In this document: positions 1 through 64,000 of the stretch, one piece after another
Position numbering within the stretch: the first letter of the stretch is position 1
Layout of the letters: each line of letters opens with the position of its first letter
DNA from: Burkholderiales bacterium
GTDB lineage: Bacteria > Pseudomonadota > Gammaproteobacteria > Burkholderiales > JBEEJL01
Reading direction: 5' to 3'
Length of the DNA: 64,000 bases
Assembly: GCA_049695115.1 (NCBI GenBank)
Contig: JBAVRP010000030.1
Coordinates: forward strand, 905 to 64,904
Position numbers and translations under genes: made by a program
Notes under the pieces: generated by a model
Seen by the model: the letters and a program-made list of their open reading frames with translations, nothing else
The model's database searches: none
What the model was told of the DNA's origin: nothing

Positions 1-13
1 ATTAGCATTCAGC

Positions 14-150
14 ATCTATCGGCACGTATCGCGGACAATCGACAGCCTGTTGCATCTACCCCTTCAGGATCGGTCGGTATCTATCGGTACCTATCGCTGA
101 CAACGTTTTTCTCGCCATGCAAGCTTTCAGTATCTATCGAAGACTATCGC
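14..150. repeat. Three direct copies of a 19-bp iteron-like motif ATCTATCG-N5-TATCGC (14-32, 79-97, 132-150)
   Basis: Read directly: atctatcggcacgtatcgc, atctatcggtacctatcgc, atctatcgaagactatcgc. Copies 1 and 3 share the 5' flank TTCAG. Spacing is 65 and 53 bp. No convincing CDS lies underneath. Confidence 0.7.
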
Positions 151-455
151 TTGCGATGTTCTCCTACCCTCGCTGCACGCAGAAATCGACTCTCACAACA
201 CGACGCACTCGCCCATTTTCCCACGCGCAGAACTCCTTGTGTGCTCAACGATGCTGGCGGGCAGGCGTCGGACAACTCTTAATACAATCGGCCTGTCGGA
301 TCTTTGCTCCAAACCCGTCGTTCAAACATCGACTCTGAGGACTTGCAGTTCCGCCATGCGTGGCCCCCCGGATGCTCGAGGAGGCCTTCGAGGAAACCGG
401 CGCAGCGATGTATGAGCAGAATCGCGCATGCACGCTGCGGCCGGCCTGATCCAGC

Positions 456-800
456 TTATTTTTTCTTCTTTTTCTTTTTTTCCGGCAGCGCGCCAACGTA
501 ATTCATCGCGAGCGCAATCCAGCTCTTGATCTGGCGCGGATCGCACTGTGCCGGGTCCACGAACACAAACCCGGCCATCGGCTTGCCAGTGATGTCCATT
601 GGACTAGCGCCGGCGCGGGACAACGCCTCGGCGGCTTGATCCTTGCCGATCCGGAACATCAGACGCGCGCGATCAACTCCGCACAGCATATTGCCATTCA
701 GCATGAAGCAGATTCCTCCGAACATCTTTGTCTCCCCTATATTCCCGCAGTCACCAAGCGCGTGCCGGACGCGGAGCGCTAAGGCTTCGTCGTAAGCCAT
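456..800 (-). CDS. TfoX/Sxy N-terminal-domain family protein with poly-Lys C-terminus
   Basis: 114 aa. Core KMFGGICFMLNGNMLCG is typical of the TfoX_N domain. The protein ends PEKKKKKKK, encoded by a T/C-rich run at 459-482. Confidence 0.7.
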   Translation of the reverse strand: MAYDEALALRVRHALGDCGNIGETKMFGGICFMLNGNMLCGVDRARLMFRIGKDQAAEALSRAGASPMDITGKPMAGFVFVDPAQCDPRQIKSWIALAMNYVGALPEKKKKKKK

Positions 801-936
801 GTCGTCAAGCCTTGCGAAATGAGAAAGTCAGTGCGATGAACGGCCTGACGACAAGAGACTGAATCGCCGTGAATGCTGTCTCGATCTGCACGAAGGCAGC
901 CATTACATCCCCTTCCATGCGCGATTGGGCCGCTAG

Positions 937-1596
937 TCAGGCCGGCGCGGCGCCGGGGCGCCGGCCGGTTGCCTGCGGGTTGCTGGGTGCCGTCTTAGCC
1001 CAGTGCGGCACGGCCCGCATGCGCTCGTAATAGGCATTGATGTTTGGATACGGTGACCAGTCAAATGGAATGGACTCCTTGAAGCCCTCGGCATGGATGA
1101 CGGAATAGTCGGCCAACGTAATATCGTCCCCGACTAGGTACTTGCGACCCTTGAGGTGCGATTCGAGCGCGGGCGCGTGCCGCGCGAGTTCGCGCTTGGA
1201 CCAGGTCACAGTGGCTTCGTCCGGTGCCATATTCAGGAAACCGGGTTTCGCCACAGTTTCGAACGACAGTGCGCCGAACGCCTTGTTGAAGTGAGCCAGC
1301 TCCCAGCATTGCCAGCGCGAAATGTCTGCACGCTTTGCGTCGTCCTTCGGATACAGTGTGTTGGCCGGCGCCTTCGAAGCCAGGTACTGCATGATGGCGT
1401 TCGACTCCCACAGCACGAGGTCGCCGTCGCACAGCGTCGGCACCATTCCGTTGGGGTTCAGCGCGAGATACTCGGGTTTCTTCGTTTCGCCCGCGAAGAA
1501 GTCCAGATATTCGAATTCTGCGGTGATGCCGAGGTGGTTCAGTACCGCATGCACCTTGCGACAGTTGGGCGAACCAACGACGTAATAGAGTTTCAT
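937..1596 (-). CDS. glutathione S-transferase
   Basis: 219 aa. Thioredoxin-like N-domain (MKLYYVVGSPNCRKV, NPNGMVPTL, ESNAIMQYL) plus a helical C-domain. Confidence 0.85.
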   Translation of the reverse strand: MKLYYVVGSPNCRKVHAVLNHLGITAEFEYLDFFAGETKKPEYLALNPNGMVPTLCDGDLVLWESNAIMQYLASKAPANTLYPKDDAKRADISRWQCWELAHFNKAFGALSFETVAKPGFLNMAPDEATVTWSKRELARHAPALESHLKGRKYLVGDDITLADYSVIHAEGFKESIPFDWSPYPNINAYYERMRAVPHWAKTAPSNPQATGRRPGAAPA

Positions 1597-1626
1597 GGTG
1601 CTCCTCTTTGTTGGTTGATTGCGAAG

Positions 1627-1664
1627 TGCAAGCGATTATACGCAATTGCTTGCATTATGCAAGT
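1627..1664. promoter_or_regulatory. Candidate operator in the divergent GST/HxlR intergenic region (TGCAAGC..GCTTGCA-TTA-TGCAAGT)
   Basis: Inverted repeats TGCAAGC (1627-1633), GCTTGCA (1648-1654) and TGCAAGT (1658-1664) lie between divergent genes. Assignment as an HxlR operator is inference. Confidence 0.35.
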
Positions 1665-1684
1665 ATACAATCTAAGCTCGCAAT

Positions 1685-2509
1685 GTGAAAAGGAAATTGC
1701 CGCCGCGGCGCTCGGACTGTCCCATTACGTACGCCGTGGACTTCATCGGCGACAAGTGGACGCTTGTCGTTTTGCGTGACCTTATTATCCTGCGCAAGAG
1801 GCAGTTTCGCGACTTTCTCGCATCGGATGAGAAGATCGCCTCGAATATCCTTTCAAGCCGTCTGAAGCTGCTTGAAGCCGCGGGAATGGTTACCCGTCGT
1901 CGCGACCCTGAGCACGCCCGCCAGGTGATATACGAACCCACCGAAAAGGGGTTCGACCTGCTGCCTTTGATGCTTGAGATGGTGCGCTGGAGCGCCAAGT
2001 ACGATTCGCGCACGGCCGCACCCCCCGCCCTCGTCCGCCGCATAACTGAAAACCGCGATGCTTACATTGCGGAAATAAGATCATGGGAAAAGGGAGCGGG
2101 ACGCATGGCCACGAGCAGTTCTAAGACTCACATGACCGACAAAAAGCTACGAGCGTTCGTACGGGAGGTGACTGCGACGCTGCTAGAGGGCAAACCCCAC
2201 CGGACTCCCGGACTTGGCACATTTGCAACGTGTACTCGAAGAGCATCGGAAGGTCGAGCCACCTGCAAGATGGCTATGTTTCGGGCAAGCGCGGAGCTTC
2301 GCGAGTACGCCGCCGGCGGGCCGCCACCTGTCGTCTCCGGGCCTCACGCCGAGGCGGCGACCGTAATCATTGAGGCCATGCAAAGCGAAATGGGTGTTGA
2401 TGTGCTACTTCTTGGTCGCATGGCTGTGGTGCCGGTCCCTGGAAAGAAACCGAAGCTGATCTTTCATGGTGCCAAAGAACTCAATGACGTGCTCGCAGCC
2501 TCGTTATAG
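1685..2509 (+). CDS. HxlR-type winged-helix transcriptional regulator fused to a C-terminal HU/IHF-like region
   Basis: 274 aa with a GTG start. The N-terminal ~130 aa match HxlR (CPITYAVDFIGDKWTLVVLRDL, IASNILSSRLKLLEAAGMV). The C-terminal ~130 aa contain HU-like strand-arm signatures (PGLGTFATCTRRASEGR; LLLGRMAVVPVPGKKPKLIFHGAKELNDVL). Confidence 0.6.
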   Translation: MKRKLPPRRSDCPITYAVDFIGDKWTLVVLRDLIILRKRQFRDFLASDEKIASNILSSRLKLLEAAGMVTRRRDPEHARQVIYEPTEKGFDLLPLMLEMVRWSAKYDSRTAAPPALVRRITENRDAYIAEIRSWEKGAGRMATSSSKTHMTDKKLRAFVREVTATLLEGKPHRTPGLGTFATCTRRASEGRATCKMAMFRASAELREYAAGGPPPVVSGPHAEAATVIIEAMQSEMGVDVLLLGRMAVVPVPGKKPKLIFHGAKELNDVLAASL

Positions 2510-2551
2510 ATCAGATATTCGGTTCGATTGATCGCGCTACTGGCCCAGCCA

Positions 2552-2590
2552 TCGATAGGTGCCGATAGACCTCGATAGTCTTCGAAAGCC
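2552..2590. repeat. Two abutting inverted copies of the 14-150 iteron-like motif, 2 bp from the guaA stop
   Basis: The reverse complement of 2552-2570 is gtctatcggcacctatcga, 16/19 identical to copy 1. The reverse complement of 2572-2590 is ggctttcgaagactatcga, 15/19 identical to copy 3, including a 12-nt exact run cgaagactatcg. Confidence 0.65.
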
Positions 2591-2592
2591 CC

Positions 2593-4167
2593 CTACTCCC
2601 ACTCGATCGTCGCTGGCGGTTTCCCCGACACATCATAGACCACGCGATTAATGCCGCGCACTTCGTTGATGATGCGGTTGGAAGCTTTGCCGAGCAAAGT
2701 GTAGGGCAACTCGGCCCAATGGGCGGTCATGAAATCGCTGGTGACGACGGCGCGTAGCGCGATGACGTAATCGTAGGTGCGGCCGTCGCCCATGACGCCG
2801 ACCGATTTCACCGGCAAAAATACCGCGAACGCCTGCGAGGTTTTTTCATACCAACCTGCGTTGCGCAATTCTTCGATGAATATTGCGTCAGCACGGCGCA
2901 ATAAATCGGCGTATTCTTTTTTCACTTCACCGAGTATGCGCACGCCGAGCCCGGGGCCGGGGAACGGATGGCGATACACCATGTCGTGGTGCAGGCCCAG
3001 CGCGACGCCCAGTTCGCGCACTTCATCTTTGAAAAGTTCACGCAGCGGTTCGAGCAATTTCAGCTTCATCGTATCGGGCAAACCGCCGACATTGTGGTGC
3101 GATTTGATGGTGTGGGCTTTTTTGGTTTTCGCGCCGGCGGATTCGATCACGTCGGGGTAAATCGTCCCCTGCGCCAGCCATTTAGCATTGGGCAGTTTTT
3201 CCGATTCTCTCTGGAATACTTCAACAAATTCACGGCCGATGATTTTGCGTTTTTGTTCCGGATCGGTCACGCCGGCGAGGTGGCGCAAGAATTCATTGGT
3301 CGCATCAACGTGTATCACCTTCACGCCAAGATGGTCGGCGAAAGTCTGCATCACTTGTTCCGCCTCCTTCAATCTCAGCAGGCCGGTATCGACGAACACA
3401 CAGGTCAATTGCTTGCCGATGGCTTTGTGTATCAGCGCCGCGGCAACAGACGAATCGACGCCGCCGGATAAACCGAGTATCACTTCGTCATTGCCGACTT
3501 GCGAACGGATTTTACCGATGGCTTCATCGACGTAATCGGGCATATTCCAATCCGACGCAAGGCCGCAAATATCATGCACGAAGCGCGACAGAATCGCTTC
3601 GCCTTGCAAGGTATGCGTCACTTCGGGGTGAAATTGCAGTGCGTAAAATTTGCGCGCTTCGTCCGCCATGCCGGCGATGGGTGTGGCGGCGTTGGAAGCA
3701 ATGATTTTAAAACCCGGCGGAATCTGCGTCACTTTGTCGCCGTGGCTCATCCATACATCGAGCATGCCGAAACCTTCGGCGGTGCGGCGGTCTTCGATGT
3801 CGCGCAGTAATTCGCTGTGGCCGCGGGCACGGATTTCCGCGTAACCGAATTCGCGCACCAAGCCGTTTTCCACTGCGCCGCCCAATTGCGCCGCCATGGT
3901 TTGCATGCCGTAACAAATGCCCAGCACCGGCACACCGATTTCGAATACGGCTTGCGGCGCGCGCGGCGAAATATTTTCCGTCACGGAATTCGGGCTACCG
4001 GAAAGAATAATTCCCAGCGGCGCAAAATCACGGACGAATTGATCGCTGACGTCATAAGGATGCAATTCGCAATACACTCCGCATTCGCGCACGCGCCGTG
4101 CGATTAATTGCGCGTATTGCGAGCCAAAATCAAGGATGAGGATTTTCTTATGGTTCATGCCGTTCAA
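2593..4167 (-). CDS. guaA: GMP synthase (glutamine-hydrolysing)
   Basis: 524 aa. GATase domain ([28 protein letters not shown]), ATP-PPase P-loop SGGVDSSV, and the canonical C-terminus PPATIEWE. Confidence 0.97.
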
Positions 4168-4169
4168 TA

Positions 4170-4202
4170 GAAAAAATTAAGGGCGGTTAAAAGGCCGCCC
4201 TT
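4170..4202 (-). terminator. Hairpin plus T-tract between guaB and guaA (possible attenuator/terminator)
   Basis: The minus strand reads AAGGGCGG-ccttttaa-CCGCCCTT followed by AATTTTTTC. Confidence 0.5.
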
Positions 4203-4223
4203 ATTGGCTACAAAAAATTCATA

Positions 4224-5729
<1,506 letters not shown>

Positions 5730-5954
5730 TTACCGCAAATCGCTGAAAATCCATGATTTTTGGTTAAATTTGTGATGCATCCCATTGACTTATGAGGGAA
5801 TTATGTTAAGGTTCAACGTGTATTTTTATGCCCGGTCAACCAGCAAATGTTTGGAGAGTTGCTTGTGCAGATGCGGCTTACCCCTCAAAATCACTGACTA
5901 TTCTGATGAAAACGAGCCGTATCGGATTTTCAACTCATCCAAGAGGCAATATTC

Positions 5955-6437
5955 ATGCATAAATCCCTTATTCTGATTGCGCAGACTTTCATCTTTATAG
6001 CTCTACCCGTTGCTGTTTCTGCGGATATTTTCCAATGGAAAGACGATGACGGAAAAACCCAGTATTCCGACCAGCCTCCGTCGGACCGGCCAGCGCGTCT
6101 GGTAAAGACGGGTGTGACGGCCCCAACCGTTGCCGAAAAATCGGAGACTGCCTCCGAGGAGAAAACTGAGAAAAAAGGCCCGAAAAGCCTGGAAGAAAAA
6201 GCCCAGGAATCGCGCAAGCGCAAAATCGAAACCGAAAAAGCCGAGAGGGAAGCGGTGGGGAAAACAGCGGAAAAAAAAGCCAGCTGTACCCAGGCACGCG
6301 ACCAGATGAAGACGCTTGAAGAAGGCGGGCGCATTTATAAGCGGGATGAAAAAGGCGAGAAGAATTATCTGGACGACAAAGCTTTGGTCAAGGAAATGTC
6401 CGATGCCAAGGCCAATGTCAGCAAATATTGTAGTTAG
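5955..6437 (+). CDS. DUF4124-domain secreted protein
   Basis: 160 aa. Signal peptide followed by ADIFQWKDDDGKTQYSDQPP, the DUF4124 signature. Charged Lys/Glu-rich middle region. Confidence 0.75.
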   Translation: MHKSLILIAQTFIFIALPVAVSADIFQWKDDDGKTQYSDQPPSDRPARLVKTGVTAPTVAEKSETASEEKTEKKGPKSLEEKAQESRKRKIETEKAEREAVGKTAEKKASCTQARDQMKTLEEGGRIYKRDEKGEKNYLDDKALVKEMSDAKANVSKYCS

Positions 6438-6474
6438 TTGAATTGTTAAAAATTTAATAAAATCAAATAGTTAT

Positions 6475-8541
6475 ATGGACATGGCTCCTATGGCAACACA
6501 TGCGAAGGTTCTGCTGAGTTTGGTGTTCGCCTTGGGGGCTAACAGTGCATTTGCGCTTGGCTTGGGCGAAATCGATCTGCGCTCTTATCTAGGGCAGCCT
6601 CTTGACGCCAGGATCCCGGTCTTGGCTGGCGCAGACGAGCCGCTGGACGACAGTTGTTTCAAACTGGTCAATGGCGCCGTAACCAGCGACACCGGCCATT
6701 CAACGCCGGCGAAATTGTCGTTCCAGCAGGTCGGACGCAATAATATTCTACAAATTCGCACTGCCGCTTTCGTGCCGGAGCCGGCGGTGCGTATCCAGAT
6801 TGAAATCAGTTGCGGCAATGTGAGCCGGATTTCCCGCGAATACACTTTACTGCTGGATCCGCCGGAATACGCCGCTTCACGCATAGACCTGCCGTCGAAA
6901 CCGGTCGCGTCTGGCCAGCAAGCCACGACGATGACACAGCCTCAGTCCATCATTCAGGACGCGTCGAGCGGTGCGTCTGCGCAAATTTCCGCCGATGCCG
7001 GGCTTGCTCCTATTTATGGCGTGAACTCGACTGCGTCCGTGACATCAGCTGCCGGCCAAAGCGTTACTCCGCGTAAAATACGCAAAGCGCCGACTGAAAC
7101 TTCTGCTCCTGTCGCCAAAGCGCCGGCACGCATTAGGCCGCGCCCTTCCGCGCCAATACCACGGCCCGCGTATAAACCTTCTGCGGAAATAACGGCCCCG
7201 GTTGAAAAAACGCCTGCGCCCGCTGCTGTTGCGTCGATTGCAAAAGAAGCGCCCGGCGATGGCTTCCGTCTCAAATTGTCGTCGACAGAAATGAATCTCG
7301 CGCTGACAAAAACCGTTACCGAATCAGATCGCCAGCGTTTGCGGGCGCGGCAACTGCTGCTGGAAAATCAGTCCGACGACCAGACCGCAACCATACTGTC
7401 GATGAAAAACAGCATTGCGGAAATGGAAAAGCAATTGGCCGAGTTGCGCAGACAAATGGCGGCACAAAAAGGCGCCCCTGTGGGCAATGTAGTCGGCATG
7501 CCCGATTTGGCCGTTGCCGCGCCGGGTACGACGACGCCACCTGTCCCGACGGGAGCAGCGCCCGCCATTGAGCCTGCAAAATCCGCTGCAATCTCAATTC
7601 CCATTGCCAAACCTTTGCCGGCCAAACAAGAGCCCGGATTCTCCCTCGCCGATTGGACCAAGCCTGCTCTGGCTGCAAGTCTCGGTGCGTTGCTGCTCAT
7701 TTTCGGCGTCAATTACTGGCGTAACCGTGGTAGCAAGGAAACCGCTTACAAGGATTTATATGCTGATAGCACAAACAAGTTAAAAGCGCCGGTACCGGCG
7801 GTCGGGCAATTTGACGAAAACAAATTATTTGAAGACGGCCAAGATGACGATGACCTGGAAGAAATTCTGCTTCCCGAAGATGCCCAGGAAAATGCCAAAA
7901 CCAAGGCTCTCGATTTGCCCGTATCTGCTACGACCTTAAGCGACCCGCGCTACATGATCGATGTGCAGGCACCCGACTCATTCAAATTGGCTTACTTGCG
8001 CGAGCGCTTCCCGGAAATCGCGCAAGGTAGCTTGCGCCTGGACAAACCCGATTCACTGATACACGCCGCCCGCCTGTATTATCAAGAAGATAATAATTCG
8101 GCCAAGGCGGCGGAATTACTGGAATACGCTATTGGCGAATATCCCAACGAAGTCCGCCCCTGGCTGGCGGTGTTCGAAATTTACCGTCTGGAAAACCGTA
8201 CGGCTGATTTCGCTAATCTGGCGCAACGATTCAAACCAAAATTCGAACATGGTGGCTATTGGCCCAAAGTTCAGGCCATTGGCCGCCAGATCGATCCGCA
8301 AAATCCGCTGTATATCGCCGAAGAATTTCATGGGGATGAAAATGGTGATACCGCGATTTCGGCGGAGGCTGAAAACTGGCTTAACACCCCGCTTGATTTC
8401 ACCCAGGACTTGCTGGGCAATGAACTGCGCGACGCCCTCTTAAGTGGAGACGGCTCACCCTCCGCGGCCGGTGCTCCCGCTCAACACACTTTGAAACCGG
8501 GCGAATTGTCATTGTCGCCCGAAGGCAAAAAGCCGGTTTGA
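6475..8541 (+). CDS. FimV-like peptidoglycan-binding/pilus-assembly scaffold protein
   Basis: 688 aa. N-terminal FimV motif LGLGEIDLRSYLGQPLDARIPV, a Pro/Ala-rich linker, a coiled coil, one TM segment, an acidic tract and a C-terminal TPR-like FimV motif (AAELLEYAIGEYPNEVRPWLAVFEIY). Confidence 0.8.
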   Translation: MDMAPMATHAKVLLSLVFALGANSAFALGLGEIDLRSYLGQPLDARIPVLAGADEPLDDSCFKLVNGAVTSDTGHSTPAKLSFQQVGRNNILQIRTAAFVPEPAVRIQIEISCGNVSRISREYTLLLDPPEYAASRIDLPSKPVASGQQATTMTQPQSIIQDASSGASAQISADAGLAPIYGVNSTASVTSAAGQSVTPRKIRKAPTETSAPVAKAPARIRPRPSAPIPRPAYKPSAEITAPVEKTPAPAAVASIAKEAPGDGFRLKLSSTEMNLALTKTVTESDRQRLRARQLLLENQSDDQTATILSMKNSIAEMEKQLAELRRQMAAQKGAPVGNVVGMPDLAVAAPGTTTPPVPTGAAPAIEPAKSAAISIPIAKPLPAKQEPGFSLADWTKPALAASLGALLLIFGVNYWRNRGSKETAYKDLYADSTNKLKAPVPAVGQFDENKLFEDGQDDDDLEEILLPEDAQENAKTKALDLPVSATTLSDPRYMIDVQAPDSFKLAYLRERFPEIAQGSLRLDKPDSLIHAARLYYQEDNNSAKAAELLEYAIGEYPNEVRPWLAVFEIYRLENRTADFANLAQRFKPKFEHGGYWPKVQAIGRQIDPQNPLYIAEEFHGDENGDTAISAEAENWLNTPLDFTQDLLGNELRDALLSGDGSPSAAGAPAQHTLKPGELSLSPEGKKPV

Positions 8542-8548
8542 TCCTTTC

Positions 8549-10204
8549 ATGAATGCTTCACCTACTTCGTCTCTTCCGAGCGACCCGGTCGCCGCCCTCG
8601 CCCCTGTCAGCCTGTGGGTGGCCCGCCTAGGCAGTCTCGATGGTCCCAATGCACGCATCACCCTGCTGCAAGCTCTGCGTTCACTCAACCGTGGCAATCT
8701 CGCGCCCGATATTCTCACTACGCTGATGCAATTGGATGAGCAATGTCAATCCATTTTGGATAAGGCCGAGGCACGAATGAAAACCAGCGGCCACGACATC
8801 ATGGCGGAAAGTGCCCTGAGCCGCGACATGCAAAACATCTATCAGGAATTCGCCAACGCATACAAACGATTCATTGATGATTATCTCACCCAATCCGCCG
8901 ACAGCACTGCGGTGCCAGAGCGAATCAAGGAAATCACCGCCCGCAGCATTCACTGTCATTGCGGTATCGCAAGCTGGACCTTTTTCCTGAGCGAAGCCTT
9001 GCCGGAATCGTTCTGGCGGCAACTGCATTCTCTCTATTTGTTTGCCGAGCAGAACGCGTTCGAAACCAAAACACTGGCCTGGTACGACGGGTATCCCACC
9101 AGCGTCTCCAACGTTTACATGCGTACGCTGTTTCTCGACATGTTCAATACCGGCAATCTCACGCCGCAGCAGATTTCCATAGCCGACAAACGCCTGCAAG
9201 ATTGGTGCGGTGAGATGAGGCTGGAACGCGACTATGTCAATGGCAAACATCAACACTATGTCAACACGGCCGAACCCTCCGGCTTGCACAAAATTTCCGG
9301 CATTGAGCCGTTGCAAATGCCAAGCATGCGCTATCTGGATACGGGAAGGCTCGGCACCCATATCGCCCACGCAAAAATGGCCATCCGCGACGGCAACCCG
9401 GATACCAGCCTTGGATTTAACCTCAGCGAATTCCCGGTAGGCGAATATATTGATCTGCTGGATAAATTGGCGCGCGTTTGTCCGCCGCCAGGCGGCGAAG
9501 GCGCGCAGCGCCTGCACGACCGGGCACGCTCCAAAGCATTGTCGGTGGAATTGAAGTTCGGCATGGACCAGGTGATGGATGCCATTCGCAACCGCTCGAC
9601 GAATCCTTTCAGCAATATGAAAGCAGAGCATCTCACTCTCGACAGAAATGAAGAAGCTGATATCAAAATGTTCGGCTTTGTCACTGATCGCACGCGCCTG
9701 ACGAAAATCGATACAGCCGCGGCTCTTTCCACCGAGACCAGCTCGCCCTTCAGGCTGCACGACCACAGCATAACCGGCTTTGGCGTAACTACAGACAAAA
9801 ACACGTCCCATACGGTAGCGCTCGGCGCCATCGTCGCCATCAGGACCACGGGCGACCCGCAGTGGAAAGTGAGCATGGTAGTGCGCAAAGTCCCCCACAC
9901 CGACGATCATGTGTTAATAGGCATTGAACTCATATCGTCCACGCCCATCCCCGTCACGCTGGAGGTTTACGATCCGGATTTTCCCGTCGATCAATCGGAT
10001 AAATCAGTTGACGCCCTGTTTCTCCCCGCCCAACCCGGCAAAGCGGATAGCCTGTTGATCCGTACCGGACAATATTCATCCAACACGCGGCATAAACTTA
10101 TCACCAACAAAGGTGCTTTCATCATTCGCCTGAACCGCGTGATCAAACAAGGCAGCCATTGGGTGGCGGCGGGGCTTGAGGTAGTGTCGAAGCTGCAATC
10201 TTAA
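8549..10204 (+). CDS. hypothetical protein, possible degenerate PilZ-like C-terminal domain
   Basis: 551 aa, 8 bp downstream of the FimV-like gene. The C-terminal region contains DHSITG, which matches the (D/N)xSxxG half of the PilZ motif. No clean RxxxR is seen upstream. Confidence 0.5.
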   Translation: MNASPTSSLPSDPVAALAPVSLWVARLGSLDGPNARITLLQALRSLNRGNLAPDILTTLMQLDEQCQSILDKAEARMKTSGHDIMAESALSRDMQNIYQEFANAYKRFIDDYLTQSADSTAVPERIKEITARSIHCHCGIASWTFFLSEALPESFWRQLHSLYLFAEQNAFETKTLAWYDGYPTSVSNVYMRTLFLDMFNTGNLTPQQISIADKRLQDWCGEMRLERDYVNGKHQHYVNTAEPSGLHKISGIEPLQMPSMRYLDTGRLGTHIAHAKMAIRDGNPDTSLGFNLSEFPVGEYIDLLDKLARVCPPPGGEGAQRLHDRARSKALSVELKFGMDQVMDAIRNRSTNPFSNMKAEHLTLDRNEEADIKMFGFVTDRTRLTKIDTAAALSTETSSPFRLHDHSITGFGVTTDKNTSHTVALGAIVAIRTTGDPQWKVSMVVRKVPHTDDHVLIGIELISSTPIPVTLEVYDPDFPVDQSDKSVDALFLPAQPGKADSLLIRTGQYSSNTRHKLITNKGAFIIRLNRVIKQGSHWVAAGLEVVSKLQS

Positions 10205-10501
10205 TCAGGGCTGCCTGCGTTTTTTTGCTGAGACCCTCGTGCGACGCGCTTCTTTCGGGTCGGCAATTAGCGCCCGATAAATTTCCACCCTGTCGCCCTC
10301 ACGCAATCCTGTATCCAGGCTCGTAAGCTTGCCGAAAATACCTACGCGATTTTTGCGCAAATCTATTTCCGGAAATTCGTCCAACAACTTTGAAGCTATT
10401 ATCGCTTCGGCGACTGCCGATCCAGGCCTGAGTTGTACGTGCGCGATGATCTGTTTTTCCGGCAATGCATAACAGACTTCGATATTGATTACAGTGGTCA
10501 T
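10205..10501 (-). CDS. rnfH: RnfH family ubiquitin-fold protein (UPF0125)
   Basis: 98 aa (INIEVCYALPEKQ..., GDRVEIYRALIADPKEARR). ATGA overlap with the upstream ratA. Confidence 0.85.
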   Translation of the reverse strand: MTTVINIEVCYALPEKQIIAHVQLRPGSAVAEAIIASKLLDEFPEIDLRKNRVGIFGKLTSLDTGLREGDRVEIYRALIADPKEARRTRVSAKKRRQP

Positions 10502-10941
10502 GTGTCCACCGAACCCTGCAGTTCGTCGGCACGCTGCAAAAACGCTTCGACAAAAGTATTCGCTATGTAATGGAACACCGGTCCAAATAATTTCTCCAGC
10601 AAGCGATTCGAAAACTCATATTCAAGATCAAATTCAATCCGGCACGCTTCGGCAGACAGCGGCTTGAAATGCCAATGCCCCACCATGTGTTTGAACGGCC
10701 CGCTCTCCAACTCGATGTGCATCCACTCGTGCCCCACTTTGCGGTTGCGCGTAGCGAAGCTCTGCTTAATGCCGTGATAATCGATTTTAATCACGGCATG
10801 GGTCATCTCGTCGTTGCGGCCGACAACCTCGGTGCCGCCGCACCAGGGCAGGAATTCCGGATATTTTTCCACCGCATCCACTAGCCGAAACATGGTCTCC
10901 GCCGGGTGGGATACGAGCATGGATTTTTTTACTTGTGCCAT
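10498..10941 (-). CDS. ratA: SRPBCC-fold ribosome-association toxin RatA/YfjG family protein
   Basis: 147 aa (VEKYPEFLPWC...). Sits in the conserved smpB-divergent ratA-rnfH arrangement. Confidence 0.85.
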   Translation of the reverse strand: MAQVKKSMLVSHPAETMFRLVDAVEKYPEFLPWCGGTEVVGRNDEMTHAVIKIDYHGIKQSFATRNRKVGHEWMHIELESGPFKHMVGHWHFKPLSAEACRIEFDLEYEFSNRLLEKLFGPVFHYIANTFVEAFLQRADELQGSVDT

Positions 10942-11029
10942 GGCTTTGAATGTTTGAAAAGTTTGTTGGGTAAAGCTGATAAAATAACCTATTGTCTGAC
11001 AAAACTCACGACTTGTTTATTCCCGCCTC

Positions 11030-11482
11030 ATGAGCATTGCCCAAAACAAAAAAGCCTTTCACGATTATTTCATCGAGGAAAAATACGAAGCCGGCATTGC
11101 GCTTGAAGGCTGGGAAGTCAAAGCCATCCGCGCGGCGCGGGCGCAACTCAAGGAAGCCTACGTCATCATCCGCAACGGCGAACTATTTATCATCGGCTGT
11201 CACATAAGCCCGTTGCTCACCGCTTCCACGCACATTACGCCCGACCCGGTGCGCACGCGCAAACTGCTGTTGCACAATGAAGAAATCGGCAAGCTGATCG
11301 TCAAAGTTGAGCGCGCCGGCTACACCATTGTCCCGCTCAATCTGCATTTCAAGAAAGGTCGCATCAAACTTGAAATCGGCCTCGCCAAGGGCAAAAAACA
11401 GCACGACAAACGCGATACCGAAAAAGATCGCGAGTGGCAGCGCGAAAAACAGCGGGTGATGAAGACCAATGCAAAAAGTTGA
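11030..11482 (+). CDS. smpB: SsrA-binding protein
   Basis: 150 aa. [25 protein letters not shown] and a basic C-terminal tail. Confidence 0.95.
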
Positions 11483-11601
11483 ATTTAATCAATTAGTTAA
11501 AATAATTATTGTATGGCAATAAAACCCGGCAGTGCGGGCATATACTAATTCCCGTCCACTCGTTACGATAACGCGATCATTCATCAAAAGGCGTTCCTGT
11601 C

Positions 11602-12360
11602 ATGAAATATCTCGATATGTTCAAACTCGATAACAAAGTGGCTTTCGTCACCGGCGGGTCGCGCGGACTGGGGCTGGAGATTGCCGAAGCCTTGCGCGAA
11701 GCGGGCGCGAAGGTCGCGCTTATGGCGCGGCGCGAAGCGTATTTCGCCGAAGCGCTCGAATCAATTCCCGACGCACTGTGCATCATTGGCGATGTGTCGT
11801 CGGAAGACGACGTGAAGCGCGCGGTGGCAGAGTGCGAAGCCAACCTCGGTGCGGTGGATATCCTGGTCAACGCTGCAGGTATTTCGTGGGGCGCGCCGGC
11901 GGTTGAGATGCCGGCGGAAAAATTCCGCCAGGTCATGCAGGTGAATGTCGACGGCTCGTTTTACGCAGCCAAAGCCGTCGCGCCGGGCATGATCAAAAAG
12001 GGCTACGGAAAAATCATCAACATCGCGTCGGTCGCCGGTATCAAAGGCGAACCGGCTGATGTGCTCGATGCAGTCGGTTACAGCAGCAGCAAAGCCGCGG
12101 TCATCGGCATGACGCGCGATCTCGCCAACAAATGGGGCAAGCACGGCATACGTGTCAACGCCATCGCGCCGGGATTTTTTCCGACCAAGATGACGGAAAA
12201 AGTCATCCCGCGAATCACGGAGCGATTACAGGAACACAACCCGCTCAAGCGCGCCGGCAAGCCGGGTGAATTGGGCGGCGCGGGATTATTTCTCGCCAGC
12301 GCGGCGTCCGATTATGTCAACGGCCACACGCTGGTCGTCGATGGCGGCGGAGTCGCCTGA
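11602..12360 (+). CDS. SDR family oxidoreductase
   Basis: 252 aa. TGGSRGLG Rossmann motif and the YSSSK catalytic motif. Confidence 0.85.
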   Translation: MKYLDMFKLDNKVAFVTGGSRGLGLEIAEALREAGAKVALMARREAYFAEALESIPDALCIIGDVSSEDDVKRAVAECEANLGAVDILVNAAGISWGAPAVEMPAEKFRQVMQVNVDGSFYAAKAVAPGMIKKGYGKIINIASVAGIKGEPADVLDAVGYSSSKAAVIGMTRDLANKWGKHGIRVNAIAPGFFPTKMTEKVIPRITERLQEHNPLKRAGKPGELGGAGLFLASAASDYVNGHTLVVDGGGVA

Positions 12361-13427
12361 TGCACGAGCAATTCATCGGGACCATGGCGGTGCACGATAA
12401 GCACCGCTTCGACATCGCCGCGCTGGAAAAATATTTGCGCAGCCATGTCGAAAGTTACAATGGCCCGCTGACGGTCGAGCAATTCAAAGGCGGCCAATCG
12501 AATCCCACTTTCAAGCTCATCACGCCGCAAAAAAAATATGTCATGCGCGCCAAGCCGGGACCAGCGGCGAAGTTATTGCCGTCTGCGCACGCGGTAGACC
12601 GCGAATACCGTGTGCTCACGGCTCTTTATGGCAGCGACGTGCCGGTGCCGAAAACCTGGGCTCTGTGTGAAGACGAAAACATCATCGGTCGCGCGTTTTA
12701 CATCATGGATTGCATCGACGGCCGCGTGTTGTGGGATCCCACCCTGCCCGGCTTTTCAAATAGCGAACGTAGTACGGTATATGACGAAATGAACCGCGTC
12801 ATCGCCGCACTGCATAAAGCCGATTACGCCAGAATCGGCTTGGCCGATTACGGCAAACCGGGCAATTATTTCGCCCGCCAGATTGCGCGTTGGAGCAAAC
12901 AATATAAAGCGTCGGAAACGGAAAAAATCGAAGCGATGGACAAGCTCATCGAATGGCTGCCGCAGAATATTCCGACCGACGAGGAGTCGAGCATTGTTCA
13001 CGGCGATTACCGCCTCGACAATATGATCTTCCATCCGACCGAGCCGAAAATCCTGGCGATTCTCGACTGGGAACTTTCCACGCTCGGCCACCCGTTAGCG
13101 GATTTTTCCTATCACTGCATGACCTGGAATCTTTCCGCCGAAGAATTTCGCGGCATGGCGGGCGTCGATTTAACCAGCCTCGGCATTCCCACGCAGGACG
13201 AATACGTCGCCATGTATTGCCGGCGCACCGGTCGCAGCAAAATCGACAACTGGGATTTTTACATGGCGTACAACATGTTCCGCCTCGCCGGCATTCTGCA
13301 AGGGATCATGGGCCGCGTCGTCGATGGCACGGCGGCGAGTTTGCAAGCCGCCGAATCGGGCAAGCGCGCACGCCCGATGGCCGAAGCCGGGTGGCGCCAA
13401 GTAGAAAAAATACTGTTGCAAAAGTAG
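12360..13427 (+). CDS. phosphotransferase (APH/ACAD10-11 N-terminal kinase-like) family protein
   Basis: 355 aa. HGDYRLDNMIF Brenner motif and ILDWELSTLGHP. TGATG overlap with the upstream SDR; an acyl-CoA dehydrogenase follows. Confidence 0.85.
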   Translation: MHEQFIGTMAVHDKHRFDIAALEKYLRSHVESYNGPLTVEQFKGGQSNPTFKLITPQKKYVMRAKPGPAAKLLPSAHAVDREYRVLTALYGSDVPVPKTWALCEDENIIGRAFYIMDCIDGRVLWDPTLPGFSNSERSTVYDEMNRVIAALHKADYARIGLADYGKPGNYFARQIARWSKQYKASETEKIEAMDKLIEWLPQNIPTDEESSIVHGDYRLDNMIFHPTEPKILAILDWELSTLGHPLADFSYHCMTWNLSAEEFRGMAGVDLTSLGIPTQDEYVAMYCRRTGRSKIDNWDFYMAYNMFRLAGILQGIMGRVVDGTAASLQAAESGKRARPMAEAGWRQVEKILLQK

Positions 13428-13472
13428 TTGTAACTATTTGTTTTAATTTAATAATTAATTAACGGAGCTAAA

Positions 13473-14675
13473 ATGGATTTCGCCTACTCGCCAAAAGTTA
13501 AAGACCTGCAATCGCGTCTCAATGGATTCATGGAAAAAAATATTTATCCGAACGAACAGCTGTTCCACGATCAGGTAGCGCAAGGCGATCGCTGGCAACC
13601 GACGGAAATTATCGAAGAATTGAAAACCAAAGCGCGCGCTGAAGGATTGTGGAATTTATTTTTACCTGAATCGCCGCGCGGCGCTGGCCTGACCAATCTG
13701 GAATACGCGCCGTTGTGCGAAATAATGGGCCGCTCGCCAATTGGGCCGGAAGCATTCAACTGCTCTGCCCCGGACACCGGCAACATGGAAACCATCGAGC
13801 GTTACGGCAACGACGAACATAAAAAGCAATGGCTCGCGCCCCTGCTCGAAGGCAAAATCCGTTCTGCGTTTTGCATGACCGAGCCGGCCGTCGCCTCAAG
13901 TGATGCGACCAATATCGAAAGCAGCATCGCGCGCGACGGCAACGATTACGTCATCAACGGCACCAAATGGTGGAGCTCGGGCGCGGGCGACCCGCGCTGC
14001 AAGATTCTTATCTTCATGGGCAAAACCAACCCCGAAGCGCCGCGCCACTCGCAGCAATCGATGGTGTTGGTGCCGATGGACGCCAAGGGCATCCACGTCA
14101 AACGCTTCCTGCCCGTGTTCGGCTACGACGACGCGCCGCATGGCCACATGGAAATCGATTTCAAAAATGTGCGCGTGCCGGTAACCAATATTCTGCTCGG
14201 CGAAGGCCGCGGATTTGAAATTGCCCAAGGCCGCTTAGGCCCCGGACGCATACACCACTGCATGCGCTTAATCGGCCTCGCAGAGCGCGCGCTGGAGAAA
14301 ATGTGCCGCCGCGCCAAAACCCGCGTTGCTTTCGGCAAACCTGTGTCGGAGCAAGGCGTCACACTCGAGCGCATCGCCGAATCGCGTATCCTCATCGACC
14401 AGGCGCGCTGGCTCACGCTGAACGCCGCCTACATGATGGACACCGCAGGTAACAAATTCGCCAAAGCCGAAATCGCCATGATCAAAGTCGCCGCGCCCAA
14501 CATGGCGCTGCAGGTTATCGACTGGGCCATGCAAGTCCACGGCGCAGCCGGTGTCTGCGACGACTTCGGCCTCGCCCAAGCCTACGCACATGCACGCACA
14601 CTACGCCTGGCCGACGGCCCGGATGAAGTGCATCGCAATGCGATTGCGAAATTGGAGTTGGGGAAATATCTATAA
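13473..14675 (+). CDS. acyl-CoA dehydrogenase
   Basis: 400 aa. [23 protein letters not shown]-terminal [10 protein letters not shown]. Confidence 0.9.
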
Positions 14676-14681
14676 ATAAAA

Positions 14682-14762
14682 TGTAGCCTGGATGGAGCGT
14701 AGCGGAATCCGGGTTTCGTTGATTCATATTCCCAGGACTGCGCGAAGCTTCATCCGGCTACA
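14682..14762. repeat. MITE/REP-like palindromic element (TGTAGCCTGGATG ... CATCCGGCTACA)
   Basis: The terminal inverted repeats were read directly. A half copy recurs at about 35405-35436. Confidence 0.7.
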
Positions 14763-14798
14763 GTTGATATTGATTAAAATCTTCAATGGAGTTCGATA

Positions 14799-15320
14799 AT
14801 GCAAATTGATTGGGCGGTAGTAGCCGCAACACTTTTAGGACCGATCTTCGCCGTTTGGGCTTCCGAATGGAGGCAGGCTCGGCGTGCTAAGCATGAGCGT
14901 AAGGAATGGGTATTCCGCACTCTGATGAGTACTCGTGCAGCGAGACTTCGTATTGAGCATGTTTCCGCAATAAACCAAATCGACTTTGCCTTTCCTCGTA
15001 AATCCTGTGCAGATGTTCAAGATGCATGGGGTTTATACCGGCAGCAATTGAGACATCCTGACGCATTTTCAGAAGATAATGCTGTGAATAAAGCATGGCA
15101 AACAAAAGCAAACGAATTGCTTGCCAAACTATTACATAAAATGGCAATAGATTTGAAGATTCCATTTTCAGAAACTGAGATAACAGATAACTCTTATTAC
15201 CCTGACGCATATGTGAATGACGAACTTATGAACCAGGAAACAAAACATTTAGTCCTCCAAGTTCTCAGAGATGGACGGCCTATCAACATCAGGCCAATTG
15301 TTGATGGCAAGCAACCTTAA
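14799..15320 (+). CDS. hypothetical protein with N-terminal TM helix (orphan, AT-rich)
   Basis: 173 aa. N-terminus VVAATLLGPIFAVWASEW. No recognisable catalytic motif. Visibly AT-rich codon usage compared with its neighbours. Confidence 0.55.
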   Translation: MQIDWAVVAATLLGPIFAVWASEWRQARRAKHERKEWVFRTLMSTRAARLRIEHVSAINQIDFAFPRKSCADVQDAWGLYRQQLRHPDAFSEDNAVNKAWQTKANELLAKLLHKMAIDLKIPFSETEITDNSYYPDAYVNDELMNQETKHLVLQVLRDGRPINIRPIVDGKQP

Positions 15321-15398
15321 GAAGCGCAAGTTTTAAGGAGGGCAAAGAGCAGCTTGCCCACGCTACAAAAATTATTCTACTGACGAGCCAAACAAAGT

Positions 15399-15430
15399 AA
15401 AAACGGACTTCCTTGGAAGTCCGTTTTTTT
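15399..15430. terminator. Bidirectional rho-independent terminator
   Basis: AAAA-ACGGACTTC-cttg-GAAGTCCGT-TTTTTT, between convergent genes ending at 15320 (+) and 15455 (-). Confidence 0.85.
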
Positions 15431-15454
15431 GAATCGCCATCACGTATTCAATCA

Positions 15455-18400
15455 TCAATGCAACTTACGCCTGCGCAACTGTATCAACGCGCCCCCCGCT
15501 AATAATAGCAACATTGGATCAAACGGTGCATCACTACCAGCCAAGACACAACCTCCTCCACCACCTCCGCTAGACGAAGGCACAGGTGTCGGCGCAGGGG
15601 TGGGTGTTGGCGTTGGCGTTGGTGTTGGCGTTGGTGTTGGCGTTGGTGTTGGTGTTGGTGTTGGTGTTGGTGTTGGTGTTGGTGTTGGTGTTGGCGTTGG
15701 CGTTGGCGTTGGTGTTGGCGTTGGTGTCGGCGCAACAGTTGAAACTCCGCTCAAAGCTATTTGAACTGTTATTGGCTTTCCATCCGTCGTAATGGTCAAA
15801 ATACCAGACTGCGTTCCTAATGTAGTCGGCAAGAATGTTACATTGAAAGTCGCAGATGATCCGCGCGGAATCAGGCCGTTGGTCAAATTAGTTCTGAAAG
15901 CCTGTGCATTATCGATACTCAAACTGGTAATGGAGACATCGCTATTACCTGTATTGGATAAATTAAACTGAAGGGCTTTGCTACTCGATTGCACTACAGA
16001 GCCAAAATCAATTTGGGTAACATTTGGTGAAATGTTCCCAGTAAGTACGCGCGCACCTGCACGATGCATAATGGCTGCTGTTGCCGCATTCGGATTGAGT
16101 TCAATCGCCGTCGTACTGGTTGGGGCACCTGTTGTAGCGACTGGAATGCGGTAAGCTTTCCTACCTTTAGTAGCGTCCGGCGCAATAAGCGTTATGAAGT
16201 CATCATTACCCCAAAAGCTCGGGAGGCTACCGGTGTTCAACCCATTGCTTCCAAGATTAAACACACGATGAGGTGTTTGGTGCTCTAAGTCAAAAGAATA
16301 GACAGAATAATTTACATTGGCAGGGTCTCGAAAGTCATTGACGTCAAACGCAATGACGTTTCGGTTATTGGTCGCAAAGACTGGGTTGCCGATATCAAGT
16401 CCTGGGTCTTGGCTAGGGATCAAATATTGCAATTGACGCGTCAAAATATCTGATCGGCCGATGGTCCAATAACGGTAACCGCCACTTGTTGGCGTGCAAG
16501 CATTACTGGGTAACGATATGCAATTGAGGGCATCGAAAATGATATAGCGGCCAGCGTAATCAAAATTCAGCGAGTCAGCAAACAGTACTGTGTTCTGCGC
16601 AGCCGCTCCGCTCTGGTAGTTTTCCGATGTCAAGGTAATATCAAAATTACTTGCCCCCGAAGCATCGCTCAAATCCAGAACATGGATATGATTATCCGTA
16701 ACGCTAGTAGTAGTAAAAGCGAAATAACGAAAGTCTGGCGATATAGCGATACTGTTATATGCCCCAGTCGTTGTTATGGTATTTCTGCTAATGAGATTGA
16801 ATGTAGCAGGGTCAAACTCCGTCACTTGTATATTCCCAGCAGTATCAAGATACAAAATATCAGTCAACGTCTGGTTACTTGCGTTTTTATACGATATGAC
16901 TGCAGGTCGCTTATGTGCCACATTGAGAGCCACCGAGTTAGCAGGGCCTCTAGTATTTGTCGCGTCGTAACCTGCAAACGGCACCGCCATTTTTTGAACA
17001 TAGATGTCATACGATTCTGAAGAGGGTACAAACGGGATGATTGGTTTGGTCAGGTACACCATCAAGTCGCTACCGGCGGCAGAATCTGTTGATGTTGGCG
17101 TAGATGGTGGGTTGATATTGTCCGTAACTTCCACCAAGTCCCACGCCTTGGCCACAGCCACTTCGTCGCCAGGAAATAAATCTTTTGCTGCTTGAATCGT
17201 TGCGCGGCGCGCGTCAATGAATTGCGACGATTGCACAAGATAGGTCGTCAGAGCGCGGTAGTAAATTTTTTCGGTATGCGCGCGACCAATGCTTGTGCCG
17301 AGGCCTTCTGCAGTAAGCCCTTCTGCAATCAAATACGCTGCGCGATTCGGTATGCCACTATTGACGTGTACCCCACCATTATCTCCTGCTTTTGTCTGAG
17401 GCAATCGTTGATAATCACTCATTTTCGTCGGCTGCGGATCTTGACTAAGCCCAGGATTTGCCAAACTACGAAGGTAAAAAGGCGCTTTTTTTACGCAGCC
17501 GTCGCCAACTGTCCACTTTCTACCGTCCACAATGGCACCAAATACGTCAGCGAATGATTCGTTTAATGCCCCGCTCTGATTTTGGTAAATCAAACCTGCA
17601 GAATTCTGTATGACGCCATGAGTCATCTCATGGGCGGCCACGTCGAGACACGCAGCTAAATTGCTAAATGTTGTACCTCCGTCTCCATAAAACATATTTG
17701 TACCATCCCAATATGCCTGGTCTAGATTTTGTCCAACATGGATTACCGCTTGCAGCGTTCCATTTTTGTCATCAATACTATTTCTGCCGTGCGTATTTTT
17801 ATAGTAGTCATAGACTCTTCTCGTGTTATATGCGGCACTAACAGCCGCAGGATCCCATATGTTAAGTGAACTAGTAATCACGAAGTTAACTGGATCTAGA
17901 GTATTCCCCGCAGTCTCGATAAATGTATCGCTACGCGGATTGCCCGCTATCAACGAAGCAACCGGATCGTAGTTCACACCATCGGCAGCAGCACTTGGAG
18001 TAGTCGGATCAATCAAGTAGAACCCTCCATTGGCTGACCAAGCGGTAAAGCTGCGCTGCACTCCATTCAAATCGGTGCCACTTGCAGTTACTACTGCACT
18101 TTGAATATTATCAATGCGATCAATTACCTTGCCGGTTTTGGCATCGACAAAATGAATCCAGTTTTGGTTTAACGCGGGCTTGGTCACTACTTTATACGCC
18201 AACGTCATCGCACCCTTCTCGGCGGTATGGATGACTAATTCGCTAACGGGTGCTGGCATTTTATTCACGCCCAAACCGAGATCTTTGAACACGGCGCTCT
18301 GCGCGGCATCAATCGTAATACTGGGGCGAGTTTCGATTGCGCTCGGTGTCGGTTCGTGACGGCCTTGCAGCAAGGTGACTTCGCGTTGGCCGTCCATGTG

Positions 18401-19099
18401 TACCAGCAACTCTTTGCCGAATAACGGAATGCCCTTATAGGTTTGCTGAAAACGCAAATGGGTGTGGCCGTTGGCTTCAATATTTTCGCGCGTGAGTTTT
18501 ACTTCGGCACTGGGGTCGTCCATTTTCAACAGCGCGCGATTATCAGCGAGGAATTTTTTGGCCAGCGTGTGCGCGGTCTCCTTTTGTACAACAACTTCTT
18601 TTTTCGCTACAGAACTTTTAGGCAGCGAGAGATGGGAGATCGTGCCATTACGCTGGTCAAAATGCGCTTCGACTCCGCCGCTTGCTTGATGGGCGTTGTT
18701 CAGTGCGCGAACTTGCGCGTGTTGCTCGGCGTTGACGTGCGAAGCTGCGGCAGTAACTGTCGGCGCGGAGACAGTTTGTGTGCGCGTATATAACTCCCGC
18801 AATTTGCCGCCCAGATTATCCGCCTGCCGCAAAGATTCGACATGTGCGCGAGGCGCAACACGATTGGCTTTTTGTTGCCACCCAGTTTCGCGTGTAGAGC
18901 GGTATTTTGTCATTTCCGATAATTTCGCCGCATGTTGTTCAGCGGTTAACGAAAAACTTTTCTGTCGATTCGGTTGCGGCGTATCCGTTGCAGAAAATCC
19001 CGCGAGAAAAACTACTGAAGTAATCACTGCACCATTAAGTAATATTTTTGATTTGCGCGACTTATTCATTTCGTTCTCTCTCCGACTATTGAGTTTCAC
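15455..19099 (-). CDS. M4 (thermolysin-like) zinc metallopeptidase with FTP/PepSY propeptide, C-terminal propeller-like region, choice-of-anchor-D-like Ig domain, (TP)n linker and C-terminal sorting signal
   Basis: 1214 aa. Signal/TM segment at the N-terminus. FTP motif [20 protein letters not shown] as AAHEMTHGV, with the third zinc ligand in GALNESFAD. Tail reads [40 protein letters not shown]. Confidence 0.9.
15584..15733. repeat. Hexanucleotide tandem repeat (GGYGTT)n encoding the (TP)n linker of the M4 protease
   Basis: More than 20 near-identical tandem 6-bp units were read directly. They generate the artefactual (GV)n, (HQ)n and (LV)n ORFs in the other frames of the track. Confidence 0.9.
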
Positions 19100-19104
19100 A
19101 AGAT

Positions 19105-19719
19105 TTAATTTTGGCTGGGCGACGCTGAAATCTGATTCAACACCAAACCCGTTTCTGCATCAACAAACACCATGGTTCGACGCAAACTCTTCATAATGGT
19201 GATCATATGTACCAGACGTGGCGCGCCATCATGCATATAAACGTATAACTGGCTGTCCTGCGCTTTCCCACCTTCTCCCACCGCACTTGCCGCAGTATTA
19301 ATAGCGATGGTCTTAGCCAATTTCGGTTCGACCGAAATTTTTTGCGTGATTGGTTGAATACTGCCGGTGGTTGATGTCGCTACATTGTCAGCATTCAAAT
19401 GAACGAGGAGGAGTTGCCCCCACACCGGCACACCGTAATAACTCTGTTGAAAGCGAATGTGCTTTTGCCGCAAGTCATCGACGCGCTCACTTAAAAACGT
19501 CAATTCCTTGCAAGGATCGGTGACGCGATGCGCACCTGGGTTTGCTTTTAGATACGCTAGTGCTTGGCCTAAGTATTTAGCTTGATCCGGCTGTTGCGAA
19601 GTTTTGGCAGCGCAGAGATTGTCGGCGAGCAGGATAGAGTTGTCGGTGACACAGGCGGTTAAGATGGGCAACACAAACAACAGCGCAGGTCTGCGCCGAC
19701 GCGATTTTGATTTTTGCAT
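19105..19719 (-). CDS. lipoprotein consisting of a free-standing FTP + PepSY (M4 propeptide-like) module
   Basis: 204 aa. Lipobox LTAC after a basic signal peptide. [23 protein letters not shown] is paralogous to the protease FTP motif, and a PepSY-like C-terminus is present ([14 protein letters not shown]). Its stop is 5 bp upstream of the protease start. Confidence 0.75.
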
Positions 19720-19853
19720 TTTTATCCTCCCTTGTTTTTCAGTAGCTTATAGGACTTCTTCGCCTTCTGTAATAAGGATTGTGTAAATCTTAGCCAAATC
19801 AAATCCGGCAAAAAAACATAAGTATTTGATTATACTTAATAAATTATAATCCC

Positions 19854-19875
19854 GCGTAGCGTGCGCGGTGCGCAC
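19854..19875. repeat. REP family A palindrome (GCGTAGCGTGCGCGGTGCGCAC)
   Basis: Related copies lie at 33624-33650, 34183-34205 and 35297-35323. Confidence 0.75.
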
Positions 19876-19879
19876 ATTT

Positions 19880-20731
19880 TTATTTTATCTGCAATGGATT
19901 GGTGGGATTGCGCTGATGCAAAATTTCATCAAAGCGCATTTGCACGGAGGGCAGGATACGGGGATGAGTGAGAATATAAAATTTGTCTTCAGCTATCGCA
20001 GCAAACACATCGTTGGCCACATCAGCTGCGGTTTTCTTACCCTTGATCAAAGCTTGTTTCAATAATTCATGACGAGCCTGTTGATCAGCAGAAATTTTTT
20101 CATTTGGGTTTTGCAAAGTATCAGGACGGTTGCGCGATGATTCACCGATGCCTGTATTGACGTATGCCGGGCATAATACGGCGGCGTGGATTTTCGCACC
20201 GACTTCGTTTAGGTCGTGATACAAGGTTTCCGTCAGCGCTACGACGCCGTGTTTGGAAACATTGTACGAGGCCGAAATAGTAGGTGTGAGCAGACCTGCC
20301 ACTGATGCCGTATTGATGACGTAACATTCGTCGCCTTGCGCCAACATGCGCGGCACGAAAATGCGTATGCCGTGAATTACGCCCCATAAATTGACGCCCA
20401 GCTCCCATTGCCAGTCGGCTTCGGTGGTTTCCCACGCTCGTTTGCCGCCCGCGACACCTGCGTTATTGAACAGCAAATGGCAGGCGCCGAATGTTTCGTA
20501 GGTTTTGTCGGCGAGGCGTTGTACGTCAGCGGTTTTCGACACATCGCATTTCACGCCGATTACTTCTGCGCCACTAGATTTTATTTCGGAAGTGGCTTGT
20601 TGAAGCGTGCGGTCTTCGATATCGGCGATAACGATCTTCATCCCTTCGCGCGCGCACACATCCGCGATGGCACGCCCTAGCCCGCTTGCGCCGCCGGTGA
20701 TGACGGCTACTTTGCCTTTAAGATTTCTCAT
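19880..20731 (-). CDS. SDR family oxidoreductase
   Basis: 283 aa. TGGASGLG and YNVSK motifs. Confidence 0.85.
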   Translation of the reverse strand: MRNLKGKVAVITGGASGLGRAIADVCAREGMKIVIADIEDRTLQQATSEIKSSGAEVIGVKCDVSKTADVQRLADKTYETFGACHLLFNNAGVAGGKRAWETTEADWQWELGVNLWGVIHGIRIFVPRMLAQGDECYVINTASVAGLLTPTISASYNVSKHGVVALTETLYHDLNEVGAKIHAAVLCPAYVNTGIGESSRNRPDTLQNPNEKISADQQARHELLKQALIKGKKTAADVANDVFAAIAEDKFYILTHPRILPSVQMRFDEILHQRNPTNPLQIK

Positions 20732-21706
20732 TTATTTATCCAGGAATTGTTCAATGATTTCGGCGAGAGCTTCCGGTTGGTCATGGTGCAACATGTGACC
20801 GGCATTTTTGATAATAGCTTCGGAATAATATTTCATAGGCTTTTTACGCAACGCAAAAGTAGCGTCGTCTTCTTTAATCCACTTTGCGATCAGATCCGTT
20901 TCATCGGCGATCACCCATAGCGTGGGTGCGGTGATCGCGTCCCAGCAGGCAAAGGCTTCTTCGATGCGATATAAAATCGGATTGCTGGTTTTGTGGCGCG
21001 GGTCGCTATTCAATACTACGTCGCCATTGGTTAGCGCATGCGACCAATGCCGCGCCAAAAACGCGGCCTTGTCATCGGGCAAGCGCGGGTTAGTTTTTTG
21101 CAAGCGCTGTGCGACTTCTGTGAAATTTTTATACGGCCTGAAACTTTGCGTCTCGCGCAATTCATCCAGCCATTTGGTGTATCGCCCGGGCGCTTTGTCC
21201 GGCGCGGTGCGGGGCAAACCGAAGCCTTCCAGTGCGATAAGCTTTTTTACTTTCTCCGGCCGCGCGCCGGCGTACAAACCGGCCACGTTGCCGCCCATGC
21301 TATGACCAATCAAATTCACAGGTTCGTTCGGCGAATAGTGATGGAGTATCGCGTCCATATCGCCGATGTAATCGGGAAAATAATAACCGTCCTGCGGCCA
21401 TTCGCTCAGGCCGAAGCCGCGCCAATCGGGGGCAATGACATGCCAATCTTGCTTGAACGCATCGACCAGAAATTGAAACGACGCGCCGACATCCATCCAG
21501 CCGTGGAATAAAAATAATTTTGGCAGCGTGGCATCGCCCCACAAATGGACGTGATAGCGCAGCCCGCGGACGGCAATAAATTCCGAATGTGCAATTTTCT
21601 CTGGAAGATAAATGGCGGGCAAAGGCAGGTCCACTTCAGGCAGCGCTTTTGGCAATTTGAAAACCCGTACGAGGGAAATGCACGACGACGGTTCCGGCGC
21701 GCTCAT
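20732..21706 (-). CDS. alpha/beta hydrolase
   Basis: HGWMD oxyanion motif and GHSMGG nucleophile elbow. The ATG at 21706 overlaps the upstream gene by 71 nt; an alternative GTG at 21634 lies 1 nt after the upstream stop. Confidence 0.8.
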   Translation of the reverse strand: MSAPEPSSCISLVRVFKLPKALPEVDLPLPAIYLPEKIAHSEFIAVRGLRYHVHLWGDATLPKLFLFHGWMDVGASFQFLVDAFKQDWHVIAPDWRGFGLSEWPQDGYYFPDYIGDMDAILHHYSPNEPVNLIGHSMGGNVAGLYAGARPEKVKKLIALEGFGLPRTAPDKAPGRYTKWLDELRETQSFRPYKNFTEVAQRLQKTNPRLPDDKAAFLARHWSHALTNGDVVLNSDPRHKTSNPILYRIEEAFACWDAITAPTLWVIADETDLIAKWIKEDDATFALRKKPMKYYSEAIIKNAGHMLHHDQPEALAEIIEQFLDK

Positions 21707-22574
21707 CCGTGCGGCGAATCGCGATTTCGTCCGGTTGCGCGAGCACGAGATCCCCGGCAGTTGGGTCCTGGCCGTAGTCGGCTGGCATGATGGAAACTCT
21801 GTCGCCGATGGCTATTCCTTCCGGCAATTCCATCGCCCCGACAACATCGCCCATCGGCACGGCATTTTTCGCCACTGTGATGGCAGCGGCGCTGGACATT
21901 TCGTGCGACTCGCCGTGACCGAAGGCTTTGATGCGGTCGAGCCAATCATGCACGCGCGGATAGCGGTCGAGAATATCCGCCATCGGGCCGGCGCGCAAAA
22001 TAAACCACAGACCGTGATAAAAAGAAAAATCAGCGATGCTTGGACCATCCCCCACGATAAATTTTGCGCCGGTTTCAAATTGTGTTTCCATTTGCCTTAA
22101 TGTGCTAAGTAAAAATGCTCGCGCCTGGCTGGCATCTGGCCGAACCGTCGGTCCTTTGCGGAATGCTGCGCGATCTTCGCGAAATGCTGTCATTTCAGTT
22201 TCATTCAAATGCGCGAATAAAGTTTTCGCGCCAGTCGGTTGCGACGCATGCACGACCCCCGCCATAAACACATGCAAATCGGCCCACGCTGCGGCCGCAC
22301 TCGCTGCCATTTTGTGTTTCGCGGGGAAAAGTGTCGGGCTATTTTTTATTTCTTCCAACACGCGCGCTATGAGTACGGTGTCGCAATAAATATCCGCGCC
22401 GACTTGCAGAATCGGTGTTCTACGATAACCGCCAGTGAGCGCGATGACATCGGGCTTGGGCATGATCGACGGAATGATTATGCTGTTCCACTGCAATTTT
22501 TTATAGCCCATGATGAGGCGGATTTTTTCCGCGAAGGGTGACATGGGGTAGTGATGAAGTATGATTTCAGTCAT
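21636..22574 (-). CDS. glutathione S-transferase family protein (long form)
   Basis: 312 aa. GST N-domain (ILHHYPMSPFAEKIRL, RRTPILQVGADIYCDT). Confidence 0.75.
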   Translation of the reverse strand: MTEIILHHYPMSPFAEKIRLIMGYKKLQWNSIIIPSIMPKPDVIALTGGYRRTPILQVGADIYCDTVLIARVLEEIKNSPTLFPAKHKMAASAAAAWADLHVFMAGVVHASQPTGAKTLFAHLNETEMTAFREDRAAFRKGPTVRPDASQARAFLLSTLRQMETQFETGAKFIVGDGPSIADFSFYHGLWFILRAGPMADILDRYPRVHDWLDRIKAFGHGESHEMSSAAAITVAKNAVPMGDVVGAMELPEGIAIGDRVSIMPADYGQDPTAGDLVLAQPDEIAIRRTDERAGTVVVHFPRTGFQIAKSAA

Positions 22575-22615
22575 GCTTGTGGCTGTGTTATACGTTATTG
22601 ATTATATTTACTTTT

Positions 22616-23404
22616 TTAGCAAAGCAAATCGGGCTGCTCTTTGATGATTCTATTCCATAGCGGCTGAAACTGAAACCAACCGGCGAAGTGCGAACCGACT
22701 TGCGAGCAAGTCAGCGATGCGCTTTTATCGTCGATTAAAATCGGTTTACCCGCTGCCTCCGCCAACAGCTGTGCCTGGCATGAACGCTCCATGGTGATAA
22801 ACCACCACGCCGCTTCATCGACCGTGTGACCGACGGTGAGCAACCCGTGGTTTTGCAATATAACCGCTTTGTTCGGGCCTAATACTTTACCGATACGCGC
22901 GCCCTCGCTGGTGTCGAGCACCACGCCAGTATAGTCATTGAACAGCGCGTGGCTTTTGTAAAATGCACAGGCATCCTGCGTCAGTGGATCGAGCAAACGG
23001 CCCAGCGTTGACCAGGTTTTTCCGTAAAGCGAGTGCGAGTGCGCCGCCGCGACGCAATCGGGCCGCGCCGCGTGTACCTGTGAATGGATAGCGAAGGCGG
23101 CGGTGTTCACGGGTTGTCTGCCACTAACCACCTCGCCGGTGTGCGACACGCGGATCAGGTCCGATGCTTTGATCTGGGAAAAATGCATGCCGAACGGGTT
23201 GACCCAGAAGGTGTCGGTGAACTCTGGATCGCGCGCGGTAATGTGCCCCGCGACACCTTCGTCAAACCCAAATTTGGAAAACAGGCGGAATGCGCCGGCT
23301 AGCTTCTGTTTGCGCTGCTGGCGCTCTTCATCCATGCTGGCGAAAACTTGCGGCTGGGGCAAATTCATTCCCAGTTGCGGCGGAAGCGTGACGTTATCGT
23401 TCAT
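22616..23404 (-). CDS. class II aldolase/adducin family protein
   Basis: 262 aa. AAHSHSLYG and ILQNHGLLTVG metal-binding His motifs. Confidence 0.85.
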   Translation of the reverse strand: MNDNVTLPPQLGMNLPQPQVFASMDEERQQRKQKLAGAFRLFSKFGFDEGVAGHITARDPEFTDTFWVNPFGMHFSQIKASDLIRVSHTGEVVSGRQPVNTAAFAIHSQVHAARPDCVAAAHSHSLYGKTWSTLGRLLDPLTQDACAFYKSHALFNDYTGVVLDTSEGARIGKVLGPNKAVILQNHGLLTVGHTVDEAAWWFITMERSCQAQLLAEAAGKPILIDDKSASLTCSQVGSHFAGWFQFQPLWNRIIKEQPDLLC

Positions 23405-23417
23405 GGCATTCTCCTAA

Positions 23418-24464
23418 TTAAACAGTGGCAACCGGCGTCACCGGTGACCCAACCGCGCCGGGCAAACACAACGGTGGCGCGGTTAACAAAAAACGGCTGC
23501 GCTTATTATTGCGTAACCATGCGGCCAAATGTTTCAACCACCACAGCTCCGCCAGCGGCACGCCGAGTTTAAACAGACAATGCTGATGCAGCGGCAGCAA
23601 CGGCGCTTTGCCCGGGCGCAGCGGTGGATTCGCCGGATAATGCTCCACCGCATAATTATCCGCGCAAATCGCCGCGATGCCTATATCGCTAATCCATTGC
23701 AGTAATTTCTCGTCGCGCCCATCAAGGCCGAGGCCGTTGGCCTTCACCGTGCCTTTGTCCGGCTGTCGATTCATTTGCATAATCAGATGGGTGAAACCCG
23801 TGTGCAGCGCCAGCATATCGCCGGATTCAATCTCCACTTTGTCGGCTTGAATCACGCGCATCAGATCCTCGTAACCGATCGCCTTGCGCGCGTAACCAAA
23901 GTGCGCATGCAAATCGACCAACACGCCGCGACCCTGTATGGCTTTTTGCGCCATGTTCTCTATGCCTAGTGCCTTAGCACCGAACGGCCCGCCACATGCG
24001 TGGTCTCCGTCATAATCATGCGGCCCGACAATATGTTCATTCGCGCGGTAGCCGTTGTAATACACCATGTCTTCCACACCATGGCCATCCGCGTCAAAAC
24101 GCGCGCCGATATGCGCAAGACTGTCCCATTGGGTAGAGTATTGCAGCGACAGTAACACTTGGTCGTCGCACACAATATCGGTGCTACTGGCGTCGAATTT
24201 CGCCAGAGGAAAATTCATGCGCGGGCGGCCATCGTCATAATGCGTTGGCGTGATGTGCGGCGGCTTGCGGCTGGGGTTGAGCACCGAACCCCCGGGATAA
24301 TCCAGCGGCAGACTGAGACAAAACGCCAGGCCTTCGCGCACTTCCGCTACGCCTTGTTTCACCTTTTGCGGCGTGAGCAAATTCAACCGGCCCAGTTGAT
24401 CGTCGGCACCGAAGTCACCCCAGGTAGAACCTTCAGGACGGATTTTCCAGCGGGGGTTATTCAT
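23418..24464 (-). CDS. cyclase family protein (kynurenine-formamidase-like fold)
   Basis: Start set at MNNPRWKIRPEG (24464). DDQLGRLNLL. The track ORF's 53-aa N-terminal extension to 24623 is low-quality. Confidence 0.75.
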   Translation of the reverse strand: MNNPRWKIRPEGSTWGDFGADDQLGRLNLLTPQKVKQGVAEVREGLAFCLSLPLDYPGGSVLNPSRKPPHITPTHYDDGRPRMNFPLAKFDASSTDIVCDDQVLLSLQYSTQWDSLAHIGARFDADGHGVEDMVYYNGYRANEHIVGPHDYDGDHACGGPFGAKALGIENMAQKAIQGRGVLVDLHAHFGYARKAIGYEDLMRVIQADKVEIESGDMLALHTGFTHLIMQMNRQPDKGTVKANGLGLDGRDEKLLQWISDIGIAAICADNYAVEHYPANPPLRPGKAPLLPLHQHCLFKLGVPLAELWWLKHLAAWLRNNKRSRFLLTAPPLCLPGAVGSPVTPVATV

Positions 24465-24711
24465 AGTGTGTTTGAAACCTATACATAAAAAGTATCGCTT
24501 TTGGACGGGATGTTTTACGCTAGCGCTCATTATATCCGCGCTTTGCCTATCCGCGTTTACAAGTAAAGCTAATTTGGTTAGCATCGTGTAAACCAAAGCA
24601 AACCGGTAGCTTGGCAAGCTCACCCATTATCCATTTACCCGAATCAGGAACTTTCATGTCATCCGATGTTTCCCGCGCCTATATGGCCCTCCCTGGCGCA
24701 TAAGAATAATC

Positions 24712-25914
24712 ATGCTCAACGCTTATATATATTATGGATTGCGTTCGCCCATCGGCCGTCACGGCGGCAAGCTCGCCAGTGTGCGCCCGGATGATCTCGC
24801 CGCCGAAGTGATCAAAGCGCTGGTCGCGCGCTCGCAATTCAAAGCAGAACAAATCGAAGACGTGATACTCGGCTGCACCAACCAGGCCGGTGAAGACGCG
24901 CGCAACGTCGCGCGTCATGCCGCATTGCTGGCTGGATTGCCAACGACGGTCGGCGGCGCCACGGTCAATCGCTTGTGCGCCAGCGGATTGCAAGCCGTCA
25001 TCGACGCCGCGCGCGCCGTCAGCAGCAACGAAGGCGAACTGTATATCGCCGGCGGCACGGAGAGCATGAGCCGCGCGCCGTTCACCATGGCAAAGGCGGA
25101 ATCGGCCTACAGCCGCGAGATGAAAATTTTCGACACCACGATCGGCGCGCGCTTCCCCAATCCGAAAATTACCGCGCAGTACGGCAGCGATACCATGCCG
25201 GAAACTTCGGACAATGTAGCGAAACAATTCGATATTTCGCGTGTAGCCTCGGATATGTTCGCCGCCGCGTCGCAAGCGAAATATGCGGCAGCCAAAGCCA
25301 GCGGGTTTTTCGCTGTTGAAATACACCCCATCAGCGTTTCCACTGGCAAAAAAACGCCACCGCTGATAGTAAATGAAGACGAACATCCGCGCGCCGATTC
25401 TAACTTCGACATGTTACAAAAAATGAAGTCGTTGTTTGAAGGCGGCGTGACCACCGCAGGTAATGCATCGGGCATTAACGACGGCGCGGCGGCGCTATTC
25501 ATCGGTAACAAATCCGTCGGCGACAAAGCCGGCGTCAAACCCATAGTGAAAATATTGTCTGCAGCCTCAGCAGGCGTCGAACCACGCATTATGGGCGTCG
25601 GCCCGGCGTACGCGATCCCGAAAGCGCTGGAACGCGCCGGGCTTACACTGAAAGACATGGACATTATCGAAATAAACGAAGCCTTCGCCGCGCAAGTATT
25701 AGGCTGCCTGCATTTACTCAAAGTGGATTTCACCGACCAGCGCGTCAACCCCAACGGCGGTGCAATTGCCATCGGCCATCCGCTAGGCTGCTCCGGTGCT
25801 CGGTTAGCATTGACTGTGTCGCGCGAATTGCAACGACGCAATGGGAAATATGCTGTGATCAGTTTGTGTATTGGTGTTGGCCAGGGTTTGGCAATGGTGA
25901 TTGAGCGCGTTTAA
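24712..25914 (+). CDS. acetyl-CoA C-acyltransferase (thiolase)
   Basis: 400 aa. VNRLCASGLQA (active-site Cys), NPNGGAIAIGHPLGCSGARL, CIGVGQG. Confidence 0.93.
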   Translation: MLNAYIYYGLRSPIGRHGGKLASVRPDDLAAEVIKALVARSQFKAEQIEDVILGCTNQAGEDARNVARHAALLAGLPTTVGGATVNRLCASGLQAVIDAARAVSSNEGELYIAGGTESMSRAPFTMAKAESAYSREMKIFDTTIGARFPNPKITAQYGSDTMPETSDNVAKQFDISRVASDMFAAASQAKYAAAKASGFFAVEIHPISVSTGKKTPPLIVNEDEHPRADSNFDMLQKMKSLFEGGVTTAGNASGINDGAAALFIGNKSVGDKAGVKPIVKILSAASAGVEPRIMGVGPAYAIPKALERAGLTLKDMDIIEINEAFAAQVLGCLHLLKVDFTDQRVNPNGGAIAIGHPLGCSGARLALTVSRELQRRNGKYAVISLCIGVGQGLAMVIERV

Positions 25915-26031
25915 CTCGAAGGAAGAAAGTCCCTTCCCCTTGAAAGGGAGGGGACGCACTAAATGAATAGTAGAATGTGAAAAACCAATTTACAGCATTA
26001 CAAAAATTTTGAAATATTGCTAAATAAATTT

Positions 26032-27255
26032 ATGCCCTCTGCCCTCTCCCACCTCCGCGTCCTCGACCTCTCCCGCGTGCTCGCCGGTCCGTGGTCCTCG
26101 CAGATGCTCGCTGACATGGGTGCCGAGGTTATCAAGGTCGAGCGTCCCGGAACGGGCGACGACACGCGCGACTGGGGCCCGCCTTTCCTCAAAGATAAAA
26201 ACGGCAATGACACGCACGAATCAGCATATTTTCTCTCGGCCAATCGCGCAAAAAAATCTTTGACGCTGGATATTTCCAAACCGGAAGGCCAGGAAATTAT
26301 TCGCAGGCTCGCCGCAATTTCAGACATCGTGATCGAAAATTTCAAAGTCGATGGACTGAAGCACTACGGCCTTGATTACGCATCGCTGAAAAAAATTAAC
26401 CCGATACTGATTTTTTGTTCCATCACCGGCTTCGGCCAGACCGGGCCGTATGCGCAATATGCCGGTTACGACATCATGATCCAGGGCATGGGCGGCATGA
26501 TGAGCGTGACCGGCGAACGCGACGACAAACCCGGCGGCGGGCCTATGAGAGTCGGCGTGGCGCTGACGGACATCATGACCGGCATGTACGCGACGGTTGC
26601 CATACTCGGCGCGCTGGAATATCGCCACCGCAGCGGCGAAGGCCAATACATTGACCTCGCGCTGCTCGACACGCAGGTGGCGATGCTCGCCAACCTCTCA
26701 TCGAGCTATCTGGTGTCGGGGGAAATCCCGCAACGCATGGGTAACGCACATTCGACCATTGTCCCTTATCAGGCTTTTGAGTGCGCCGACGGTTATGTGA
26801 TTCTTGCCGTCGGCAACGATAGTCAGTTCGCGAAATTCTGCGACATCGCGCAAGCCACGGAAATTAAAAACGACCCGCGCTTCGCGACGAACAGTCAGCG
26901 GGTAAAACACCGCGACGTGCTGGTGCCGCTGCTGGAAAAAATCATCCGGCAACGCAAACGCGACGACTGGCTCGCCGCATTGGAAGCGGCCGGCGTGCCG
27001 TGCGGGCCGATCAACGATATGCAGCATGTGTTCGACAACCCGCAGGTAAAGCACCGCAATGTGCGGGTCGACGCGCCTCACCCGTTATCCGGAACCGCGC
27101 CGATGGTGGCGAACCCAATCAAATTTTCGGAGACGCCGATTGAATATCACCACAGCGCACCGACCTTAGGCCAACACACGGAAGTAATATTGCGTACACT
27201 ATTGGATATGCGCGATGACGAAATACAGGCTTTACGCGACAATAATATTATTTAA
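26032..27255 (+). CDS. CaiB/BaiF family (class III) CoA-transferase
   Basis: LSHLRVLDLSRVLAGP, IENFKVDGL and the GYDIMIQGMGG motifs. Start taken at ATG 26032; the track uses TTG 26017. Confidence 0.9.
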   Translation: MPSALSHLRVLDLSRVLAGPWSSQMLADMGAEVIKVERPGTGDDTRDWGPPFLKDKNGNDTHESAYFLSANRAKKSLTLDISKPEGQEIIRRLAAISDIVIENFKVDGLKHYGLDYASLKKINPILIFCSITGFGQTGPYAQYAGYDIMIQGMGGMMSVTGERDDKPGGGPMRVGVALTDIMTGMYATVAILGALEYRHRSGEGQYIDLALLDTQVAMLANLSSSYLVSGEIPQRMGNAHSTIVPYQAFECADGYVILAVGNDSQFAKFCDIAQATEIKNDPRFATNSQRVKHRDVLVPLLEKIIRQRKRDDWLAALEAAGVPCGPINDMQHVFDNPQVKHRNVRVDAPHPLSGTAPMVANPIKFSETPIEYHHSAPTLGQHTEVILRTLLDMRDDEIQALRDNNII

Positions 27256-27289
27256 TAAAATCAAATACTTATATTCTTAAAGGGAAAAC

Positions 27290-29443
27290 ATGAAAATCAA
27301 AACCATGTCACTCGCCATCGCAGCAGCCATTGGCATCGCTGGATGCGCATCGACAAAGCTGATGGTTGAAGAAGCCAGGCAATTTGAAGTTGTACCCTTG
27401 CAGTCATTTCAGACCAAAGTGATTTTCGAGAAAAATTACGATGGCATCAAGAATGATTTGCTCACCGGCGGTCAGGGTATCAGCGGCTTGAAAAAACCTG
27501 CGGCACCAGCCTACGCCGACCCGAAATTTCCCGACGCGGCTGAATTGCGCGTGGCGGCCATACACGCCAACTTCCGCGCACTGACCGACTCCACGCCTAA
27601 CGGCGGCTTCGGCACGTTGTACGGCCCGAATATTGATATCAGCGGTAAACCCACGCTCGGTGAAGGCTTGGTCGCGGGCGATGAATTCATCACCTACGCC
27701 GACGATGGCCTCGGCAAACAGAATGTCACGCTGATGGTGCAAGTGCCGGCGAAGTTTGATCCTAAAAACCCCTGTATCGTATCAGCCAGTTCGTCCGGTT
27801 CGCGCGGCATTTACGGCGCTATCGGCACGGCGGGTGAATGGGGCCTGAAACATAATTGTGCCGTGGCTTACACCGACAAAGGTACCGGCACCGGCGCGCA
27901 TGATGTGCAAAACGACATCGTGAACCTGATCGACGGCGAACGCGTCTCCACCTTGCGCGCGGGCGTGCAATCGAATTTCACCGCGCCCATGAACGTAGTG
28001 CAACAGGCCAAGTTCAAACAGGAAACGCCCAACCGTTTCGCTTTCAAGCATACCCACTCGAAACAAAACCCGGAAAAGGATTGGGGCAAAAACACGCTGG
28101 ACGCAATTGAATTTGCCTTCTATGTGCTGAACCAGAAAATCACAGATGGCCGCGCCGGCAAATATACGCCGCGCAATACCATCGTCATCGCGTCGAGCAT
28201 TTCCAATGGGGCAGCGGCGGCATTGCGCGGGGCAGAACAAGATACCAAGGGCTTGATTTCCGGTATCGCGGTTTCCGAGCCGCAGGTTTTCCCTGCTCTC
28301 GCGCAGCCGGTGACCATCACGCAAGGCGGTAAAACCATTTCAACACAAGGCCGCAGTTTGCTCGACTACTACACTTTGCAGAATTTATACCAGCCCTGCG
28401 CGAATTTAGCCGCGGACAACAAAACCGCGCCGTTCAACCTGACGCCGCCCAGCCTGATGCAAGGCCGCTGCGATTCGCTGAAAGAAAAAGGCCTGTTGAA
28501 ATCTTCAACACCGGCAGAGCAGGCGGCCGAAGCGCAAAAAATCATCAACGATTACGGTTTTCTGCCGGAGCAAAATCCGGTCGCGCCTTCGCATTATGCA
28601 TTCAACATACATCAATCCATCGTCGTCACTTATGCGAACTCGTATGGACGTTTCGGCGTCGAAGATAATCTTTGCGGCTTCAGTTTCGGCGCGACCGTTG
28701 CCGCCGGCAAGGATGTCGATCCGCTCACCATCGGCAACCTGCGTCCGGCTACCGGCACCGAAGCCATCTTCGCCACCAGCAGCGGCATCCCGCCCACAGG
28801 CGGCGTGAACCTGATTTACAACCTAGCCCAAGGCGGGCCAAGGGAAGATCGTTACGCCGTTTCGCCCTCGACCGGCCGCGCCGATTTGAATATCGACGGC
28901 GCAATTTGTTTGCGCAATCTCGCTACCGGCGTTGATGCGATAACGGGCGCGCCTTTGACCGGCGACGATCTGACCAAATATCAGCGCATCGCACAAGGCA
29001 TCAACGAAATAAAAGTGACCGGCAATCTGCGCGGCAAACCCACCATCATCGTCAACGGCCGTGCCGACGGCGTGGTGTCGCCGAATTTTTCCTCGCGCAG
29101 TTATTTTGCTGCCAATCAGCGCGCAGAAGGCACAGCAAGTAAATTGAAATATATCGAAGTCGCCAATGCGCAACACCTCGACGCCTTTAACGGATTCGCC
29201 GGATTCGACAGCCGCTTTGTTCCGCTGCATGTGTATTTCACCGGTGCGCTCGATGCAATGTGGAATCATTTGAAAAACGGCGCGCCCTTGCCTGCGAGCC
29301 AGGTGGTGCGCGCTGTGCCACGGCAAGTGGTGAGCGGCAAAGCGGTTGAACTGAATACATCAAACTTGCCTGCAATAGCCGCAACTGCGGGTAACGACGC
29401 TGCCATTTCTTTCGATGGTAATACTTTGCGCATCCCCGATTAA
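27290..29443 (+). CDS. probable D-(-)-3-hydroxybutyrate oligomer hydrolase family lipoprotein
   Basis: 717 aa. Lipobox IAGCAS. The size and motifs recalled for the 3HB-oligomer hydrolase family (SISNGAAAALRGAEQD) fit. The assignment is from memory, not a search. Confidence 0.6.
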   Translation: MKIKTMSLAIAAAIGIAGCASTKLMVEEARQFEVVPLQSFQTKVIFEKNYDGIKNDLLTGGQGISGLKKPAAPAYADPKFPDAAELRVAAIHANFRALTDSTPNGGFGTLYGPNIDISGKPTLGEGLVAGDEFITYADDGLGKQNVTLMVQVPAKFDPKNPCIVSASSSGSRGIYGAIGTAGEWGLKHNCAVAYTDKGTGTGAHDVQNDIVNLIDGERVSTLRAGVQSNFTAPMNVVQQAKFKQETPNRFAFKHTHSKQNPEKDWGKNTLDAIEFAFYVLNQKITDGRAGKYTPRNTIVIASSISNGAAAALRGAEQDTKGLISGIAVSEPQVFPALAQPVTITQGGKTISTQGRSLLDYYTLQNLYQPCANLAADNKTAPFNLTPPSLMQGRCDSLKEKGLLKSSTPAEQAAEAQKIINDYGFLPEQNPVAPSHYAFNIHQSIVVTYANSYGRFGVEDNLCGFSFGATVAAGKDVDPLTIGNLRPATGTEAIFATSSGIPPTGGVNLIYNLAQGGPREDRYAVSPSTGRADLNIDGAICLRNLATGVDAITGAPLTGDDLTKYQRIAQGINEIKVTGNLRGKPTIIVNGRADGVVSPNFSSRSYFAANQRAEGTASKLKYIEVANAQHLDAFNGFAGFDSRFVPLHVYFTGALDAMWNHLKNGAPLPASQVVRAVPRQVVSGKAVELNTSNLPAIAATAGNDAAISFDGNTLRIPD

Positions 29444-29461
29444 TTAATTGGAAAATAAGCC

Positions 29462-30247
29462 ATGGCCGCTACTCTCCTCGTCGAACGCCGAAACAATGTT
29501 TTGCTACTCACCATCAGCAATCCGGAAAAACGCAATGCCTTGTCGAACGAAATGTATGAAATTGGCACGCGGGAATTAAAACAGGCAGCGACAGACAACA
29601 CGATCGGCGCCGCCGTCATCACCGGCGCAGCCGGCAATTTTTGCAGTGGCGGCGATTTGACCCAAGTCGTCCAAGGCCGTTCGGCGCCAAAAGCCATTAC
29701 GGCGGAACGCATAGAACAACTGCACGCACTCATTAACGCGATCAAGCAATTTCCCAAGCCGGTTATCGCTGCAGTGGAAGGCAACGCAGCCGGCGCAGGA
29801 TTCTCGATTGTTCTGGCTTGCGACTTGATCGCGGCAGCGGAGGATGCGCGCTTCAGTATGGCCTATGTAAAAGTCGGGCTGAGCCCTGACGGGGGCGGCA
29901 CTGCGTCGCTGGCAATGAGTTTGCCGCGCCAGATTGCCAACGAACTGGCGATGGAGGGGGTAACGGTTTCCACGCCATCGCTGCATTCGCTGGGCGTTAT
30001 CAATCGCATGACCTCGCCGGGCCAGGCGCTGAACGAAGCCATGAATTGGGCACAGCAATTGGCGAAAGGCCCCCACGCCGCCATAGGCCGCATCAAGAAG
30101 CTGATGCACGCTGCCTATGGCGATGTATTCCAGGCGCAGCTCGACCGCGAGCGCGACAGTTTTGTAGAGAACCTGCATTCGCCCGATTGCGGCGACGGCA
30201 TCGCGGCGTTTTTGCAAAAACGCGCACCGGAGTTTAATAAGGCTTGA
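29462..30247 (+). CDS. enoyl-CoA hydratase/isomerase family protein
   Basis: 261 aa. Crotonase fold (FCSGGDL, AAVEGNAAGAGFS). Confidence 0.9.
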   Translation: MAATLLVERRNNVLLLTISNPEKRNALSNEMYEIGTRELKQAATDNTIGAAVITGAAGNFCSGGDLTQVVQGRSAPKAITAERIEQLHALINAIKQFPKPVIAAVEGNAAGAGFSIVLACDLIAAAEDARFSMAYVKVGLSPDGGGTASLAMSLPRQIANELAMEGVTVSTPSLHSLGVINRMTSPGQALNEAMNWAQQLAKGPHAAIGRIKKLMHAAYGDVFQAQLDRERDSFVENLHSPDCGDGIAAFLQKRAPEFNKA

Positions 30248-30248
30248 T

Positions 30249-31031
30249 TCAGTAGAGACGTATTACACCGTCATAAAGCAACTTGCATCCTGTGATCAAC
30301 AAAAAGCAGTAACAAAGCGCGTAAAACAGTTTCGGATTTACCCGCTTCACCAGCCATACGCCCAACATGATGCCGACAGGTGCCAGCGGTGCGAGTATCA
30401 GCGATGTGCTCAGGTTGCGCGCATCGAACAATCCTAACCAGAAATATGGAATCAGTTTCACTGCGTTGATGATAGTGAAAAATACCACTGTCGTCCCGAC
30501 GAACAGTCTTTTCCCCATGCGCTGTGGCAGCAGGTACACCGACAGCGGCGGCCCGCCCGCATGCGCGACAAAGCTGGTGTAACCCGACAGCGTGCCCCAA
30601 AAACTGCCGTGCGACAAAGATGGGCTCGTGCTCGCCTTAGCCGCATTCTTGCGCACCCAGGCATTCAGCACAAAAGCGATCGCGATCACGCCGAGCAATA
30701 CGCGTATCCAATTATCATTCAGCAAACGAAAGCTCAAGGCGCCGATAGCTATACCGACTATGCCCGCAGGTAAGGTGATTTGCAGATTGCGTTTATCCCA
30801 TACCCCACGATAAGCCCATACGCCGACCCAGTCCATGACGCACAAAAGCGGCAACATAATGGCAGCAGCTTGCATGGGTGAAACAGCCAAAGCCATCAGG
30901 GGCACGGTCACGATGCCCAGCCCTGCGCCAAAACCACCTTTGGAAATACCCGCAATTAAAATGGCCGGAATCGCCACTGCGTAAAATGCCCAGTCGGTGA
31001 TCAATGGAAACCTTAAAATGCAAAACGGCAT
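30249..31031 (-). CDS. TauE/SafE family sulfite/anion exporter
   Basis: 260 aa, polytopic membrane protein with the typical Gly-rich TM helices (ISKGGFGAGLGIVTVP). Confidence 0.8.
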   Translation of the reverse strand: MPFCILRFPLITDWAFYAVAIPAILIAGISKGGFGAGLGIVTVPLMALAVSPMQAAAIMLPLLCVMDWVGVWAYRGVWDKRNLQITLPAGIVGIAIGALSFRLLNDNWIRVLLGVIAIAFVLNAWVRKNAAKASTSPSLSHGSFWGTLSGYTSFVAHAGGPPLSVYLLPQRMGKRLFVGTTVVFFTIINAVKLIPYFWLGLFDARNLSTSLILAPLAPVGIMLGVWLVKRVNPKLFYALCYCFLLITGCKLLYDGVIRLY

Positions 31032-31112
31032 TGTAGCAGCAGCTGCTATTTATATTGCCACGCAAGCGTCTTTGGTTCATGATTCCGCGATCGCCAATGG
31101 GAAAAGAGAGAT

Positions 31113-31997
31113 ATGTTGAAACACCACTACGCCGATGTAAATAATATCCGCCTGCATTACGTCACGTCCGGCGAAACGAAAAACCGCAAGCTGATTTTAT
31201 TCGTTCATGGCTTTCCTGAATTCTGGTACGAGTGGGAAAACCAGTTACTGGAATTCGGCAAGGATTATTTCGCCGTCGCGCCGGATTTGCGCGGCTTTAA
31301 TCTTTCTTCTAAGCCAGCAGAAGTCAAACAATACCGCGCGCAAAACATAGTCGAAGATTTGCGCCAGCTTGCCGCGCAGCTTGGTTACGAAAAATTTATT
31401 CTGGTGGCGCATGATTGGGGAGGCGCAGCGGCGTGGCAAATGGCGATTGCCCATCCGCAATTGATTGAAAAACTGATTATTATCAATTCGCCTCACCCAA
31501 TGATGTTCCTGCGCGAGTTGGTGCACAATGCGGCGCAGCAGACCGCCAGCGCATATATGAATTTTTTTCGCACCGACAAAGCAGAAGCGACGCTGCAGGA
31601 AAATAATTACGCGCGCTTGTGCGGCATGATGACCAAGTGGGGTAATAATGCGTGGTTCACCGATGCCTTAAAAACCAAGTATATCGAGGCCTGGTCGCAA
31701 CCCGGCGCGCTGACTGGCGGGCTGAATTATTATCGCGCCACGCCCATGTATCCGCCGACGGAAACTGATCCAGGGCCGAAGGCTTTGCATCTCGATCCGG
31801 CACAATTTCACGTGCGCGTGCCGACCTTGGTCATCTGGGGCGAGCAAGATGTGGCCCTGCTTGCGACTAATCTTGATGGTTTGGAACAATATGTCAGCGA
31901 CCTGACGATTAAACGTATTCCTGACGGCTCTCATTGGGTGATCCACGAACATCCGGATTTGGTGAACCAAACTATGCGTGAATTTATTAATAAATAA
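31113..31997 (+). CDS. alpha/beta hydrolase (epoxide-hydrolase-like)
   Basis: 294 aa. HGFPEFWYEW and AHDWGG nucleophile motif. Confidence 0.85.
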   Translation: MLKHHYADVNNIRLHYVTSGETKNRKLILFVHGFPEFWYEWENQLLEFGKDYFAVAPDLRGFNLSSKPAEVKQYRAQNIVEDLRQLAAQLGYEKFILVAHDWGGAAAWQMAIAHPQLIEKLIIINSPHPMMFLRELVHNAAQQTASAYMNFFRTDKAEATLQENNYARLCGMMTKWGNNAWFTDALKTKYIEAWSQPGALTGGLNYYRATPMYPPTETDPGPKALHLDPAQFHVRVPTLVIWGEQDVALLATNLDGLEQYVSDLTIKRIPDGSHWVIHEHPDLVNQTMREFINK

Positions 31998-32034
31998 TTG
32001 TTTCATTACTATTTGATTATATTAAGGATAATGA

Positions 32035-33009
32035 ATGAAAGCCATGCTGTGCAAACAATTCGGCCCGCCGGAATCTTTAGTGTTGGAAGACGTGCCCGCG
32101 TTAAAAGCAGACAAAGATAAAGTCGTCATCGACGTAAAAGCTTGCGGCGTAAATTTCCCCGACACGCTGATTATCCAAAATAAATATCAGTTCAAACCTG
32201 AGTTGCCTTTCTCACCCGGCGGCGAAGTCGCGGGCGTGGTGAAACAAATCGGTGAAGGCGTGACGAACGTGAAAGTCGGCGACCGCGTGATTGCGTTCAC
32301 TGGCTGGGGCGGCTTTGCCGAGGAAGTCGTCACCGACGCCGCGCGTTTGATTCCGATTCCCGACGGGATGGACTTCCCCACTGCATCGGCGTTCGTCATG
32401 ACCTACGGTACCTCGCACCACGCGCTGAAAGACCGCGCGAATATCCAACCGGGCGAAACTTTACTCGTTCTCGGCGCAGCGGGCGGCGTCGGCCTCGCTG
32501 CAGTGGAGCTGGGCAAAATCATGGGCGCGAAAGTAATCGCCGCCGCATCGACTGAAGACAAACTCGCGGTGTGCAAACAACATGGTGCGGATGAACTGAT
32601 TAATTACGCCACGCAGGATTTGCGCGAACGCATCAAGGAAATCACAGGGGGCAAAGGCATAGATGTGATTTACGATGCGGTCGGCGGCACCTACACCGAG
32701 GCCGCGCTGCGCAGCATGGCGTGGAAAGGCCGCTTGCTCGTGGTCGGTTTCGCCGCCGGCGACATTCCGAAAATTCCGCTCAACCTCACCCTGCTCAAAG
32801 GCTGCTCCATTGTCGGTGTATTCTGGGGCGACTTCACTAAACGCGAACCGAAAAACAACGCCGCCAGCTTGCGCGAATTAGGTATGTGGTTCATGCAAGG
32901 TAAGCTCAAGCCGCATATTTCTGCGACTTATCCGTTAGCGCGCGCAGCAGATGCGTTGAACGATATGATGAATCGTAAGGTAATGGGAAAAGTGGTTCTG
33001 GTACCCTGA
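32035..33009 (+). CDS. NADPH:quinone oxidoreductase family (MDR) protein
   Basis: 324 aa. Zeta-crystallin-like. GAAGGVGLAAVELGK cofactor motif. Confidence 0.9.
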   Translation: MKAMLCKQFGPPESLVLEDVPALKADKDKVVIDVKACGVNFPDTLIIQNKYQFKPELPFSPGGEVAGVVKQIGEGVTNVKVGDRVIAFTGWGGFAEEVVTDAARLIPIPDGMDFPTASAFVMTYGTSHHALKDRANIQPGETLLVLGAAGGVGLAAVELGKIMGAKVIAAASTEDKLAVCKQHGADELINYATQDLRERIKEITGGKGIDVIYDAVGGTYTEAALRSMAWKGRLLVVGFAAGDIPKIPLNLTLLKGCSIVGVFWGDFTKREPKNNAASLRELGMWFMQGKLKPHISATYPLARAADALNDMMNRKVMGKVVLVP

Positions 33010-33019
33010 TAGGATAAAT

Positions 33020-33619
33020 ATGAAACTCTACGGCGACCTAAAATCCGGCAACTGTTATAAAGTCTCACTGCTGTTAAAACAGCTCGGCACTAAACATGAA
33101 TTCGTCAAAATCGACATCATGAAAGGCGAAACGCGCACACCCGAATTCATCACTAAAAGTGCCAACGGTCAAATCCCTTTGCTGGAAATTTCGCCCGGGC
33201 AATATTTGCCGGAATCAGACGCGATCATGTGGTACCTCGCTGACGGCACACCATTTTTACCCGAAGATAAATTCCAGCGTGCGCAAGTGTTGCAATGGCT
33301 GTTCTTCGAGCAATACAGCCACGAGCCGCATATCGCCACGGCGAGATTCATCAAAGTATATTTAGGTAATCCGCCGGAGCGCCAAGCCGACCTATTGCAA
33401 AAAGCCAAGCGTGGTTATGAGGCGCTGGATGTAATGGAAAAACATCTGGCATCGAATAAATTTTTCGTCGGCGGACGTTACAGCATCGCCGATATCGGTT
33501 TGTACGCTTATACGCATGTCGCGCACGAAGGCGGTTTTGATCTGGCGCCCTATCCTTATATCAATGCGTGGTTGGCACGAGTGAAAGCGCAGCAGAATTA
33601 TTTAGAGATGACAGGGTAG
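33020..33619 (+). CDS. glutathione S-transferase
   Basis: 199 aa. GST N- and C-domains (GQIPLLEI, ESDAIMWYL). Confidence 0.85.
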   Translation: MKLYGDLKSGNCYKVSLLLKQLGTKHEFVKIDIMKGETRTPEFITKSANGQIPLLEISPGQYLPESDAIMWYLADGTPFLPEDKFQRAQVLQWLFFEQYSHEPHIATARFIKVYLGNPPERQADLLQKAKRGYEALDVMEKHLASNKFFVGGRYSIADIGLYAYTHVAHEGGFDLAPYPYINAWLARVKAQQNYLEMTG

Positions 33620-34176
33620 CTTTTGTAGAGTGCGCCGTGCGCACGCTTAAGGCTCCAGATCAGTCGCCGATGTTCGCAAACCAAATGACTAAGCTCCTTC
33701 CCCTGGCAGGGGAAGGTTGGGATGGAGTTGAAAATTCTACTGCATCACTAATGATGGTGCTCAGATGAACCTTTGCCGGGGGTGATGGCCGCGCCACGGT
33801 GAGCGCAGCTTCGTGGCGGGCGCGGCCATCGGCGCATTGTTCACCACTTTATTTATTGCGGCCACCCGCTGCACCGTTCCCGCCCCTTCGCTGCGCGCTC
33901 CGATGAACGGTGCGCCCCGGCGGCTAGTCACTTTTCTTGCTTCGCCAAGAAAAGTGACCAAAAGAAGGCGAGCCCTCCGCGCCGCTTTTTGTTTTTGTTT
34001 TTTTGTCGCCGCTATTTTTGCTGCCTATCGGGCGGCGAGAATACTCGCTTTCACTTTCAATTGAAACCTGAAACACCGCGTTGCTCAAACAGGTTCTCGC
34101 CGACGGCCCCCTACAGGCAGCAAAAATATCGTCGGCGCAGAAGGTGCGTTTTTCACTCTTCGAATAACTACAAAGT
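33620..34176. repeat. 557-bp non-coding pile-up of several REP/MITE families
   Basis: Contains REP-A (33624-33650), CCTTCCCCTGGCAGGGGAAGGTTGGGATGG, a 12-bp inverted repeat GATGGCCGCGCC..GGCGCGGCCATC, and the palindrome GTCACTTTTCTTGCTTCGCCAAGAAAAGTGAC. Only low-complexity shadow ORFs are present. Confidence 0.75.
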
Positions 34177-35259
34177 TTAATTTGTAGAGTGCGTGGGCGC
34201 GTCACTCACCACATCCCGCCACACCGAAGTCAGCGCCGCCATGATCGCCGGGCCGAGAAATAGCCCAATCAAGCCTAATGTTTCAAGCCCGCCAAGAATA
34301 CCCAACAACACCCACAGAAATGGCAACTTGGCTGAGCCGCCAATCAATGCGGGGCGGATGAAATGATCGGCGATAAATAACACCGTGCCACCGAACGCGG
34401 CGAGGCCGATCGCTGCAGTAACGCTGCCTTGTGCGAATAACACCAACGCTGCACCACCGAAAATGATTGGTGCGGCAAAGGGAATCATCGCGAGCAAACC
34501 GGTCAGCGCACCGAGCATGGCGGCGTGCGGCAAACCGCACACGGCATATGCAATGCCGAGCAACACGCCCTCGCCCAAGCCGACTAACACCAAGCCATTC
34601 ACAGTTGCTTGCACAGCGGACACTGTATGTTCGCCGTAGCGCACGCCAGCGTCCCCTAATGCGCGATGTGCCAGATGCGATAGCTCTTGTGCCAACTGAT
34701 GCCCATCACGATAGAGAAAAAATAATGTCACCAAGGCAAAACCCAACATCGCGCTGCGATGAAGTAATTGCACGCCAAAAATTTTGCTCCACTCGACTAC
34801 TTTGCCCGGTTCGATCTGTTCGAGTAATTCTTTTGCGGCGGCAGGCTCTACCAGATTCGCTGTCCACCATTCGACGGCTTTGGCTCCGACAAACGGAATA
34901 CGGGCAACCCAATCGGGCACTGCCATACCGTTGCTTTGTATGCCTGCCGCCATTTGCACTAATGATTGCGCTTCTTTCGTCAATTGAATGGCGGCGTAAG
35001 CCAACGGCACGATGAGCAATGCGCTGACGATCAAGCTGAATAACGCCGGAGCCCAAGCAGAAAATTTAGTTGGCAGATAACTGATGAATTTTTTATACAA
35101 AGGCCATGTCGCGATGGCGATCACCACCGCCCATGCGAGCGCGATGAGGAAACCGTGCAGCAACCAGATGCCGAGTAATAATAAAGCGGAACCAGCGACG
35201 ATTCTTGCAGTGTATTGGGAGGGCGATAATTTGGTTGAAAGCGTGTTTATATCTTCCAT
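34177..35259 (-). CDS. AI-2E family transporter (PerM-like permease)
   Basis: 360 aa, polytopic. C-terminal GLIGLFLGPAIMA motif. The last ~8 codons are contributed by a REP-A copy (34183-34205). Confidence 0.85.
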   Translation of the reverse strand: MEDINTLSTKLSPSQYTARIVAGSALLLLGIWLLHGFLIALAWAVVIAIATWPLYKKFISYLPTKFSAWAPALFSLIVSALLIVPLAYAAIQLTKEAQSLVQMAAGIQSNGMAVPDWVARIPFVGAKAVEWWTANLVEPAAAKELLEQIEPGKVVEWSKIFGVQLLHRSAMLGFALVTLFFLYRDGHQLAQELSHLAHRALGDAGVRYGEHTVSAVQATVNGLVLVGLGEGVLLGIAYAVCGLPHAAMLGALTGLLAMIPFAAPIIFGGAALVLFAQGSVTAAIGLAAFGGTVLFIADHFIRPALIGGSAKLPFLWVLLGILGGLETLGLIGLFLGPAIMAALTSVWRDVVSDAPTHSTN

Positions 35260-35296
35260 TGTAACCTATTGATTATATTTAATTATTCTACGTTTG

Positions 35297-35436
35297 GCGT
35301 AGCGTGCGCGGTGCGCACGCTACAAAAACAGATCCTTCGCTTCGCTCAGGATGACAAGACGTTTTGTCATTCTGAACGCAGTGAGGAATCTGCTGTTGAT
35401 TTCCTCCCCGATTACGCTGCGCTTCATCCAGGCTAC
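35297..35436. repeat. Cluster of three REP/MITE units (REP-A; GTCATTCTGA-type hairpin; half TGTAGCC-type unit)
   Basis: gcgtagcgtgcgcggtgcgcacgctac at 35297-35323. Hairpin ccttcgcttcgctcaggatgacaa/ttgtcattctgaacgcagtgaggaatc at 35331-35392. cgcttcatccaggctac at about 35420-35436. Confidence 0.75.
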
Positions 35437-37097
35437 TTAGCTTTCGCTTGTTCCTTCTCCTGCAACAAACGCCATTGCACCTTGCCCGTCGCGGTTTTCG
35501 GCAGCACGTCGGCGAATTCGACGATGCGCGGATATTTGTAGGCGGCCATGTTTTCTTTGCACCAATCGATGATCTGTTGTTCTCTGACTTTGCCCTTGCT
35601 AGCATCTTTCAACACGACCACGGCTTTCACCGTTTCACCGCGATGCGCGTCTTGGGCGGCGATGACGCAGGCTTCCTGCACGGCGGGATGGGCGAACATC
35701 ATCAGTTCGACTTCGGCTGGCCACACTTTATAACCGGAGGCGTTGATCATGCGTTTTAATCTATCAACAATGAAAAAATAACCTTCGTCATCGACGCGGC
35801 CCAGATCGCCGGTGCGGAAAAACGCTTTGCCTTTAAATTGTACAAAGCTGGCTTTGGTCGCTTCAGGATTATTCCAATAGCCTTTGAATACCTGCGGCCC
35901 GTGGCTGATGATTTCGCCGACTTCGCCCTGCGGCAATTCCTGCAGTGTGTCGGGATTAACCACGTAGGATTCGGTGTTGAGTATGGGAATGCCCAGACAT
36001 TGGCGCTTGGGGTTGTCGGTCGGATTACTGTGCGTAGGCGCGGCGGTTTCTGTCAGGCCGTAGCCTTCGAAATATTTCAACCCGGTGAGTTCGAATAATC
36101 TTTTCGCCACCGCTTCGGGCATGGCTGCACCGCCGCCGCCGATGCTGCGCAGGCTGCTGAAATCAAAACTGTTCACATTGGGGCTGCCGAGCATGTCGAT
36201 CACCATGGTCGGAATATTGGTCCAAGTGGTGACTTTCTCTTTAGCGATTAACGTCGCCGCCAGCTCGCGATCCCAGCGCGTCATGATGACCATTTTGCTA
36301 CCGATAAAAATCGGCGCGTTCATCAACACCTGCATACCCGTGATATGAAAAAACGGCACGACCGCCAAGGACGAATCTTCCGCCGTGCCGCCCGACCACA
36401 CGCCATACAGTGATGCAGTCGCCATCAAAGAACGGTGCGTATGCACGCAACCTTTGGGCTTGCCAGTCGTGCCGGAGGTGTAAGGCATGGCGCAGATATC
36501 ATCGGGCAATGCTTGCGCAGGCGCGGGTGTCCGTTTGGCCGCTAGCGCGTCGCGCCACAAAGTCACGCCCGCAATATTCGGGTTTTGCGTCGGCATGCGG
36601 ATGAAGTCGGGTACACTGGGATCGCTTTGGTCGGCGACATATTCGCCATAATTGGCGACGATCATTTTATCCAGCCCCTGCCCCAGCAACGGCCCGATAC
36701 GCGGAAATAATTCCTGGCCGCAAATCGCTACGCGCGCGCCGGAATCGCTGACATAATGTTTGAGTTCTTCGGTCAGGTTCATCGGGTTCACGGGCACCAC
36801 CACGGCATCGGCGCGCAAAATCGCGTAATAAGCGATGACAAACTGAGGGCTGTTTTGCATATACAAAATCACCCGTTCGCCTTTTTTCACGCCGCAATCT
36901 TGTTGCAAATAACCGGCGAGTTGTTCTGCTTGTGCTTTCAACTCAGCATAAGTCATGCTCGCGCCATAATATGAAATCGCGTGCTTATTCGGATAACGCG
37001 CAGCCGATACTTCAAGGTTGTAATAAAGTGTGGTCTCAGGCAGCGCGAGTTGGCGCGGCACGCCTCTAGGCCAAAAATCGAAATGGCGAGCTTGCAT
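35433..37097 (-). CDS. long-chain fatty acid--CoA ligase (AMP-binding enzyme)
   Basis: 554 aa. AMP-binding motif YTSGTTGKPKG, plus GYGLTE and TGDLGRVDDEGY. Confidence 0.93.
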   Translation of the reverse strand: MQARHFDFWPRGVPRQLALPETTLYYNLEVSAARYPNKHAISYYGASMTYAELKAQAEQLAGYLQQDCGVKKGERVILYMQNSPQFVIAYYAILRADAVVVPVNPMNLTEELKHYVSDSGARVAICGQELFPRIGPLLGQGLDKMIVANYGEYVADQSDPSVPDFIRMPTQNPNIAGVTLWRDALAAKRTPAPAQALPDDICAMPYTSGTTGKPKGCVHTHRSLMATASLYGVWSGGTAEDSSLAVVPFFHITGMQVLMNAPIFIGSKMVIMTRWDRELAATLIAKEKVTTWTNIPTMVIDMLGSPNVNSFDFSSLRSIGGGGAAMPEAVAKRLFELTGLKYFEGYGLTETAAPTHSNPTDNPKRQCLGIPILNTESYVVNPDTLQELPQGEVGEIISHGPQVFKGYWNNPEATKASFVQFKGKAFFRTGDLGRVDDEGYFFIVDRLKRMINASGYKVWPAEVELMMFAHPAVQEACVIAAQDAHRGETVKAVVVLKDASKGKVREQQIIDWCKENMAAYKYPRIVEFADVLPKTATGKVQWRLLQEKEQAKAK

Positions 37098-37251
37098 GTT
37101 CTTCTCCTCGGCTGCGGTTTACATTTTATGAATTGAGTATAACGATGGGGTGGGTGCAGGTCAAAGCTGCTGCGCAGCAAGGCCAATTGCGCCAAATTTG
37201 GAAAGCAGCTACAGTCCTGATGCACATTCAACCTCCTTATATAAAGAAACC

Positions 37252-38043
37252 ATGGAACTCAAAAATGCAGTTGTCATCGTAACCGGATCCTCCAGCGGCG
37301 TAGGCGCTGCATGCGCGATGTTATTGGCAAAAAAAGGCAGCCGTGTAGTCATCAATTACAGCACAAGCAAGGCAGATGCCGAAGCCGTCGCGCAGCAAGT
37401 CATTGCCAATGGCGGCCACGCCATCGTGGTACAAGGCAACGTCGCCATCGACGCTGATTGCCGCCGCATGGCGCAGGCGGCATTGGACAAATGGGGCCGC
37501 ATCGACGGCTTGATTAACAACGCAGGCAAAACCAAGTTCGTCGATCACAATAAACTGGAAGAACTCGACGCGCAGGATTTTATCGACATCTATTCAGTCA
37601 ATGTCATCGGTGCATTCCAAATGGTGCGCGCCTGCGCGGAAGCTATGCGCAAACAAGGTCGCGGCGCGGTGGTGAACATGTCGTCCATCGCCGGCATGAT
37701 GGGCAACGGCTCATCGGTCGCCTATTCGGCATCAAAAGGTGCGCTCAACACGATGACCAAATCTTTGGCACGGGCGTTGGGGCCGGAAATCCGCGTCAAT
37801 GCCGTGTGCCCCGGCTTCATCGAAGGTCGCTGGCTGAAACAAGGATTGGGCGCGGACCGCTACGAAAAATTTCGCCGGCAATACATCGATACCACGCCAC
37901 TACACGCCACCGCAACGCCGGACGATGTGGCGGGCGTGGCCATATGGTTACTCGAGGGCGCGGGATTGGTGACGGGGGAAACCATTCTGGTGGACGGCGG
38001 TTTGCACCTGGGAGACGCTCCGCTGCGGCCAAAGAAACCATAA
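37252..38043 (+). CDS. SDR family oxidoreductase
   Basis: Start at MELKNAVVIVTGSSSGVG (ATG 37252). YSASK motif. The track ORF's N-terminal extension from 37150 is rejected. Confidence 0.85.
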   Translation: MELKNAVVIVTGSSSGVGAACAMLLAKKGSRVVINYSTSKADAEAVAQQVIANGGHAIVVQGNVAIDADCRRMAQAALDKWGRIDGLINNAGKTKFVDHNKLEELDAQDFIDIYSVNVIGAFQMVRACAEAMRKQGRGAVVNMSSIAGMMGNGSSVAYSASKGALNTMTKSLARALGPEIRVNAVCPGFIEGRWLKQGLGADRYEKFRRQYIDTTPLHATATPDDVAGVAIWLLEGAGLVTGETILVDGGLHLGDAPLRPKKP

Positions 38044-38073
38044 TTTATTCAATATCATCAAATAATTATAATC

Positions 38074-39528
38074 ATGTCTATAGCTTACAAATCAGCGCAT
38101 GAATTAGCGCGCAAGATCCACAGTAAACAAATCAGCAGCCGCGATCTGCTCGAGCAGTACCTGACTCGGATTGAAAAATTTAACCCCGCATTGAATGCAG
38201 TAGTGACATTGGCAGCCGACGGCGCGCGCGCGACTGCTGACGCCGCCGATACAGCACTAGTTCGCGGCGACAGCGTCGGCCCACTGCATGGCGTGCCGAT
38301 GACAATCAAGGATACGTTTGAGCTTTCCGGTGTGCGCACTACTGCGGGCGCAAAACAATACGAGAAATATGTGCCGCAAAATACCGCTGTCGCGATTCAG
38401 CGGCTGATGCATGCCGGCGCGGTGATCATGGGCAAAACCAACGTGCCGGAATACGCTTCCGACCTGCAAAGCTATAACGCGATTTTTGGCATCACCAACA
38501 ACCCGTGGGATATCACGCGTACACCAGGCGGATCTTCCGGCGGTGCGGCGGCGGCAGTGGCTGCCGGTTTGGCTGCGCTGGAATTCGGCAGCGACATCGG
38601 CGGATCAATTCGCACGCCGGCGCATTTCTGCGGCATATACGGCCACAAACCGACATGGGGCATCGTGCCATCGCGGGGACATATTCCCGGCCCGCCAGGC
38701 ACGCTGGCGGAAGCGGACCTTGCCGTGATGGGCCCGCTGGCGCGCAGCGCGGAAGACCTGGCATTGGCGCTCAACATCACCGCCGGACCGCTGGAAGACA
38801 AGGCCATCGCGTGGAAACTGCAGCTGCCGCAGCCGCGTCACAGAGAATTGCAACAATTCAAAGTCGCTGCCTGGCTGTATGACGACCGCTTTCCACTCGA
38901 TGTGCCGGTACGAATGCAACTGGAACAAACCGTTGCTTCATTGCGCACCGCAGGCGTGCAGGTAAATGACGCAAAACCGGAATTTACCCTCGGCAAAGCT
39001 TTCAACGATTACCTGCGGCTGCTGTGGCCAGTGAGCATGGCAGGATTGCCTGCGACTACATTTCAGGCATTTGTAGATGAAGCCGGTTCTTTGAAAGCCG
39101 ATGATGAAAGCCCGCGCGCGCATATGTTGCGTTTCTCCACAATTCATCACCGTGATTGGCTGCGCGCCAACGAAGCGCGCGAACATTACCGCGCCAAGTG
39201 GGGGTCGTTTTTCCGCGAATACGATGTGCTGCTGTGTCCTGTCAACCCGGTGTGTGCCTTCCCTCACGACCACAGCACAGACCTGATCAATCGCAGCATC
39301 AGCATCAACGGTAAGCCGCATTCGTATTGGTCGCAACTGGCGTGGATCAGCCTGGCGACCATGGCACACTTGCCCGCCACCGTCGCACCGACAGGCCTTG
39401 CTTCAAACGGTTTGCCAGTGGGAATACAAATCATCGGGCCTTATCTGGAAGACTACACGACGATAGAGTTTGCGCGGCTGATGGCTGAAGTAACCGGCGG
39501 CTTTGTTCCACCACCGAATTTTAACTAG
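38074..39528 (+). CDS. amidase (amidase-signature family)
   Basis: 484 aa. GGSSGGAAAAVAAG signature and the Ser-cisSer-Lys context. Confidence 0.9.
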   Translation: MSIAYKSAHELARKIHSKQISSRDLLEQYLTRIEKFNPALNAVVTLAADGARATADAADTALVRGDSVGPLHGVPMTIKDTFELSGVRTTAGAKQYEKYVPQNTAVAIQRLMHAGAVIMGKTNVPEYASDLQSYNAIFGITNNPWDITRTPGGSSGGAAAAVAAGLAALEFGSDIGGSIRTPAHFCGIYGHKPTWGIVPSRGHIPGPPGTLAEADLAVMGPLARSAEDLALALNITAGPLEDKAIAWKLQLPQPRHRELQQFKVAAWLYDDRFPLDVPVRMQLEQTVASLRTAGVQVNDAKPEFTLGKAFNDYLRLLWPVSMAGLPATTFQAFVDEAGSLKADDESPRAHMLRFSTIHHRDWLRANEAREHYRAKWGSFFREYDVLLCPVNPVCAFPHDHSTDLINRSISINGKPHSYWSQLAWISLATMAHLPATVAPTGLASNGLPVGIQIIGPYLEDYTTIEFARLMAEVTGGFVPPPNFN

Positions 39529-39556
39529 CGTCATTCCCGCGCAGGCGGGAATCCAG
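39529..39556. repeat. REP unit CGTCATTCCCGCGCAGGCGGGAATCCAG
   Basis: Palindrome TCCCGC-gcag-GCGGGA read directly. This is a widespread proteobacterial REP type. Confidence 0.65.
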
Positions 39557-39576
39557 TAAACAAAAAAGGAAACATC

Positions 39577-40332
39577 ATGTTTGATCTCACCGGCAAAGTC
39601 GCCCTCATCACCGGCTCCACTCGCGGCATCGGCAAATCCATCGCTGAAGAAATGGCGCGCGCGGGCGCCAAAGTCGTCATTTCCAGCCGCAAAAAAGACG
39701 CGTGTGACGCGGTGGCAAAACAAATCAACGACGCAGGCCACGAAGCCCTCGCCGTGCCGTGCAATATTTCCTACAAAGAAGAATTGCAAAAACTGGTCGA
39801 TATCACAATGGAGAAATGGGGACGCATCGACTCGCTGGTGTGCAACGCGGCGATCAACCCCGTCTATGGTCCGATGTCGCAAGTCAGCGACGAAGCATTC
39901 GACAAAGTCATGGGCACCAATCTACGCAGCAACTTCTGGCTGATCAACATGGTCGCGCCGCAAATGGCCGCACGCAAAGACGGCAGCATCATTATCGTCT
40001 CCAGCATCGCCGCGCTGCACGGCAACGCCGTTATCGGCGTATATGGCATTTCGAAAGCCGCCGACGCCGGACTCGCGCGCAATCTGGCAGTCGAATGGGG
40101 TCCGCAAAATATTCGCGTCAACTGCATCGCGCCGGGTTTGATTAAAACCGATTTCGCCCGCGCATTATGGGAAGATGAAAAAATGCGCAAGGCAACGGAA
40201 ATGAAAACGCCGTTGCGCAGAATCGGCGAACCGGAAGACATCGGCGGTATCGCCGTGTTTCTCGCCAGCAAGGCCGGAGCGTATATCACCGGACAAATGA
40301 TCGTCGCGGATGGCGGCGTGACCATTGCATAA
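39577..40332 (+). CDS. SDR family oxidoreductase
   Basis: 251 aa. TGSTRGIG and YGISK motifs. Confidence 0.85.
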   Translation: MFDLTGKVALITGSTRGIGKSIAEEMARAGAKVVISSRKKDACDAVAKQINDAGHEALAVPCNISYKEELQKLVDITMEKWGRIDSLVCNAAINPVYGPMSQVSDEAFDKVMGTNLRSNFWLINMVAPQMAARKDGSIIIVSSIAALHGNAVIGVYGISKAADAGLARNLAVEWGPQNIRVNCIAPGLIKTDFARALWEDEKMRKATEMKTPLRRIGEPEDIGGIAVFLASKAGAYITGQMIVADGGVTIA

Positions 40333-40335
40333 AAG

Positions 40336-40443
40336 ACTATGTCATTCTGGATGTAACGAAGAATCTGTTTTCCCTTCAGGCTGTTACGGCTCTCAAATGC
40401 ACCGAAAACAAAAACAGATTCTTCGCTATCGCTCAGAATGACA
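40336..40443. repeat. MITE-like hairpin element (TGTCATTCTGGATGTAACGAAGAATCTGTTTT ... AAAACAGATTCTTCGCTATCGCTCAGAATGACA)
   Basis: Long imperfect terminal inverted repeats were read directly. Same family as the unit at 35331-35392. Confidence 0.75.
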
Positions 40444-40476
40444 GGTTATTTAACCATATAATTATATTAAACAATT

Positions 40477-40908
40477 ATGCCGCGCGCTGATTTTCATTTC
40501 ACTCATCCACTGCGGGTCCGCTGGGCCGAAGTGGATAGACAAGGCATCGTATTCAACGGCCACTATCTCACTTACTTCGACATAGGCATAACTGAATACT
40601 GGCGCGCGCTGGGCTTCCCTTATCCGGAAGGATTGATTTCCCAAGGCAGCGATTTGTATGTAAAAAAAGCCTCCGTCGAATATCACGCCTCGGCCGAATA
40701 CGACGACATGATAGACATCTGTGTCCGCGTCGCGCGCATCGGCAATTCGAGTATGCAATTTCTGCTGGAGATCTATCGCGGTGAAACATTATTGGTGAAT
40801 GGCCAAGTCGTATACGTCAACGCCGATCCGGCGACACGTAAAGCAGTCAGCGTGCCGAAAACGCTACGCGATGCAATTGGTAAATTGGAAAATCTGCAAT
40901 CGGGTTAG
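40477..40908 (+). CDS. acyl-CoA thioesterase (YbgC/4HBT hotdog family)
   Basis: 143 aa. RVRWAEVDRQGIVFNGHYLTYFD contains the catalytic Asp motif. Confidence 0.85.
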   Translation: MPRADFHFTHPLRVRWAEVDRQGIVFNGHYLTYFDIGITEYWRALGFPYPEGLISQGSDLYVKKASVEYHASAEYDDMIDICVRVARIGNSSMQFLLEIYRGETLLVNGQVVYVNADPATRKAVSVPKTLRDAIGKLENLQSG

Positions 40909-40956
40909 AATGCCGGATTGATTTTTCTGCTGGCCAACCAGCGCTAGGCACTTAAC

Positions 40957-42189
40957 TTGACCGTTCCCGATTCTGTTCCACCTCCCCTGTTCGCGCGAAT
41001 TTTCATTCCCTTCGCCTGCGGCTATTTTATTTCTTATTTGTTCCGTACCATCAACGCGGTCATTTCACCCAAACTGACGCAGGAACTCGGTCTCGATGCA
41101 ACCAGCCTTGGCCTGCTCACTTCGGCGTATTTTTTTGCCTTTGCCCTGTTCCAGTTTCCGCTCGGCGTGCTGCTCGACCGCTTCGGCCCGCGACGGGTGC
41201 AGACGATCCTGTTGTTAATTGCTTCAAGCGGCGCACTGATATTCGGCTTAAGTCACGGCCTGAACGGATTGTTGATTGGCCGCGCGCTTATCGGCCTCGG
41301 CGTGTCCGGTTGCCTGATGGCGGCATTCAAGGCATTTACGCAATGGTTTCCCTTACACAAACTCCCGTTGATGAACGGCTACGTACTCGCTGCCGGCGGA
41401 TTGGGTGCATTGACCGCGACGATTCCGGTCGAAGCCGCGTTGCGCATCACCGACTGGCACGGGATATTCATCGTGCTTTCAGTAGCGACGCTATTAGTCG
41501 CCGCACTGGTATTTTTTGTTTATCCGGAACGCGAGCGTGCCCATGGGCACGCTACATTGCGTGAGCAGCTCCGCGGCGCAGCCGGTGTTTTCGCCAGCGG
41601 AAAATTCTGGCGCATCGCGCCGCTGGCCATTTCTATCCAATCAGTTTTCATGGCGGTGCAGGGGTTATGGGGCGCCACTTATTTACGCGACGTGGCGAAA
41701 TTGGCGCAAGCCGATATCGCGCAATATCTTTTCGCCATAGCCGGCGCGATGTTCGCCGGGCAATTGCTGTCGGGGGCGGTGGCAACAGCCTTGGCCAAGC
41801 GCGGATTCCCCACGGCAAAATTATTTACTTTGAATTCGCTGCTGATCCTCGCGGCGTGGTCCGGTATTGCCATGCAATGGTTTCCCGGCTCGCTCCTCGC
41901 ATGGATGATAGTTGGTTTTTGCGGTTCCGCCAGTTCGTTGTCGTATTCCATTCTCACGCCGGCGTTTGCACAATCACTGTCGGGGCGGGTTAACACGGCC
42001 ATGAACTTGATGGTGTTCGTGTTTGCCTTTATCGCACAATGGGCTATAGGCGCGATTATTAATTTGTGGCCCGCTACGGCGGAAGGTTACGCAACCCAGG
42101 GTTATGAGGCTGCGTTTCTTATCTGCTTTACTCTGCAATGCAGCGGACTGGTTTGGTACCTTGTGTCAGCACGCAGATTCCCTCTGTAA
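40957..42189 (+). CDS. MFS transporter
   Basis: 410 aa with a TTG start and about 12 TM segments. GVLLDRFGPRR is the MFS loop 2-3 motif. Confidence 0.85.
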   Translation: MTVPDSVPPPLFARIFIPFACGYFISYLFRTINAVISPKLTQELGLDATSLGLLTSAYFFAFALFQFPLGVLLDRFGPRRVQTILLLIASSGALIFGLSHGLNGLLIGRALIGLGVSGCLMAAFKAFTQWFPLHKLPLMNGYVLAAGGLGALTATIPVEAALRITDWHGIFIVLSVATLLVAALVFFVYPERERAHGHATLREQLRGAAGVFASGKFWRIAPLAISIQSVFMAVQGLWGATYLRDVAKLAQADIAQYLFAIAGAMFAGQLLSGAVATALAKRGFPTAKLFTLNSLLILAAWSGIAMQWFPGSLLAWMIVGFCGSASSLSYSILTPAFAQSLSGRVNTAMNLMVFVFAFIAQWAIGAIINLWPATAEGYATQGYEAAFLICFTLQCSGLVWYLVSARRFPL

Positions 42190-42217
42190 TTGATAAAATA
42201 TCAATATAATCAAATAG

Positions 42218-43765
42218 TTACATTGTCATTTTTTGATCGCGGAAGATGCGTGCATCCATTAGTTTCAAATCATCCGCAATCAAAACATCGCGCGCGCAAT
42301 GCGCAAGCAGGTCGTGCCGCAAATCCATGCCCGGCGCAATTTCGCTCAACGTGAGTTTGCCATCCCGCAACTCGAACACGGCACGCTCGGTGATGTAAAG
42401 TACCTTGACGCCCTGCCCAGTGCTATAAGGTCCATTGAAAGACAGATGTTCGACGCGGGGAACGATTTTTTGTTTACGGCCTTCGTGGGCGATGGTAAGT
42501 GCACCGTCGCCCGTTTTCACTCCCAGGCCGCCTGTGGTAAAGGTGCCCATGAACACCACGCGTTTCGCCGTCTGCGATATATTGACAAAACCACCGACGC
42601 CGGAGATGCGGTCACCGAATCGGCTCACGTTGACATTGCCGTGCACATCGACTTCTGCCATGCCGAGAAACGCGATGTCCAATCCGCCGCCGTCGTAAAA
42701 ATCAAACTGCGACGCCTGATCGACGATGCATTCCGGATTGGACGACGCGCCAAAAGATAGCCGGTTGCCTGACGGCGTGCCGCCTATAGGCCCCGCTTCG
42801 ATGGTCAGCGTGAAATTATTATGGCTTTCTTCGCGCGCTACTTCTCCCACACCGGCGGGAATGCCGGTGCCGAGATTGCCGACCGGGCTATCGAGTTTCC
42901 GTAATTCAAAAAACGCGCGGCGCTGGATAATTTTGCGCGCATCCAGTGGCGCGATGGCATGCTCGCCATCCAGGGCGCGACGCGCGCCGGTGTAAGCCGG
43001 GTTGTAATCTTCACCGTAGGTTTGCCAATGATGTTGCGGATTATCCGGTTGCACCACGTAATCGACCAGAATGCCCGGAACCCGCACCGCGTTGGGATTT
43101 AGTGTTCCGGCTTCGACGATATTTTTTACTTGTGCGATGACTATACCCCCGGAATTGCGCGCGGCCTGCGCGATGGCAAGTATGTCATTGTGAAAGGCTT
43201 CTTCCTCGGTGCTGATGTTGCCGCGCGCATCGGCGCTGGTGCCGCGGATCAACGCGCAGTGTATCGGCATGGCGGGGTAAAACAAATATTCTTCGCCGCG
43301 CAGGGTAATCACCTCGACCAGATTTTCCGTCGTGCGCGGCGATAATTTTCCGCCGTCGTGGCGCGGGTCGATAAACGTATGCAAACCGATTTTCGACACC
43401 ACCCCGGGTTTGTTGCCGGCGATAGCACGGAACAATTGCGCCACCACGCCTTGCGGCCAATTGTAGGCTTCGATTTTATCCGCCACCGCAAGCGCACCGA
43501 GCCTCGGCGCGGCTCCCCAATGCCCGCCGACCACGCGCTTCAATAATCCTTCATGGCCGAAATGTCCCGCACCGCGGATTTCGCGGTCGCCTTGCCCGGC
43601 CGCATAAAGCAGGGTCAGCTTGCGCGGGCGCGCTTCGCGCAAAAAGCGTTCTTCAATGGCGGCGCTAAGCGCCTCCGGGTGCGCTGCCCCGACGAATCCA
43701 CTGGTACAAACCGTCCAGCCGTCCTGTATCAAACCTGCGGCTTCAGCTTGTGTAATTATTTTCAT
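42218..43765 (-). CDS. acyl-CoA:acetate/3-ketoacid CoA-transferase (family I, fused subunits)
   Basis: Start at MKIITQAEAAGLIQDGWTV (43765). GFVGAGHPE-like and SENG-type regions. About 515 aa. Confidence 0.85.
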   Translation of the reverse strand: MKIITQAEAAGLIQDGWTVCTSGFVGAAHPEALSAAIEERFLREARPRKLTLLYAAGQGDREIRGAGHFGHEGLLKRVVGGHWGAAPRLGALAVADKIEAYNWPQGVVAQLFRAIAGNKPGVVSKIGLHTFIDPRHDGGKLSPRTTENLVEVITLRGEEYLFYPAMPIHCALIRGTSADARGNISTEEEAFHNDILAIAQAARNSGGIVIAQVKNIVEAGTLNPNAVRVPGILVDYVVQPDNPQHHWQTYGEDYNPAYTGARRALDGEHAIAPLDARKIIQRRAFFELRKLDSPVGNLGTGIPAGVGEVAREESHNNFTLTIEAGPIGGTPSGNRLSFGASSNPECIVDQASQFDFYDGGGLDIAFLGMAEVDVHGNVNVSRFGDRISGVGGFVNISQTAKRVVFMGTFTTGGLGVKTGDGALTIAHEGRKQKIVPRVEHLSFNGPYSTGQGVKVLYITERAVFELRDGKLTLSEIAPGMDLRHDLLAHCARDVLIADDLKLMDARIFRDQKMTM

Positions 43766-43903
43766 ATTGCCCCGGATAATTTCAAACGGCAGCATTTCAG
43801 TATTGCCGCTAAAGGTAAATTACCGTAACCTTTCGATATACGCAAAACATATTGTTTTTTTAACCGTGATTGCGTGTTATTCCGCACAACAAGGATTGTT
43901 TCC

Positions 43904-45106
43904 ATGGATCTTAACTACACCCCGCAAGAGCTCGCCTTCCGCGACGAAGTACGCGCTTTTGTACGCGCCAATTTGCCCGCCGATATCAGCCAAAAGGTAT
44001 TGGAACACAAACGCCTGGACAAAGGCGATTTCCTGCGCTGGCATAAAGCGCTATATAAACAAGGCTGGATGGCGCCCGGTTGGCCCAAGCAATTCGGCGG
44101 CCCCGGCTGGTCGCCGGTGCAACGGCATATATTCGACGAAGAATGCGCCGACGCAGGTGCGCCTTATATCGTGCCCTTCGGCGCGAATATGGTGGCGCCG
44201 GTCATCATGGCTTTCGGCAATGATGCGCAGAAAAAATATTACCTGCCGCGCATCCAGTCGGGCGAAGACTGGTGGTGCCAGGGCTACTCCGAGCCCGGTT
44301 CCGGCTCCGACCTGGCGTCGCTCAAGACCAAAGCGCTGCGCGATGGCGATCACTATATCGTGAACGGGCAAAAAACCTGGACCACATTGGGACAGCATGC
44401 CGACTGGATTTTCTGCCTGGTGCGCACCGCCACCGACCCCGAAGTGAAAAAACAGGAAGGCATATCGTTTTTGTTGATCGACATGAAAACGCCTGGTATC
44501 ACCGTGCGCCCGATTATTCTGCTCGACGGCGAACATGAAGTGAATGAGGTCTGGTTTGATAATGTAAAAGTGCCGGCGCAAAACCTGGTGGGCGAAGAAG
44601 GCAAAGGCTGGACTTACGCGAAATTTTTGCTCTCGCACGAGCGCACCGGCATCGCGGGCGTGGGCCGCTCGAAACGCGAACTGGCTTATCTGAAAAAACT
44701 CGCTACCGCCGAGATGATGAACGGCGAACCGCTGATCAAAAACCCGCGCTTTCGCGACAAAATCGCGCAGTTGGAAATGGAAATCATGGCGCTGGAAATC
44801 ACCAACCTGCGCGTGGTGTCGGCCGATGCCGAACGCAAAGCGCCGGGACCCGAAGCATCAATACTTAAAATCAAGGGCACGGAAATCCAGCAAATGCTGG
44901 GTGAATTGATGATGGAAGCGGTCGGGCTGTACGCCATGCCGTACAACCCGGATGCTTTCGACGCGGATTACAAAGGAGAAAGTATAGGCCCGAAAAATGC
45001 CGCGCCGCTGGCTGCGCATTATTTCAATTTGCGCAAAACATCGATTTACGGCGGATCAAACGAAATCCAGAAAAACATCATCTCGCAAATGATACTTGGA
45101 CTATAA
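43904..45106 (+). CDS. acyl-CoA dehydrogenase, PimC-like large subunit type
   Basis: Start at MDLNYTPQELAFRDEVRAF (43904). GWMAPGWPKQFGGPGWSP. C-terminal IYGGSNEIQ. Confidence 0.85.
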   Translation: MDLNYTPQELAFRDEVRAFVRANLPADISQKVLEHKRLDKGDFLRWHKALYKQGWMAPGWPKQFGGPGWSPVQRHIFDEECADAGAPYIVPFGANMVAPVIMAFGNDAQKKYYLPRIQSGEDWWCQGYSEPGSGSDLASLKTKALRDGDHYIVNGQKTWTTLGQHADWIFCLVRTATDPEVKKQEGISFLLIDMKTPGITVRPIILLDGEHEVNEVWFDNVKVPAQNLVGEEGKGWTYAKFLLSHERTGIAGVGRSKRELAYLKKLATAEMMNGEPLIKNPRFRDKIAQLEMEIMALEITNLRVVSADAERKAPGPEASILKIKGTEIQQMLGELMMEAVGLYAMPYNPDAFDADYKGESIGPKNAAPLAAHYFNLRKTSIYGGSNEIQKNIISQMILGL

Positions 45107-45116
45107 GGGACGGGCA

Positions 45117-46250
45117 ATGAATTTTTCCTACAGCGAAGAACAGCAGCTATTGCAAGACAGCGTAAGCAAGTTTATACAGCAGGAATACAGCTTCGAGCAG
45201 CGCAAGGCGAGTGTCAAAGCGTCCGGCGGATTCAGCCGCGATAAATGGAAAACCATCGCCGATATGGGTTTGTTCGGCATTCCGTTCAGCGAAGCGGACG
45301 GCGGCTTCGGCGGCAGCGGCATTGATATGATGATACTGATGGAGCAATTCGGTCGCGGCCTCGTCGTCGAGCCGTATCTCGCCACCGTCGTATTGGCCGG
45401 CGGGTTGATCCAGCGCGGCGGCAGCGACGCACAGAAAAAATCCCTGTTGCCGAAAATCATCGACGGTTCTTTGCTCATGGCGTTCGCCCACAGCGAACCG
45501 AAAGCGCGATACGAACTTAATAACGTCGCGGCTTCTGCGAAAAAGGACGGCGATGCTTATGTGCTGAACGGCCGAAAAGCGGTGGTCCTGCATGGCGACA
45601 GCGCTGACAAATTGATTGTTTCCGCTCGCACGTCCGGTAATGCGCGCGACGCAAAAGGCATTTCGTTATTTATCGTTGATGGCAAAGCTGCCGGGATAAC
45701 GATTCGCGGCTACCCGACTATCGATGGATTACACGGCGCGGAAATCGCAATCGACAATGTGAAAGTCAACAACGATGCACTGGTTGGCAAGCTGGACGAC
45801 GCATTGCCGCTGATAGAGCAAGTCACTGACATAGCCGCTGCTGCCTTGTGCGGAGAGGCAGTCGGCGCGATGCAGGCGCTCAACGACGCGACACTGGAAT
45901 ACCTGAAAACCCGCCGCCAGTTCGGCGTGCCGATCGGCAAATTCCAGGCCTTGCAACATCGCATGGTCGATATGATTGTCAACACCGAGCAGGCGAAATC
46001 GATGGCGATACTCGCGGCGGTAAACGCACATTCGGCTGACGCCAAATTACGAAGCCACGCTGTCTCCGCGGCAAAATCGTATATCGGCAAAGCCGCGAAA
46101 TTCGTCGGCCAGCAGGCGATTCAATTGCATGGCGGTATGGGCATGACGGAAGAACTCAGCGTCAGCCATTACTTCAAGCGCTTGACCATGATAGACATAA
46201 ATTTGGGCGATGCGGATTACCACCTGGAAAGATTCGCAGCGGCAATCTAA
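45117..46250 (+). CDS. acyl-CoA dehydrogenase, PimD-like small subunit type
   Basis: Start at MNFSYSEEQQLLQDS (45117). RQFGVPIGKFQALQHRM. 10 bp downstream of the previous ACAD. Confidence 0.85.
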   Translation: MNFSYSEEQQLLQDSVSKFIQQEYSFEQRKASVKASGGFSRDKWKTIADMGLFGIPFSEADGGFGGSGIDMMILMEQFGRGLVVEPYLATVVLAGGLIQRGGSDAQKKSLLPKIIDGSLLMAFAHSEPKARYELNNVAASAKKDGDAYVLNGRKAVVLHGDSADKLIVSARTSGNARDAKGISLFIVDGKAAGITIRGYPTIDGLHGAEIAIDNVKVNNDALVGKLDDALPLIEQVTDIAAAALCGEAVGAMQALNDATLEYLKTRRQFGVPIGKFQALQHRMVDMIVNTEQAKSMAILAAVNAHSADAKLRSHAVSAAKSYIGKAAKFVGQQAIQLHGGMGMTEELSVSHYFKRLTMIDINLGDADYHLERFAAAI

Positions 46251-46256
46251 TCTGCC

Positions 46257-46724
46257 ATGGCAATCAAATATTACTGGGAAGATTTCAACCGGATTGGCGG
46301 CGCCAACGAAGTCGGCACGCGTATCGTCACCAAGGATGAAATCATCGCGTTTGCCGAAGCGTTCGACCCGCAACCCTTTCACATTGACGAGGCGGCGGCG
46401 AAAGCATCTTTTTATGGCGGCATTATTGCCAGCGGCTGGCACACCTGCGCGATGGTGATGCGCATGATGGTCGATTCGTATCTCGGCGAGGCCGCCAGCC
46501 TGGGATCGCCCGGTATCGACAATCTGAAATGGATCAAACCCGTGCGTCCCGGCGATACCATCCGCCTCGTGCGCACGACACTGGAAGCACGCGCATCGGA
46601 AAGCAAACCCGACGTCGGATTAATTAAAAACCATTGGCAAGTGTATAACCAGCATGACGAATTAGTGATGAGCATGGAAGGCTGGGGTATGTTCCGCAGG
46701 CGCAATCCCGGCGCGGCCGCCTAA
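46257..46724 (+). CDS. MaoC-family (R)-specific enoyl-CoA hydratase/dehydratase
   Basis: 155 aa, hotdog fold. FAEAFDPQPFHIDEAAAK. Confidence 0.85.
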   Translation: MAIKYYWEDFNRIGGANEVGTRIVTKDEIIAFAEAFDPQPFHIDEAAAKASFYGGIIASGWHTCAMVMRMMVDSYLGEAASLGSPGIDNLKWIKPVRPGDTIRLVRTTLEARASESKPDVGLIKNHWQVYNQHDELVMSMEGWGMFRRRNPGAAA

Positions 46725-47443
46725 TGCCCAAAGTCCACGTCCTGCTGAAAAAAGAGGAGCTTGATGCCGAATTGCTCGCAGGCAAAGTCGTGGTGGTGCT
46801 GGATATCCTGTTCGCCACGTCCACCATCGTCACTGCGTTCCAACATGGCGTGATGCAAGTAATCCCGGCTTTGGATGAACACCACGCACGGCGTGAAGCG
46901 GAAAAACATCAGGCGGGTTCATTTCTTCTCGCAGGCGAAAAAAATATCAAACACATAGACGGCTTCGGCCCGCCCACACCGCTGGCCTTGCTCAAGTCCG
47001 ATCTCGCGACGAAAAAACTGATTTACTCGACTACCAACGGTACGGTAGCGCTGGCAAAATCGGCGGCGTCAGATCATGTCTATGCGGCGGCTTTGCTCAA
47101 TGGTAAAGCAGTCATGCAACACATAAGCGCAAACCATGTGGCTGAAACCATATTAATAGTCTGTTCCGGTTCGGGCGGCGGATTCAACCTGGAAGATTTT
47201 TACGGCGCCGGATATATGGTCGATTGTCTGCATAGCGCGGCGCCGGCACATTATGAATTTTCCGACGCTGCGCTTGCCGCGCAGGATTTATTCCTGCATT
47301 CGAATCCGCTTGAAGCATTGCTACGCTCGCGCATCGGCAGGCTGATGGAAAAAAGCGGCATGCAGAATGAAGTGGAATTCGCCGCGCAGTTGGGCGTGTT
47401 TGACGTGATTCCCAAACTAAAGGCGGGAGCGCTGACGGTATAG
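46724..47443 (+). CDS. 2-phosphosulfolactate phosphatase (ComB) family protein
   Basis: 239 aa. VVVLDILFATSTIVTA, LLAGEK and YSTTNGT motifs. TAATG overlap with the upstream gene. Confidence 0.75.
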   Translation: MPKVHVLLKKEELDAELLAGKVVVVLDILFATSTIVTAFQHGVMQVIPALDEHHARREAEKHQAGSFLLAGEKNIKHIDGFGPPTPLALLKSDLATKKLIYSTTNGTVALAKSAASDHVYAAALLNGKAVMQHISANHVAETILIVCSGSGGGFNLEDFYGAGYMVDCLHSAAPAHYEFSDAALAAQDLFLHSNPLEALLRSRIGRLMEKSGMQNEVEFAAQLGVFDVIPKLKAGALTV

Positions 47444-47484
47444 TAACTACTTGATTAAATTAATATTTTTATCTAGAGGGCGCC

Positions 47485-48315
47485 ATGAATATCGCTTCGT
47501 ATTTTTCCCAAGATTTATTCAAAAATAAAACTGTCTTCGTCACCGGCGGCGGCAGTGGTATCAATCTCGGCATCGCAAAAAATTTTGCCGCACTCGGTGC
47601 CAACATCGCTATCTGCGGGCGCACGCAGGAAAAACTCGACAACGCCGCGACCGAATTGCGCGCGCTTGGCGCAAAAGTCTGCGCGACGGTTGCCGATGTG
47701 CGCGACATGGCGGCACTTGAAGCGGCGTTTGCAAAATCCGAATCCGAACTCGGGCCGATGAATGTTCTGGTCGCCGGCGCGGCGGGAAATTTTATTTGCC
47801 CGGCAGAACAGCTCTCCGCCAACGGTTTCAAAACCGTCATTGACATCGATCTCATAGGCGCATTCAATGCATCACGCGCGGCATTCGCCCAGCTCAAACT
47901 AACCAAGGGCAGCATAATTTACATTTCTGCCGGCCAGGCCTTCATGCCCTACGCATATCAATTGCATGTCGGCGCGGCGAAAGCCGGCATTGATAATATG
48001 ATGAAAAACCTCGCACTCGAATGGGGTAAGCACGGCATCCGCTGCAATTCCATCGCGCCCGGCCCGATAGAAGGCACCGAAGGCATGAAGCGATTGTCGA
48101 ATCCTGACGCAATCAAACAATTGATCCATGCCATTCCATTGCGTCGCATGGGCACGGTGGATGACATCGGCCAGGCCGCCGTGTTTCTCGCCTCGCCGCT
48201 TGCCAATTATATTTCCGGCACGTTGTTGGTGGTCGATGGCGGGCAGAATCTTCCCGGCTCGGCGCTATTCAACATGGGCGCGGAACAAATGATGCAAGCG
48301 ATGGCGAAAAAGTAA
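47485..48315 (+). CDS. SDR, 2,4-dienoyl-CoA reductase-like
   Basis: 276 aa. TGGGSGIN. Overall resemblance to the DECR2/peroxisomal type. Followed by a dienoyl-CoA isomerase-like gene. Confidence 0.8.
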   Translation: MNIASYFSQDLFKNKTVFVTGGGSGINLGIAKNFAALGANIAICGRTQEKLDNAATELRALGAKVCATVADVRDMAALEAAFAKSESELGPMNVLVAGAAGNFICPAEQLSANGFKTVIDIDLIGAFNASRAAFAQLKLTKGSIIYISAGQAFMPYAYQLHVGAAKAGIDNMMKNLALEWGKHGIRCNSIAPGPIEGTEGMKRLSNPDAIKQLIHAIPLRRMGTVDDIGQAAVFLASPLANYISGTLLVVDGGQNLPGSALFNMGAEQMMQAMAKK

Positions 48316-48324
48316 GGAGCAACC

Positions 48325-49137
48325 ATGGAATACCAAACTCTCGCCGTCTCGTTACAAAACCACATCGCCCACATCGAACTCAACCGTCCTGACAAGGCCA
48401 ATGCGCTGAACGAAACCATGTGGAATGAAATCCGCACTGCATTCAAATGGGCGGACGAAACGGCGGATGCCCGAGTAGTCGTGTTGAGCGGCAAAGGCAA
48501 ACATTTCTGCGCTGGCATTGATCTGGCTGGTTTTGCGAGTGTACAGCAACTGATCGCCGACAAAGACCAGGCGCGCATGCGCGAAAAATTGCGCCGCCAA
48601 ATTCTCGACATGCAGGATTGCATGAGTGCTATCGAACGTTGCCGCAAACCCGTACTCGCCGCGATGCATGGCGCATGTGTCGGTTTCGCCATCGACATGA
48701 CCACTTGCTGCGACATGCGCTACAGCACCAGTGACGCATTTTTCAGTGTCAAGGAAATCGACATAGGCATGACGGCCGATGTCGGCACGCTGCAACGACT
48801 GCCGAAAATCATTCCCGACGGCATCGCGCGCGAACTGGCCTACACCGGCCGCAAAATGCCCGGGGACGAAGCGCAAAAAATTGGATTGGTGAATCGCTGC
48901 TTTGATAATCAAGAAACACTCATGTCGGGCGTGATACAGATCGCGCAAGACATCGCACAAAAATCGCCCCTCGCCATGCGCGGCACTAAAGAAATGCTTT
49001 TATATTCCCGCGACCATAGCGTGGCAGACGGCCTCAATTACATCGCCACCTGGAACGCCGCCATGCTGATCTCCGACGATTTGCAGGAAGCCATGAAAAC
49101 CAACATGGAAAAACGCCAAGCGAAGTTTGCTGATTGA
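48325..49137 (+). CDS. enoyl-CoA hydratase family, delta(3,5)-delta(2,4)-dienoyl-CoA isomerase-like
   Basis: 270 aa, crotonase fold. FCAGIDL, AAMHGACVGFAIDM. Confidence 0.85.
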   Translation: MEYQTLAVSLQNHIAHIELNRPDKANALNETMWNEIRTAFKWADETADARVVVLSGKGKHFCAGIDLAGFASVQQLIADKDQARMREKLRRQILDMQDCMSAIERCRKPVLAAMHGACVGFAIDMTTCCDMRYSTSDAFFSVKEIDIGMTADVGTLQRLPKIIPDGIARELAYTGRKMPGDEAQKIGLVNRCFDNQETLMSGVIQIAQDIAQKSPLAMRGTKEMLLYSRDHSVADGLNYIATWNAAMLISDDLQEAMKTNMEKRQAKFAD

Positions 49138-49164
49138 CCTGTTGCTTGCGTACCCTATGCGTTG

Positions 49165-49285
49165 GCTCCCTCCCCTTCAAGGGGAGGGTTGGGTTGGGTT
49201 GGGTTGGGTTGGGGATGGGTATAGGTGCAGCCTCACAAAACACCCATCCCCCTCCTGGCCTTCCCCTTGAAGGGGGAGGAATGTT
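49165..49285. repeat. Composite structured repeat with a (GGGTT)n G-tract
   Basis: CTCCCCTTCAAGGGGAG palindrome. Eight G3-4 tracts at 49181-49220. A 10-bp inverted repeat GGGGATGGGT..ACCCATCCCC. A second CCCCTTGAAGGGGG palindrome. Confidence 0.8.
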
Positions 49286-49351
49286 ATCTTGCGCTGATAT
49301 TGTGCTGACAATAAAAAGCGTCACTACATTATTTTCAATATTGCATAATTC

Positions 49352-49948
49352 ATGATGGATGACATAGTCCGCCAGGCCATGGCTAAATGGCCGAATGTTC
49401 CCGCCGTCTATGGCTGGCTATCTTTATCCCGCCGCGGAGAATGGCGCATCAAGAGTGAGCGCATCAGTAACCCAATTGTTACTGAATTCATCAACCGCAA
49501 TTACACCCACGATGAACAAGGCCACTGGTTTTTTCAGAACGGCCCGCAACGGGTTTACGCCTTGCTTGATTACACGCCTTTGATATATCGCTATGCCGAT
49601 AACCAGCAAATCGAAACCCATACCGGCAGTCAGGTACAACATTTTGACAACGCCTTTATCGATGAGGCCGGCTCGCTTTTGCTCAACTCGCCGCTTGGCA
49701 TAGGTGTTATCGATGATCGCGATCTGGACAAGTTTTTGTCTTTGCTTGTTGATCAAAATGGAGAAGCGTTAACGCCTGCCGCAGTGGAAAAACTTTCCCA
49801 GCTTGTGCCTGCCCGTTGGCGCGATTTATTCTTAAAAACGGAAAAGGGGGCTTTACTTGTAGAGAATATTTTAACTGCGGAAGTGGCGACAAGATTTGGA
49901 TTTAATCCCAATCCACGGCAGTCTGAGGGAGAAGAAGAATGCCATTGA
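49352..49948 (+). CDS. conserved hypothetical protein
   Basis: 198 aa. The N-terminal WPNVPAVYGWLSLSRRGEWRI block looks like a conserved DUF that I cannot name with confidence. Confidence 0.6.
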   Translation: MMDDIVRQAMAKWPNVPAVYGWLSLSRRGEWRIKSERISNPIVTEFINRNYTHDEQGHWFFQNGPQRVYALLDYTPLIYRYADNQQIETHTGSQVQHFDNAFIDEAGSLLLNSPLGIGVIDDRDLDKFLSLLVDQNGEALTPAAVEKLSQLVPARWRDLFLKTEKGALLVENILTAEVATRFGFNPNPRQSEGEEECH

Positions 49949-50044
49949 GTTGGTCTATTCGGTAATAGCTCGGTATAAACAATAATAATATGCTGATTGC
50001 TACGCAGCCTATTTTTTTGGCGGGTGTTACCCGCCCTGCTTATG

Positions 50045-50257
50045 TTAACGAACCCGCTTCACCACAAATTCTTCTTCAATGTTGTCGGCAAAAAAATTAC
50101 CGATAGAACTGGCGCTCATCATTTCGCGTTGAATTTCGCGCGATACGTTGGCATATTGCTTGACGCTGCCATCGCGGAATTCAACTTCAAGGACACGCGT
50201 GCTTTCATCGTAACCGATGGATTTTATTTTCTCGGTGTTGACGGGTTTTCTATCCAT
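50045..50257 (-). CDS. KTSC domain-containing protein
   Basis: 70 aa. IKSIGYDESTRVLEVEFRDGSVKQYANV matches the KTSC domain pattern. Confidence 0.75.
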   Translation of the reverse strand: MDRKPVNTEKIKSIGYDESTRVLEVEFRDGSVKQYANVSREIQREMMSASSIGNFFADNIEEEFVVKRVR

Positions 50258-50306
50258 AAAAATAATTCAATATAATCAAATACTTATTATATTATCCAAA
50301 ATGCCA

Positions 50307-51110
50307 TTATGAAAACAAAAAATCAGTGATTCTCTTGAACGCCAGCTCGTCCTGCAAGAAAAACCAATGCCCACCGTCAAAAAATTCCAGCGTCGAACCG
50401 GCAATTTGTTTTCTCATTGCCAGTAAATTATTGGTCGGGCAAATGCCGTCGTAAATCCCTCCGCAGATATATACCGGCATGGTCAGTTGCGGCAAGCGGT
50501 CATAAGTGTGATGCAGTTTGCGCGCTTCGATCTGCCGTCGCGCCCCCAACTCATGCCCTGCTTCGCCTGCGCCGATTCGCCTCGCCGCCTGCGATTGCTC
50601 CAACAATAATCGATACGCTTCTGCATGCCCCGCACGCCACGCCGCATCGTGGCGCGTGTCGTTTAATTCGATCATGCGTTCAGTATATTTCTCCGGCGGC
50701 AAAAATTGCAGTTGGTGGAGTGGATACGACGAGCCGCCCGCGCCGCCACCGGATGTAGCGGCGAGCACGAGTTTTTTAATTCTTTGCGGATAACGCAGAG
50801 CCAATTCCTGCGCCACCATGCCGCCGAACGAATAACCCCAGACATGGCAATCATCCCAGCCGATGGCATCGAGCAGCCTTGCGGCGTCGTCGGCGTAATC
50901 CTGCATGCTGTAGGGAATATCTGGTTTGTCGCTTTGGCCCATGCCGCGTTGGTCGAAACTCAGGATTTCAAATTGTTTAGCCGGCGGCCAATCGAAAATA
51001 TTCGGCTTGCGTCGGAGGTCGCCGCCGGTTCCGCTGAGATAAAGCAGACGTGGGCCTGTGCCCAGCAATTCATAATACAAACGGATTTTATTGGCGGTAG
51101 CGTAAGGCAT
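50307..51110 (-). CDS. alpha/beta hydrolase
   Basis: 267 aa. GYSFGG nucleophile elbow and a C-terminal GGHWF His motif. Confidence 0.85.
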   Translation of the reverse strand: MPYATANKIRLYYELLGTGPRLLYLSGTGGDLRRKPNIFDWPPAKQFEILSFDQRGMGQSDKPDIPYSMQDYADDAARLLDAIGWDDCHVWGYSFGGMVAQELALRYPQRIKKLVLAATSGGGAGGSSYPLHQLQFLPPEKYTERMIELNDTRHDAAWRAGHAEAYRLLLEQSQAARRIGAGEAGHELGARRQIEARKLHHTYDRLPQLTMPVYICGGIYDGICPTNNLLAMRKQIAGSTLEFFDGGHWFFLQDELAFKRITDFLFS

Positions 51111-51122
51111 AGCGCGCTAAAA

Positions 51123-51629
51123 TCAAGAAATTATCATTTCGAATTTCTGCAAGGTAATCGTTACACCCCATATTCTTTTTGGTATGGCTTCAGCAAGACG
51201 AAAACCTGCCCGCTCGTAAATGATTCTGGCGGGATCCAGGCCGGCAAATGTCCACAGCACGACTTTTTTATATTTGCGCTCGCGGCAAAATGCCAGCGCC
51301 TTCTCTATCAATTTCTGTCCTATGCCTTTGCCTTGCCACTCCGGCTCAACAATGAACCAACGCAACTGGACATCGCTGGTCGCCTGATCCTTGCCATCAA
51401 TGGCAATCGAGCCGGCAAATTGGCCTTCATGCTCAGCTACCCACAAGGCATCGGATTTTTTGTTGAAGGCCTGAATAAAATCGGCCAATTCCTTTGCCCT
51501 TCCCGCTTCGAACGACGAATCGAATTTCCAATGCAAATTGTAATAGGCGGCATGCGAAAGCGTGATGCGCCCTATGTCGCCGGCCTTATACCCTCGTAGC
51601 GTGACATCGCGTAACAGCATGCTGCTCAT
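51123..51629 (-). CDS. GNAT family N-acetyltransferase
   Basis: Start at MSSMLLRDVTLRG (ATG 51629), with an ATGA overlap on the upstream AKR stop. WQGKGIGQKLIEKA is the acetyl-CoA binding motif. Confidence 0.85.
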   Translation of the reverse strand: MSSMLLRDVTLRGYKAGDIGRITLSHAAYYNLHWKFDSSFEAGRAKELADFIQAFNKKSDALWVAEHEGQFAGSIAIDGKDQATSDVQLRWFIVEPEWQGKGIGQKLIEKALAFCRERKYKKVVLWTFAGLDPARIIYERAGFRLAEAIPKRIWGVTITLQKFEMIIS

Positions 51630-52663
51630 GGCGCGGGATTGGTAAAGCGAAGATGCAGGGCGTCGATTTCTTTTAGCGCTTCTTCCGGCAACGTGGTTTG
51701 GCAGGCGACAATATTTTCTTTTAGCTGCGCCATGGTTGTCGCGCCGATGATATTCGACGCAACAAACCAACGGCTTTGCACAAACGCCAATGCCAGCATC
51801 GTCGGCGTCACGCCATATTTATGCGCCAATTCAACATAGGCTTTGACTGCCGGTTGCACATTGGGCTTGGTGTAGCGCTGAGGAAATCCTTCGAACAAAG
51901 TGATACGGCCATGCGCCTTCGGGTCGGCCAGATATTTGCCGGTAAGGTAACCAAACGCAAGCGGACTATACGCTAGCAGGCTGACTTTTTCGCGAAAGCA
52001 GGTTTCCGATAAATAATGATCGAAGCTGCGATTCAATAAATTGTAGGCATTCTGTATCGACACCACCCGCGGCAGCTTGTGCAGGTCGGCCATTTTGCAA
52101 AACTCGCTCACGCCCCACGGTGTTTCATTGGAAAGCCCGATATGGCGGATTTTTCCTGCTGTGACCAATTCTGCCAACGAAGCCAGTTGCTCGCGGATAG
52201 GCGTAGTGTCGCGCTCCATTGCCGCCTCGAATTTCCAGCCGCCGAATGTGGGCACATTGCGTTCCGGCCAATGGATCTGATAAACATCTACATAATCCGT
52301 CTGCAAGCGCTTGAGGCTGCCGTCGATGGCCAAATTGATATTGGTTTTATCCAGCTTCACCGCGCCGTTGCGTATCCAGGTGAAACCGCGCTCAGGGCCG
52401 GTGATTTTAGTGGCGATAATGACTTTGTCGCGCGGCTGCTTTTTCAGCCAGGAGCCGATGTATTGTTCCGTGCGGCCATGGGTTTCTGCCTTACCCGGCA
52501 CCGGATACATTTCTGCGCAATCGATGAAATTGATACCCTGCGCCGTCGCGTAATCCAGTTGCTCATGGGCTTCCGTCTCAGTGTTCTGCTGGCCGTAAGT
52601 CATGGTACCGAGGCAGATTTCCGACACCCTCAGGTCGCTGGTTCCCAGTTGGTTGAGTTTCAT
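51626..52663 (-). CDS. aldo/keto reductase (Tas-like NADP-dependent oxidoreductase)
   Basis: 345 aa. LGTSDLRVSEICLGTMTYG, DCAEMY, GLSNETPWG. Confidence 0.9.
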   Translation of the reverse strand: MKLNQLGTSDLRVSEICLGTMTYGQQNTETEAHEQLDYATAQGINFIDCAEMYPVPGKAETHGRTEQYIGSWLKKQPRDKVIIATKITGPERGFTWIRNGAVKLDKTNINLAIDGSLKRLQTDYVDVYQIHWPERNVPTFGGWKFEAAMERDTTPIREQLASLAELVTAGKIRHIGLSNETPWGVSEFCKMADLHKLPRVVSIQNAYNLLNRSFDHYLSETCFREKVSLLAYSPLAFGYLTGKYLADPKAHGRITLFEGFPQRYTKPNVQPAVKAYVELAHKYGVTPTMLALAFVQSRWFVASNIIGATTMAQLKENIVACQTTLPEEALKEIDALHLRFTNPAP

Positions 52664-52770
52664 TTTTCTCTCACTTGCCTTAGATCGCTAATATTGATTA
52701 TCCCATAGTTTGTGCATGGCATTAGCAAGGGGCTTCAGTTACACTGGCGCCTGCAAACGTGGGGGGAATT

Positions 52771-53238
52771 ATGCCGCTGTCAGAATTCGAAAATCTGGAA
52801 TCCTTGCGCCCATTGATCGGCAAGGAAATCGCTGTCAGCGACTGGATTACCGTCACCCAAGAGCATATCAACCAATTCGCCGATGCCACCGGGGATCACC
52901 AATGGATACACGTCGATGTGGAACGAGCTATGCGCGAATCGCCGTATAAGACTACCATCGCCCACGGTTTTCTGACCTTATCCCTGCTGGCTGGCATCGC
53001 CATCGATACCATCAAAATAAAAAGTGTCAAAATGGGCGTCAACTACGGGCTCAATCGCGTGCGTTTTACCGACGCCGTGCCTGCCGGATCAAAAATCCGC
53101 GCGCATTTTGTGTTGAAAAGCATGGAAGATTTAGCGCTCGAAAATGGCTCGCAGGCAATATGGGATGTAACCGTTGAACGTGAAGGATCAAACAAGCCAG
53201 TGCTCGTGGCGGAGTGGATTGGGCGGCGGTACGAATAA
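52771..53238 (+). CDS. MaoC-family dehydratase (NodN-like)
   Basis: ATG at 52771 preceded by GGGGGGA. FADATGDHQWIHVD hydratase motif. Confidence 0.85.
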   Translation: MPLSEFENLESLRPLIGKEIAVSDWITVTQEHINQFADATGDHQWIHVDVERAMRESPYKTTIAHGFLTLSLLAGIAIDTIKIKSVKMGVNYGLNRVRFTDAVPAGSKIRAHFVLKSMEDLALENGSQAIWDVTVEREGSNKPVLVAEWIGRRYE

Positions 53239-54636
53239 CTATATCTCGAACGCTTGTCCTTTGAGCGGCAAAACAATTTCCTTCCAGCCCAATAGTTCCC
53301 GCACTTTGTCAGCGAAAATTTCCCGGTTGGCGCTTTCACCATGAATAATAAAAGTTTTCTTCGGCGCGATTTTGAAATGTCCGAGCCAATCCAATAAAGC
53401 CTTCTGATCCGCATGGGCAGACAATCCACCGATGGTATACATGCGCGCGCACACAGGAATTTCTTCGCCGAATATCGTCACTGTCTTTGCGCCATCCACT
53501 AACCTGCGACCGAGCGAACCCTCCGCCTGGAACCCAACGAATATCACGCTGCACTCCGAGCGAGGCAGGTTATGGCGTAAATGATGTCTGATGCGTCCAG
53601 CATCGCACATACCGCTTGCGGCGATGATGATGGCGCCGCGCTTGATATTGTTCAGGGCCATGGAATCTTCGACCGTCTGGGTGAATTGGATGCGGATTTT
53701 TTTCGGGTTAGCTTCCTGCCACTTTAATAGGGTGCGTGATTCGTCGTCGAGGGTTGCGCGGTATTTCATGGTGATCTGCGTGGCTTTGAGCGCCATGGGC
53801 GAATCGACGTAAACACTTAGGTCGTGCAATAAATTTCGCCGCGTCAGTTCTGTGAGTTCATGCAACACCTCCTGCGTGCGCCCGACAGCGAAGGCGGGAA
53901 TGATCACATTGCCGCCGTTTTTGAACGTGGTCTTGATCGCCTCGACCAGTTCGCGCTCGGTGTCGGGCAAAACTTTGTGCAGCCGGTTACCGTAAGTCGA
54001 TTCGGTCAGCAGGTAATCGGTTTCCGCAATCGGCGTCGGGTCGTGCATGATCGGTCGGCCGGGTTGGCCGATGTCGCCGGAGAATACTATTTTTCGCGTC
54101 GGGCCATCTTGCGTAATCCAGCATTCGATCATGGCCGAACCGAGGATGTGCCCGGCATCGCGATACCTGCAGCGTATGCCTGGGCCAGGGTTCACATCGG
54201 CATCATATTTCACTTGCCGCAGTTGCTCCAGAGCGGACTCTGCTTGTGCCGTGGTGTAAAGCGGCACAGCACCGTTTTTGCCGCCACGGCTGCCCCGTTT
54301 ACGATTTTCCCTTTCCGCTTCGCCTTCCTGAATGTGCGCGCTATCCAGCAACATCACGCCGAGCAAATCGCAGGTCGCCTCTGTCGCATATATCGGGCCT
54401 TTGAATCCTAACGCGCACAGACGCGGCAATAGGCCGGAATGGTCGATATGCGCGTGAGTCAGCAAGACAAAGTCCAGCGATCCCACATCGAATTTCAGCG
54501 CGCTGAGATTTTTTTCCTCCGCTTCGTGTCCGCCTTGAAACATGCCGCAATCGACCAAGAATTTGACGTCGCCAGTTTCAACCAGATAACTGGAACCGGT
54601 CACTTCGCCCGCCGCCCCCAAGAAATGTAATTTCAC
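53239..54636 (-). CDS. MBL-fold beta-CASP family RNA-metabolising hydrolase
   Basis: HAHIDHSG metallo-beta-lactamase motif and a beta-CASP region. GTG start at 54636 preceded by AAGGGAG at a 5-nt spacing. The track ORF's extension to 54714 is rejected. Confidence 0.85.
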   Translation of the reverse strand: MKLHFLGAAGEVTGSSYLVETGDVKFLVDCGMFQGGHEAEEKNLSALKFDVGSLDFVLLTHAHIDHSGLLPRLCALGFKGPIYATEATCDLLGVMLLDSAHIQEGEAERENRKRGSRGGKNGAVPLYTTAQAESALEQLRQVKYDADVNPGPGIRCRYRDAGHILGSAMIECWITQDGPTRKIVFSGDIGQPGRPIMHDPTPIAETDYLLTESTYGNRLHKVLPDTERELVEAIKTTFKNGGNVIIPAFAVGRTQEVLHELTELTRRNLLHDLSVYVDSPMALKATQITMKYRATLDDESRTLLKWQEANPKKIRIQFTQTVEDSMALNNIKRGAIIIAASGMCDAGRIRHHLRHNLPRSECSVIFVGFQAEGSLGRRLVDGAKTVTIFGEEIPVCARMYTIGGLSAHADQKALLDWLGHFKIAPKKTFIIHGESANREIFADKVRELLGWKEIVLPLKGQAFEI

Positions 54637-54769
54637 TTTAGCTCCCTTACCCGACTTGCGATTTAACTCTGTTCCCATTCTCACGCAACTTGTTTGATCT
54701 AGGTCAAACGCCATTACTTCGGCAGCGGTAATCTGATTATGCCGTTATTTTATTTACAAGGAGATAATA

Positions 54770-55207
54770 ATGTTTAAGACGATCCTGGTTCCAACCGACG
54801 GTTCGACCCTGTCTGAAAATACCGTCAAACAAGCCCTGCAGTTTGCTAAATTCATTAATGCCAAAGTGGTGGGATTTCATTCCATCGAGCCGTACCATGT
54901 GTTTGCGGTCGAACCAGAAATGGTCAGCGACACGCGCGAAGTCTATGAGCGCGACGCCAAATTACGGAGCGCAAAGTATCTGGCCAAGGTAGAGGATATG
55001 GCGCGCTCTGCCGGCGTGTCCTGCGAGTGCATCAGCGCCATGGACGACCACCCATGGCAAGCGATTATCAAAACAGCGCAATCGAAAAACTGTGACCTGA
55101 TCGCCATGGCCTCGCATGGCCGCCGCGGCATGCAAGGCTTGTTGCTCGGCAGCCAGGCGGCGCACGTGTTAACGCATTCCAAAATACCAGTATTGATTTT
55201 CCGATAA
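54770..55207 (+). CDS. universal stress protein (UspA family)
   Basis: 145 aa. ILVPTDGS and the GSQAAHVLTHSKIPVLI C-terminal ATP-binding-type motif. Confidence 0.9.
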   Translation: MFKTILVPTDGSTLSENTVKQALQFAKFINAKVVGFHSIEPYHVFAVEPEMVSDTREVYERDAKLRSAKYLAKVEDMARSAGVSCECISAMDDHPWQAIIKTAQSKNCDLIAMASHGRRGMQGLLLGSQAAHVLTHSKIPVLIFR

Positions 55208-55227
55208 ACCTCTACCGTTTCTCCCCA

Positions 55228-55269
55228 GGGCCGATACTGTCCGCAAACGCGGGGCGGCCCACTTTTTTT
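55228..55269 (+). terminator. Rho-independent terminator after the usp gene
   Basis: GGGCCG...(inner CCGC-aaac-GCGG)...CGGCCC followed by ACTTTTTTT. Confidence 0.6.
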
Positions 55270-55416
55270 GGACTGGGTAAAATCTTAGCGCTGCTTTACC
55301 GCAACTCTATCTGCACAAGCCACAATATTCCTCATAATCTGCTATAACTAAATAGGCCTTTGAAAAATTGTACCACCTGCATCCTGCAGGCTGCCAATAG
55401 CTTGGAGAGTTGCGCC

Positions 55417-55722
55417 ATGAAAATGTTACTCACAGTTGCCATTCCACACGAGCCGTTCAATACGCTGGTCAGAAATGGATCGGCAGGGAAAATTCTCGGA
55501 CAGATTCTCGAGGCCATGAAACCAGAGGCCGCCTACTTTACGGAACAGGACGGCACGCGCGGCGGATTTTTCGTTGTCAACGTGCAAAACGCTTCCGATG
55601 TGCCGAAATTCGCCGAGCCTTTTTTTCTCAAGTTCCAAGGCGACTGCAAATTCCGCATCTTGATGAGCCCGGAAGATTTACAAAAAGCCGGATTGGAGCA
55701 ACTCGGAAAAACCTGGGGTTAG
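55417..55722 (+). CDS. hypothetical small protein
   Basis: About 101 aa starting MKMLLTVAIPHEPFN. No motif recognised with confidence. Confidence 0.5.
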   Translation: MKMLLTVAIPHEPFNTLVRNGSAGKILGQILEAMKPEAAYFTEQDGTRGGFFVVNVQNASDVPKFAEPFFLKFQGDCKFRILMSPEDLQKAGLEQLGKTWG

Positions 55723-55804
55723 GCTGGCTGGAATAAGTCCGCAGGCTGTGCCGAAAATGCCCAGCTTCAATCGAACGAGCGGTGGCTGGGCTTCATCAGC
55801 CCAG

Positions 55805-58036
55805 CTACGTCTTTGATTGTGCCTGCGCTTTCCAGCGTTTCAGCAACAAAGAATTGCTCACCACCGATACCGAACTCAACGCCATAGCTGCACCGGCGAT
55901 GACCGGATTGAGCATGCCGAATGCCGCAAGCGGAATGCCGAGCACGTTGTAAAAAAACGCGAAAAATAAATTCTGCCGGATTTTCGACAACGTGGCGCGT
56001 GAAAGCGTGATCGCGTCAACCACGCTTAACATGTCACTGCGCATTAGCGTGATGTCCGCCGCTTCCATCGCTACTTCGGCGCCTGCGGCCATGGCAAAAC
56101 TAACGTCGGCAGATGAAAGCGCGGGGGCGTCGTTAATGCCATCACCGACCATTCCTACAATATTGTTTAACTCTTTGATTTTATTTAATTTATTTACCTT
56201 GTCCTGCGGCAGCACGCCCGCATGGAAATGTTCAATGCCGGTCTGCGCCGCTATCGTGGCCGCGGTCTGCGGATTGTCGCCGGTGAGCATGACCACGTCG
56301 ACACCCATGTCGCGTAATTTTTCCACCGCATGTTTGGTTGTCGCGCGCAAGCGGTCGGCGATGGCTATGACGCCCAACAAATTTTTATCGTCGGCCACGG
56401 CGATGACGGTTTTGCCCTGCTTGAGCAGGGGCGCCATTATCGACTCATCGATCACAATACCCCGGGACGAAATAAATTGTGGCGAGCCAAGATAAATGTT
56501 TTTTGCCGGCTCCTGAATTTGAACCGTCGCACGAACGCCTTGGCCGGTGAAGGATTCGAACCCTGACATGGGCAATACGGCAATGTGCGCGCTTTTGGCG
56601 TAATCATTCACCGCACGGGCGAGCGGATGTTCCGAGCCTTGCTCCAATGACGCGGCTATGGCCATGAGTTCATGTTCACTCAGGCCGTATTGCGGCAGCA
56701 CGTCTGTCACCGCCGGCTTGCCGTCGGTGAGAGTGCCGGTTTTATCGACCACTAAAGTTCGGATTTTTTCCGCCTGCTCCAGCGCCGCCGCGTTGCGCAC
56801 CAGCACGCCCGCTTGCGCGCCGCGCCCGGTACCCACCATGATCGCCGTAGGTGTTGCGAGCCCAAGCGCGCAAGGACAAGCGATGACCAGCACGGCAACG
56901 GCGTTAACCAACGCGCGGGTGAAGTCTCCTGCGAAAAACCACCACGCGACGAATGTCAGCAATGCAATCACCACTACCACGGGTACAAAAATGCCGGAGA
57001 TCTTGTCGGCAAGTCGTTGAATCGGCGCTTTGCTGCCCTGTGCCTCGCTCACCAAGCGGATAATGCCGGCGAGCACGGTCTGCTTGCCTGTGCCGGTGGC
57101 GCGACATTTCAACAGGCCTTGCTGGTTGAGCGTGGCGGCGAAAACTCTGGCGCCTTCTGTTTTAGCCACGGGCAGGCTTTCGCCGGTAAGCATGGATTCA
57201 TTGATGCTTGATACGCCCGATATCACCAAGCCATCGACCGGCACGCTTTCGCCGGGCCGTACCACAAAAATATCACCGCGCTGAACAGCGGCGATTTCCA
57301 CTTCCAAGATTTCATCGCCGCGCTGGATGCGAGCGGTTTTCGGTTGCAGCTTGACCAGCGCTTCGATAGCGGCAGATGTTCGGGTTTTGGCTCGCGCTTC
57401 GAGCAGCTTGCCCATCAGGATAAGCGTGATAATGGTGGCGCTGGATTCGAAATATACATGCGGCCCCGGCAGCCAGCCCAATAATACGGCAACGCTGTAA
57501 AAATATGCCATGCTGGTGCCCAGCGCAATCAGCACATCCATGTTCGCCGCGCCGCCGCGCAAGGCATGCCATGCGCCGATATAGAAGCGCTTGCCGATCC
57601 AGAATTGCACCGGCGTCGCCAAGGCGAATTGCCACCATAGCGGCAACATCAGCGAATGCGCTCCGCCAAACATCGCTATCATTTGCAACACCAGCGGCAG
57701 GGTCAGCGCGACGCTAATCCAGAAGCGCTTCAGTTCCTGTTGATATCCCGCAGCCTTGCGCGCCTTTTCTGCTTCGCGCGATCCCTCTACGATTTCGCTT
57801 CCATCGTAGCCAGCGCGTCGCACAGCCGCGATGGCAGTCTCGGCATCGGTGCCGCTTACGTGCGCGGTTTCGCTGGCAAAATTTACCGCTGCCTGCACGC
57901 CGGGCATTTTATTCAATACTTTTTCGATGCGTTGCGCGCAGGCAGCGCAGGTCATGCCGGTGATTTGTAAATCAATTACCTGCCTGTCCGTTGCAAGGTT
58001 CTGCGGGGTGTGGCTTGGGGCCAAGCTGACTGCCAT
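55805..58036 (-). CDS. copA: copper-translocating P1B-type ATPase
   Basis: 743 aa. HMA domain [14 protein letters not shown]6 CPC motif ([11 protein letters not shown]), DKTGTLT phosphorylation site, GDGINDAP. Confidence 0.95.
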
Positions 58037-58058
58037 TAAGACCGTAGTACGCTGAAAA

Positions 58059-58805
58059 TTATTTTTTCTTGGTTGACGCCTTGGATTTGGCCTTAGCCGG
58101 CGTCTTTGTTTTGGCGGCGGTGGGCTTGGAAGCTTTTGGCCTCGCCGCTTTCATTTTTTCGGTCTTTTCATCCAGCGCCTGCGACAAGCCGATCAGGATG
58201 CCGCTCGCCAGCGTGGAGAAATTATGGCTGAAAGTCTCCGCCGCCTTCAGGCCGGCCATGCGCGTTTCGTGCATGGTCATATTCATGCGGTTGGTAAAAT
58301 CTTCCAGCGTGTCCATTGCATCGTGTCCGGCATCGGTTCCGGCGAGCTTGAAATGTTTCAACACGTCACCCCACGCAGACTTCATCTGCCCACCGCTTCC
58401 GGCGGAAGCTTTTTTTACCGTGGAGAAGAATTCATCTTCCAGACGCTTCATTTCCTGCATCGCGGTTTTGACGTGGGTATCGGTGAACTCTTTCCCCTGG
58501 GAATTGAATTGCTCCAAAGCCAGACGGCTCGCCTGCACGGCCTTGCGCAATGCGTCGTCCATGCCGTGCATCGCGTCTGTCAGCGCTTTTTCAGTATTGA
58601 TTTTCGGTGAAGCCGCGCCCAAGGTCACTCCTTCCGTAACACTGTGCAGCACTGATTTTATTTGCTCAAGGTTCAGTTCGCGCGTCTTGAACGCCTTTAA
58701 CGTAATGTCGCGCACCGACTCGCGCAGGTTATCGCTGTGCTTGACGGTTTCACTGGTTAATTGCTTGAGCATTGTGTCAGCATCGACGAGTATGGATTTT
58801 GCCAT
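58059..58805 (-). CDS. hypothetical coiled-coil protein with histone-H1-like Lys/Ala/Pro-rich tail (PhaM/PhaF-like?)
   Basis: 248 aa, with a helical N-terminal ~210 aa. C-terminus reads [32 protein letters not shown]. Confidence 0.55.
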
Positions 58806-58905
58806 GATATTTTCCTTGTTGAGAGTAGTGGGACCGGGTAAATTAAAGCATAGTCTATTTTAACGGTTTTTGACATGGGTCAAACAAAAATCATATGTTG
58901 ATCCG

Positions 58906-59805
58906 TTACTCATTCGCCACCCCGTGCGGTACGTGTCCTGTCGCCACATGCTTCGAGGTAGATTCGCAATTGGCGTGTTGATCATCGAAAAAAATATCCG
59001 CGCCGAAAGCACGCAGGAATTCGCCTTTTTCCAGCCCGCCGAGAAACATCATTTCGTCGATGCGGATATTCCATGCGCGCAAGGTACGTATCACGCGCTC
59101 ATGCGCGGGCGCGCCGCGAGCGGTCACCAGCGCAGTGCGGATAGGCGATTTTTCCAGCGGATAATCGGACTGGATGCGGTGCAGCGCCGCAAGGAAATTT
59201 TTGAATGGCCCACCGGTGAGCGGCTCCTTGGCGGCGTTGGATTCAGTGGTGTTGAACGCATCAAGTCCATCTTTACGGTAAATCCGTTCGGCTTCGTCTG
59301 AGAACAGTACTGCGTCGCCGTCGAAAGCGATACGCAGTTGTGCCGAGGTATTCGCCCCCACGCTGCCGGGATAAATCGTCGCGGCGGCGAAACCAGCTTC
59401 GAGTGATTGCCGCACATCCTGCGGATCGGCGGATAAAAATAAATTGGTGCCGTAAGCAGACACATACGGATACGGGCTTTCACCACGGGTAAACGCAGCA
59501 CGGGTCACGTCGAGTTTGTAATGGCGGATGGAATTCATCACCCGCAAGCCGGTGTCGGCGCTATTGCGTGACAACAGCACCACTTCGACATGCGGGTGCT
59601 TGGCAGCGCCTTTGTTCAGCGCCAAGAGTTTTTTCACCAGCGGAAAAGCGACGCCGGGCTGCAACACTTCTTCCTCGTGGTCGATTTGGTATTGGTGATA
59701 CGCGCCCTCGCCTTTTTCCTGGAACACCCGATGGCTGTCGTCCAGATTGAATAAGGCCCGGGATGAAATCGCCACTACAAGTTTGTCATCAAGTTTTGCG
59801 GGCAT
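58906..59805 (-). CDS. 5'-nucleotidase family protein (PF06189-type)
   Basis: 299 aa. LVVAISSRALFNLDDSHRVFQEKGEGAYHQYQ and the C-terminal FFDDQ motif. Family assignment is from memory. Confidence 0.6.
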   Translation of the reverse strand: MPAKLDDKLVVAISSRALFNLDDSHRVFQEKGEGAYHQYQIDHEEEVLQPGVAFPLVKKLLALNKGAAKHPHVEVVLLSRNSADTGLRVMNSIRHYKLDVTRAAFTRGESPYPYVSAYGTNLFLSADPQDVRQSLEAGFAAATIYPGSVGANTSAQLRIAFDGDAVLFSDEAERIYRKDGLDAFNTTESNAAKEPLTGGPFKNFLAALHRIQSDYPLEKSPIRTALVTARGAPAHERVIRTLRAWNIRIDEMMFLGGLEKGEFLRAFGADIFFDDQHANCESTSKHVATGHVPHGVANE

Positions 59806-59822
59806 ACAATATATATGGGGTT

Positions 59823-60620
59823 CTAGCGTAAAAATTCAATTAAAACATCGAGAACTTGATCCGGCTTTTCACTCATTAATGTATGGCCGCTACTGTCTAT
59901 CAATTTCGTTTTCACGTTAGGGATAGCATCCGCCAAACCTCTTGCCGCGCGCGCCGGTGTCATCACATCTGCTTTGCCGCTAATAACAAGTGTAGGGCAA
60001 GTAATCTTCGCCGCCTGCTCCAATCCAGCTTGATAGGCATTGCAGGCCGCAAGATCAGTATAAATCACATCGGGGGCGTTGCGTTCAAGCACTCGCAAGC
60101 CGACACCGCTCAACCACATGCCCGGCGCGGGATTCGCGTTGATTTGCGCGGCTGCGCTCAGACTCCACACATTCAACATGTTTATTGCAGAATGGTCGTT
60201 AGCTTTGGCGGCGGACAACAGCGCTTCGGAAACCGGCATCGGAAACGCCGTGCCGAGCAACACAAGTTTGTGGACGCGTTGCGGATGCGCACCTGCCGCC
60301 TGCAACGCTGCGAGCGAGCCCATGCTATGGCCGACTAAACTTGCTTGGTCTATTTTTAGCTCATCGAGAATCGCGATCAGCCATTCACCGATGGCTTCAA
60401 TAGATGTCAACGGCGCGCCTTGCGATTGAGCGTGGCCGGGCAAATCTACCGCCAGAACATTGAAACCATAATGCGCAAAGTAGCGGCTTTGTAATTGCCA
60501 TGCGCCGTGATATGCGCCTGCGCCATGAACAAACATGATGGTCGGCAGCGCAGCATCGAATGCTCGACCACCGGTGTAAATAAATGCAGTTTGATTGTTG
60601 ATATTGATTTGCATGATCAA
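59823..60620 (-). CDS. alpha/beta hydrolase
   Basis: 265 aa. GHSMGS nucleophile elbow. 4-nt overlap with the upstream metY. Confidence 0.85.
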   Translation of the reverse strand: MIMQININNQTAFIYTGGRAFDAALPTIMFVHGAGAYHGAWQLQSRYFAHYGFNVLAVDLPGHAQSQGAPLTSIEAIGEWLIAILDELKIDQASLVGHSMGSLAALQAAGAHPQRVHKLVLLGTAFPMPVSEALLSAAKANDHSAINMLNVWSLSAAAQINANPAPGMWLSGVGLRVLERNAPDVIYTDLAACNAYQAGLEQAAKITCPTLVISGKADVMTPARAARGLADAIPNVKTKLIDSSGHTLMSEKPDQVLDVLIEFLR

Positions 60621-61912
60621 ACCTTTTGCGACGCTTTAAGCGCACGCGATAAATCTTCAATCAAATCATCTGCATCTTCCAAACCTATCGACAAGCGCAC
60701 AGTACCTTCGGTGATGCCAGCAGCTTTCAACGCATCCGCATCCATACGGAAATGAGTGGTGCTGGCTGGGTGAATCACCAATGATTTCGCGTCGCCGACA
60801 TTGGCCAGATGCGAAAATATTTTTAACGATTCGATAAATCGCTTTCCCGCCGCACGATCGCCTTTGATATTAAAACTGAACACTGCACCACATCCGCGCG
60901 GCAATAATTTTTTCGCCAACTCGTAATCAGGATGATTTTCTAATTCAGGATAGCCGACTGATTCCACCGCTGCATGGCCATTAAGAAACGCGACAACTTT
61001 GCGCGTATTCGCCACATGTCTTTCCATGCGCAAGGACAAAGTTTCCACGCCTTGCAAAATATGAAACGCCGTCATCGGCGCCATGCACGCGCCGAAGTCA
61101 CGCAAACCTTCACGCCGTGCACGTAATAAAAACGCCGCGACAGAAGATTCTTCGCTGAAATTCATCCCGTGGAATCCTTCGTAACTATCTGTTAACGTTG
61201 AATATTTCTCACTCTTTGTCCAATCGAATTTGCCGCTATCCACCAGCACACCGCCGATTACGATGCCGTGACCACTCAAAAATTTTGTCGCCGAATGAAA
61301 CAGCAAATCCGCCCCGAGATCAAAAGGCCGCATTAAATACGGCGTAGTAAAAGTCGAATCAATCAACAGTGCAATACCGGCGTTATGCGCCACTTCAGCC
61401 ACGCGCGGAATGTCGAGCACATCAAGACCTGGGTTGCCCAGCGTCTCACCAAAAATTAATTTGGTGTTCGGGCGAATTGCATTAGCAAACGCCTTCACAT
61501 CACGCGCATCGACAAACGTCGTCTCGATACCGAAACGCGGCAAAGTGTAATGCAATAAATTATGCGAACCGCCATAGAGCGAACGCGACGCGACAATATG
61601 CGAACCCGCGCCCATCAGTGTGACAATCGCAAGGTGCAACGCCGCCTGCCCACTCGCCGTCGCGATCGCCCCCACGCCGCCTTCCAGCGCCGCGATACGT
61701 TCTTCCAAAACAGAAACCGTCGGATTGGAAATACGCGAATACACATGCCCCGGCCGCTCCATGTTGAACAACGACGCGGCATGGTCCGAACTCTCAAACA
61801 CAAACGAGGCCGTCTGATAAATCGGCGTCGCGCGCGCGCCGGTTGCCGGGTCAGGCTGCGCGCCGGCATGCAGGCTCAGCGTGTCGAAATGGGGTGTTTT
61901 GGGTGAGGCCAT
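60617..61912 (-). CDS. metY: O-acetylhomoserine aminocarboxypropyltransferase (sulfhydrylase)
   Basis: 431 aa. Cys/Met-metabolism PLP enzyme. HSATKFLSGHG (PLP Lys) and N-terminal FDTLSLHAG. Confidence 0.93.
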   Translation of the reverse strand: MASPKTPHFDTLSLHAGAQPDPATGARATPIYQTASFVFESSDHAASLFNMERPGHVYSRISNPTVSVLEERIAALEGGVGAIATASGQAALHLAIVTLMGAGSHIVASRSLYGGSHNLLHYTLPRFGIETTFVDARDVKAFANAIRPNTKLIFGETLGNPGLDVLDIPRVAEVAHNAGIALLIDSTFTTPYLMRPFDLGADLLFHSATKFLSGHGIVIGGVLVDSGKFDWTKSEKYSTLTDSYEGFHGMNFSEESSVAAFLLRARREGLRDFGACMAPMTAFHILQGVETLSLRMERHVANTRKVVAFLNGHAAVESVGYPELENHPDYELAKKLLPRGCGAVFSFNIKGDRAAGKRFIESLKIFSHLANVGDAKSLVIHPASTTHFRMDADALKAAGITEGTVRLSIGLEDADDLIEDLSRALKASQKV

Positions 61913-62017
61913 GAAATCTCCAAAATTATCTATGCGCTTGCTTGCAAAGCTTTTTTTATGCTGGCAGAGTGCTTGGAAGTATTCGAACAGACTCGGTAGA
62001 TTAGCAGATTACAAAGT

Positions 62018-62139
62018 AAAAGACCCAAGGCTTGCGCCTTGGGTCTAGATTCAGATAAATCTGAATCGGATTCGGTAGCATCCCCGAAGGGATGACCTTA
62101 TTGCAGCAACGGCTCTCACCCCGGTAAGCTACAACAATT
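62018..62139 (-). ncRNA. tracrRNA: type II-C tracrRNA (anti-repeat, nexus, two hairpins, terminator)
   Basis: The minus strand reads AUUGUUGUAGCUUACCGGGGUGAGAGCCGUUGCUGCAAU-AAGG-U-CAUCCCuucgGGGAUG-...-GAUUCAGAuuuaUCUGAAUC-u-AGACCCAAGGCgcaaGCCUUGGGUCU-UUU. CCGUUGCUGCAAUAAGG matches the CCGUUGCUACAAUAAGG block of N. meningitidis tracrRNA at 16 of 17 positions, from memory. The 5' end is approximate. Confidence 0.85.
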
Positions 62140-62141
62140 CC

Positions 62142-62171
62142 AGTTTACAACAAAAACCCGAAAGCAAACAA
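62142..62171 (-). promoter_or_regulatory. Candidate sigma70 promoter for the tracrRNA (TTGTTT-N18-TAAACT)
   Basis: -35 at 62171-62166 and -10 at 62147-62142 on the minus strand. This places a TSS a few nt before the anti-repeat. By eye only. Confidence 0.35.
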
Positions 62172-62172
62172 G

Positions 62173-64000
62173 ATGAAGAAAATTTCAATGTCCTACACCC
62201 TTGGTTTAGACATCGGCATGGCGTCCGTTGGCGCGGCTTTACTGAACGATAAGCGTATCGTCGCCCTGCACGTGCGAGCTTTTGATAAAGCCGAAACGGC
62301 TAAAGAAGGCGACCCGCTAAACAAAACCCGCCGCGAAGCCCGTTTGACGCGCCGCCGCATACGGCGTCGCGCCTTCCGTTTGTTGCGCTTGTGCCGCTTG
62401 TTGAAACGTCGGGGTTTAATTTCCGAGGCGCAACCGGAAGCGTTTGCGCAAACAGAAACCACTCCCTGGCAACTGCGCGCTGACGGATTGGACAAATTAC
62501 TCTCGCCGACGCAATGGGCAGCAGTGCTTTACCATATCGTTAAACATCGCGGCTTTCAATCCACGCGTAAAAGCGAGGCGAAAGAAGATGAAAAGGCCGG
62601 GCAAATGCTGAGCGGTGTCGGCAGCAACAAAAAACTACGCGACGAAAAAGGCTATCGCACTGTGGGCGAAATGGCGGCGAAGGATTCTGCATTTGCAGAA
62701 GCAAAGCGCAACAAGGGCGGAGACTACAGCCACACATTCGGGCGCAAAGAACTTGAACAAGAATTGCATTTGTTGTTCGAACAACAGCGTAATTTGGGTA
62801 ACGCTCACGCCCATGTTGAACTAGAAAATGCAGTCAATGATTTACTGCTTGCGCGCAGACCTGCATTAGCGGGAGATGCCCTGCTGAAAATGATTGGGAA
62901 ATGCACCTTTGAACCAGATGAGTTCCGCGCTCCCAAAGCCAGCTATAGCGCTGAACGATTTGTATGGCTGACAAAACTCAATAACTTGCGCATTTCTGGT
63001 TTAGGAGAAGTGCGCGAATTGAATGAAGGCGAGCGGCAAATATTAATTGAGCAACCTTATATCCTTGCTAAGCTGACTTACAAACAAGTTCGCGACAAAC
63101 TCAACTTGGCCGAACACGACAAATTCAATAGCGTTAATTACCGTGTCGATAAAGAAAAAGACCCAGAAATTGCCACGTTATTTGAAGCCAAAGCATATCA
63201 TGCACTGCGCAAAGAATATAAAGATGCGGGGCTTGAGTCAGAATGGAAACGCGATGCTGTGAATGCGGAGCGTCTTGATACCCTTGCCTATGCATTAACT
63301 TGCTACAAAGAAGACGATGACAGCCGCAAATATTTGACCGAGCAAAAAATAGAAAGCGAAATCATTGAAGCGGTGCTGGAAAGATCATTTTCTGAATTTG
63401 TTTCGTTGTCATTAAAAGCCTTAAGAAAAATCCTGCCATTCATGGAACAAGGACAGCGTTACGACCAAGCCGTTATCAGCGCAGGTTATCAACATCATAC
63501 CGAAATTAACAATAATAATAATAAAAACAAATACTTACCCGCGCCAGATAAAAATCAAATTCGCAACCCCGTGGTGTATCGCGCGCTGAACCAAGCACGC
63601 AAAATGATCAACGCCATAGTGCGCGAATACGGACCGCCCTCTGCGATTCATATTGAATTGGCGCGGGATTTATCCAAACCGATGGATGAACGACGCAAAA
63701 TCGAAAAAGAACAAAAAGCTTTTCAAGACGATAAAATCAGAGCGCGTGATAATTTTATTGAGCAATTTGATTTTGAACCGAAGGCTTTGGATTTACATAA
63801 ATACCGCCTCTATCGCGAGCAGGCCAGCCAATGTGCTTATAGCCAAAAAGCGATTGATCCCAATCGACTGTTCGAACCCGGCTACGCAGAAATAGATCAC
63901 GCCCTGCCCTATTCGCGCAGCTATGACGACGGGCAGAATAACAAAGTGCTGGTGCTCACCGCCGAAAATCGTAACAAGGGCAATCGCACGCCTTACGAAT
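62173..64000 (+). CDS. cas9: CRISPR-associated endonuclease Cas9, type II-C (5' partial: runs off the window end)
   Basis: Hand translation of frame 1 from ATG 62173 (alternative ATG 62188) is open for 609 codons to base 64000. RuvC-I YTLGLDIGMASVGAALL. Bridge helix TRREARLTRRRIRRRAFRLLRLCRLLKRRG. RuvC-II IRNPVVYRALNQARKMINAIVREYGPPSAIHIELARDL. HNH YAEIDHALPYSRSYDDGQNNKVLVLTAENRNKGNRTPYE. Absent from the supplied ORF track because it has no stop codon in the window. Confidence 0.95.
   Translation, partial: MKKISMSYTLGLDIGMASVGAALLNDKRIVALHVRAFDKAETAKEGDPLNKTRREARLTRRRIRRRAFRLLRLCRLLKRRGLISEAQPEAFAQTETTPWQLRADGLDKLLSPTQWAAVLYHIVKHRGFQSTRKSEAKEDEKAGQMLSGVGSNKKLRDEKGYRTVGEMAAKDSAFAEAKRNKGGDYSHTFGRKELEQELHLLFEQQRNLGNAHAHVELENAVNDLLLARRPALAGDALLKMIGKCTFEPDEFRAPKASYSAERFVWLTKLNNLRISGLGEVRELNEGERQILIEQPYILAKLTYKQVRDKLNLAEHDKFNSVNYRVDKEKDPEIATLFEAKAYHALRKEYKDAGLESEWKRDAVNAERLDTLAYALTCYKEDDDSRKYLTEQKIESEIIEAVLERSFSEFVSLSLKALRKILPFMEQGQRYDQAVISAGYQHHTEINNNNNKNKYLPAPDKNQIRNPVVYRALNQARKMINAIVREYGPPSAIHIELARDLSKPMDERRKIEKEQKAFQDDKIRARDNFIEQFDFEPKALDLHKYRLYREQASQCAYSQKAIDPNRLFEPGYAEIDHALPYSRSYDDGQNNKVLVLTAENRNKGNRTPYE

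Follow-up and report, generated by a model that had tools for sequence, protein, structure and literature searches.

GIsul2 is a 15 kb genomic island, or integrative mobilizable element, of Shigella and the Acinetobacter plasmid pAB3, and it targets the 3' end of guaA. There is experimental support for GAGTGGGA as its att core at that site, and its excision and integration have been shown by experiment to depend on its integrase, Int (PMC9376610). The same Int also excised and integrated the CR2-sul2 unit, which has no integrase of its own. Arm-type sites appear in that paper neither as a term nor as a description (PMC9376610). The attB at guaA is used by a large family of elements with int and alpA as well, the Pseudomonadota integrative mobilizable elements (PIMEs), and the preprint on them names GIsul2 as a partial relative (bioRxiv 10.64898/2026.01.12.698999). 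A further class of relevance is the cis-mobilizable elements, or CIMEs, known from the ICESt1-related elements of Streptococcus thermophilus (PMC5704250).

This work concerns the 3' end of guaA in a Burkholderiales bacterium. The window is the whole stretch of DNA that was analysed, 64,000 nt on the forward strand of contig JBAVRP010000030.1 (GCA_049695115.1), positions 905 to 64,904. A first-pass annotation saw three genes beside guaA enclosed by inverted sets of repeats and likened the arrangement to the ends of a Tn7-family transposon. It also called the 3' end of guaA a known place for islands to integrate, which is correct, since GIsul2 integrates there (PMC9376610). We believe, with high confidence, that the repeats are att-arm motifs of an islet of about 2.7 kb that was put into the 3' end of guaA by a P4-type tyrosine integrase of the GIsul2 family, and that the int gene has since been lost. 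The islet is best read as an integrase-less, att-flanked unit resembling a cis-mobilizable element, with genes for a TfoX_N protein, a glutathione S-transferase (GST) and an HxlR::HU-like protein as its cargo.

The repeat arrays and the genes between them

Five copies of a 19-mer had been listed, and all five are found at the coordinates claimed for them. Three lie in direct orientation at 14-32 (ATCTATCGGCACGTATCGC), 79-97 (ATCTATCGGTACCTATCGC) and 132-150 (ATCTATCGAAGACTATCGC). Two are inverted, at 2552-2570 (reverse complement GTCTATCGGCACCTATCGA, 16/19 identical to copy 1) and at 2572-2590 (reverse complement GGCTTTCGAAGACTATCGA, 15/19 identical to copy 3), again as claimed. The last one does stop 2 nt short of the guaA stop codon, ending at 2590 where the stop (CTA on the plus strand) occupies 2593-2595. 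The true repeat unit is the hexamer CTATCG with a 10-bp phasing. It forms three pairs (16-31, 81-96 and 134-149) and, at 2553-2588, a row of four (CGATAG at 2553, 2563 and 2573, CGAAAG at 2583). The repeats on the guaA side are therefore present, but what had been taken for two abutting 19-mers is really four phased hexamers. Arm unit c matches 2563-2589 as an imperfect inverted repeat of 27 nt, with 74% complementarity. The pattern CTATCG-N5-TATCG with at most one mismatch has six matches in the 64 kb window, all within the two clusters, against an expectation of 0.84; none of 100 shuffles reaches six. The full 19-mer shows no enrichment across the window when up to three mismatches are allowed (10 matches, 6.1 expected), and its three exact matches and its 2-mismatch match all fall inside the clusters.

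Table 1. Features of the islet and its target gene, in window coordinates
Feature	Position	Strand	Detail
Distal (attR-side) arm unit a	14..32	+	CTATCG 16-21 and GTATCG 26-31; orientation opposite to that of the guaA-side array
Distal arm unit b	79..97	+	CTATCG-N4-CTATCG pair
Distal arm unit c	123..150	+	GCTTTCA-N4-CTATCG-N4-CTATCG
TfoX_N-domain protein	456..800	-	114 aa, poly-Lys C-terminus; Pfam PF04993, E=4e-14
Glutathione S-transferase	937..1596	-	219 aa; Pfam GST_N and GST_C
Conserved palindromes	1619..1663	.	TTGCGAAGTGCAAG and CTTGCATTATGCAAG; divergent GST/HxlR promoter region
HxlR regulator fused to a weakly HU-like C-terminal domain	1685..2509	+	274 aa; Pfam HxlR, E=4e-15
guaA-proximal (attL-side) arm	2553..2588	-	CTTTCG-N4-CTATCG-N4-CTATCG-N4-CTATCG in the guaA direction
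att core region, guaA 3' end	2593..2607	-	ATCGAGTGGGAGTAG; 8-bp core GAGTGGGA at 2597-2604
guaA (GMP synthase), target gene	2593..4158	-	Pfam GMP_synt_C and GATase; gene call in L001

The three enclosed genes were correctly named as TfoX-like, GST and HxlR. The HU part of the third is just a weak match: its C-terminal half scores 17 bits (E=0.007) against PF00216, below the cut-off of 22.4 bits, and the homologue P0071 clears that cut-off at 25.8 bits. The fusion occurs in only 3 of 127 homologues and the halves are mostly separate proteins; divergent HxlR and GST genes are commonly paired on chromosomes elsewhere (L005-L007). The palindrome columns between GST and HxlR are invariant in four homologous modules, one of them from a distant genome. 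Such conservation suggests that they are likely the HxlR operator, a part of the cargo and not of the recombination sites. We also considered the HU-like domain as an architectural factor encoded by the island and rejected the idea. A stand-alone HU-like homologue (L004) is surrounded by ordinary metabolic genes, the neighbourhood of the HxlR-only homologue (L005-L007) is that of an ordinary chromosomal HxlR-GST pair, and the fusion homologues in L088 and L089 do not adjoin arrays. The module is more GC-rich than its surroundings, as had been suspected, with 57.2% G+C in 1-2592 and 53.0% in the remaining window; no other stretch of 2592 nt equals it, the maximum being 56.7%.

The duplicated end of guaA

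Positions 1-10800 of the window are identical to contig JBAVQH010000084.1 of GCA_049693875.1 (L001), which adds 877 nt leftwards of window base 1. The distal core lies in this added part and was taken from such identical contigs of other assemblies. The 15-nt 3' end of guaA, ATCGAGTGGGAGTAG (L001 8194), has a second copy 2706 nt away, ATTGAGTGGGAATGA (L001 10900-10914), which falls 100-114 nt to the left of window base 1. The two copies share the 8-bp core GAGTGGGA, found at window 2597-2604 and L001 10903-10910, and their four differing positions are all outside it. By a hand calculation the degenerate 15-nt pattern is expected about 0.03 times by chance in 1.2 Mb of guaA loci, and 5 of 80 relatives have it a second time downstream of guaA. 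Since this second copy lies left of base 1, the module is an island of about 2.7 kb between direct repeats containing GAGTGGGA. The arm motifs extend past the window with it. A GACGGTAGA pair is found 21-41 nt left of base 1 (L001 10821-10841), and arm unit a (L001 10769-10787) stands about 130 nt before the distal core. Beyond that core the flank has 45.9% G+C and carries no more arm motifs. An outer-membrane-protein gene flanks the island on this side.

Comparison of the two ends puts the TAG stop of guaA on the island side of the core, so we read it as a stop supplied by the island. The junction falls inside the last guaA codons, and the original stop, TGA, presumably sits with the distal repeat. 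The recombination would have taken place in the 8-bp core within those codons, catalysed by a P4-type (heterobivalent) tyrosine integrase. The island would have re-supplied the guaA end with its new TAG stop and displaced the original end (...GAGTGGGAATGA) to its far side, about 100 nt left of window base 1.

A look-up of the exact guaA protein gave only contigs that carry the islet, and the 760 nt past the distal core had no match among 80 relatives by blastn or tblastx. The closest guaA in the species collection is just 84% identical. These searches allow no direct comparison of before and after, and since no close relative showed an empty site, the boundaries are drawn from the duplicated core and from how other islands compare. 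No circular form was seen either, as all contigs with this guaA also have the islet. It is nevertheless possible to say what each form should look like. Excision of the islet is predicted to leave an empty attB junction reading ...CCAGCGACGATCGAGTGGGAATGAGCGCTTGGTTTCGG..., and the circular islet would have the attP junction ...GGTGCCGTTGATGATTGAGTGGGAGTAGGGGGCTTTCGAAGACTATCG.... In the predicted un-inserted arrangement the guaA stop would be followed directly by ...ATGAGCGCTTGGTTTCGG and the outer-membrane-protein gene.

Arm motifs beside tyrosine integrases in relatives

It is important to know what these motifs accompany in other genomes. We fetched 80 metagenome contigs with a related integrase, and in 72 of these loci a guaA-end core lies 243-317 nt upstream of the ATG of a P4-type tyrosine integrase. 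This Int has Arm-DNA-bind_3 and Phage_int_M domains and is 58.7% identical to GIsul2 Int of plasmid pAB3. Between core and gene the motifs keep fixed places: CTATCG pairs at +33 (59/72) and at +96 (60/72), then [AG]CGGTA pairs at +132 (59/72). The 73 attL sites that were aligned share the consensus GTCCTTCGGGGACTATCG-N4-(C)TATCG, at a distance from the core equal to that of the islet's proximal arm. The proximal arm corresponds to the first motif cluster of a canonical attL, and the remaining arm, with its +96 CTATCG pair and +132 GACGGTA pair, is absent along with the int gene.

The distal side can be compared in the same way. An ACGGTA pair occurs at -78 or -79 in the islet (L001) and in L025, L121 (twice), L009, L104, L139 and L159, and in the attR of GIsul2 a CATGGTAT pair stands 77 nt ahead of the core. 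The inverted triple hexamer seen in arm unit c, CGATAG-N4-CGATAG-N4-CGAAAG, is found at about -161 in L025 and twice in L121; the islet has three inverted pairs, at -248, -195 and -130, and not one at -161. Immediately before GAGTGGGA the islet, L121 (twice), L104 and L159 read GTTGATGAT, L060 and L139 have only looser variants, and the core of L159 itself reads GAATGGGA. The islet thus agrees with int-bearing members in the position of its proximal cluster and in the distal GACGGTA pair at -78. Both cores are kept, together with a complete distal arm and part of the proximal one.

Past the motifs, alignment of the arms extends over just some 100 nt with L121 and some 64 nt with canonical attL, where blastn finds homology to the first part only, so the islet is a divergent variant. 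More distant int-bearing loci (L061, L063, L012), with an Int about 71% identical where measurable, keep the hexamers and differ in their spacers. Among the relatives compared we found no intact int-bearing element with exactly the islet's arrangement of arms.

The motif sets co-vary with the integrase subfamily. GIsul2-like loci have CTGGCA pairs and ATGGTAT, and a third group has GACGGTA only. As this third subfamily does without the CTATCG class, CTATCG may serve an accessory factor and not Int. Identities over residues 1-90 of the arm domain gave no clear assignment of motif to protein between subfamilies; in the beta-sheet segment a hand count gave 28/37 for A against C, which both have GACGGTA, and 21/37 for A against B. 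We take this count as a weak hint that GACGGTA could be the arm site of Int and CTATCG the site of another factor. In our reading of the islet the CTATCG arrays are putative protein-binding sites in two att arms, the P' arm in attL with one cluster adjoining guaA and the P arm in attR with three inverted pairs and the GACGGTAGA pair adjoining the distal core. In intact relatives such sites may bring the integrase (by way of its N-terminal arm-binding domain) and/or an accessory or excision factor into the recombination complex.

No transposase had been noticed between the repeat sets, and gene content and tblastn agree that there is none and no integrase either. Int had no tblastn match in the window or L001 at E<6, and the TniQ and Mu-type transposase of pAB3 gave nothing in the window or its extension at E<=1, a search of limited sensitivity for remote families. 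The P4-type integrase gene is absent beside the guaA-side att site, unlike in the relatives, so the islet is a derivative and not an autonomous member of the group. Gene calls and Pfam find no accessory mobility genes in it (alpA, repA/C, trb, resG), which are present in the GIsul2 of pAB3. An intact subfamily-A island (L099) carries a Dcm methylase, Z1 and DUF4420 as cargo and also has no alpA, rep or mob gene that Pfam can recognize.

This derivative is not alone. Integrase-less islets lie between core repeats at guaA with a TacA/T-type toxin-antitoxin pair (L060), AbiE (L009), a resolvase and XamI restriction-modification system (L052) or Wadjet (L025), and in L121 a tandem array of int-less units is terminated by an int-bearing island. 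Such att-flanked units recur at guaA in at least five other species.

Competing readings and known systems

The first-pass annotation had offered a non-autonomous or decayed element as one possibility, and an att-flanked islet without int bears this out. The islet would have lost int and the inner attL arm and become a relic that does not move by itself. At best it might be excised or carried by the cognate integrase of another island landing in tandem. One may argue instead that the islet, with the same origin, is still a functional mobile unit moved in trans by a cognate integrase. It does have both cores, a complete distal arm and an intact first proximal cluster, integrase-less units do recur and form a tandem array in L121, and GIsul2 Int mobilizes a unit that has no integrase and is bounded by 19-bp att sites (PMC9376610). 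However, the inner pairs of the proximal arm are missing, the 64 kb window holds no cognate integrase and the contigs with this guaA include no circular or empty-site form. We consider present-day function possible but doubtful. A broader idea is that the guaA attB of Betaproteobacteria is an accretion site where small integrase-less att-flanked units, with toxin-antitoxin pairs, restriction-modification systems, Wadjet or, in the islet, a redox/stress module, collect and are exchanged in trans by integrases of the GIsul2/PIME family, a cassette-like economy in which CTATCG arrays would be retained for recognition as dedicated accessory-factor sites. This is speculative and in our opinion rather unlikely as a whole.

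The arrays had also been proposed as operators, and it could be argued that they serve the HxlR::HU-like protein or another host regulator and that the duplicated guaA end is incidental. The array is 44 nt past the 3' end of the regulator gene and an HU-like domain could in principle bind phased sites. But the TfoX-GST-HxlR::HU module is also present on other contigs, where its fusion protein is 82% and 91% identical. Its flanks there are different, guaA is missing, and the 50-190 nt of readable flank contain no CTATCG arrays. Arrays also stand beside guaA in genomes that have an integrase there instead of the regulator, and the GST/HxlR promoter region is occupied by a different palindrome. 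This makes the operator reading very improbable.

The Tn7 reading would make the islet a non-autonomous or decayed transposon, its repeats TnsB-type sites, placed beside guaA by a TnsD/TniQ-type target selector. There is a superficial resemblance, in that short sites in inverted orientation are present at both ends, spaced at one and packed at the other, near the 3' end of an essential gene, but this likeness to transposase sites is not specific. Tn7 makes a 5-bp target duplication, has TGT...ACA terminal inverted repeats and inserts downstream of its target gene, outside the coding sequence. Here only TfoX_N, GST and HxlR lie between the repeat sets with no Tns-like gene, TGT...ACA termini are lacking, and in place of a 5-bp duplication the element is flanked by a 15-nt guaA end with the GIsul2 core. 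The packed array is 2 nt from the stop codon, with the junction within guaA codons, and in about 60 loci a tyrosine integrase gene is preceded by the same motifs at fixed offsets. We regard a Tn7-like origin as extremely improbable. The suggestion that the module is the right end of a larger element reaching leftwards is refuted, as an att core follows only about 100 nt beyond base 1, with lower-GC flank free of further arm motifs past it.

A suspected Tn7-like element is thereby re-filed as a decayed, integrase-less island at the well-known guaA site. One branch of GIsul2-type integrases gains a map of its att arms, in which two motif classes keep fixed offsets and co-vary with the subfamily, and several Betaproteobacteria prove to have integrase-less att-flanked islets at guaA with defence or toxin-antitoxin cargo. 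The lesson for annotation is to look for a second copy of the gene end whenever paired repeat sets lie beside a conserved gene, before calling them a transposon.

How, then, does the islet compare with the systems already described? It shares with GIsul2 the target, the 8-bp core duplicated at both ends, an Int 58.7% identical beside the CTATCG arrays of its relatives and a distal-arm motif pair 77-78 nt before the core. It differs in size (2.7 kb against 15 kb), in having no int, alpA, rep or tra genes and no sul2/ISCR2, and in its arm motifs, CTATCG and GACGGTA where GIsul2-like loci have CTGGCA/TGGCAC and ATGGTAT. To Tn7 the likeness is one of several short, unevenly spaced repeats, inverted at both ends, beside a conserved gene; the junction inside coding sequence, the link of the motifs to a tyrosine integrase and the missing Tns genes, termini and 5-bp duplication set it apart. 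With the PIMEs it shares an attB beside guaA, and it lacks their core genes, of which int and alpA are named. Like the CR2-sul2 unit it is integrase-less and lies between att sites of the GAGTGGGA type, but that unit is located within GIsul2, contains ISCR2 and sul2 and is limited to 19-bp att sites, whereas the islet adjoins guaA itself and has arm motifs at either end. The CIMEs offer a parallel in kind: the islet keeps attL and attR cores without genes for integration and transfer, and its relative in L121 shows tandem accretion with an int-bearing island. A CIME can be excised or transferred in cis once it has accreted with a functional element; for the islet this would be a putative ability, to which the tandem array of L121 and the trans-mobilization of CR2-sul2 by GIsul2 Int lend indirect support only. 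The islet differs from the CIMEs in its integrase family and its phylum, and its attL is only partly kept.

Repeats at both ends and the limits of the islet

The five 19-mers described in the first-pass annotation are all present. Those at 14-32, 79-97 and 132-150 match ATCTATCG-N5-TATCGC exactly. When reverse-complemented, 2552-2570 is identical to copy 1 at 16/19 positions and 2572-2590 to copy 3 at 15/19. The guaA stop (CTA, 2593-2595) begins 2 nt past the end of the last copy. The repeat unit is a hexamer with 10-bp phasing. CTATCG-N5-TATCG with at most one mismatch has 6 matches in the 64 kb window against 0.84 expected, a number reached by none of 100 shuffles, and all 6 lie within the two clusters.

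The gene for the TfoX protein is also found on contigs of the NCBI MAG GCA_049693875.1 and two Logan assemblies. The MAG contig (L001) is identical base for base to window 1-10800 and goes 877 nt further left, so the leftward extension that had been proposed could be made; it revealed a second copy of the guaA end outside the window. The true guaA end reads GACGATCGAGTGGGAGTAG. Past the second copy GC falls to 45.9%, and there is an outer-membrane-protein-like gene but no integrase or transposase in the L001 stretch. Since direct repeats of the guaA end lie on both sides, the module is, judged from its sequence, a discrete islet of ~2.7 kb whose left boundary is outside the window. A close-relative empty site was not found, either through contigs with this guaA or by comparing the distal flank with 80 relatives.

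The outer-membrane-protein-like gene by the distal core (L001 11059-11597; 259-797 nt left of base 1) appears split: a short signal-peptide-bearing ORF precedes a 112-aa beta-barrel-like ORF in a different frame, so that a frameshift or pseudogene is possible. Contigs of three independent assemblies stop within ~70 nt of one another (L001 ~11607-11677), which suggests repeated sequence just past them.

Coordinates of the repeats and of integrase-less islets at guaA
Feature	Position	Details
Left hexamer pairs	window 16-31, 81-96, 134-149	three pairs
guaA-adjacent run of four hexamers	window 2553, 2563, 2573, 2583	CGATAG at the first three, CGAAAG at 2583
GACGGTAGA-N3-GACGGTAGA pair	21-41 nt left of base 1	L001 extension
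GTTGATGATTGAGTGGGAATGA, second copy of guaA 3' end (...IEWE-stop)	100-114 nt left of base 1	
8-mer GAGTGGGA, common to both ends	window 2597-2604; L001 10903-10910	
L060 islet	11560-12736	1.2 kb; TacA/T-type toxin-antitoxin pair
L009 islet	11560-15550	4 kb; AbiE
L052 islet	5841-9974	4.1 kb; resolvase and XamI R-M system
L025 islet	11590-19883	8.3 kb; Wadjet and TumE

Putative attachment arms and the linked integrase

Lambda/P4-type heterobivalent tyrosine integrases place their catalytic domains on core sites and their N-terminal domain on arm-type sites in both att arms, and are assisted by bending or excision factors. Among the guaA loci of 80 betaproteobacterial species (best guaA protein identity 84%), four (L020, L046, L061, L063) carry CTATCG-N4-CTATCG pairs directly past the guaA stop. 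GACGGTA pairs come after these in the last three, and next in L046 and L061 is an ORF starting MLTDTALRNLK or MLSDATLRNIKP. The L046 ORF has Arm-DNA-bind_3 and Phage_int_M domains, making it a P4-type tyrosine integrase.

Searching metagenomes with this L046 integrase gave 80 loci at 84-100% identity. The int start codon is 243-317 nt downstream of the guaA-end core in 72 of the 80, and 64 of these have it at 315 or 316 nt. Motif positions relative to the core are almost constant: among those 72 loci CTATCG pairs lie at +33 in 59 and at +96 in 60, and [AG]CGGTA pairs at +132 in 59. The distant int-bearing loci L061, L063 and L012, with Int ~71% identical where measurable, keep the hexamers and have altered spacers. 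The attL consensus (73 sites) is CCTTCG-N4-CTATCG-N4-(C)TATCG, and its counterpart in the islet is CTTTCG-N4-CTATCG-N4-CTATCG-N4-CTATCG. We read the right-hand array of the window as the first motif cluster of the guaA-side arm. Beyond this cluster the islet has no homology to canonical attL, and it lacks the pairs at +96 and +132 as well as int.

Locus L020 (7507-7700) has three phased CTATCG hexamers directly past its guaA stop. These precede GACGGTATC pairs and a ATCAACGAGC motif resembling the L025 attR. Integrase and second core are both absent there, and it may be a still more reduced relic.

Other islands at guaA are built alike at their distal ends. L025 has one inverted CGATAG-N4-CGATAG-N4-CGAAAG ~161 nt ahead of the core and L121 has two, and an ACGGTA pair lies 78-79 nt ahead of the core in L001, L025, L121 (twice), L009, L104, L139 and L159. 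GTTGATGAT stands directly ahead of GAGTGGGA in L001, L121 (twice), L104 and L159 (core there GAATGGGA), and L060 and L139 have only looser variants. GIsul2, a known island at the guaA 3' end, has in its pAB3 attR a CATGGTAT pair 77 nt ahead of the core. In the L001 distal arm the pair stands at -78, the GTTGATGAT signature is present, and there are three inverted CTATCG pairs (-248, -195, -130) against one in other islands. Because of this common architecture we assign the left-hand repeats of the window to a putative distal att arm. No intact element was found to combine, as this variant does, three distal pairs with four proximal hexamers.

The guaA-adjacent integrase subfamilies have differing motif sets in one layout, as compared in the attL regions of the loci named below and at L170 16700-17000 and 33250-33340. 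Subfamily A, which takes in the L046 type and this islet, combines CTATCG pairs with GACGGTA. The GIsul2-like subfamily B (L043, L080, L026, L056) combines CTGGCA-N4-CTGGCA pairs with (C)ATGGTAT or GGGTAT, and subfamily C (L058, L050) has GACGGTA only. Such co-variation is as expected of cognate protein-binding sites, which these putatively are. Since the sets differ by subfamily and C is without CTATCG, the CTATCG class may be candidate sites for an accessory or excision factor and not for the Int arm domain. The arm-site map and the co-variation are small additions to knowledge; the term arm-type is absent from the GIsul2 paper, and such sites are not described there (PMC9376610). GIsul2-like attL regions have a terminator-like hairpin, such as aagcccatgtatgcatgggcttttt in L043, between their two CTGGCA pairs, and the islet past guaA has no obvious counterpart.

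Other Betaproteobacteria have integrase-less islets at guaA between copies of the same guaA-end repeat (see the table). L121 (1-10001) is a tandem array of integrase-less units with the int-bearing island last: two consecutive attR-type ends (cores 3455 and 9685) are followed directly by attL and int. The core ahead of int in L104, L139 and L159 likewise has an attR-type arm directly upstream.

Gene content and other readings of the repeats

The TfoX_N protein, GST and HxlR regulator annotated between the clusters are all there, and the HU assignment stands only weakly, for the second, C-terminal half of HxlR (1685-2509). The fusion occurs in just 3 of 127 homologues (P0001-P0003); its halves are separate ~155-aa proteins elsewhere. 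The TfoX_N C-terminus is a seven-lysine run (EKKKKKKK, window 456-485, 3' end of the gene) encoded by A/T-rich DNA of short homopolymer runs that could be slippage-prone. The module is GC-rich as claimed, 57.2% at 1-2592 against a maximum of 56.7% and a mean of 53.1% for other same-size windows in the 64 kb. Lower GC at 15001-20000 and 63001-64000 (0.44-0.48 against a window mean of ~0.53) might mark other foreign segments.

It had been suggested that the arrays are operators of the encoded HxlR::HU-like protein. We consider this very improbable, also in a form with another host regulator; on either reading the duplicated guaA end would be incidental. Other contigs carry the same three-gene module, with a fusion protein 82% and 91% identical, amid different flanking sequence that shows no arrays as far as it could be read. 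The divergent GST/HxlR promoter region (1619-1663) also has two palindromes of its own, TTGCGAAGTGCAAG and CTTGCATTATGCAAG, invariant across four homologous modules including one from a distant genome, and these are the likely, predicted HxlR operator. The Tn7-like end architecture of the first-pass annotation is more improbable still: no Tns genes were found in the element, or in the window by a homology search of limited sensitivity, the 5-bp duplication and TGT/ACA termini are absent, the junction falls within guaA codons, and the motifs are linked to a tyrosine integrase. The right end of a larger element reaching left is excluded by the distal core just outside the window and the lower-GC flank past it, where there are no more att-arm motifs.

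Origin and relation to known elements

We propose that a circular island recombined with guaA within GAGTGGGA. The island would have supplied the new stop (TAG), displacing the host's original end (TGA) to the far side. Int and the inner attL arm would have been lost later, or else the islet was assembled without an integrase from the start. A cis-mobilizable element is defined as one that keeps attL and attR and has lost integration and transfer genes (PMC5704250), and the islet fits that description.

Its nearest known counterparts are GIsul2, the wider guaA-integrating mobilizable elements (PIMEs), CIMEs and the CR2-sul2 unit. GIsul2 inserts at GAGTGGGA in the guaA 3' end, in agreement with the claim that this is a known integration site for islands (PMC9376610), and its core is the exact 8-mer found at both islet ends. 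Full-length Int (418 aa) of L099, an intact subfamily-A island, is 58.7% identical to GIsul2 Int of the A. baumannii plasmid pAB3. Because GIsul2 Int is able to move CR2-sul2, an integrase-less att-flanked unit (PMC9376610), trans-mobilization of the islet may by analogy be possible. The islet shares site, core and arm architecture with the GIsul2-type family but not its gene content, since int, alpA, rep and tra are absent. This bears out the non-autonomous or decayed element among the first suggestions, and we file the islet as a decayed or non-autonomous derivative of that family, an already known kind.

Follow-up and report, generated by a model that had tools for sequence, protein, structure and literature searches.

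The only experimentally supported pathway model for a tripartite, Cys-type C-terminal sorting signal is that of MYXO-CTERM and its enzyme MrtX, in which a Sec-exported protein is anchored in the inner membrane, cleaved in a Cys-dependent manner, and passed by the T2SS to the surface (PMC11980579). MrtX performs this cleavage, and surface display depends on it (Guo, Haft and Wall, mBio 2025, PMC11980579). Modification of the Cys is hypothetical even in MYXO-CTERM (PMC11980579). A second signal, JDVT-CTERM, features an invariant Cys, a near-invariant DP about nine residues on, a Leu-rich helix, and an Arg cluster, according to the available text of its description (Haft 2023, bioRxiv 10.1101/2023.06.07.544157). 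The same text ties JDVT-CTERM to its predicted cognate protease MrtJ, a CPBP intramembrane enzyme, by gene neighborhood and phylogenetic profiling, gives its frequency as about once per genome with MrtJ at most 4 kb away in only 17 of 36 cases, and lists Janthinobacterium and Duganella as Betaproteobacteria. The role assigned to MrtJ rests on this in silico work and on the analogy with MrtX.

The locus described here lies in a window of 64 kb, the whole stretch of DNA that was analyzed, from a source labelled as a Burkholderiales metagenome-assembled genome (MAG). Its product is probably a surface-anchored pre-pro M4 protease that follows the JDVT-CTERM route. Since its tail passes the JDVT-CTERM model, the protein would add one more case to an established type of surface-anchored enzyme, and nothing in it overturns current understanding.

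Gene and Domain Organization

The reading frame can be opened at two codons, of which ATG 19069, not GTG 19099, is probably the true start. This choice is made because GGAGAG precedes the ATG, because the MNK(S/P)RKSK N-termini of homologs match a start at this position, and because an identical gene of 1204 aa is called in the NCBI MAG GCA_049691695.1. In a scan of a genome collection, the best match is 65% identical. The reading frame and all of the motifs quoted in the preliminary description are present (Table 1). From the N-terminus, the domain order is a signal peptide, an FTP/PepSY propeptide, the M4 catalytic unit, a propeller of about six blades, an Ig-like domain, the (TP)22 linker, and a Gly6-Cys tail. 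The N-terminal segment is a putative Sec-type signal peptide.

Table 1. Features of the M4 protease locus. Positions refer to the 64-kb window and residues to the 1214-aa numbering, which is used throughout.
Feature	Position	Strand	Residues	Remarks
Longest ORF	15455..19099	(-)		1214 aa, start GTG 19099; ORF list
M4 metalloprotease CDS	15455..19069	(-)		1204 aa, probable start ATG 19069
Signal peptide, putative, Sec-type	18989..19069	(-)		N-terminal, 27 residues; judged by eye
Propeptide	18119..18505	(-)	199-246; 261-327	FTP motif; PepSY-like region
M4 catalytic unit	17126..18085	(-)	339-498; 501-658	Peptidase_M4; Peptidase_M4_C (Pfam)
HEMTH			490-494	HExxH motif
NESFAD			513-518	NExxSD motif
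13-residue segment			573-585	GGVHxNSGIPN motif
Beta-propeller, ~6 blades	16061..17068	(-)	~678-1013	AF2 and Foldseek
Ig-like domain	15746..16057	(-)	1015-1118	Choice-of-anchor D / HYDIN-CFA65-VesB type
IDFGSVV			1030-1036	Motif position
ILTITTDG			1100-1107	Motif position
Pro/Thr linker	15584..15736	(-)	1122-1172	
(TP)22	15596-15727	(-)	1125-1168	Uninterrupted
JDVT-CTERM sorting domain	15464..15565	(-)	1179-1212	NF033191
GGGGGGC			1178-1184	
FDP			1193-1195	
RRRK			1209-1212	
Tail sequence				GGGGG, C1184, ten residues to 1194, 18 further residues, then LH and stop
Terminator-like hairpin	15399..15428	(-)		13-bp stem then T run, 27 bases past the stop codon; consensus scan, pattern match only
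Upstream FTP-PepSY lipoprotein gene	19105..19719	(-)		204 aa, lipobox LTAC, free-standing FTP-PepSY module

Catalytic Unit

The protein is predicted from its motifs, Pfam matches, and fold to be a thermolysin/aureolysin-type M4 zinc endopeptidase. Peptidase_M4 (PF01447) is matched with 118.7 bits (cutoff 22.4, E 3.6e-34) and Peptidase_M4_C (PF02868) with 143.9 bits (cutoff 24.4, E 5.6e-42). From thermolysin we take the zinc and catalytic roles of HExxH, of the Glu ligand in NExxSD, and of the His of GGVHxNSGIPN to apply here. The AlphaFold2 (AF2) model of the catalytic domain has a pLDDT of 91.5, and aligns in structure with aureolysin (1bqb; TMt 0.91, 38% identity) and with thermolysin (TMt 0.89). 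An FTP-PepSY-M4 unit with HEMTH and NESFAD had been proposed at the outset. The FTP motif (Pfam E 4.5e-11), both M4 domains, and the catalytic motifs bear this out; however, the PepSY part stays below threshold in Pfam, at 18.6 bits against a cutoff of 24.

Propeller, Ig-like Domain and Linker

Peptidase_M4_C ends at residue 658 and is followed by 556 more residues, in agreement with the earlier estimate of about 550. Structure prediction of this region, as had been suggested, gives a beta-propeller, and the propeller and Ig-like domain together are modelled with a pLDDT of 92.3 and a pTM of 0.88. For the catalytic domain with the propeller the pTM is 0.82, and the two pTM values were taken to speak for a rigid head. 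The number of blades, about six, is taken from the strand pattern and not from coordinates. The propeller carries an AISPD blade motif and, in the alignment, an invariant Cys pair (C860 and C868, in FDALNC...C). This conserved pair and the VesB-named Ig-like domain that follows were counted as pointing to an extracytoplasmic location.

The propeller fold is recognized only through structure prediction and a family profile, because sequence searches of Pfam and of the PDB came back empty. Residues 640-1020 have no Pfam match at E<=1, PD40 (PF07676) included, and the single propeller sequence has no match in the PDB. In Foldseek the best PDB matches are TolB structures, namely 9a2l (E 1.2e-9, TMt 0.47) and 4r40_C (E 1.4e-11, TMt 0.50), and the family profile matches both TolB blades (E 5e-5 to 4e-3) and WD40 blades. 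A TolB/PD40-type propeller had been suspected from the sequence; the fold and the likeness to TolB are upheld, while the PD40 assignment lacks a Pfam match in this protein and has one in a homolog (P0029). No curated family covers the propeller, and there is no curated model for the M4-propeller family. A literature search yielded nothing relevant on such a family or on an FTP-PepSY lipoprotein partner, and a Foldseek search of the PDB with the model found no chain that spans both the M4 domain and the propeller. We infer that the propeller most likely binds or selects substrates.

The Ig-like domain had been likened to the choice-of-anchor-D family, and it does reach the cutoff of that model (NF012200), barely, with 46.6 bits against 45 over residues 1015-1106. 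It also matches the HYDIN/VesB Ig family PF22544 (45.6 bits, E 8.7e-12), and the family profile matches HYDIN chains. In the linker behind it, where more than 20 repeats had been reported, 22 TP dipeptides are counted. At the DNA level, TRF finds a 6-bp repeat of 20.8 copies with 91% matches at 15603-15727. The nearest homologs carry other linkers.

Some other M4 enzymes have C-terminal domains that are removed after export. This protein may likewise be a soluble secreted protease that loses its whole C-terminal extension (propeller, Ig-like domain, linker, and tail) by autoprocessing once exported. Cleavage could plausibly occur in the long, exposed (TP)22 linker, and some TraA and VesB are released to the medium in the MYXO-CTERM and GlyGly-CTERM systems (PMC11980579). 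However, release at the linker would follow sorting and would not substitute for it. Moreover, the propeller is kept with the M4 body in 494 representative clusters, nearly always at the same position, and in the model (pTM 0.82 for catalytic domain plus propeller) it appears to pack against the catalytic domain. Such conservation and packing argue that the propeller works within the mature enzyme and is not a disposable extension, and we regard a soluble end product as improbable.

The C-terminal Tail

The preliminary description had seen a tripartite tail with the architecture of a sorting signal at the C-terminus, and its Gly/Cys motif, hydrophobic helix, and Arg cluster are all present; the tail is of the Cys type. 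It had also called the tail unclassified and proposed a scan with models of C-terminal sorting domains. That scan assigns the tail to one of the models proposed, JDVT-CTERM (NF033191), with 37.3 bits against a cutoff of 27 (E 1.9e-9) over model positions 1-33 of 35. The label "unclassified" is therefore wrong, because the tail passes the cutoff of a curated model, and the tail is a predicted JDVT-CTERM sorting signal, an already described class. C1184 is the sole Cys in the tail, and D1194-P1195 lie at +10/+11 from it. After the DP come 13 residues and then RRRK, which ends two residues before the stop codon, and the helix is Leu-rich. Janthinobacterium and Duganella, two of the genera from which the class takes its name, belong to the Burkholderiales, so that the Burkholderiales source fits the named range of JDVT-CTERM.

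Among the homologs, the same protease body occurs with JDVT-type, Gly-run, CFI-box-like, or T9SS tails. This interchangeability argues for a tail that serves as an exchangeable module for surface sorting. At least four types of C-terminal tail on one body, across phyla, also make a natural test set for sorting signals. The Gly-run tails of homologs were considered as members of GlyGly-CTERM, but the best TIGR03501 match among them, 13.2 bits against 15.5, is below threshold, and for this reason they are named GlyGly-like here.

Cross-talk between models is another way to read the JDVT-CTERM match, with the tail then belonging to GlyGly-CTERM/rhombosortase, MYXO-CTERM/MrtX, or PEP-CTERM/exosortase. 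The six Gly ahead of the helix resemble GlyGly-CTERM, many homologs have a Gly-run tail without a Cys, and the tails of close homologs reach 18 bits on MYXO-CTERM. On the tail itself, however, MYXO-CTERM (TIGR03901) reaches no more than 11.3 bits, well short of its cutoff of 20, and neither GlyGly-CTERM (TIGR03501) nor PEP-CTERM (TIGR02595) matches the protein at E<=1, a result in which the filters of HMMER can drop weak matches. In addition, MYXO-CTERM is confined to Myxococcota (PMC11980579), whereas the source is labelled Burkholderiales, and a single Cys with a DP motif is what discriminates JDVT-CTERM in the available text of its description (bioRxiv 10.1101/2023.06.07.544157). Membership in another class is thus very improbable.

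Sorting Enzyme and Gene Neighborhood

No exosortase or rhombosortase had been seen in the window, and the only polytopic membrane ORFs in it are indeed of other kinds, namely TauE, an AI-2E transporter, an MFS transporter, and a P-type-ATPase-like protein. Motif and transmembrane scans, together with Pfam on all polytopic ORFs, found no CPBP protease or MrtJ in the 64 kb. The same is true of the flanks of homologs, where no CPBP protease or MrtJ lies within up to 10 kb in 45 fetched loci (including L002, L003, L005, and 40 genome loci) and no rhombosortase or exosortase adjoins any homolog. A search of a set of 5.8 billion proteins with a profile of JDVT tails returned only three short fragments at contig ends. 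Two of their contigs have no CPBP gene, and the 134-aa membrane ORF adjoining lacks an EExxxR motif.

The absence of a cognate CPBP protease from the window and from beside the homologs speaks for another reading, in which the tail is an unprocessed membrane anchor and the protease stays on the inner membrane, facing the periplasm. A hydrophobic helix and a basic cluster suffice for a stop-transfer anchor. However, the tail scores above the cutoff of a curated model in which the invariant Cys and the in-helix DP are represented, and 16 of the top 120 homologs retain the combination of Gly run, Cys, and D[P/F/Y/W]. The T9SS domains that stand in place of the tail in some homologs are surface-sorting domains, and a long stalk with a large propeller head suits surface display more than the periplasm. 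MrtJ is, moreover, not adjacent in about half of the known JDVT cases. A plain anchor had also been the expectation for a tail that recurs on no other protein of the genome and has no candidate sorting enzyme. Only one JDVT-type tail is found among all ORFs of the window; non-recurrence in the genome is not a refutation, because JDVT-CTERM proteins are typically one per proteome. On balance, a plain inner-membrane anchor is unlikely.

A recent insertion or island near smpB was considered as a separate matter. No tRNA or tmRNA gene is found in the window, and the gene order is syntenic with that of a related locus (L002), which argues against an insertion.

Proposed Route to the Cell Surface

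In the preferred reading, surface anchoring by the JDVT-CTERM route, the protein would be exported via Sec and would fold with the aid of its FTP/PepSY propeptide. The JDVT-CTERM helix would first hold it in the inner membrane, with RRRK in the cytoplasm. The single Cys after the Gly run would then be modified, probably with lipid by analogy with MYXO-CTERM/MrtX, and the helix would be removed by the CPBP-type glutamic intramembrane protease MrtJ, presumably encoded elsewhere in the genome. Transport by the T2SS would follow, and the modified C-terminus would keep the protein tethered at its destination. There the (TP)22 stalk and the Ig-like domain may hold the propeller and catalytic head off the membrane.

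The Upstream Lipoprotein

The most interesting loose end of the locus is a conserved FTP-PepSY lipoprotein gene directly upstream of the protease gene. Its product has an FTP match in Pfam (E 5.1e-10) and shares 31% identity with residues 170-319 of the protease over 154 aa (E 1e-16). This similarity marks it, at the level of sequence, as a paralog of the propeptide of the protease itself. A separate upstream copy is found in about 20 of 45 related loci, and most copies have lipobox-like N-termini.

It is conceivable, if rather doubtful, that the conserved gene pair forms a new kind of protease and safety-catch module. Here, the tethered propeptide copy would act in trans as a chaperone or inhibitor, the M4-specific propeller would serve as a substrate gate, and the interchangeable tail would be the surface anchor. 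The lipoprotein may in that case keep the anchored protease silent until the cell surface is reached. In a weaker variant, some enzyme that is not an adjacent MrtJ would process the JDVT-type tails of this M4 family. Neither the M4-restricted propeller nor the conserved upstream lipoprotein is annotated, and the two could explain what holds anchored proteases of this type in check and how substrates are chosen.

Comparison with Known Systems

The catalytic domain has all of the catalytic motifs of thermolysin, aureolysin, and bacillolysin, and is 33-38% identical to these M4 core enzymes with a TM-score of about 0.9. However, the matched M4 chains are of about 300 residues and correspond to the catalytic part only (TMq <=0.42). 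The M36 fungalysins also combine a metalloprotease body and an FTP propeptide with tails that are swapped by lineage, and their models are rhombosortase-dependent (NF038111), myxosortase-dependent (NF038112), or T9SS-dependent (NF038113). These enzymes belong to M36 and not to M4, and their models match the present protein weakly, in the propeptide or the tail only.

VesB of Vibrio cholerae, a client of GlyGly-CTERM, rhombosortase, and the T2SS, offers a similar assembly of a protease, the Ig domain named after it, and a tripartite tail, with surface retention and partial release. Unlike the present protein, VesB is a serine protease, its signal has no Cys, the enzyme that cleaves this signal is of the rhomboid family, and no GlyGly-CTERM match is found here. 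MYXO-CTERM/MrtX shares the tripartite, Cys-type logic of the signal and the CPBP superfamily of the enzyme. It differs in its low score on this tail (11.3 bits), its confinement to Myxococcota, its dozens of clients per genome, and its motif, which is often GCGC.

The closest system is JDVT-CTERM/MrtJ (NF033191, NF033192), with which the tail shares a score above the NF033191 cutoff, a single Cys, a DP about ten residues on, a Leu-rich helix, and an Arg cluster. The hallmark of that system is a two-gene neighborhood of MrtJ and its client, whereas none is seen here or beside the homologs, and M4-propeller cargo is not mentioned in the available text of Haft 2023 (bioRxiv 10.1101/2023.06.07.544157). 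A large M4 protease therefore adds a clear enzymatic cargo to the rare JDVT-CTERM/MrtJ system, in a family whose clients and sorting enzyme are not neighbors.

The protease and its propeller

An open reading frame of 1214 amino acids is present on the minus strand at 15455..19099, and it contains every string quoted from it in the preliminary description. Translation probably starts at ATG 19069, giving 1204 residues. This codon is preceded by a Shine-Dalgarno-like GGAGAG, agrees with the N-termini of the closest homologues (MNK(S/P)RKSK), and begins the 1204-aa gene called on the contig of NCBI MAG GCA_049691695.1.

Features of the M4 protease (residues, 1214-aa numbering), its neighbourhood and related loci
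Feature	Position	Source or detail
FTP	residues 199-246	Pfam
PepSY	residues 261-327	Pfam, sub-threshold
Peptidase_M4	residues 339-498	Pfam
HEMTH	residues 490-494	M4 protease
Peptidase_M4_C	residues 501-658	Pfam
NESFAD	residues 513-518	M4 protease
Choice-of-anchor D	residues 1015-1106	NCBIfam, 46.6 bits vs cutoff 45
HYDIN/CFA65/VesB-like Ig domain	residues 1026-1118	Pfam
IDFGSVV	residues 1030-1036	M4 protease
ILTITTDG	residues 1100-1107	M4 protease
C-terminal tail		[40 protein letters not shown]
Predicted lipoprotein gene, 204 aa	19105-19719 (-)	lipobox LTAC
Upstream FTP-PepSY gene, other loci	L002 9355-9969; L005 9338-9970	also L006, L007, L009, L010, others
guaA, guaB, FimV-like gene, smpB		window neighbourhood
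Short-chain dehydrogenases, acyl-CoA dehydrogenase, thiolase, CoA-transferase, 3HB-oligomer hydrolase, others		window neighbourhood

For residues ~660-1014, sequence searches gave no Pfam hit, even at E<=1, and no PDB entry. An AlphaFold2 model of residues 640-1130, based on 97 aligned homologues, is confident and all-beta (pLDDT 92.3, pTM 0.88). Its best PDB match in Foldseek is E. coli TolB (E 1.2e-9), with sialidase, N2O-reductase and WD40 propellers ranking next, and the family profile reaches TolB and WD40 blades at the sequence level. The strand pattern of the predicted model suggests about six blades. Together with the domain matches, these results bear out at the fold level the earlier guesses of a propeller and an Ig-like, choice-of-anchor-D module. 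An invariant propeller Cys pair (FDALNC...C) fits an extracytoplasmic protein. In a second model (residues 330-1014; pLDDT 91.5, pTM 0.82), the catalytic part resembles aureolysin (TMt 0.91, 38% identity) and thermolysin (TMt 0.89), and the propeller part fits TolB structures (4r40_C, E 1.4e-11). Among the PDB matches to this model, no single chain spans both parts.

The C-terminal tail and sorting

Residues 1179-1212 match the JDVT-CTERM sorting signal NF033191 (37.3 bits, cutoff 27, E 1.9e-9). The tail has the lone Cys, DP motif, Leu-rich helix and Arg cluster of this class, with DP at +10/+11 from the Cys; in the class, DP lies about nine residues downstream of a single Cys, and there is usually one such protein per proteome (Haft 2023, bioRxiv 10.1101/2023.06.07.544157). 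Judged by its sequence, the tail thus belongs to a described class. Since the class is published, the novelty of the "unclassified" signal is lost; the preliminary description stands as observation and in its fold assignments, and fails on the tail being unclassified. MYXO-CTERM scores 11.3 bits (cutoff 20), and neither GlyGly-CTERM nor PEP-CTERM is among the NCBIfam tail matches. That the tail belongs to another sorting class is highly improbable.

The predicted JDVT-CTERM sorting enzyme is MrtJ (NF033192), a CPBP-type glutamic intramembrane protease encoded <=4 kb from the JDVT-CTERM gene in 17/36 non-redundant cases (bioRxiv 10.1101/2023.06.07.544157). For the MYXO-CTERM/MrtX pair, Cys-dependent cleavage and an MrtX requirement for surface display are experimentally verified, and the working model runs from Sec export through inner-membrane anchoring, Cys lipidation and CPBP cleavage to T2SS transport (PMC11980579). 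The protease is likely an M4 endopeptidase that reaches the surface by the JDVT-CTERM/MrtJ route and stays tethered there; its propeller would be a substrate-binding head, and the stalk and Ig domain would be spacers. The domain identities come from this analysis, and the processing steps are inferred from the literature.

CPBP motifs are absent from the four real polytopic membrane proteins of the 64-kb window (TauE, AI-2E transporter, MFS transporter, P-type-ATPase-like ORF), and no second tripartite tail occurs among its ORFs. No PF02517 gene was found at homologue loci L002, L003 and L005 (flank up to 10 kb) or at 40 homologue loci from species-representative genomes. An unprocessed inner-membrane anchor is an unlikely reading of a tail passing the JDVT-CTERM cutoff.

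Between the Ig domain and the tail are 22 unbroken TP dipeptides (residues 1125-1168, window 15596-15727), whose coding DNA at 15603-15727 is an almost perfect microsatellite with a 6-bp unit (20.8 copies, 91% matches). The closest homologues, P0001 and P0002, have short Pro/Gly linkers in its place, so stalk length probably varies by slippage. Cleavage of this linker would set free a soluble enzyme, a distinctly unlikely outcome beside sorting to a surface tether.

The upstream lipoprotein and the locus

The lipoprotein gene stops 5 bases short of GTG 19099, the first possible protease start, and 35 short of ATG 19069. It encodes a free-standing FTP-PepSY module, listed at NCBI as a hypothetical protein (Burkholderiales MAG), that is a paralogue of the protease propeptide (31% identity, E 1e-16) and may work in trans as a chaperone or an inhibitor. 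About 20 of the 45 related loci, across phyla, have a separate upstream copy, usually with a lipobox.

A strong hairpin is predicted 3' of the protease stop codon. Within 14799-19719, GC is 0.435 (DUF6680), 0.483 (M4) and 0.491 (FTP lipoprotein), all lower than the mean of 0.532 over the window and the 0.572 of the flanking acyl-CoA dehydrogenase gene. Despite this low GC, upstream synteny is common to L002, a 71%-identical homologue locus; both have the order GST, hydrolase, SDR, FTP gene, M4 gene.

The remaining window genes serve chromosomal housekeeping and lipid metabolism. Immediately 3' of a FimV-N-domain protein gene (6475-8541) is a 551-aa ORF (8549-10204, +) that no Pfam family matches at E<=1e-5. 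smpB is at 11030-11482 (+), but an ARAGORN scan of the whole 64-kb window detected neither tRNA nor tmRNA genes. Genes for a thiolase, a family III CoA-transferase, an enoyl-CoA hydratase and a 3-hydroxybutyrate-oligomer hydrolase (PF10605, E 2e-269) cluster at 24712-30247, which points to a role in using polyhydroxybutyrate or fatty acids, separate from the protease.

The M4-propeller family and its tails

Metagenomes are rich in full-length homologues (817 at E<=1e-5), and all but one of the 40 genome loci are from MAGs of Gammaproteobacteria, Desulfobacterota, Nitrospirota and others. A search of 1.84 billion proteins with only the propeller as query gave 494 representative clusters. Because nearly all are 1000-1400-aa proteins matched at ~640-1000, the propeller is an appendage essentially specific to M4. 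This propeller and the propeptide-like lipoprotein partner are two unannotated features of modest interest.

In L029, a contig of a delta-proteobacterial MAG, tandem M4-propeller paralogues (2445-6323 and 6488-10585) have C-termini that are not tripartite. Members from Desulfobacterota have the ending GGGGCFIG..., with no helix. A tail of the form ...PP(I/V)A(D/E)FI...YG(I/V)KYP-helix-RRKK, found in P0018, P0020, P0021, P0025, P0027, P0030, P0041 and P0042 and at L015, L017 and L018, scores 35.8 bits against NF041770 CFI-box-CTERM, under the cutoff of 40.

Among the top 120 homologues, 16 have JDVT-type tails (Cys plus D[P/F/Y/W]); of those scanned, P0001, P0002 and P0057 are above cutoff and five more reach 17.8-22.4 bits. 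Gly-run tails without Cys occur in 22 (GlyGly-CTERM match sub-threshold only), CFI-box-like or other helix-plus-basic tails in about 10, and T9SS-type C-terminal domains in 43. Curated M36 families are split by sorting system, and the tails of the M4-propeller family show a like pattern.

Follow-up and report, generated by a model that had tools for sequence, protein, structure and literature searches.

The conserved element between metY and cas9

The DNA analysed here, 64,000 nucleotides from a Burkholderiales MAG (in the following, the window), ends inside a cas9 gene and raises the question of what is encoded in the 260-bp gap between this gene and metY. On the plus strand, cas9 starts with an ATG at 62173 and is open through all 609 codons present in the window (62173 to 64000; TIGR01865, E = 8e-161); it continues past the window end, and by comparison with relatives the full-length protein would comprise about 1,060 amino acids. 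On the minus strand, metY (60617 to 61912; NF006004, E = 8e-249), encoding O-acetylhomoserine aminocarboxypropyltransferase, lies outside the system. We consider it very likely that a type II-C CRISPR-Cas9 locus resembling that of Neisseria has its tracrRNA gene on the minus strand of this gap. The initial annotation had already proposed a minus-strand tracrRNA next to cas9, and all of its feature coordinates were correct on re-reading the sequence.

The proposal was borne out by comparison with related loci. A scan of species-representative genomes with a Cas9 profile delivered 80 loci, mostly from sulfur-oxidising and other Beta- and Gammaproteobacteria MAGs, whose Cas9 proteins are 47-75% identical to that of the window; over the first 609 amino acids the related Cas9 proteins show 48-75% identity, and the best protein match to the window Cas9 is 77% identical. 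When these loci were searched by nhmmer with the 136-nt minus-strand sequence of the window, the element was detected in about 76 of the 80 (E down to 1e-14), on the minus strand and 30-60 nt upstream of cas9. The II-C loci of Thiobacillus, Sulfuricella, Sulfurimicrobium, Thiothrix, Halothiobacillus and other MAGs (L001-L080 and L087) are unannotated; they have in common a tracrRNA gene on the minus strand, cas9, cas1, cas2 and an array, together with an almost identical anti-repeat. In L087, L088 and L090 the gene order is cas9-cas1-cas2-array with no fourth gene. Of a type II-C locus, which is defined by cas9-cas1-cas2 without csn2 or cas4 and by an array, the window covers the first 609 cas9 codons only.

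By the criteria of Chylinski et al. 2013 (PMC3737331), a tracrRNA gene is intergenic, within or next to a type II cas operon, has an anti-repeat that can pair with the repeat of its own locus, a promoter before and a Rho-independent terminator behind this anti-repeat, and is expressed as a discrete small RNA. Here, the element at 62018 to 62135 lies within the 260-bp gap and its terminator is found on the minus strand. Alignment with N. meningitidis and the folds further revealed a Neisseria-type II-C scaffold, in which stem-loop 1 and a terminal stem-loop come after the CCGUUGCUNCAAUAAGG junction. The arrangement is standard, since a tracrRNA upstream of cas9 is usual in types II-A and II-C (PMC3737331). 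The curated Rfam covariance model for tracrRNA did not match the region 61000 to 64000 even at E <= 10, where Rfam gave chance matches only and neither a riboswitch nor a leader. This model was built from type II-A sequences. Across subtypes, tracrRNAs show no conservation (PMC3737331). A literature search with the core sequence of the repeat returned no relevant paper.

According to the fold, the nhmmer homologues and covariation, the predicted transcript has a length of about 118 nt (62018 to 62135, minus strand). Its 5′ end is placed within about 2 nt by a conserved -10 box and its 3′ end would lie in the U-tract. The RNA starts with the 36-nt anti-repeat GUUGUAGCUUACCGGGGUGAGAGCCGUUGCUGCAAU (62100 to 62135), of which nucleotides 1-23 and 29-36 are predicted to pair with the crRNA repeat, with CCGUU as an internal loop. 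It is followed by AAGG and stem-loop 1 (GGUCAUCCC-UUCG-GGGAUG-(CU)-ACC; 62074 to 62099), as seen in the folds and the alignment, and by the linker GAAUCC (62068 to 62073), which corresponds to conserved alignment columns with the family consensus CGAAYCC. Next comes an extra hairpin of 8 bp, GAUUCAGA-UUUA-UCUGAAUC (62048 to 62067), which is specific for a sublineage as judged from the fold and the comparison with L087. The RNA ends with an intrinsic terminator (62018 to 62046), called on the minus strand by the terminator scan and marked by covariation, whose 11-bp stem with seven G-C pairs and GCAA loop, AGACCCAAGGC-GCAA-GCCUUGGGUCU (62046-62021), runs into UUU (62020-62018). All three hairpins had been recognised initially, the first as CAUCCC-UUCG-GGGAUG at 62094-62079; GGU/ACC closing pairs lengthen this stem to 62097-62074. 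Every stem of the element is made of Watson-Crick pairs. The minus-strand RNA folds with -59.5 kcal/mol, as compared to -36.3 +/- 4.0 kcal/mol in dinucleotide shuffles (z = -5.75; 0 of 200 as good).

Some details of the initial annotation had to be corrected. The anti-repeat had been placed rightly, with a length of 39 nt (62138-62100), but in the alignment with relatives the repeat-homologous part comprises 36 nt (G62135 to U62100) and the AAU at 62138-62136 lies outside. The proposed nexus block turned out to be AAGG together with the preceding 3′ end of the anti-repeat. The two ends of the anti-repeat (62100-62135, minus strand) are self-complementary (GUUGUAGC ... GCUGCAAU), and a hairpin within the anti-repeat is accordingly predicted for the free tracrRNA; pairing with the crRNA would require this hairpin to open.

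Pairing of the anti-repeat with the CRISPR repeat

More than 55 of the 80 related loci contain a CRISPR array that starts about 4.5 kb after the start of cas9. These arrays have a period of 66 nt and a repeat of 36 nt, ATTGTAGCTTTCCGGGGTGAGAGAGGGAGCTACAAC when written on the cas9 strand. From the likeness of the anti-repeat to the plus-strand repeat it follows that the crRNA must come from minus-strand transcription of the array; it then reads GUUGUAGCUCCCUCUCUCACCCCGGAAAGCUACAAU and is antisense to cas9. Such array transcription antisense to cas9 was shown experimentally in N. meningitidis and C. jejuni (PMC3737331).

In 45 distinct loci, each array repeat was joined to the anti-repeat upstream in the same locus and scored on a model in which a 5x5 internal loop lies between an 8-bp and a 23-bp helix. 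Standard pairs were found in 98.4% of the cells, and nine pairs (59 cells) showed compensatory changes on both sides. None of 500 shuffles reached any of the five pairing measures, and sliding the partner by 1-3 columns reduced pairing to 36-57%. Covariation is seen, for example, in a variable triplet of the duplex, occurring as UUU/AAA, UUA/UAA, CAU/AUG or AUU/AAU, in CCGUGG/CCACGG of L043 and L046, and in L063, where a base was inserted in repeat and anti-repeat alike. The duplex also contains 112 G.U cells, which determine the strand: as read, 98.4% of cells are paired, as opposed to 90.5% with both RNAs placed on the opposite strands. Together with the covarying tail hairpins and terminator described below, this pairing with the own array in the relatives supports the initial interpretation of the window element as a tracrRNA gene. 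As a comparative set, the loci, about 80 in number, illustrate cleanly how repeat and anti-repeat coevolve and what a promoter footprint of a type II-C tracrRNA looks like.

For the window, pairing with the repeat of its own genome is a prediction from the anti-repeat. The expected repeat, written antisense to cas9, is GTTGTAGCTCCCTCTCTCACCCCGGTAAGCTACAAT, identical to the repeats of L007 and L019; on the cas9 strand it should read ATTGTAGCTT(A/T)CCGGGGTGAGAGAGGGAGCTACAAC, and the position opposite 62125 may be A instead, as in most relatives. The initial annotation had taken the perfect complement of the anti-repeat as the repeat. Its 3′ 23 nt (CTCTCACCCCGGTAAGCTACAA) agree with our expectation and so do, allowing for wobble pairs, the 5′ 8 nt, but not the middle 5 nt and the length, which is 36 and not 39. 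No perfect complementarity is to be expected, since an internal loop would occupy the middle of the duplex, with CCGUU of the tracrRNA opposite UCCCU of the crRNA as in N. meningitidis; a bulge had indeed been allowed for. In cofolding, the window anti-repeat reached -55.4 kcal/mol with the repeat of the L007/L019 type, compared with -18.9 +/- 2.9 kcal/mol for shuffled repeats, and -50.7 kcal/mol with the family consensus repeat. The repeat to be sought in the rest of the Burkholderiales genome is thereby supplied.

Neither a CRISPR array nor a second repeat-like copy is present in the whole 64-kb window; for the array this had been stated. Its absence is expected, since the array of the relatives lies about 2.7 kb past the position that equals the window end.

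It had also been speculated that the repeat carries an embedded -10 box. In Neisseria, the extended -10 TGnTACAAT is the promoter motif inside the repeat from which crRNAs are transcribed. Neisseria crRNAs start from repeat-embedded promoters (PMC12477760). The repeats of the family end in GCTACAAT in 42 of the 45 loci, which makes an embedded -10 plausible. In the window the predicted repeat has AGCUACAAU at the place of the Neisseria motif and reads AGCTACAAT, without the TG of the extended -10. Repeat-internal promoters are conceivable here too, but the case for them is weaker than in Neisseria.

The RNA tail and comparison with known systems

The plan of the tail was derived from individual folds of 74 distinct relatives, which show AAGG, stem-loop 1 and CGAAYCC and, in nearly all cases, a terminator hairpin with a T-run behind it. 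RNAalifold, applied to 36 tracrRNAs, revealed compensatory changes in 16 of 28 predicted pairs, with 5-21 double changes in each pair of stem-loop 1 and strong covariation of the terminator hairpin.

The tracrRNAs of the relatives are 90-103 nt long with two tail hairpins; those of the window and L087 have a third one, a 21-nt palindromic insertion between linker and terminator in the window. None of the 74 folded relatives has a hairpin at this position; a few tails scored with three hairpins had been trimmed past the terminator. Among the relatives with an array, the closest is L087, a contig of a JGI metagenome; its tracrRNA is almost identical, and its Cas9 shares 74% identity with that of the window over the overlap. 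This contig carries the same insertion (about 2600-2620, minus strand) as GAUUCGG/CCGAAUC instead of GAUUCAGA/UCUGAAUC, shows compensatory changes in stem-loop 1 and terminator as well, and has a matching array repeat. Because the inserted hairpin differs by compensatory changes in L087, we regard it as a maintained feature of a sublineage and not as an error. Exact patterns of the extra hairpin and of the cas9 3′ stretch found no match in metagenome contigs.

Among solved structures, the window Cas9 has its best relatives in PDB 6JDQ and 6KC8, which we take to be structures of N. meningitidis Cas9 (NmeCas9), and aligns with them end to end (E = 2.5e-160). The likeness extends to the RNAs. The N. 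meningitidis II-C system has a 36-nt repeat that starts with GUUGUAGCUCCC and ends with GCUACAAU, an invariant G1.U wobble, the same internal loop (crRNA UCCCU, tracrRNA CCGUU) and the near-identical block UGAGA(A/G)CCGUUGCU(A/G)CAAUAAGG, followed by a stem-loop and a terminator hairpin (PMC8038530, PMC9674691). In the alignment, UGAGAGCCGUUGCUGCAAUAAGG of the window is the counterpart of UGAGAACCGUUGCUACAAUAAGG in N. meningitidis (sequence from PMC8038530 and PMC9674691), whose tracrRNA has the same AAGG plus stem-loop (PMC8038530) and whose array is also transcribed opposite to the cas operon (PMC3737331). On the other hand, the centre of the duplex reads CUCUCACCCCGGUAA in the window and UUUCUCAUUUCGCAGU in N. 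meningitidis, the hairpin sequences are unrelated, the window RNA has its third hairpin, and the Cas9 proteins, by eye in the alignment, are only about half identical.

The resemblance to type II-A is more general. In S. pyogenes, too, the tracrRNA gene lies upstream of cas9 and is read from the opposite strand, and the RNA combines an anti-repeat with a structured tail and a terminator. There is no sequence similarity to it, however, the architecture of duplex and nexus differs, and unlike in systems of the window type the S. pyogenes array is transcribed from a leader and in the direction of the cas genes. The positions of tracrRNA genes, including that of S. pyogenes II-A, are summarised in PMC3737331. 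The window tracrRNA is of the ordinary type II-C kind and had been recognised correctly; the understanding of how type II systems work is unchanged. Its sole unusual feature is the lineage-specific third hairpin, and this retains a minor interest, as does the very close head-to-head placement of the putative tracrRNA promoter and the cas9 start codon. As a small natural scaffold variant, the third hairpin possibly affects Cas9 activity. In practical terms, the result supplies a guide-RNA scaffold for an uncharacterised Nme-like Cas9 from a Burkholderiales MAG.

Putative promoter, cas9 leader and alternative readings

A promoter TTGTTT-N18-TAAACT had been proposed just upstream of the tracrRNA gene. 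It agrees with the sigma-70 consensus in only 7 of 12 positions, and a sigma-70 scan of 61800-62400 called no promoter on either strand. The position of the two boxes is nevertheless that of a conserved footprint. In 60 of 77 distinct upstream regions, against a background of 0.7 per offset, a TANNNT starts at -14 to -11 from the anti-repeat; 35 of these 60 also have a TTG 16-19 nt further upstream, which often overlaps the cas9 ATG on the opposite strand as TTGCAT. In the window, TAAACT (62147-62142) and TTGTTT (62171-62166), separated by an 18-nt spacer, stand at -12 and -36, which are the conserved offsets, and the predicted start is therefore at about G62135, the first (purine) base of the anti-repeat. 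We infer that this putative promoter (62142 to 62171, minus strand) is of a weak sigma-70 type.

Between the anti-repeat and the cas9 ATG there are 37 nt. They are filled by the putative tracrRNA promoter, whose -35 box ends 1 nt from the ATG, and the sigma-70 scan found no cas9 promoter in the gap. The plus-strand complement of the anti-repeat (GCTACAAC) was considered as a cas9 promoter and rejected, since it ends in C, has no TG and lacks a -35 box at usable spacing; by reading, only few anti-repeats of relatives would give TGnTACAAT on the plus strand. With the whole gap taken up in this way, transcription of cas9 would have to start within the tracrRNA gene or on its far side, and may cross this gene in antisense. 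It is conceivable, although we think it rather unlikely, that the cas9 leader carries the perfect complement of the tracrRNA including a pseudo-repeat, and that this leads to feedback between tracrRNA and leader or to interference between head-to-head promoters. If so, pairing of the tracrRNA with the cas9 leader could, with the help of RNase III or Cas9, act back on the expression of cas9; the promoters of tracrRNA and cas9 could interfere mutually, and the third hairpin might tune either the leader feedback or the binding of Cas9.

Expression and function of the tracrRNA can be outlined as a model. A weak sigma-70 promoter, with its -35 box abutting the cas9 start codon of the opposite strand, would drive leftward transcription from about G62135 to the hairpin and U-tract at 62046-62021, giving an RNA of about 118 nt. 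Its first 36 nt would pair with each crRNA repeat, as seen by covariation in the relatives and presumed for the genome of the window. The crRNA would be transcribed antisense to cas9 from an array that lies just past cas2 in the relatives. The duplex would consist of a 23-bp and an 8-bp helix with the CCGUU/UCCCU loop (tracrRNA/crRNA) between them. By analogy with N. meningitidis Cas9, the tail of AAGG, stem-loop 1, GAAUCC, extra hairpin and terminator would be the handle bound by Cas9.

Several assemblies of this and related species are broken in the cas locus. Four independent assemblies of the same species (L081-L084) have identical metY and tracrRNA sequences, and all of them break off where cas9 starts or somewhere in its first 520 codons; the cas locus may be poorly covered or vary between strains. 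Short-read contigs of L085, L086, L088 and L090 begin inside the anti-repeat, and those of L088 and L090 end inside the first CRISPR repeat, so that assemblies of related loci appear to break at the sequence common to repeat and anti-repeat. In the two nearest relatives (L087, 2726-5921; L085, 67-3294), gene calling splits cas9 into two or three ORFs in a row; the interruptions are either frameshifts (pseudogenes) or assembly errors. The contigs of the nearest Cas9 relatives and those obtained by a search for L087 Cas1 homologues belong to other species (64-72% DNA identity).

Breaks of this kind could be taken as a sign that the tracrRNA gene is a relic of a decayed or array-less locus and no longer guides anything here. 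The window contains no array and lacks the 3′ half of cas9, the contigs from four samples stop at or within the 5′ part of cas9, so that the cas locus of the species may be incomplete or strain-variable, and cas9 seems split in L085 and L087. We nevertheless judge a relic to be quite improbable: cas9 is open over its 609 window codons, the element has an intact promoter, anti-repeat, set of hairpins and terminator, four independent samples of the species agree in its sequence to 100%, and with the array of the relatives about 2.7 kb beyond the window end its absence was to be expected.

The other readings concern the RNA itself. If the hairpins acted on the plus strand, in the leader of the cas9 mRNA, no separate minus-strand RNA would be needed. 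The 37 nt to the ATG without a cas9 promoter would suit such an element, and the Watson-Crick stems of the window could form on either strand. The relatives speak strongly against it, as 40 G.U pairs of the tail and the 112 G.U cells of the duplex would turn into A.C mismatches; moreover, the hairpin has a U-tract behind it on the minus strand only, and the conserved -10 and -35 boxes point leftward, which leaves this reading very unlikely. Even less credible, indeed hardly worth considering, is a leader, attenuator or riboswitch of metY, despite the common orientation and a distance of only 105 nt from the end of the element to the metY start codon. Rfam has no riboswitch or leader match at E <= 10, and past the terminator the relatives show no sequence conservation. 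In about 76 loci the element is found together with cas9, and outside the species metY adjoins it in none of them; only same-species contigs show this neighbourhood. The element is linked to cas9 and not to metY, and a tracrRNA gene of a type II-C locus is the reading that we retain.

Some minor observations concern the composition of the window. Inside cas9 (63000-63540) the G+C content is 0.42, compared to 0.5-0.6 in the flanking genes, and at about 63511-63534 a run of AAT and AAA codons encodes NNNNNKNK. Far from the locus, at 15561-15754, tandem units of 6 and 12 nt (GGTGTTGGCGTT...) form 10 overlapping 68-nt copies, which are probably a repetitive coding stretch.
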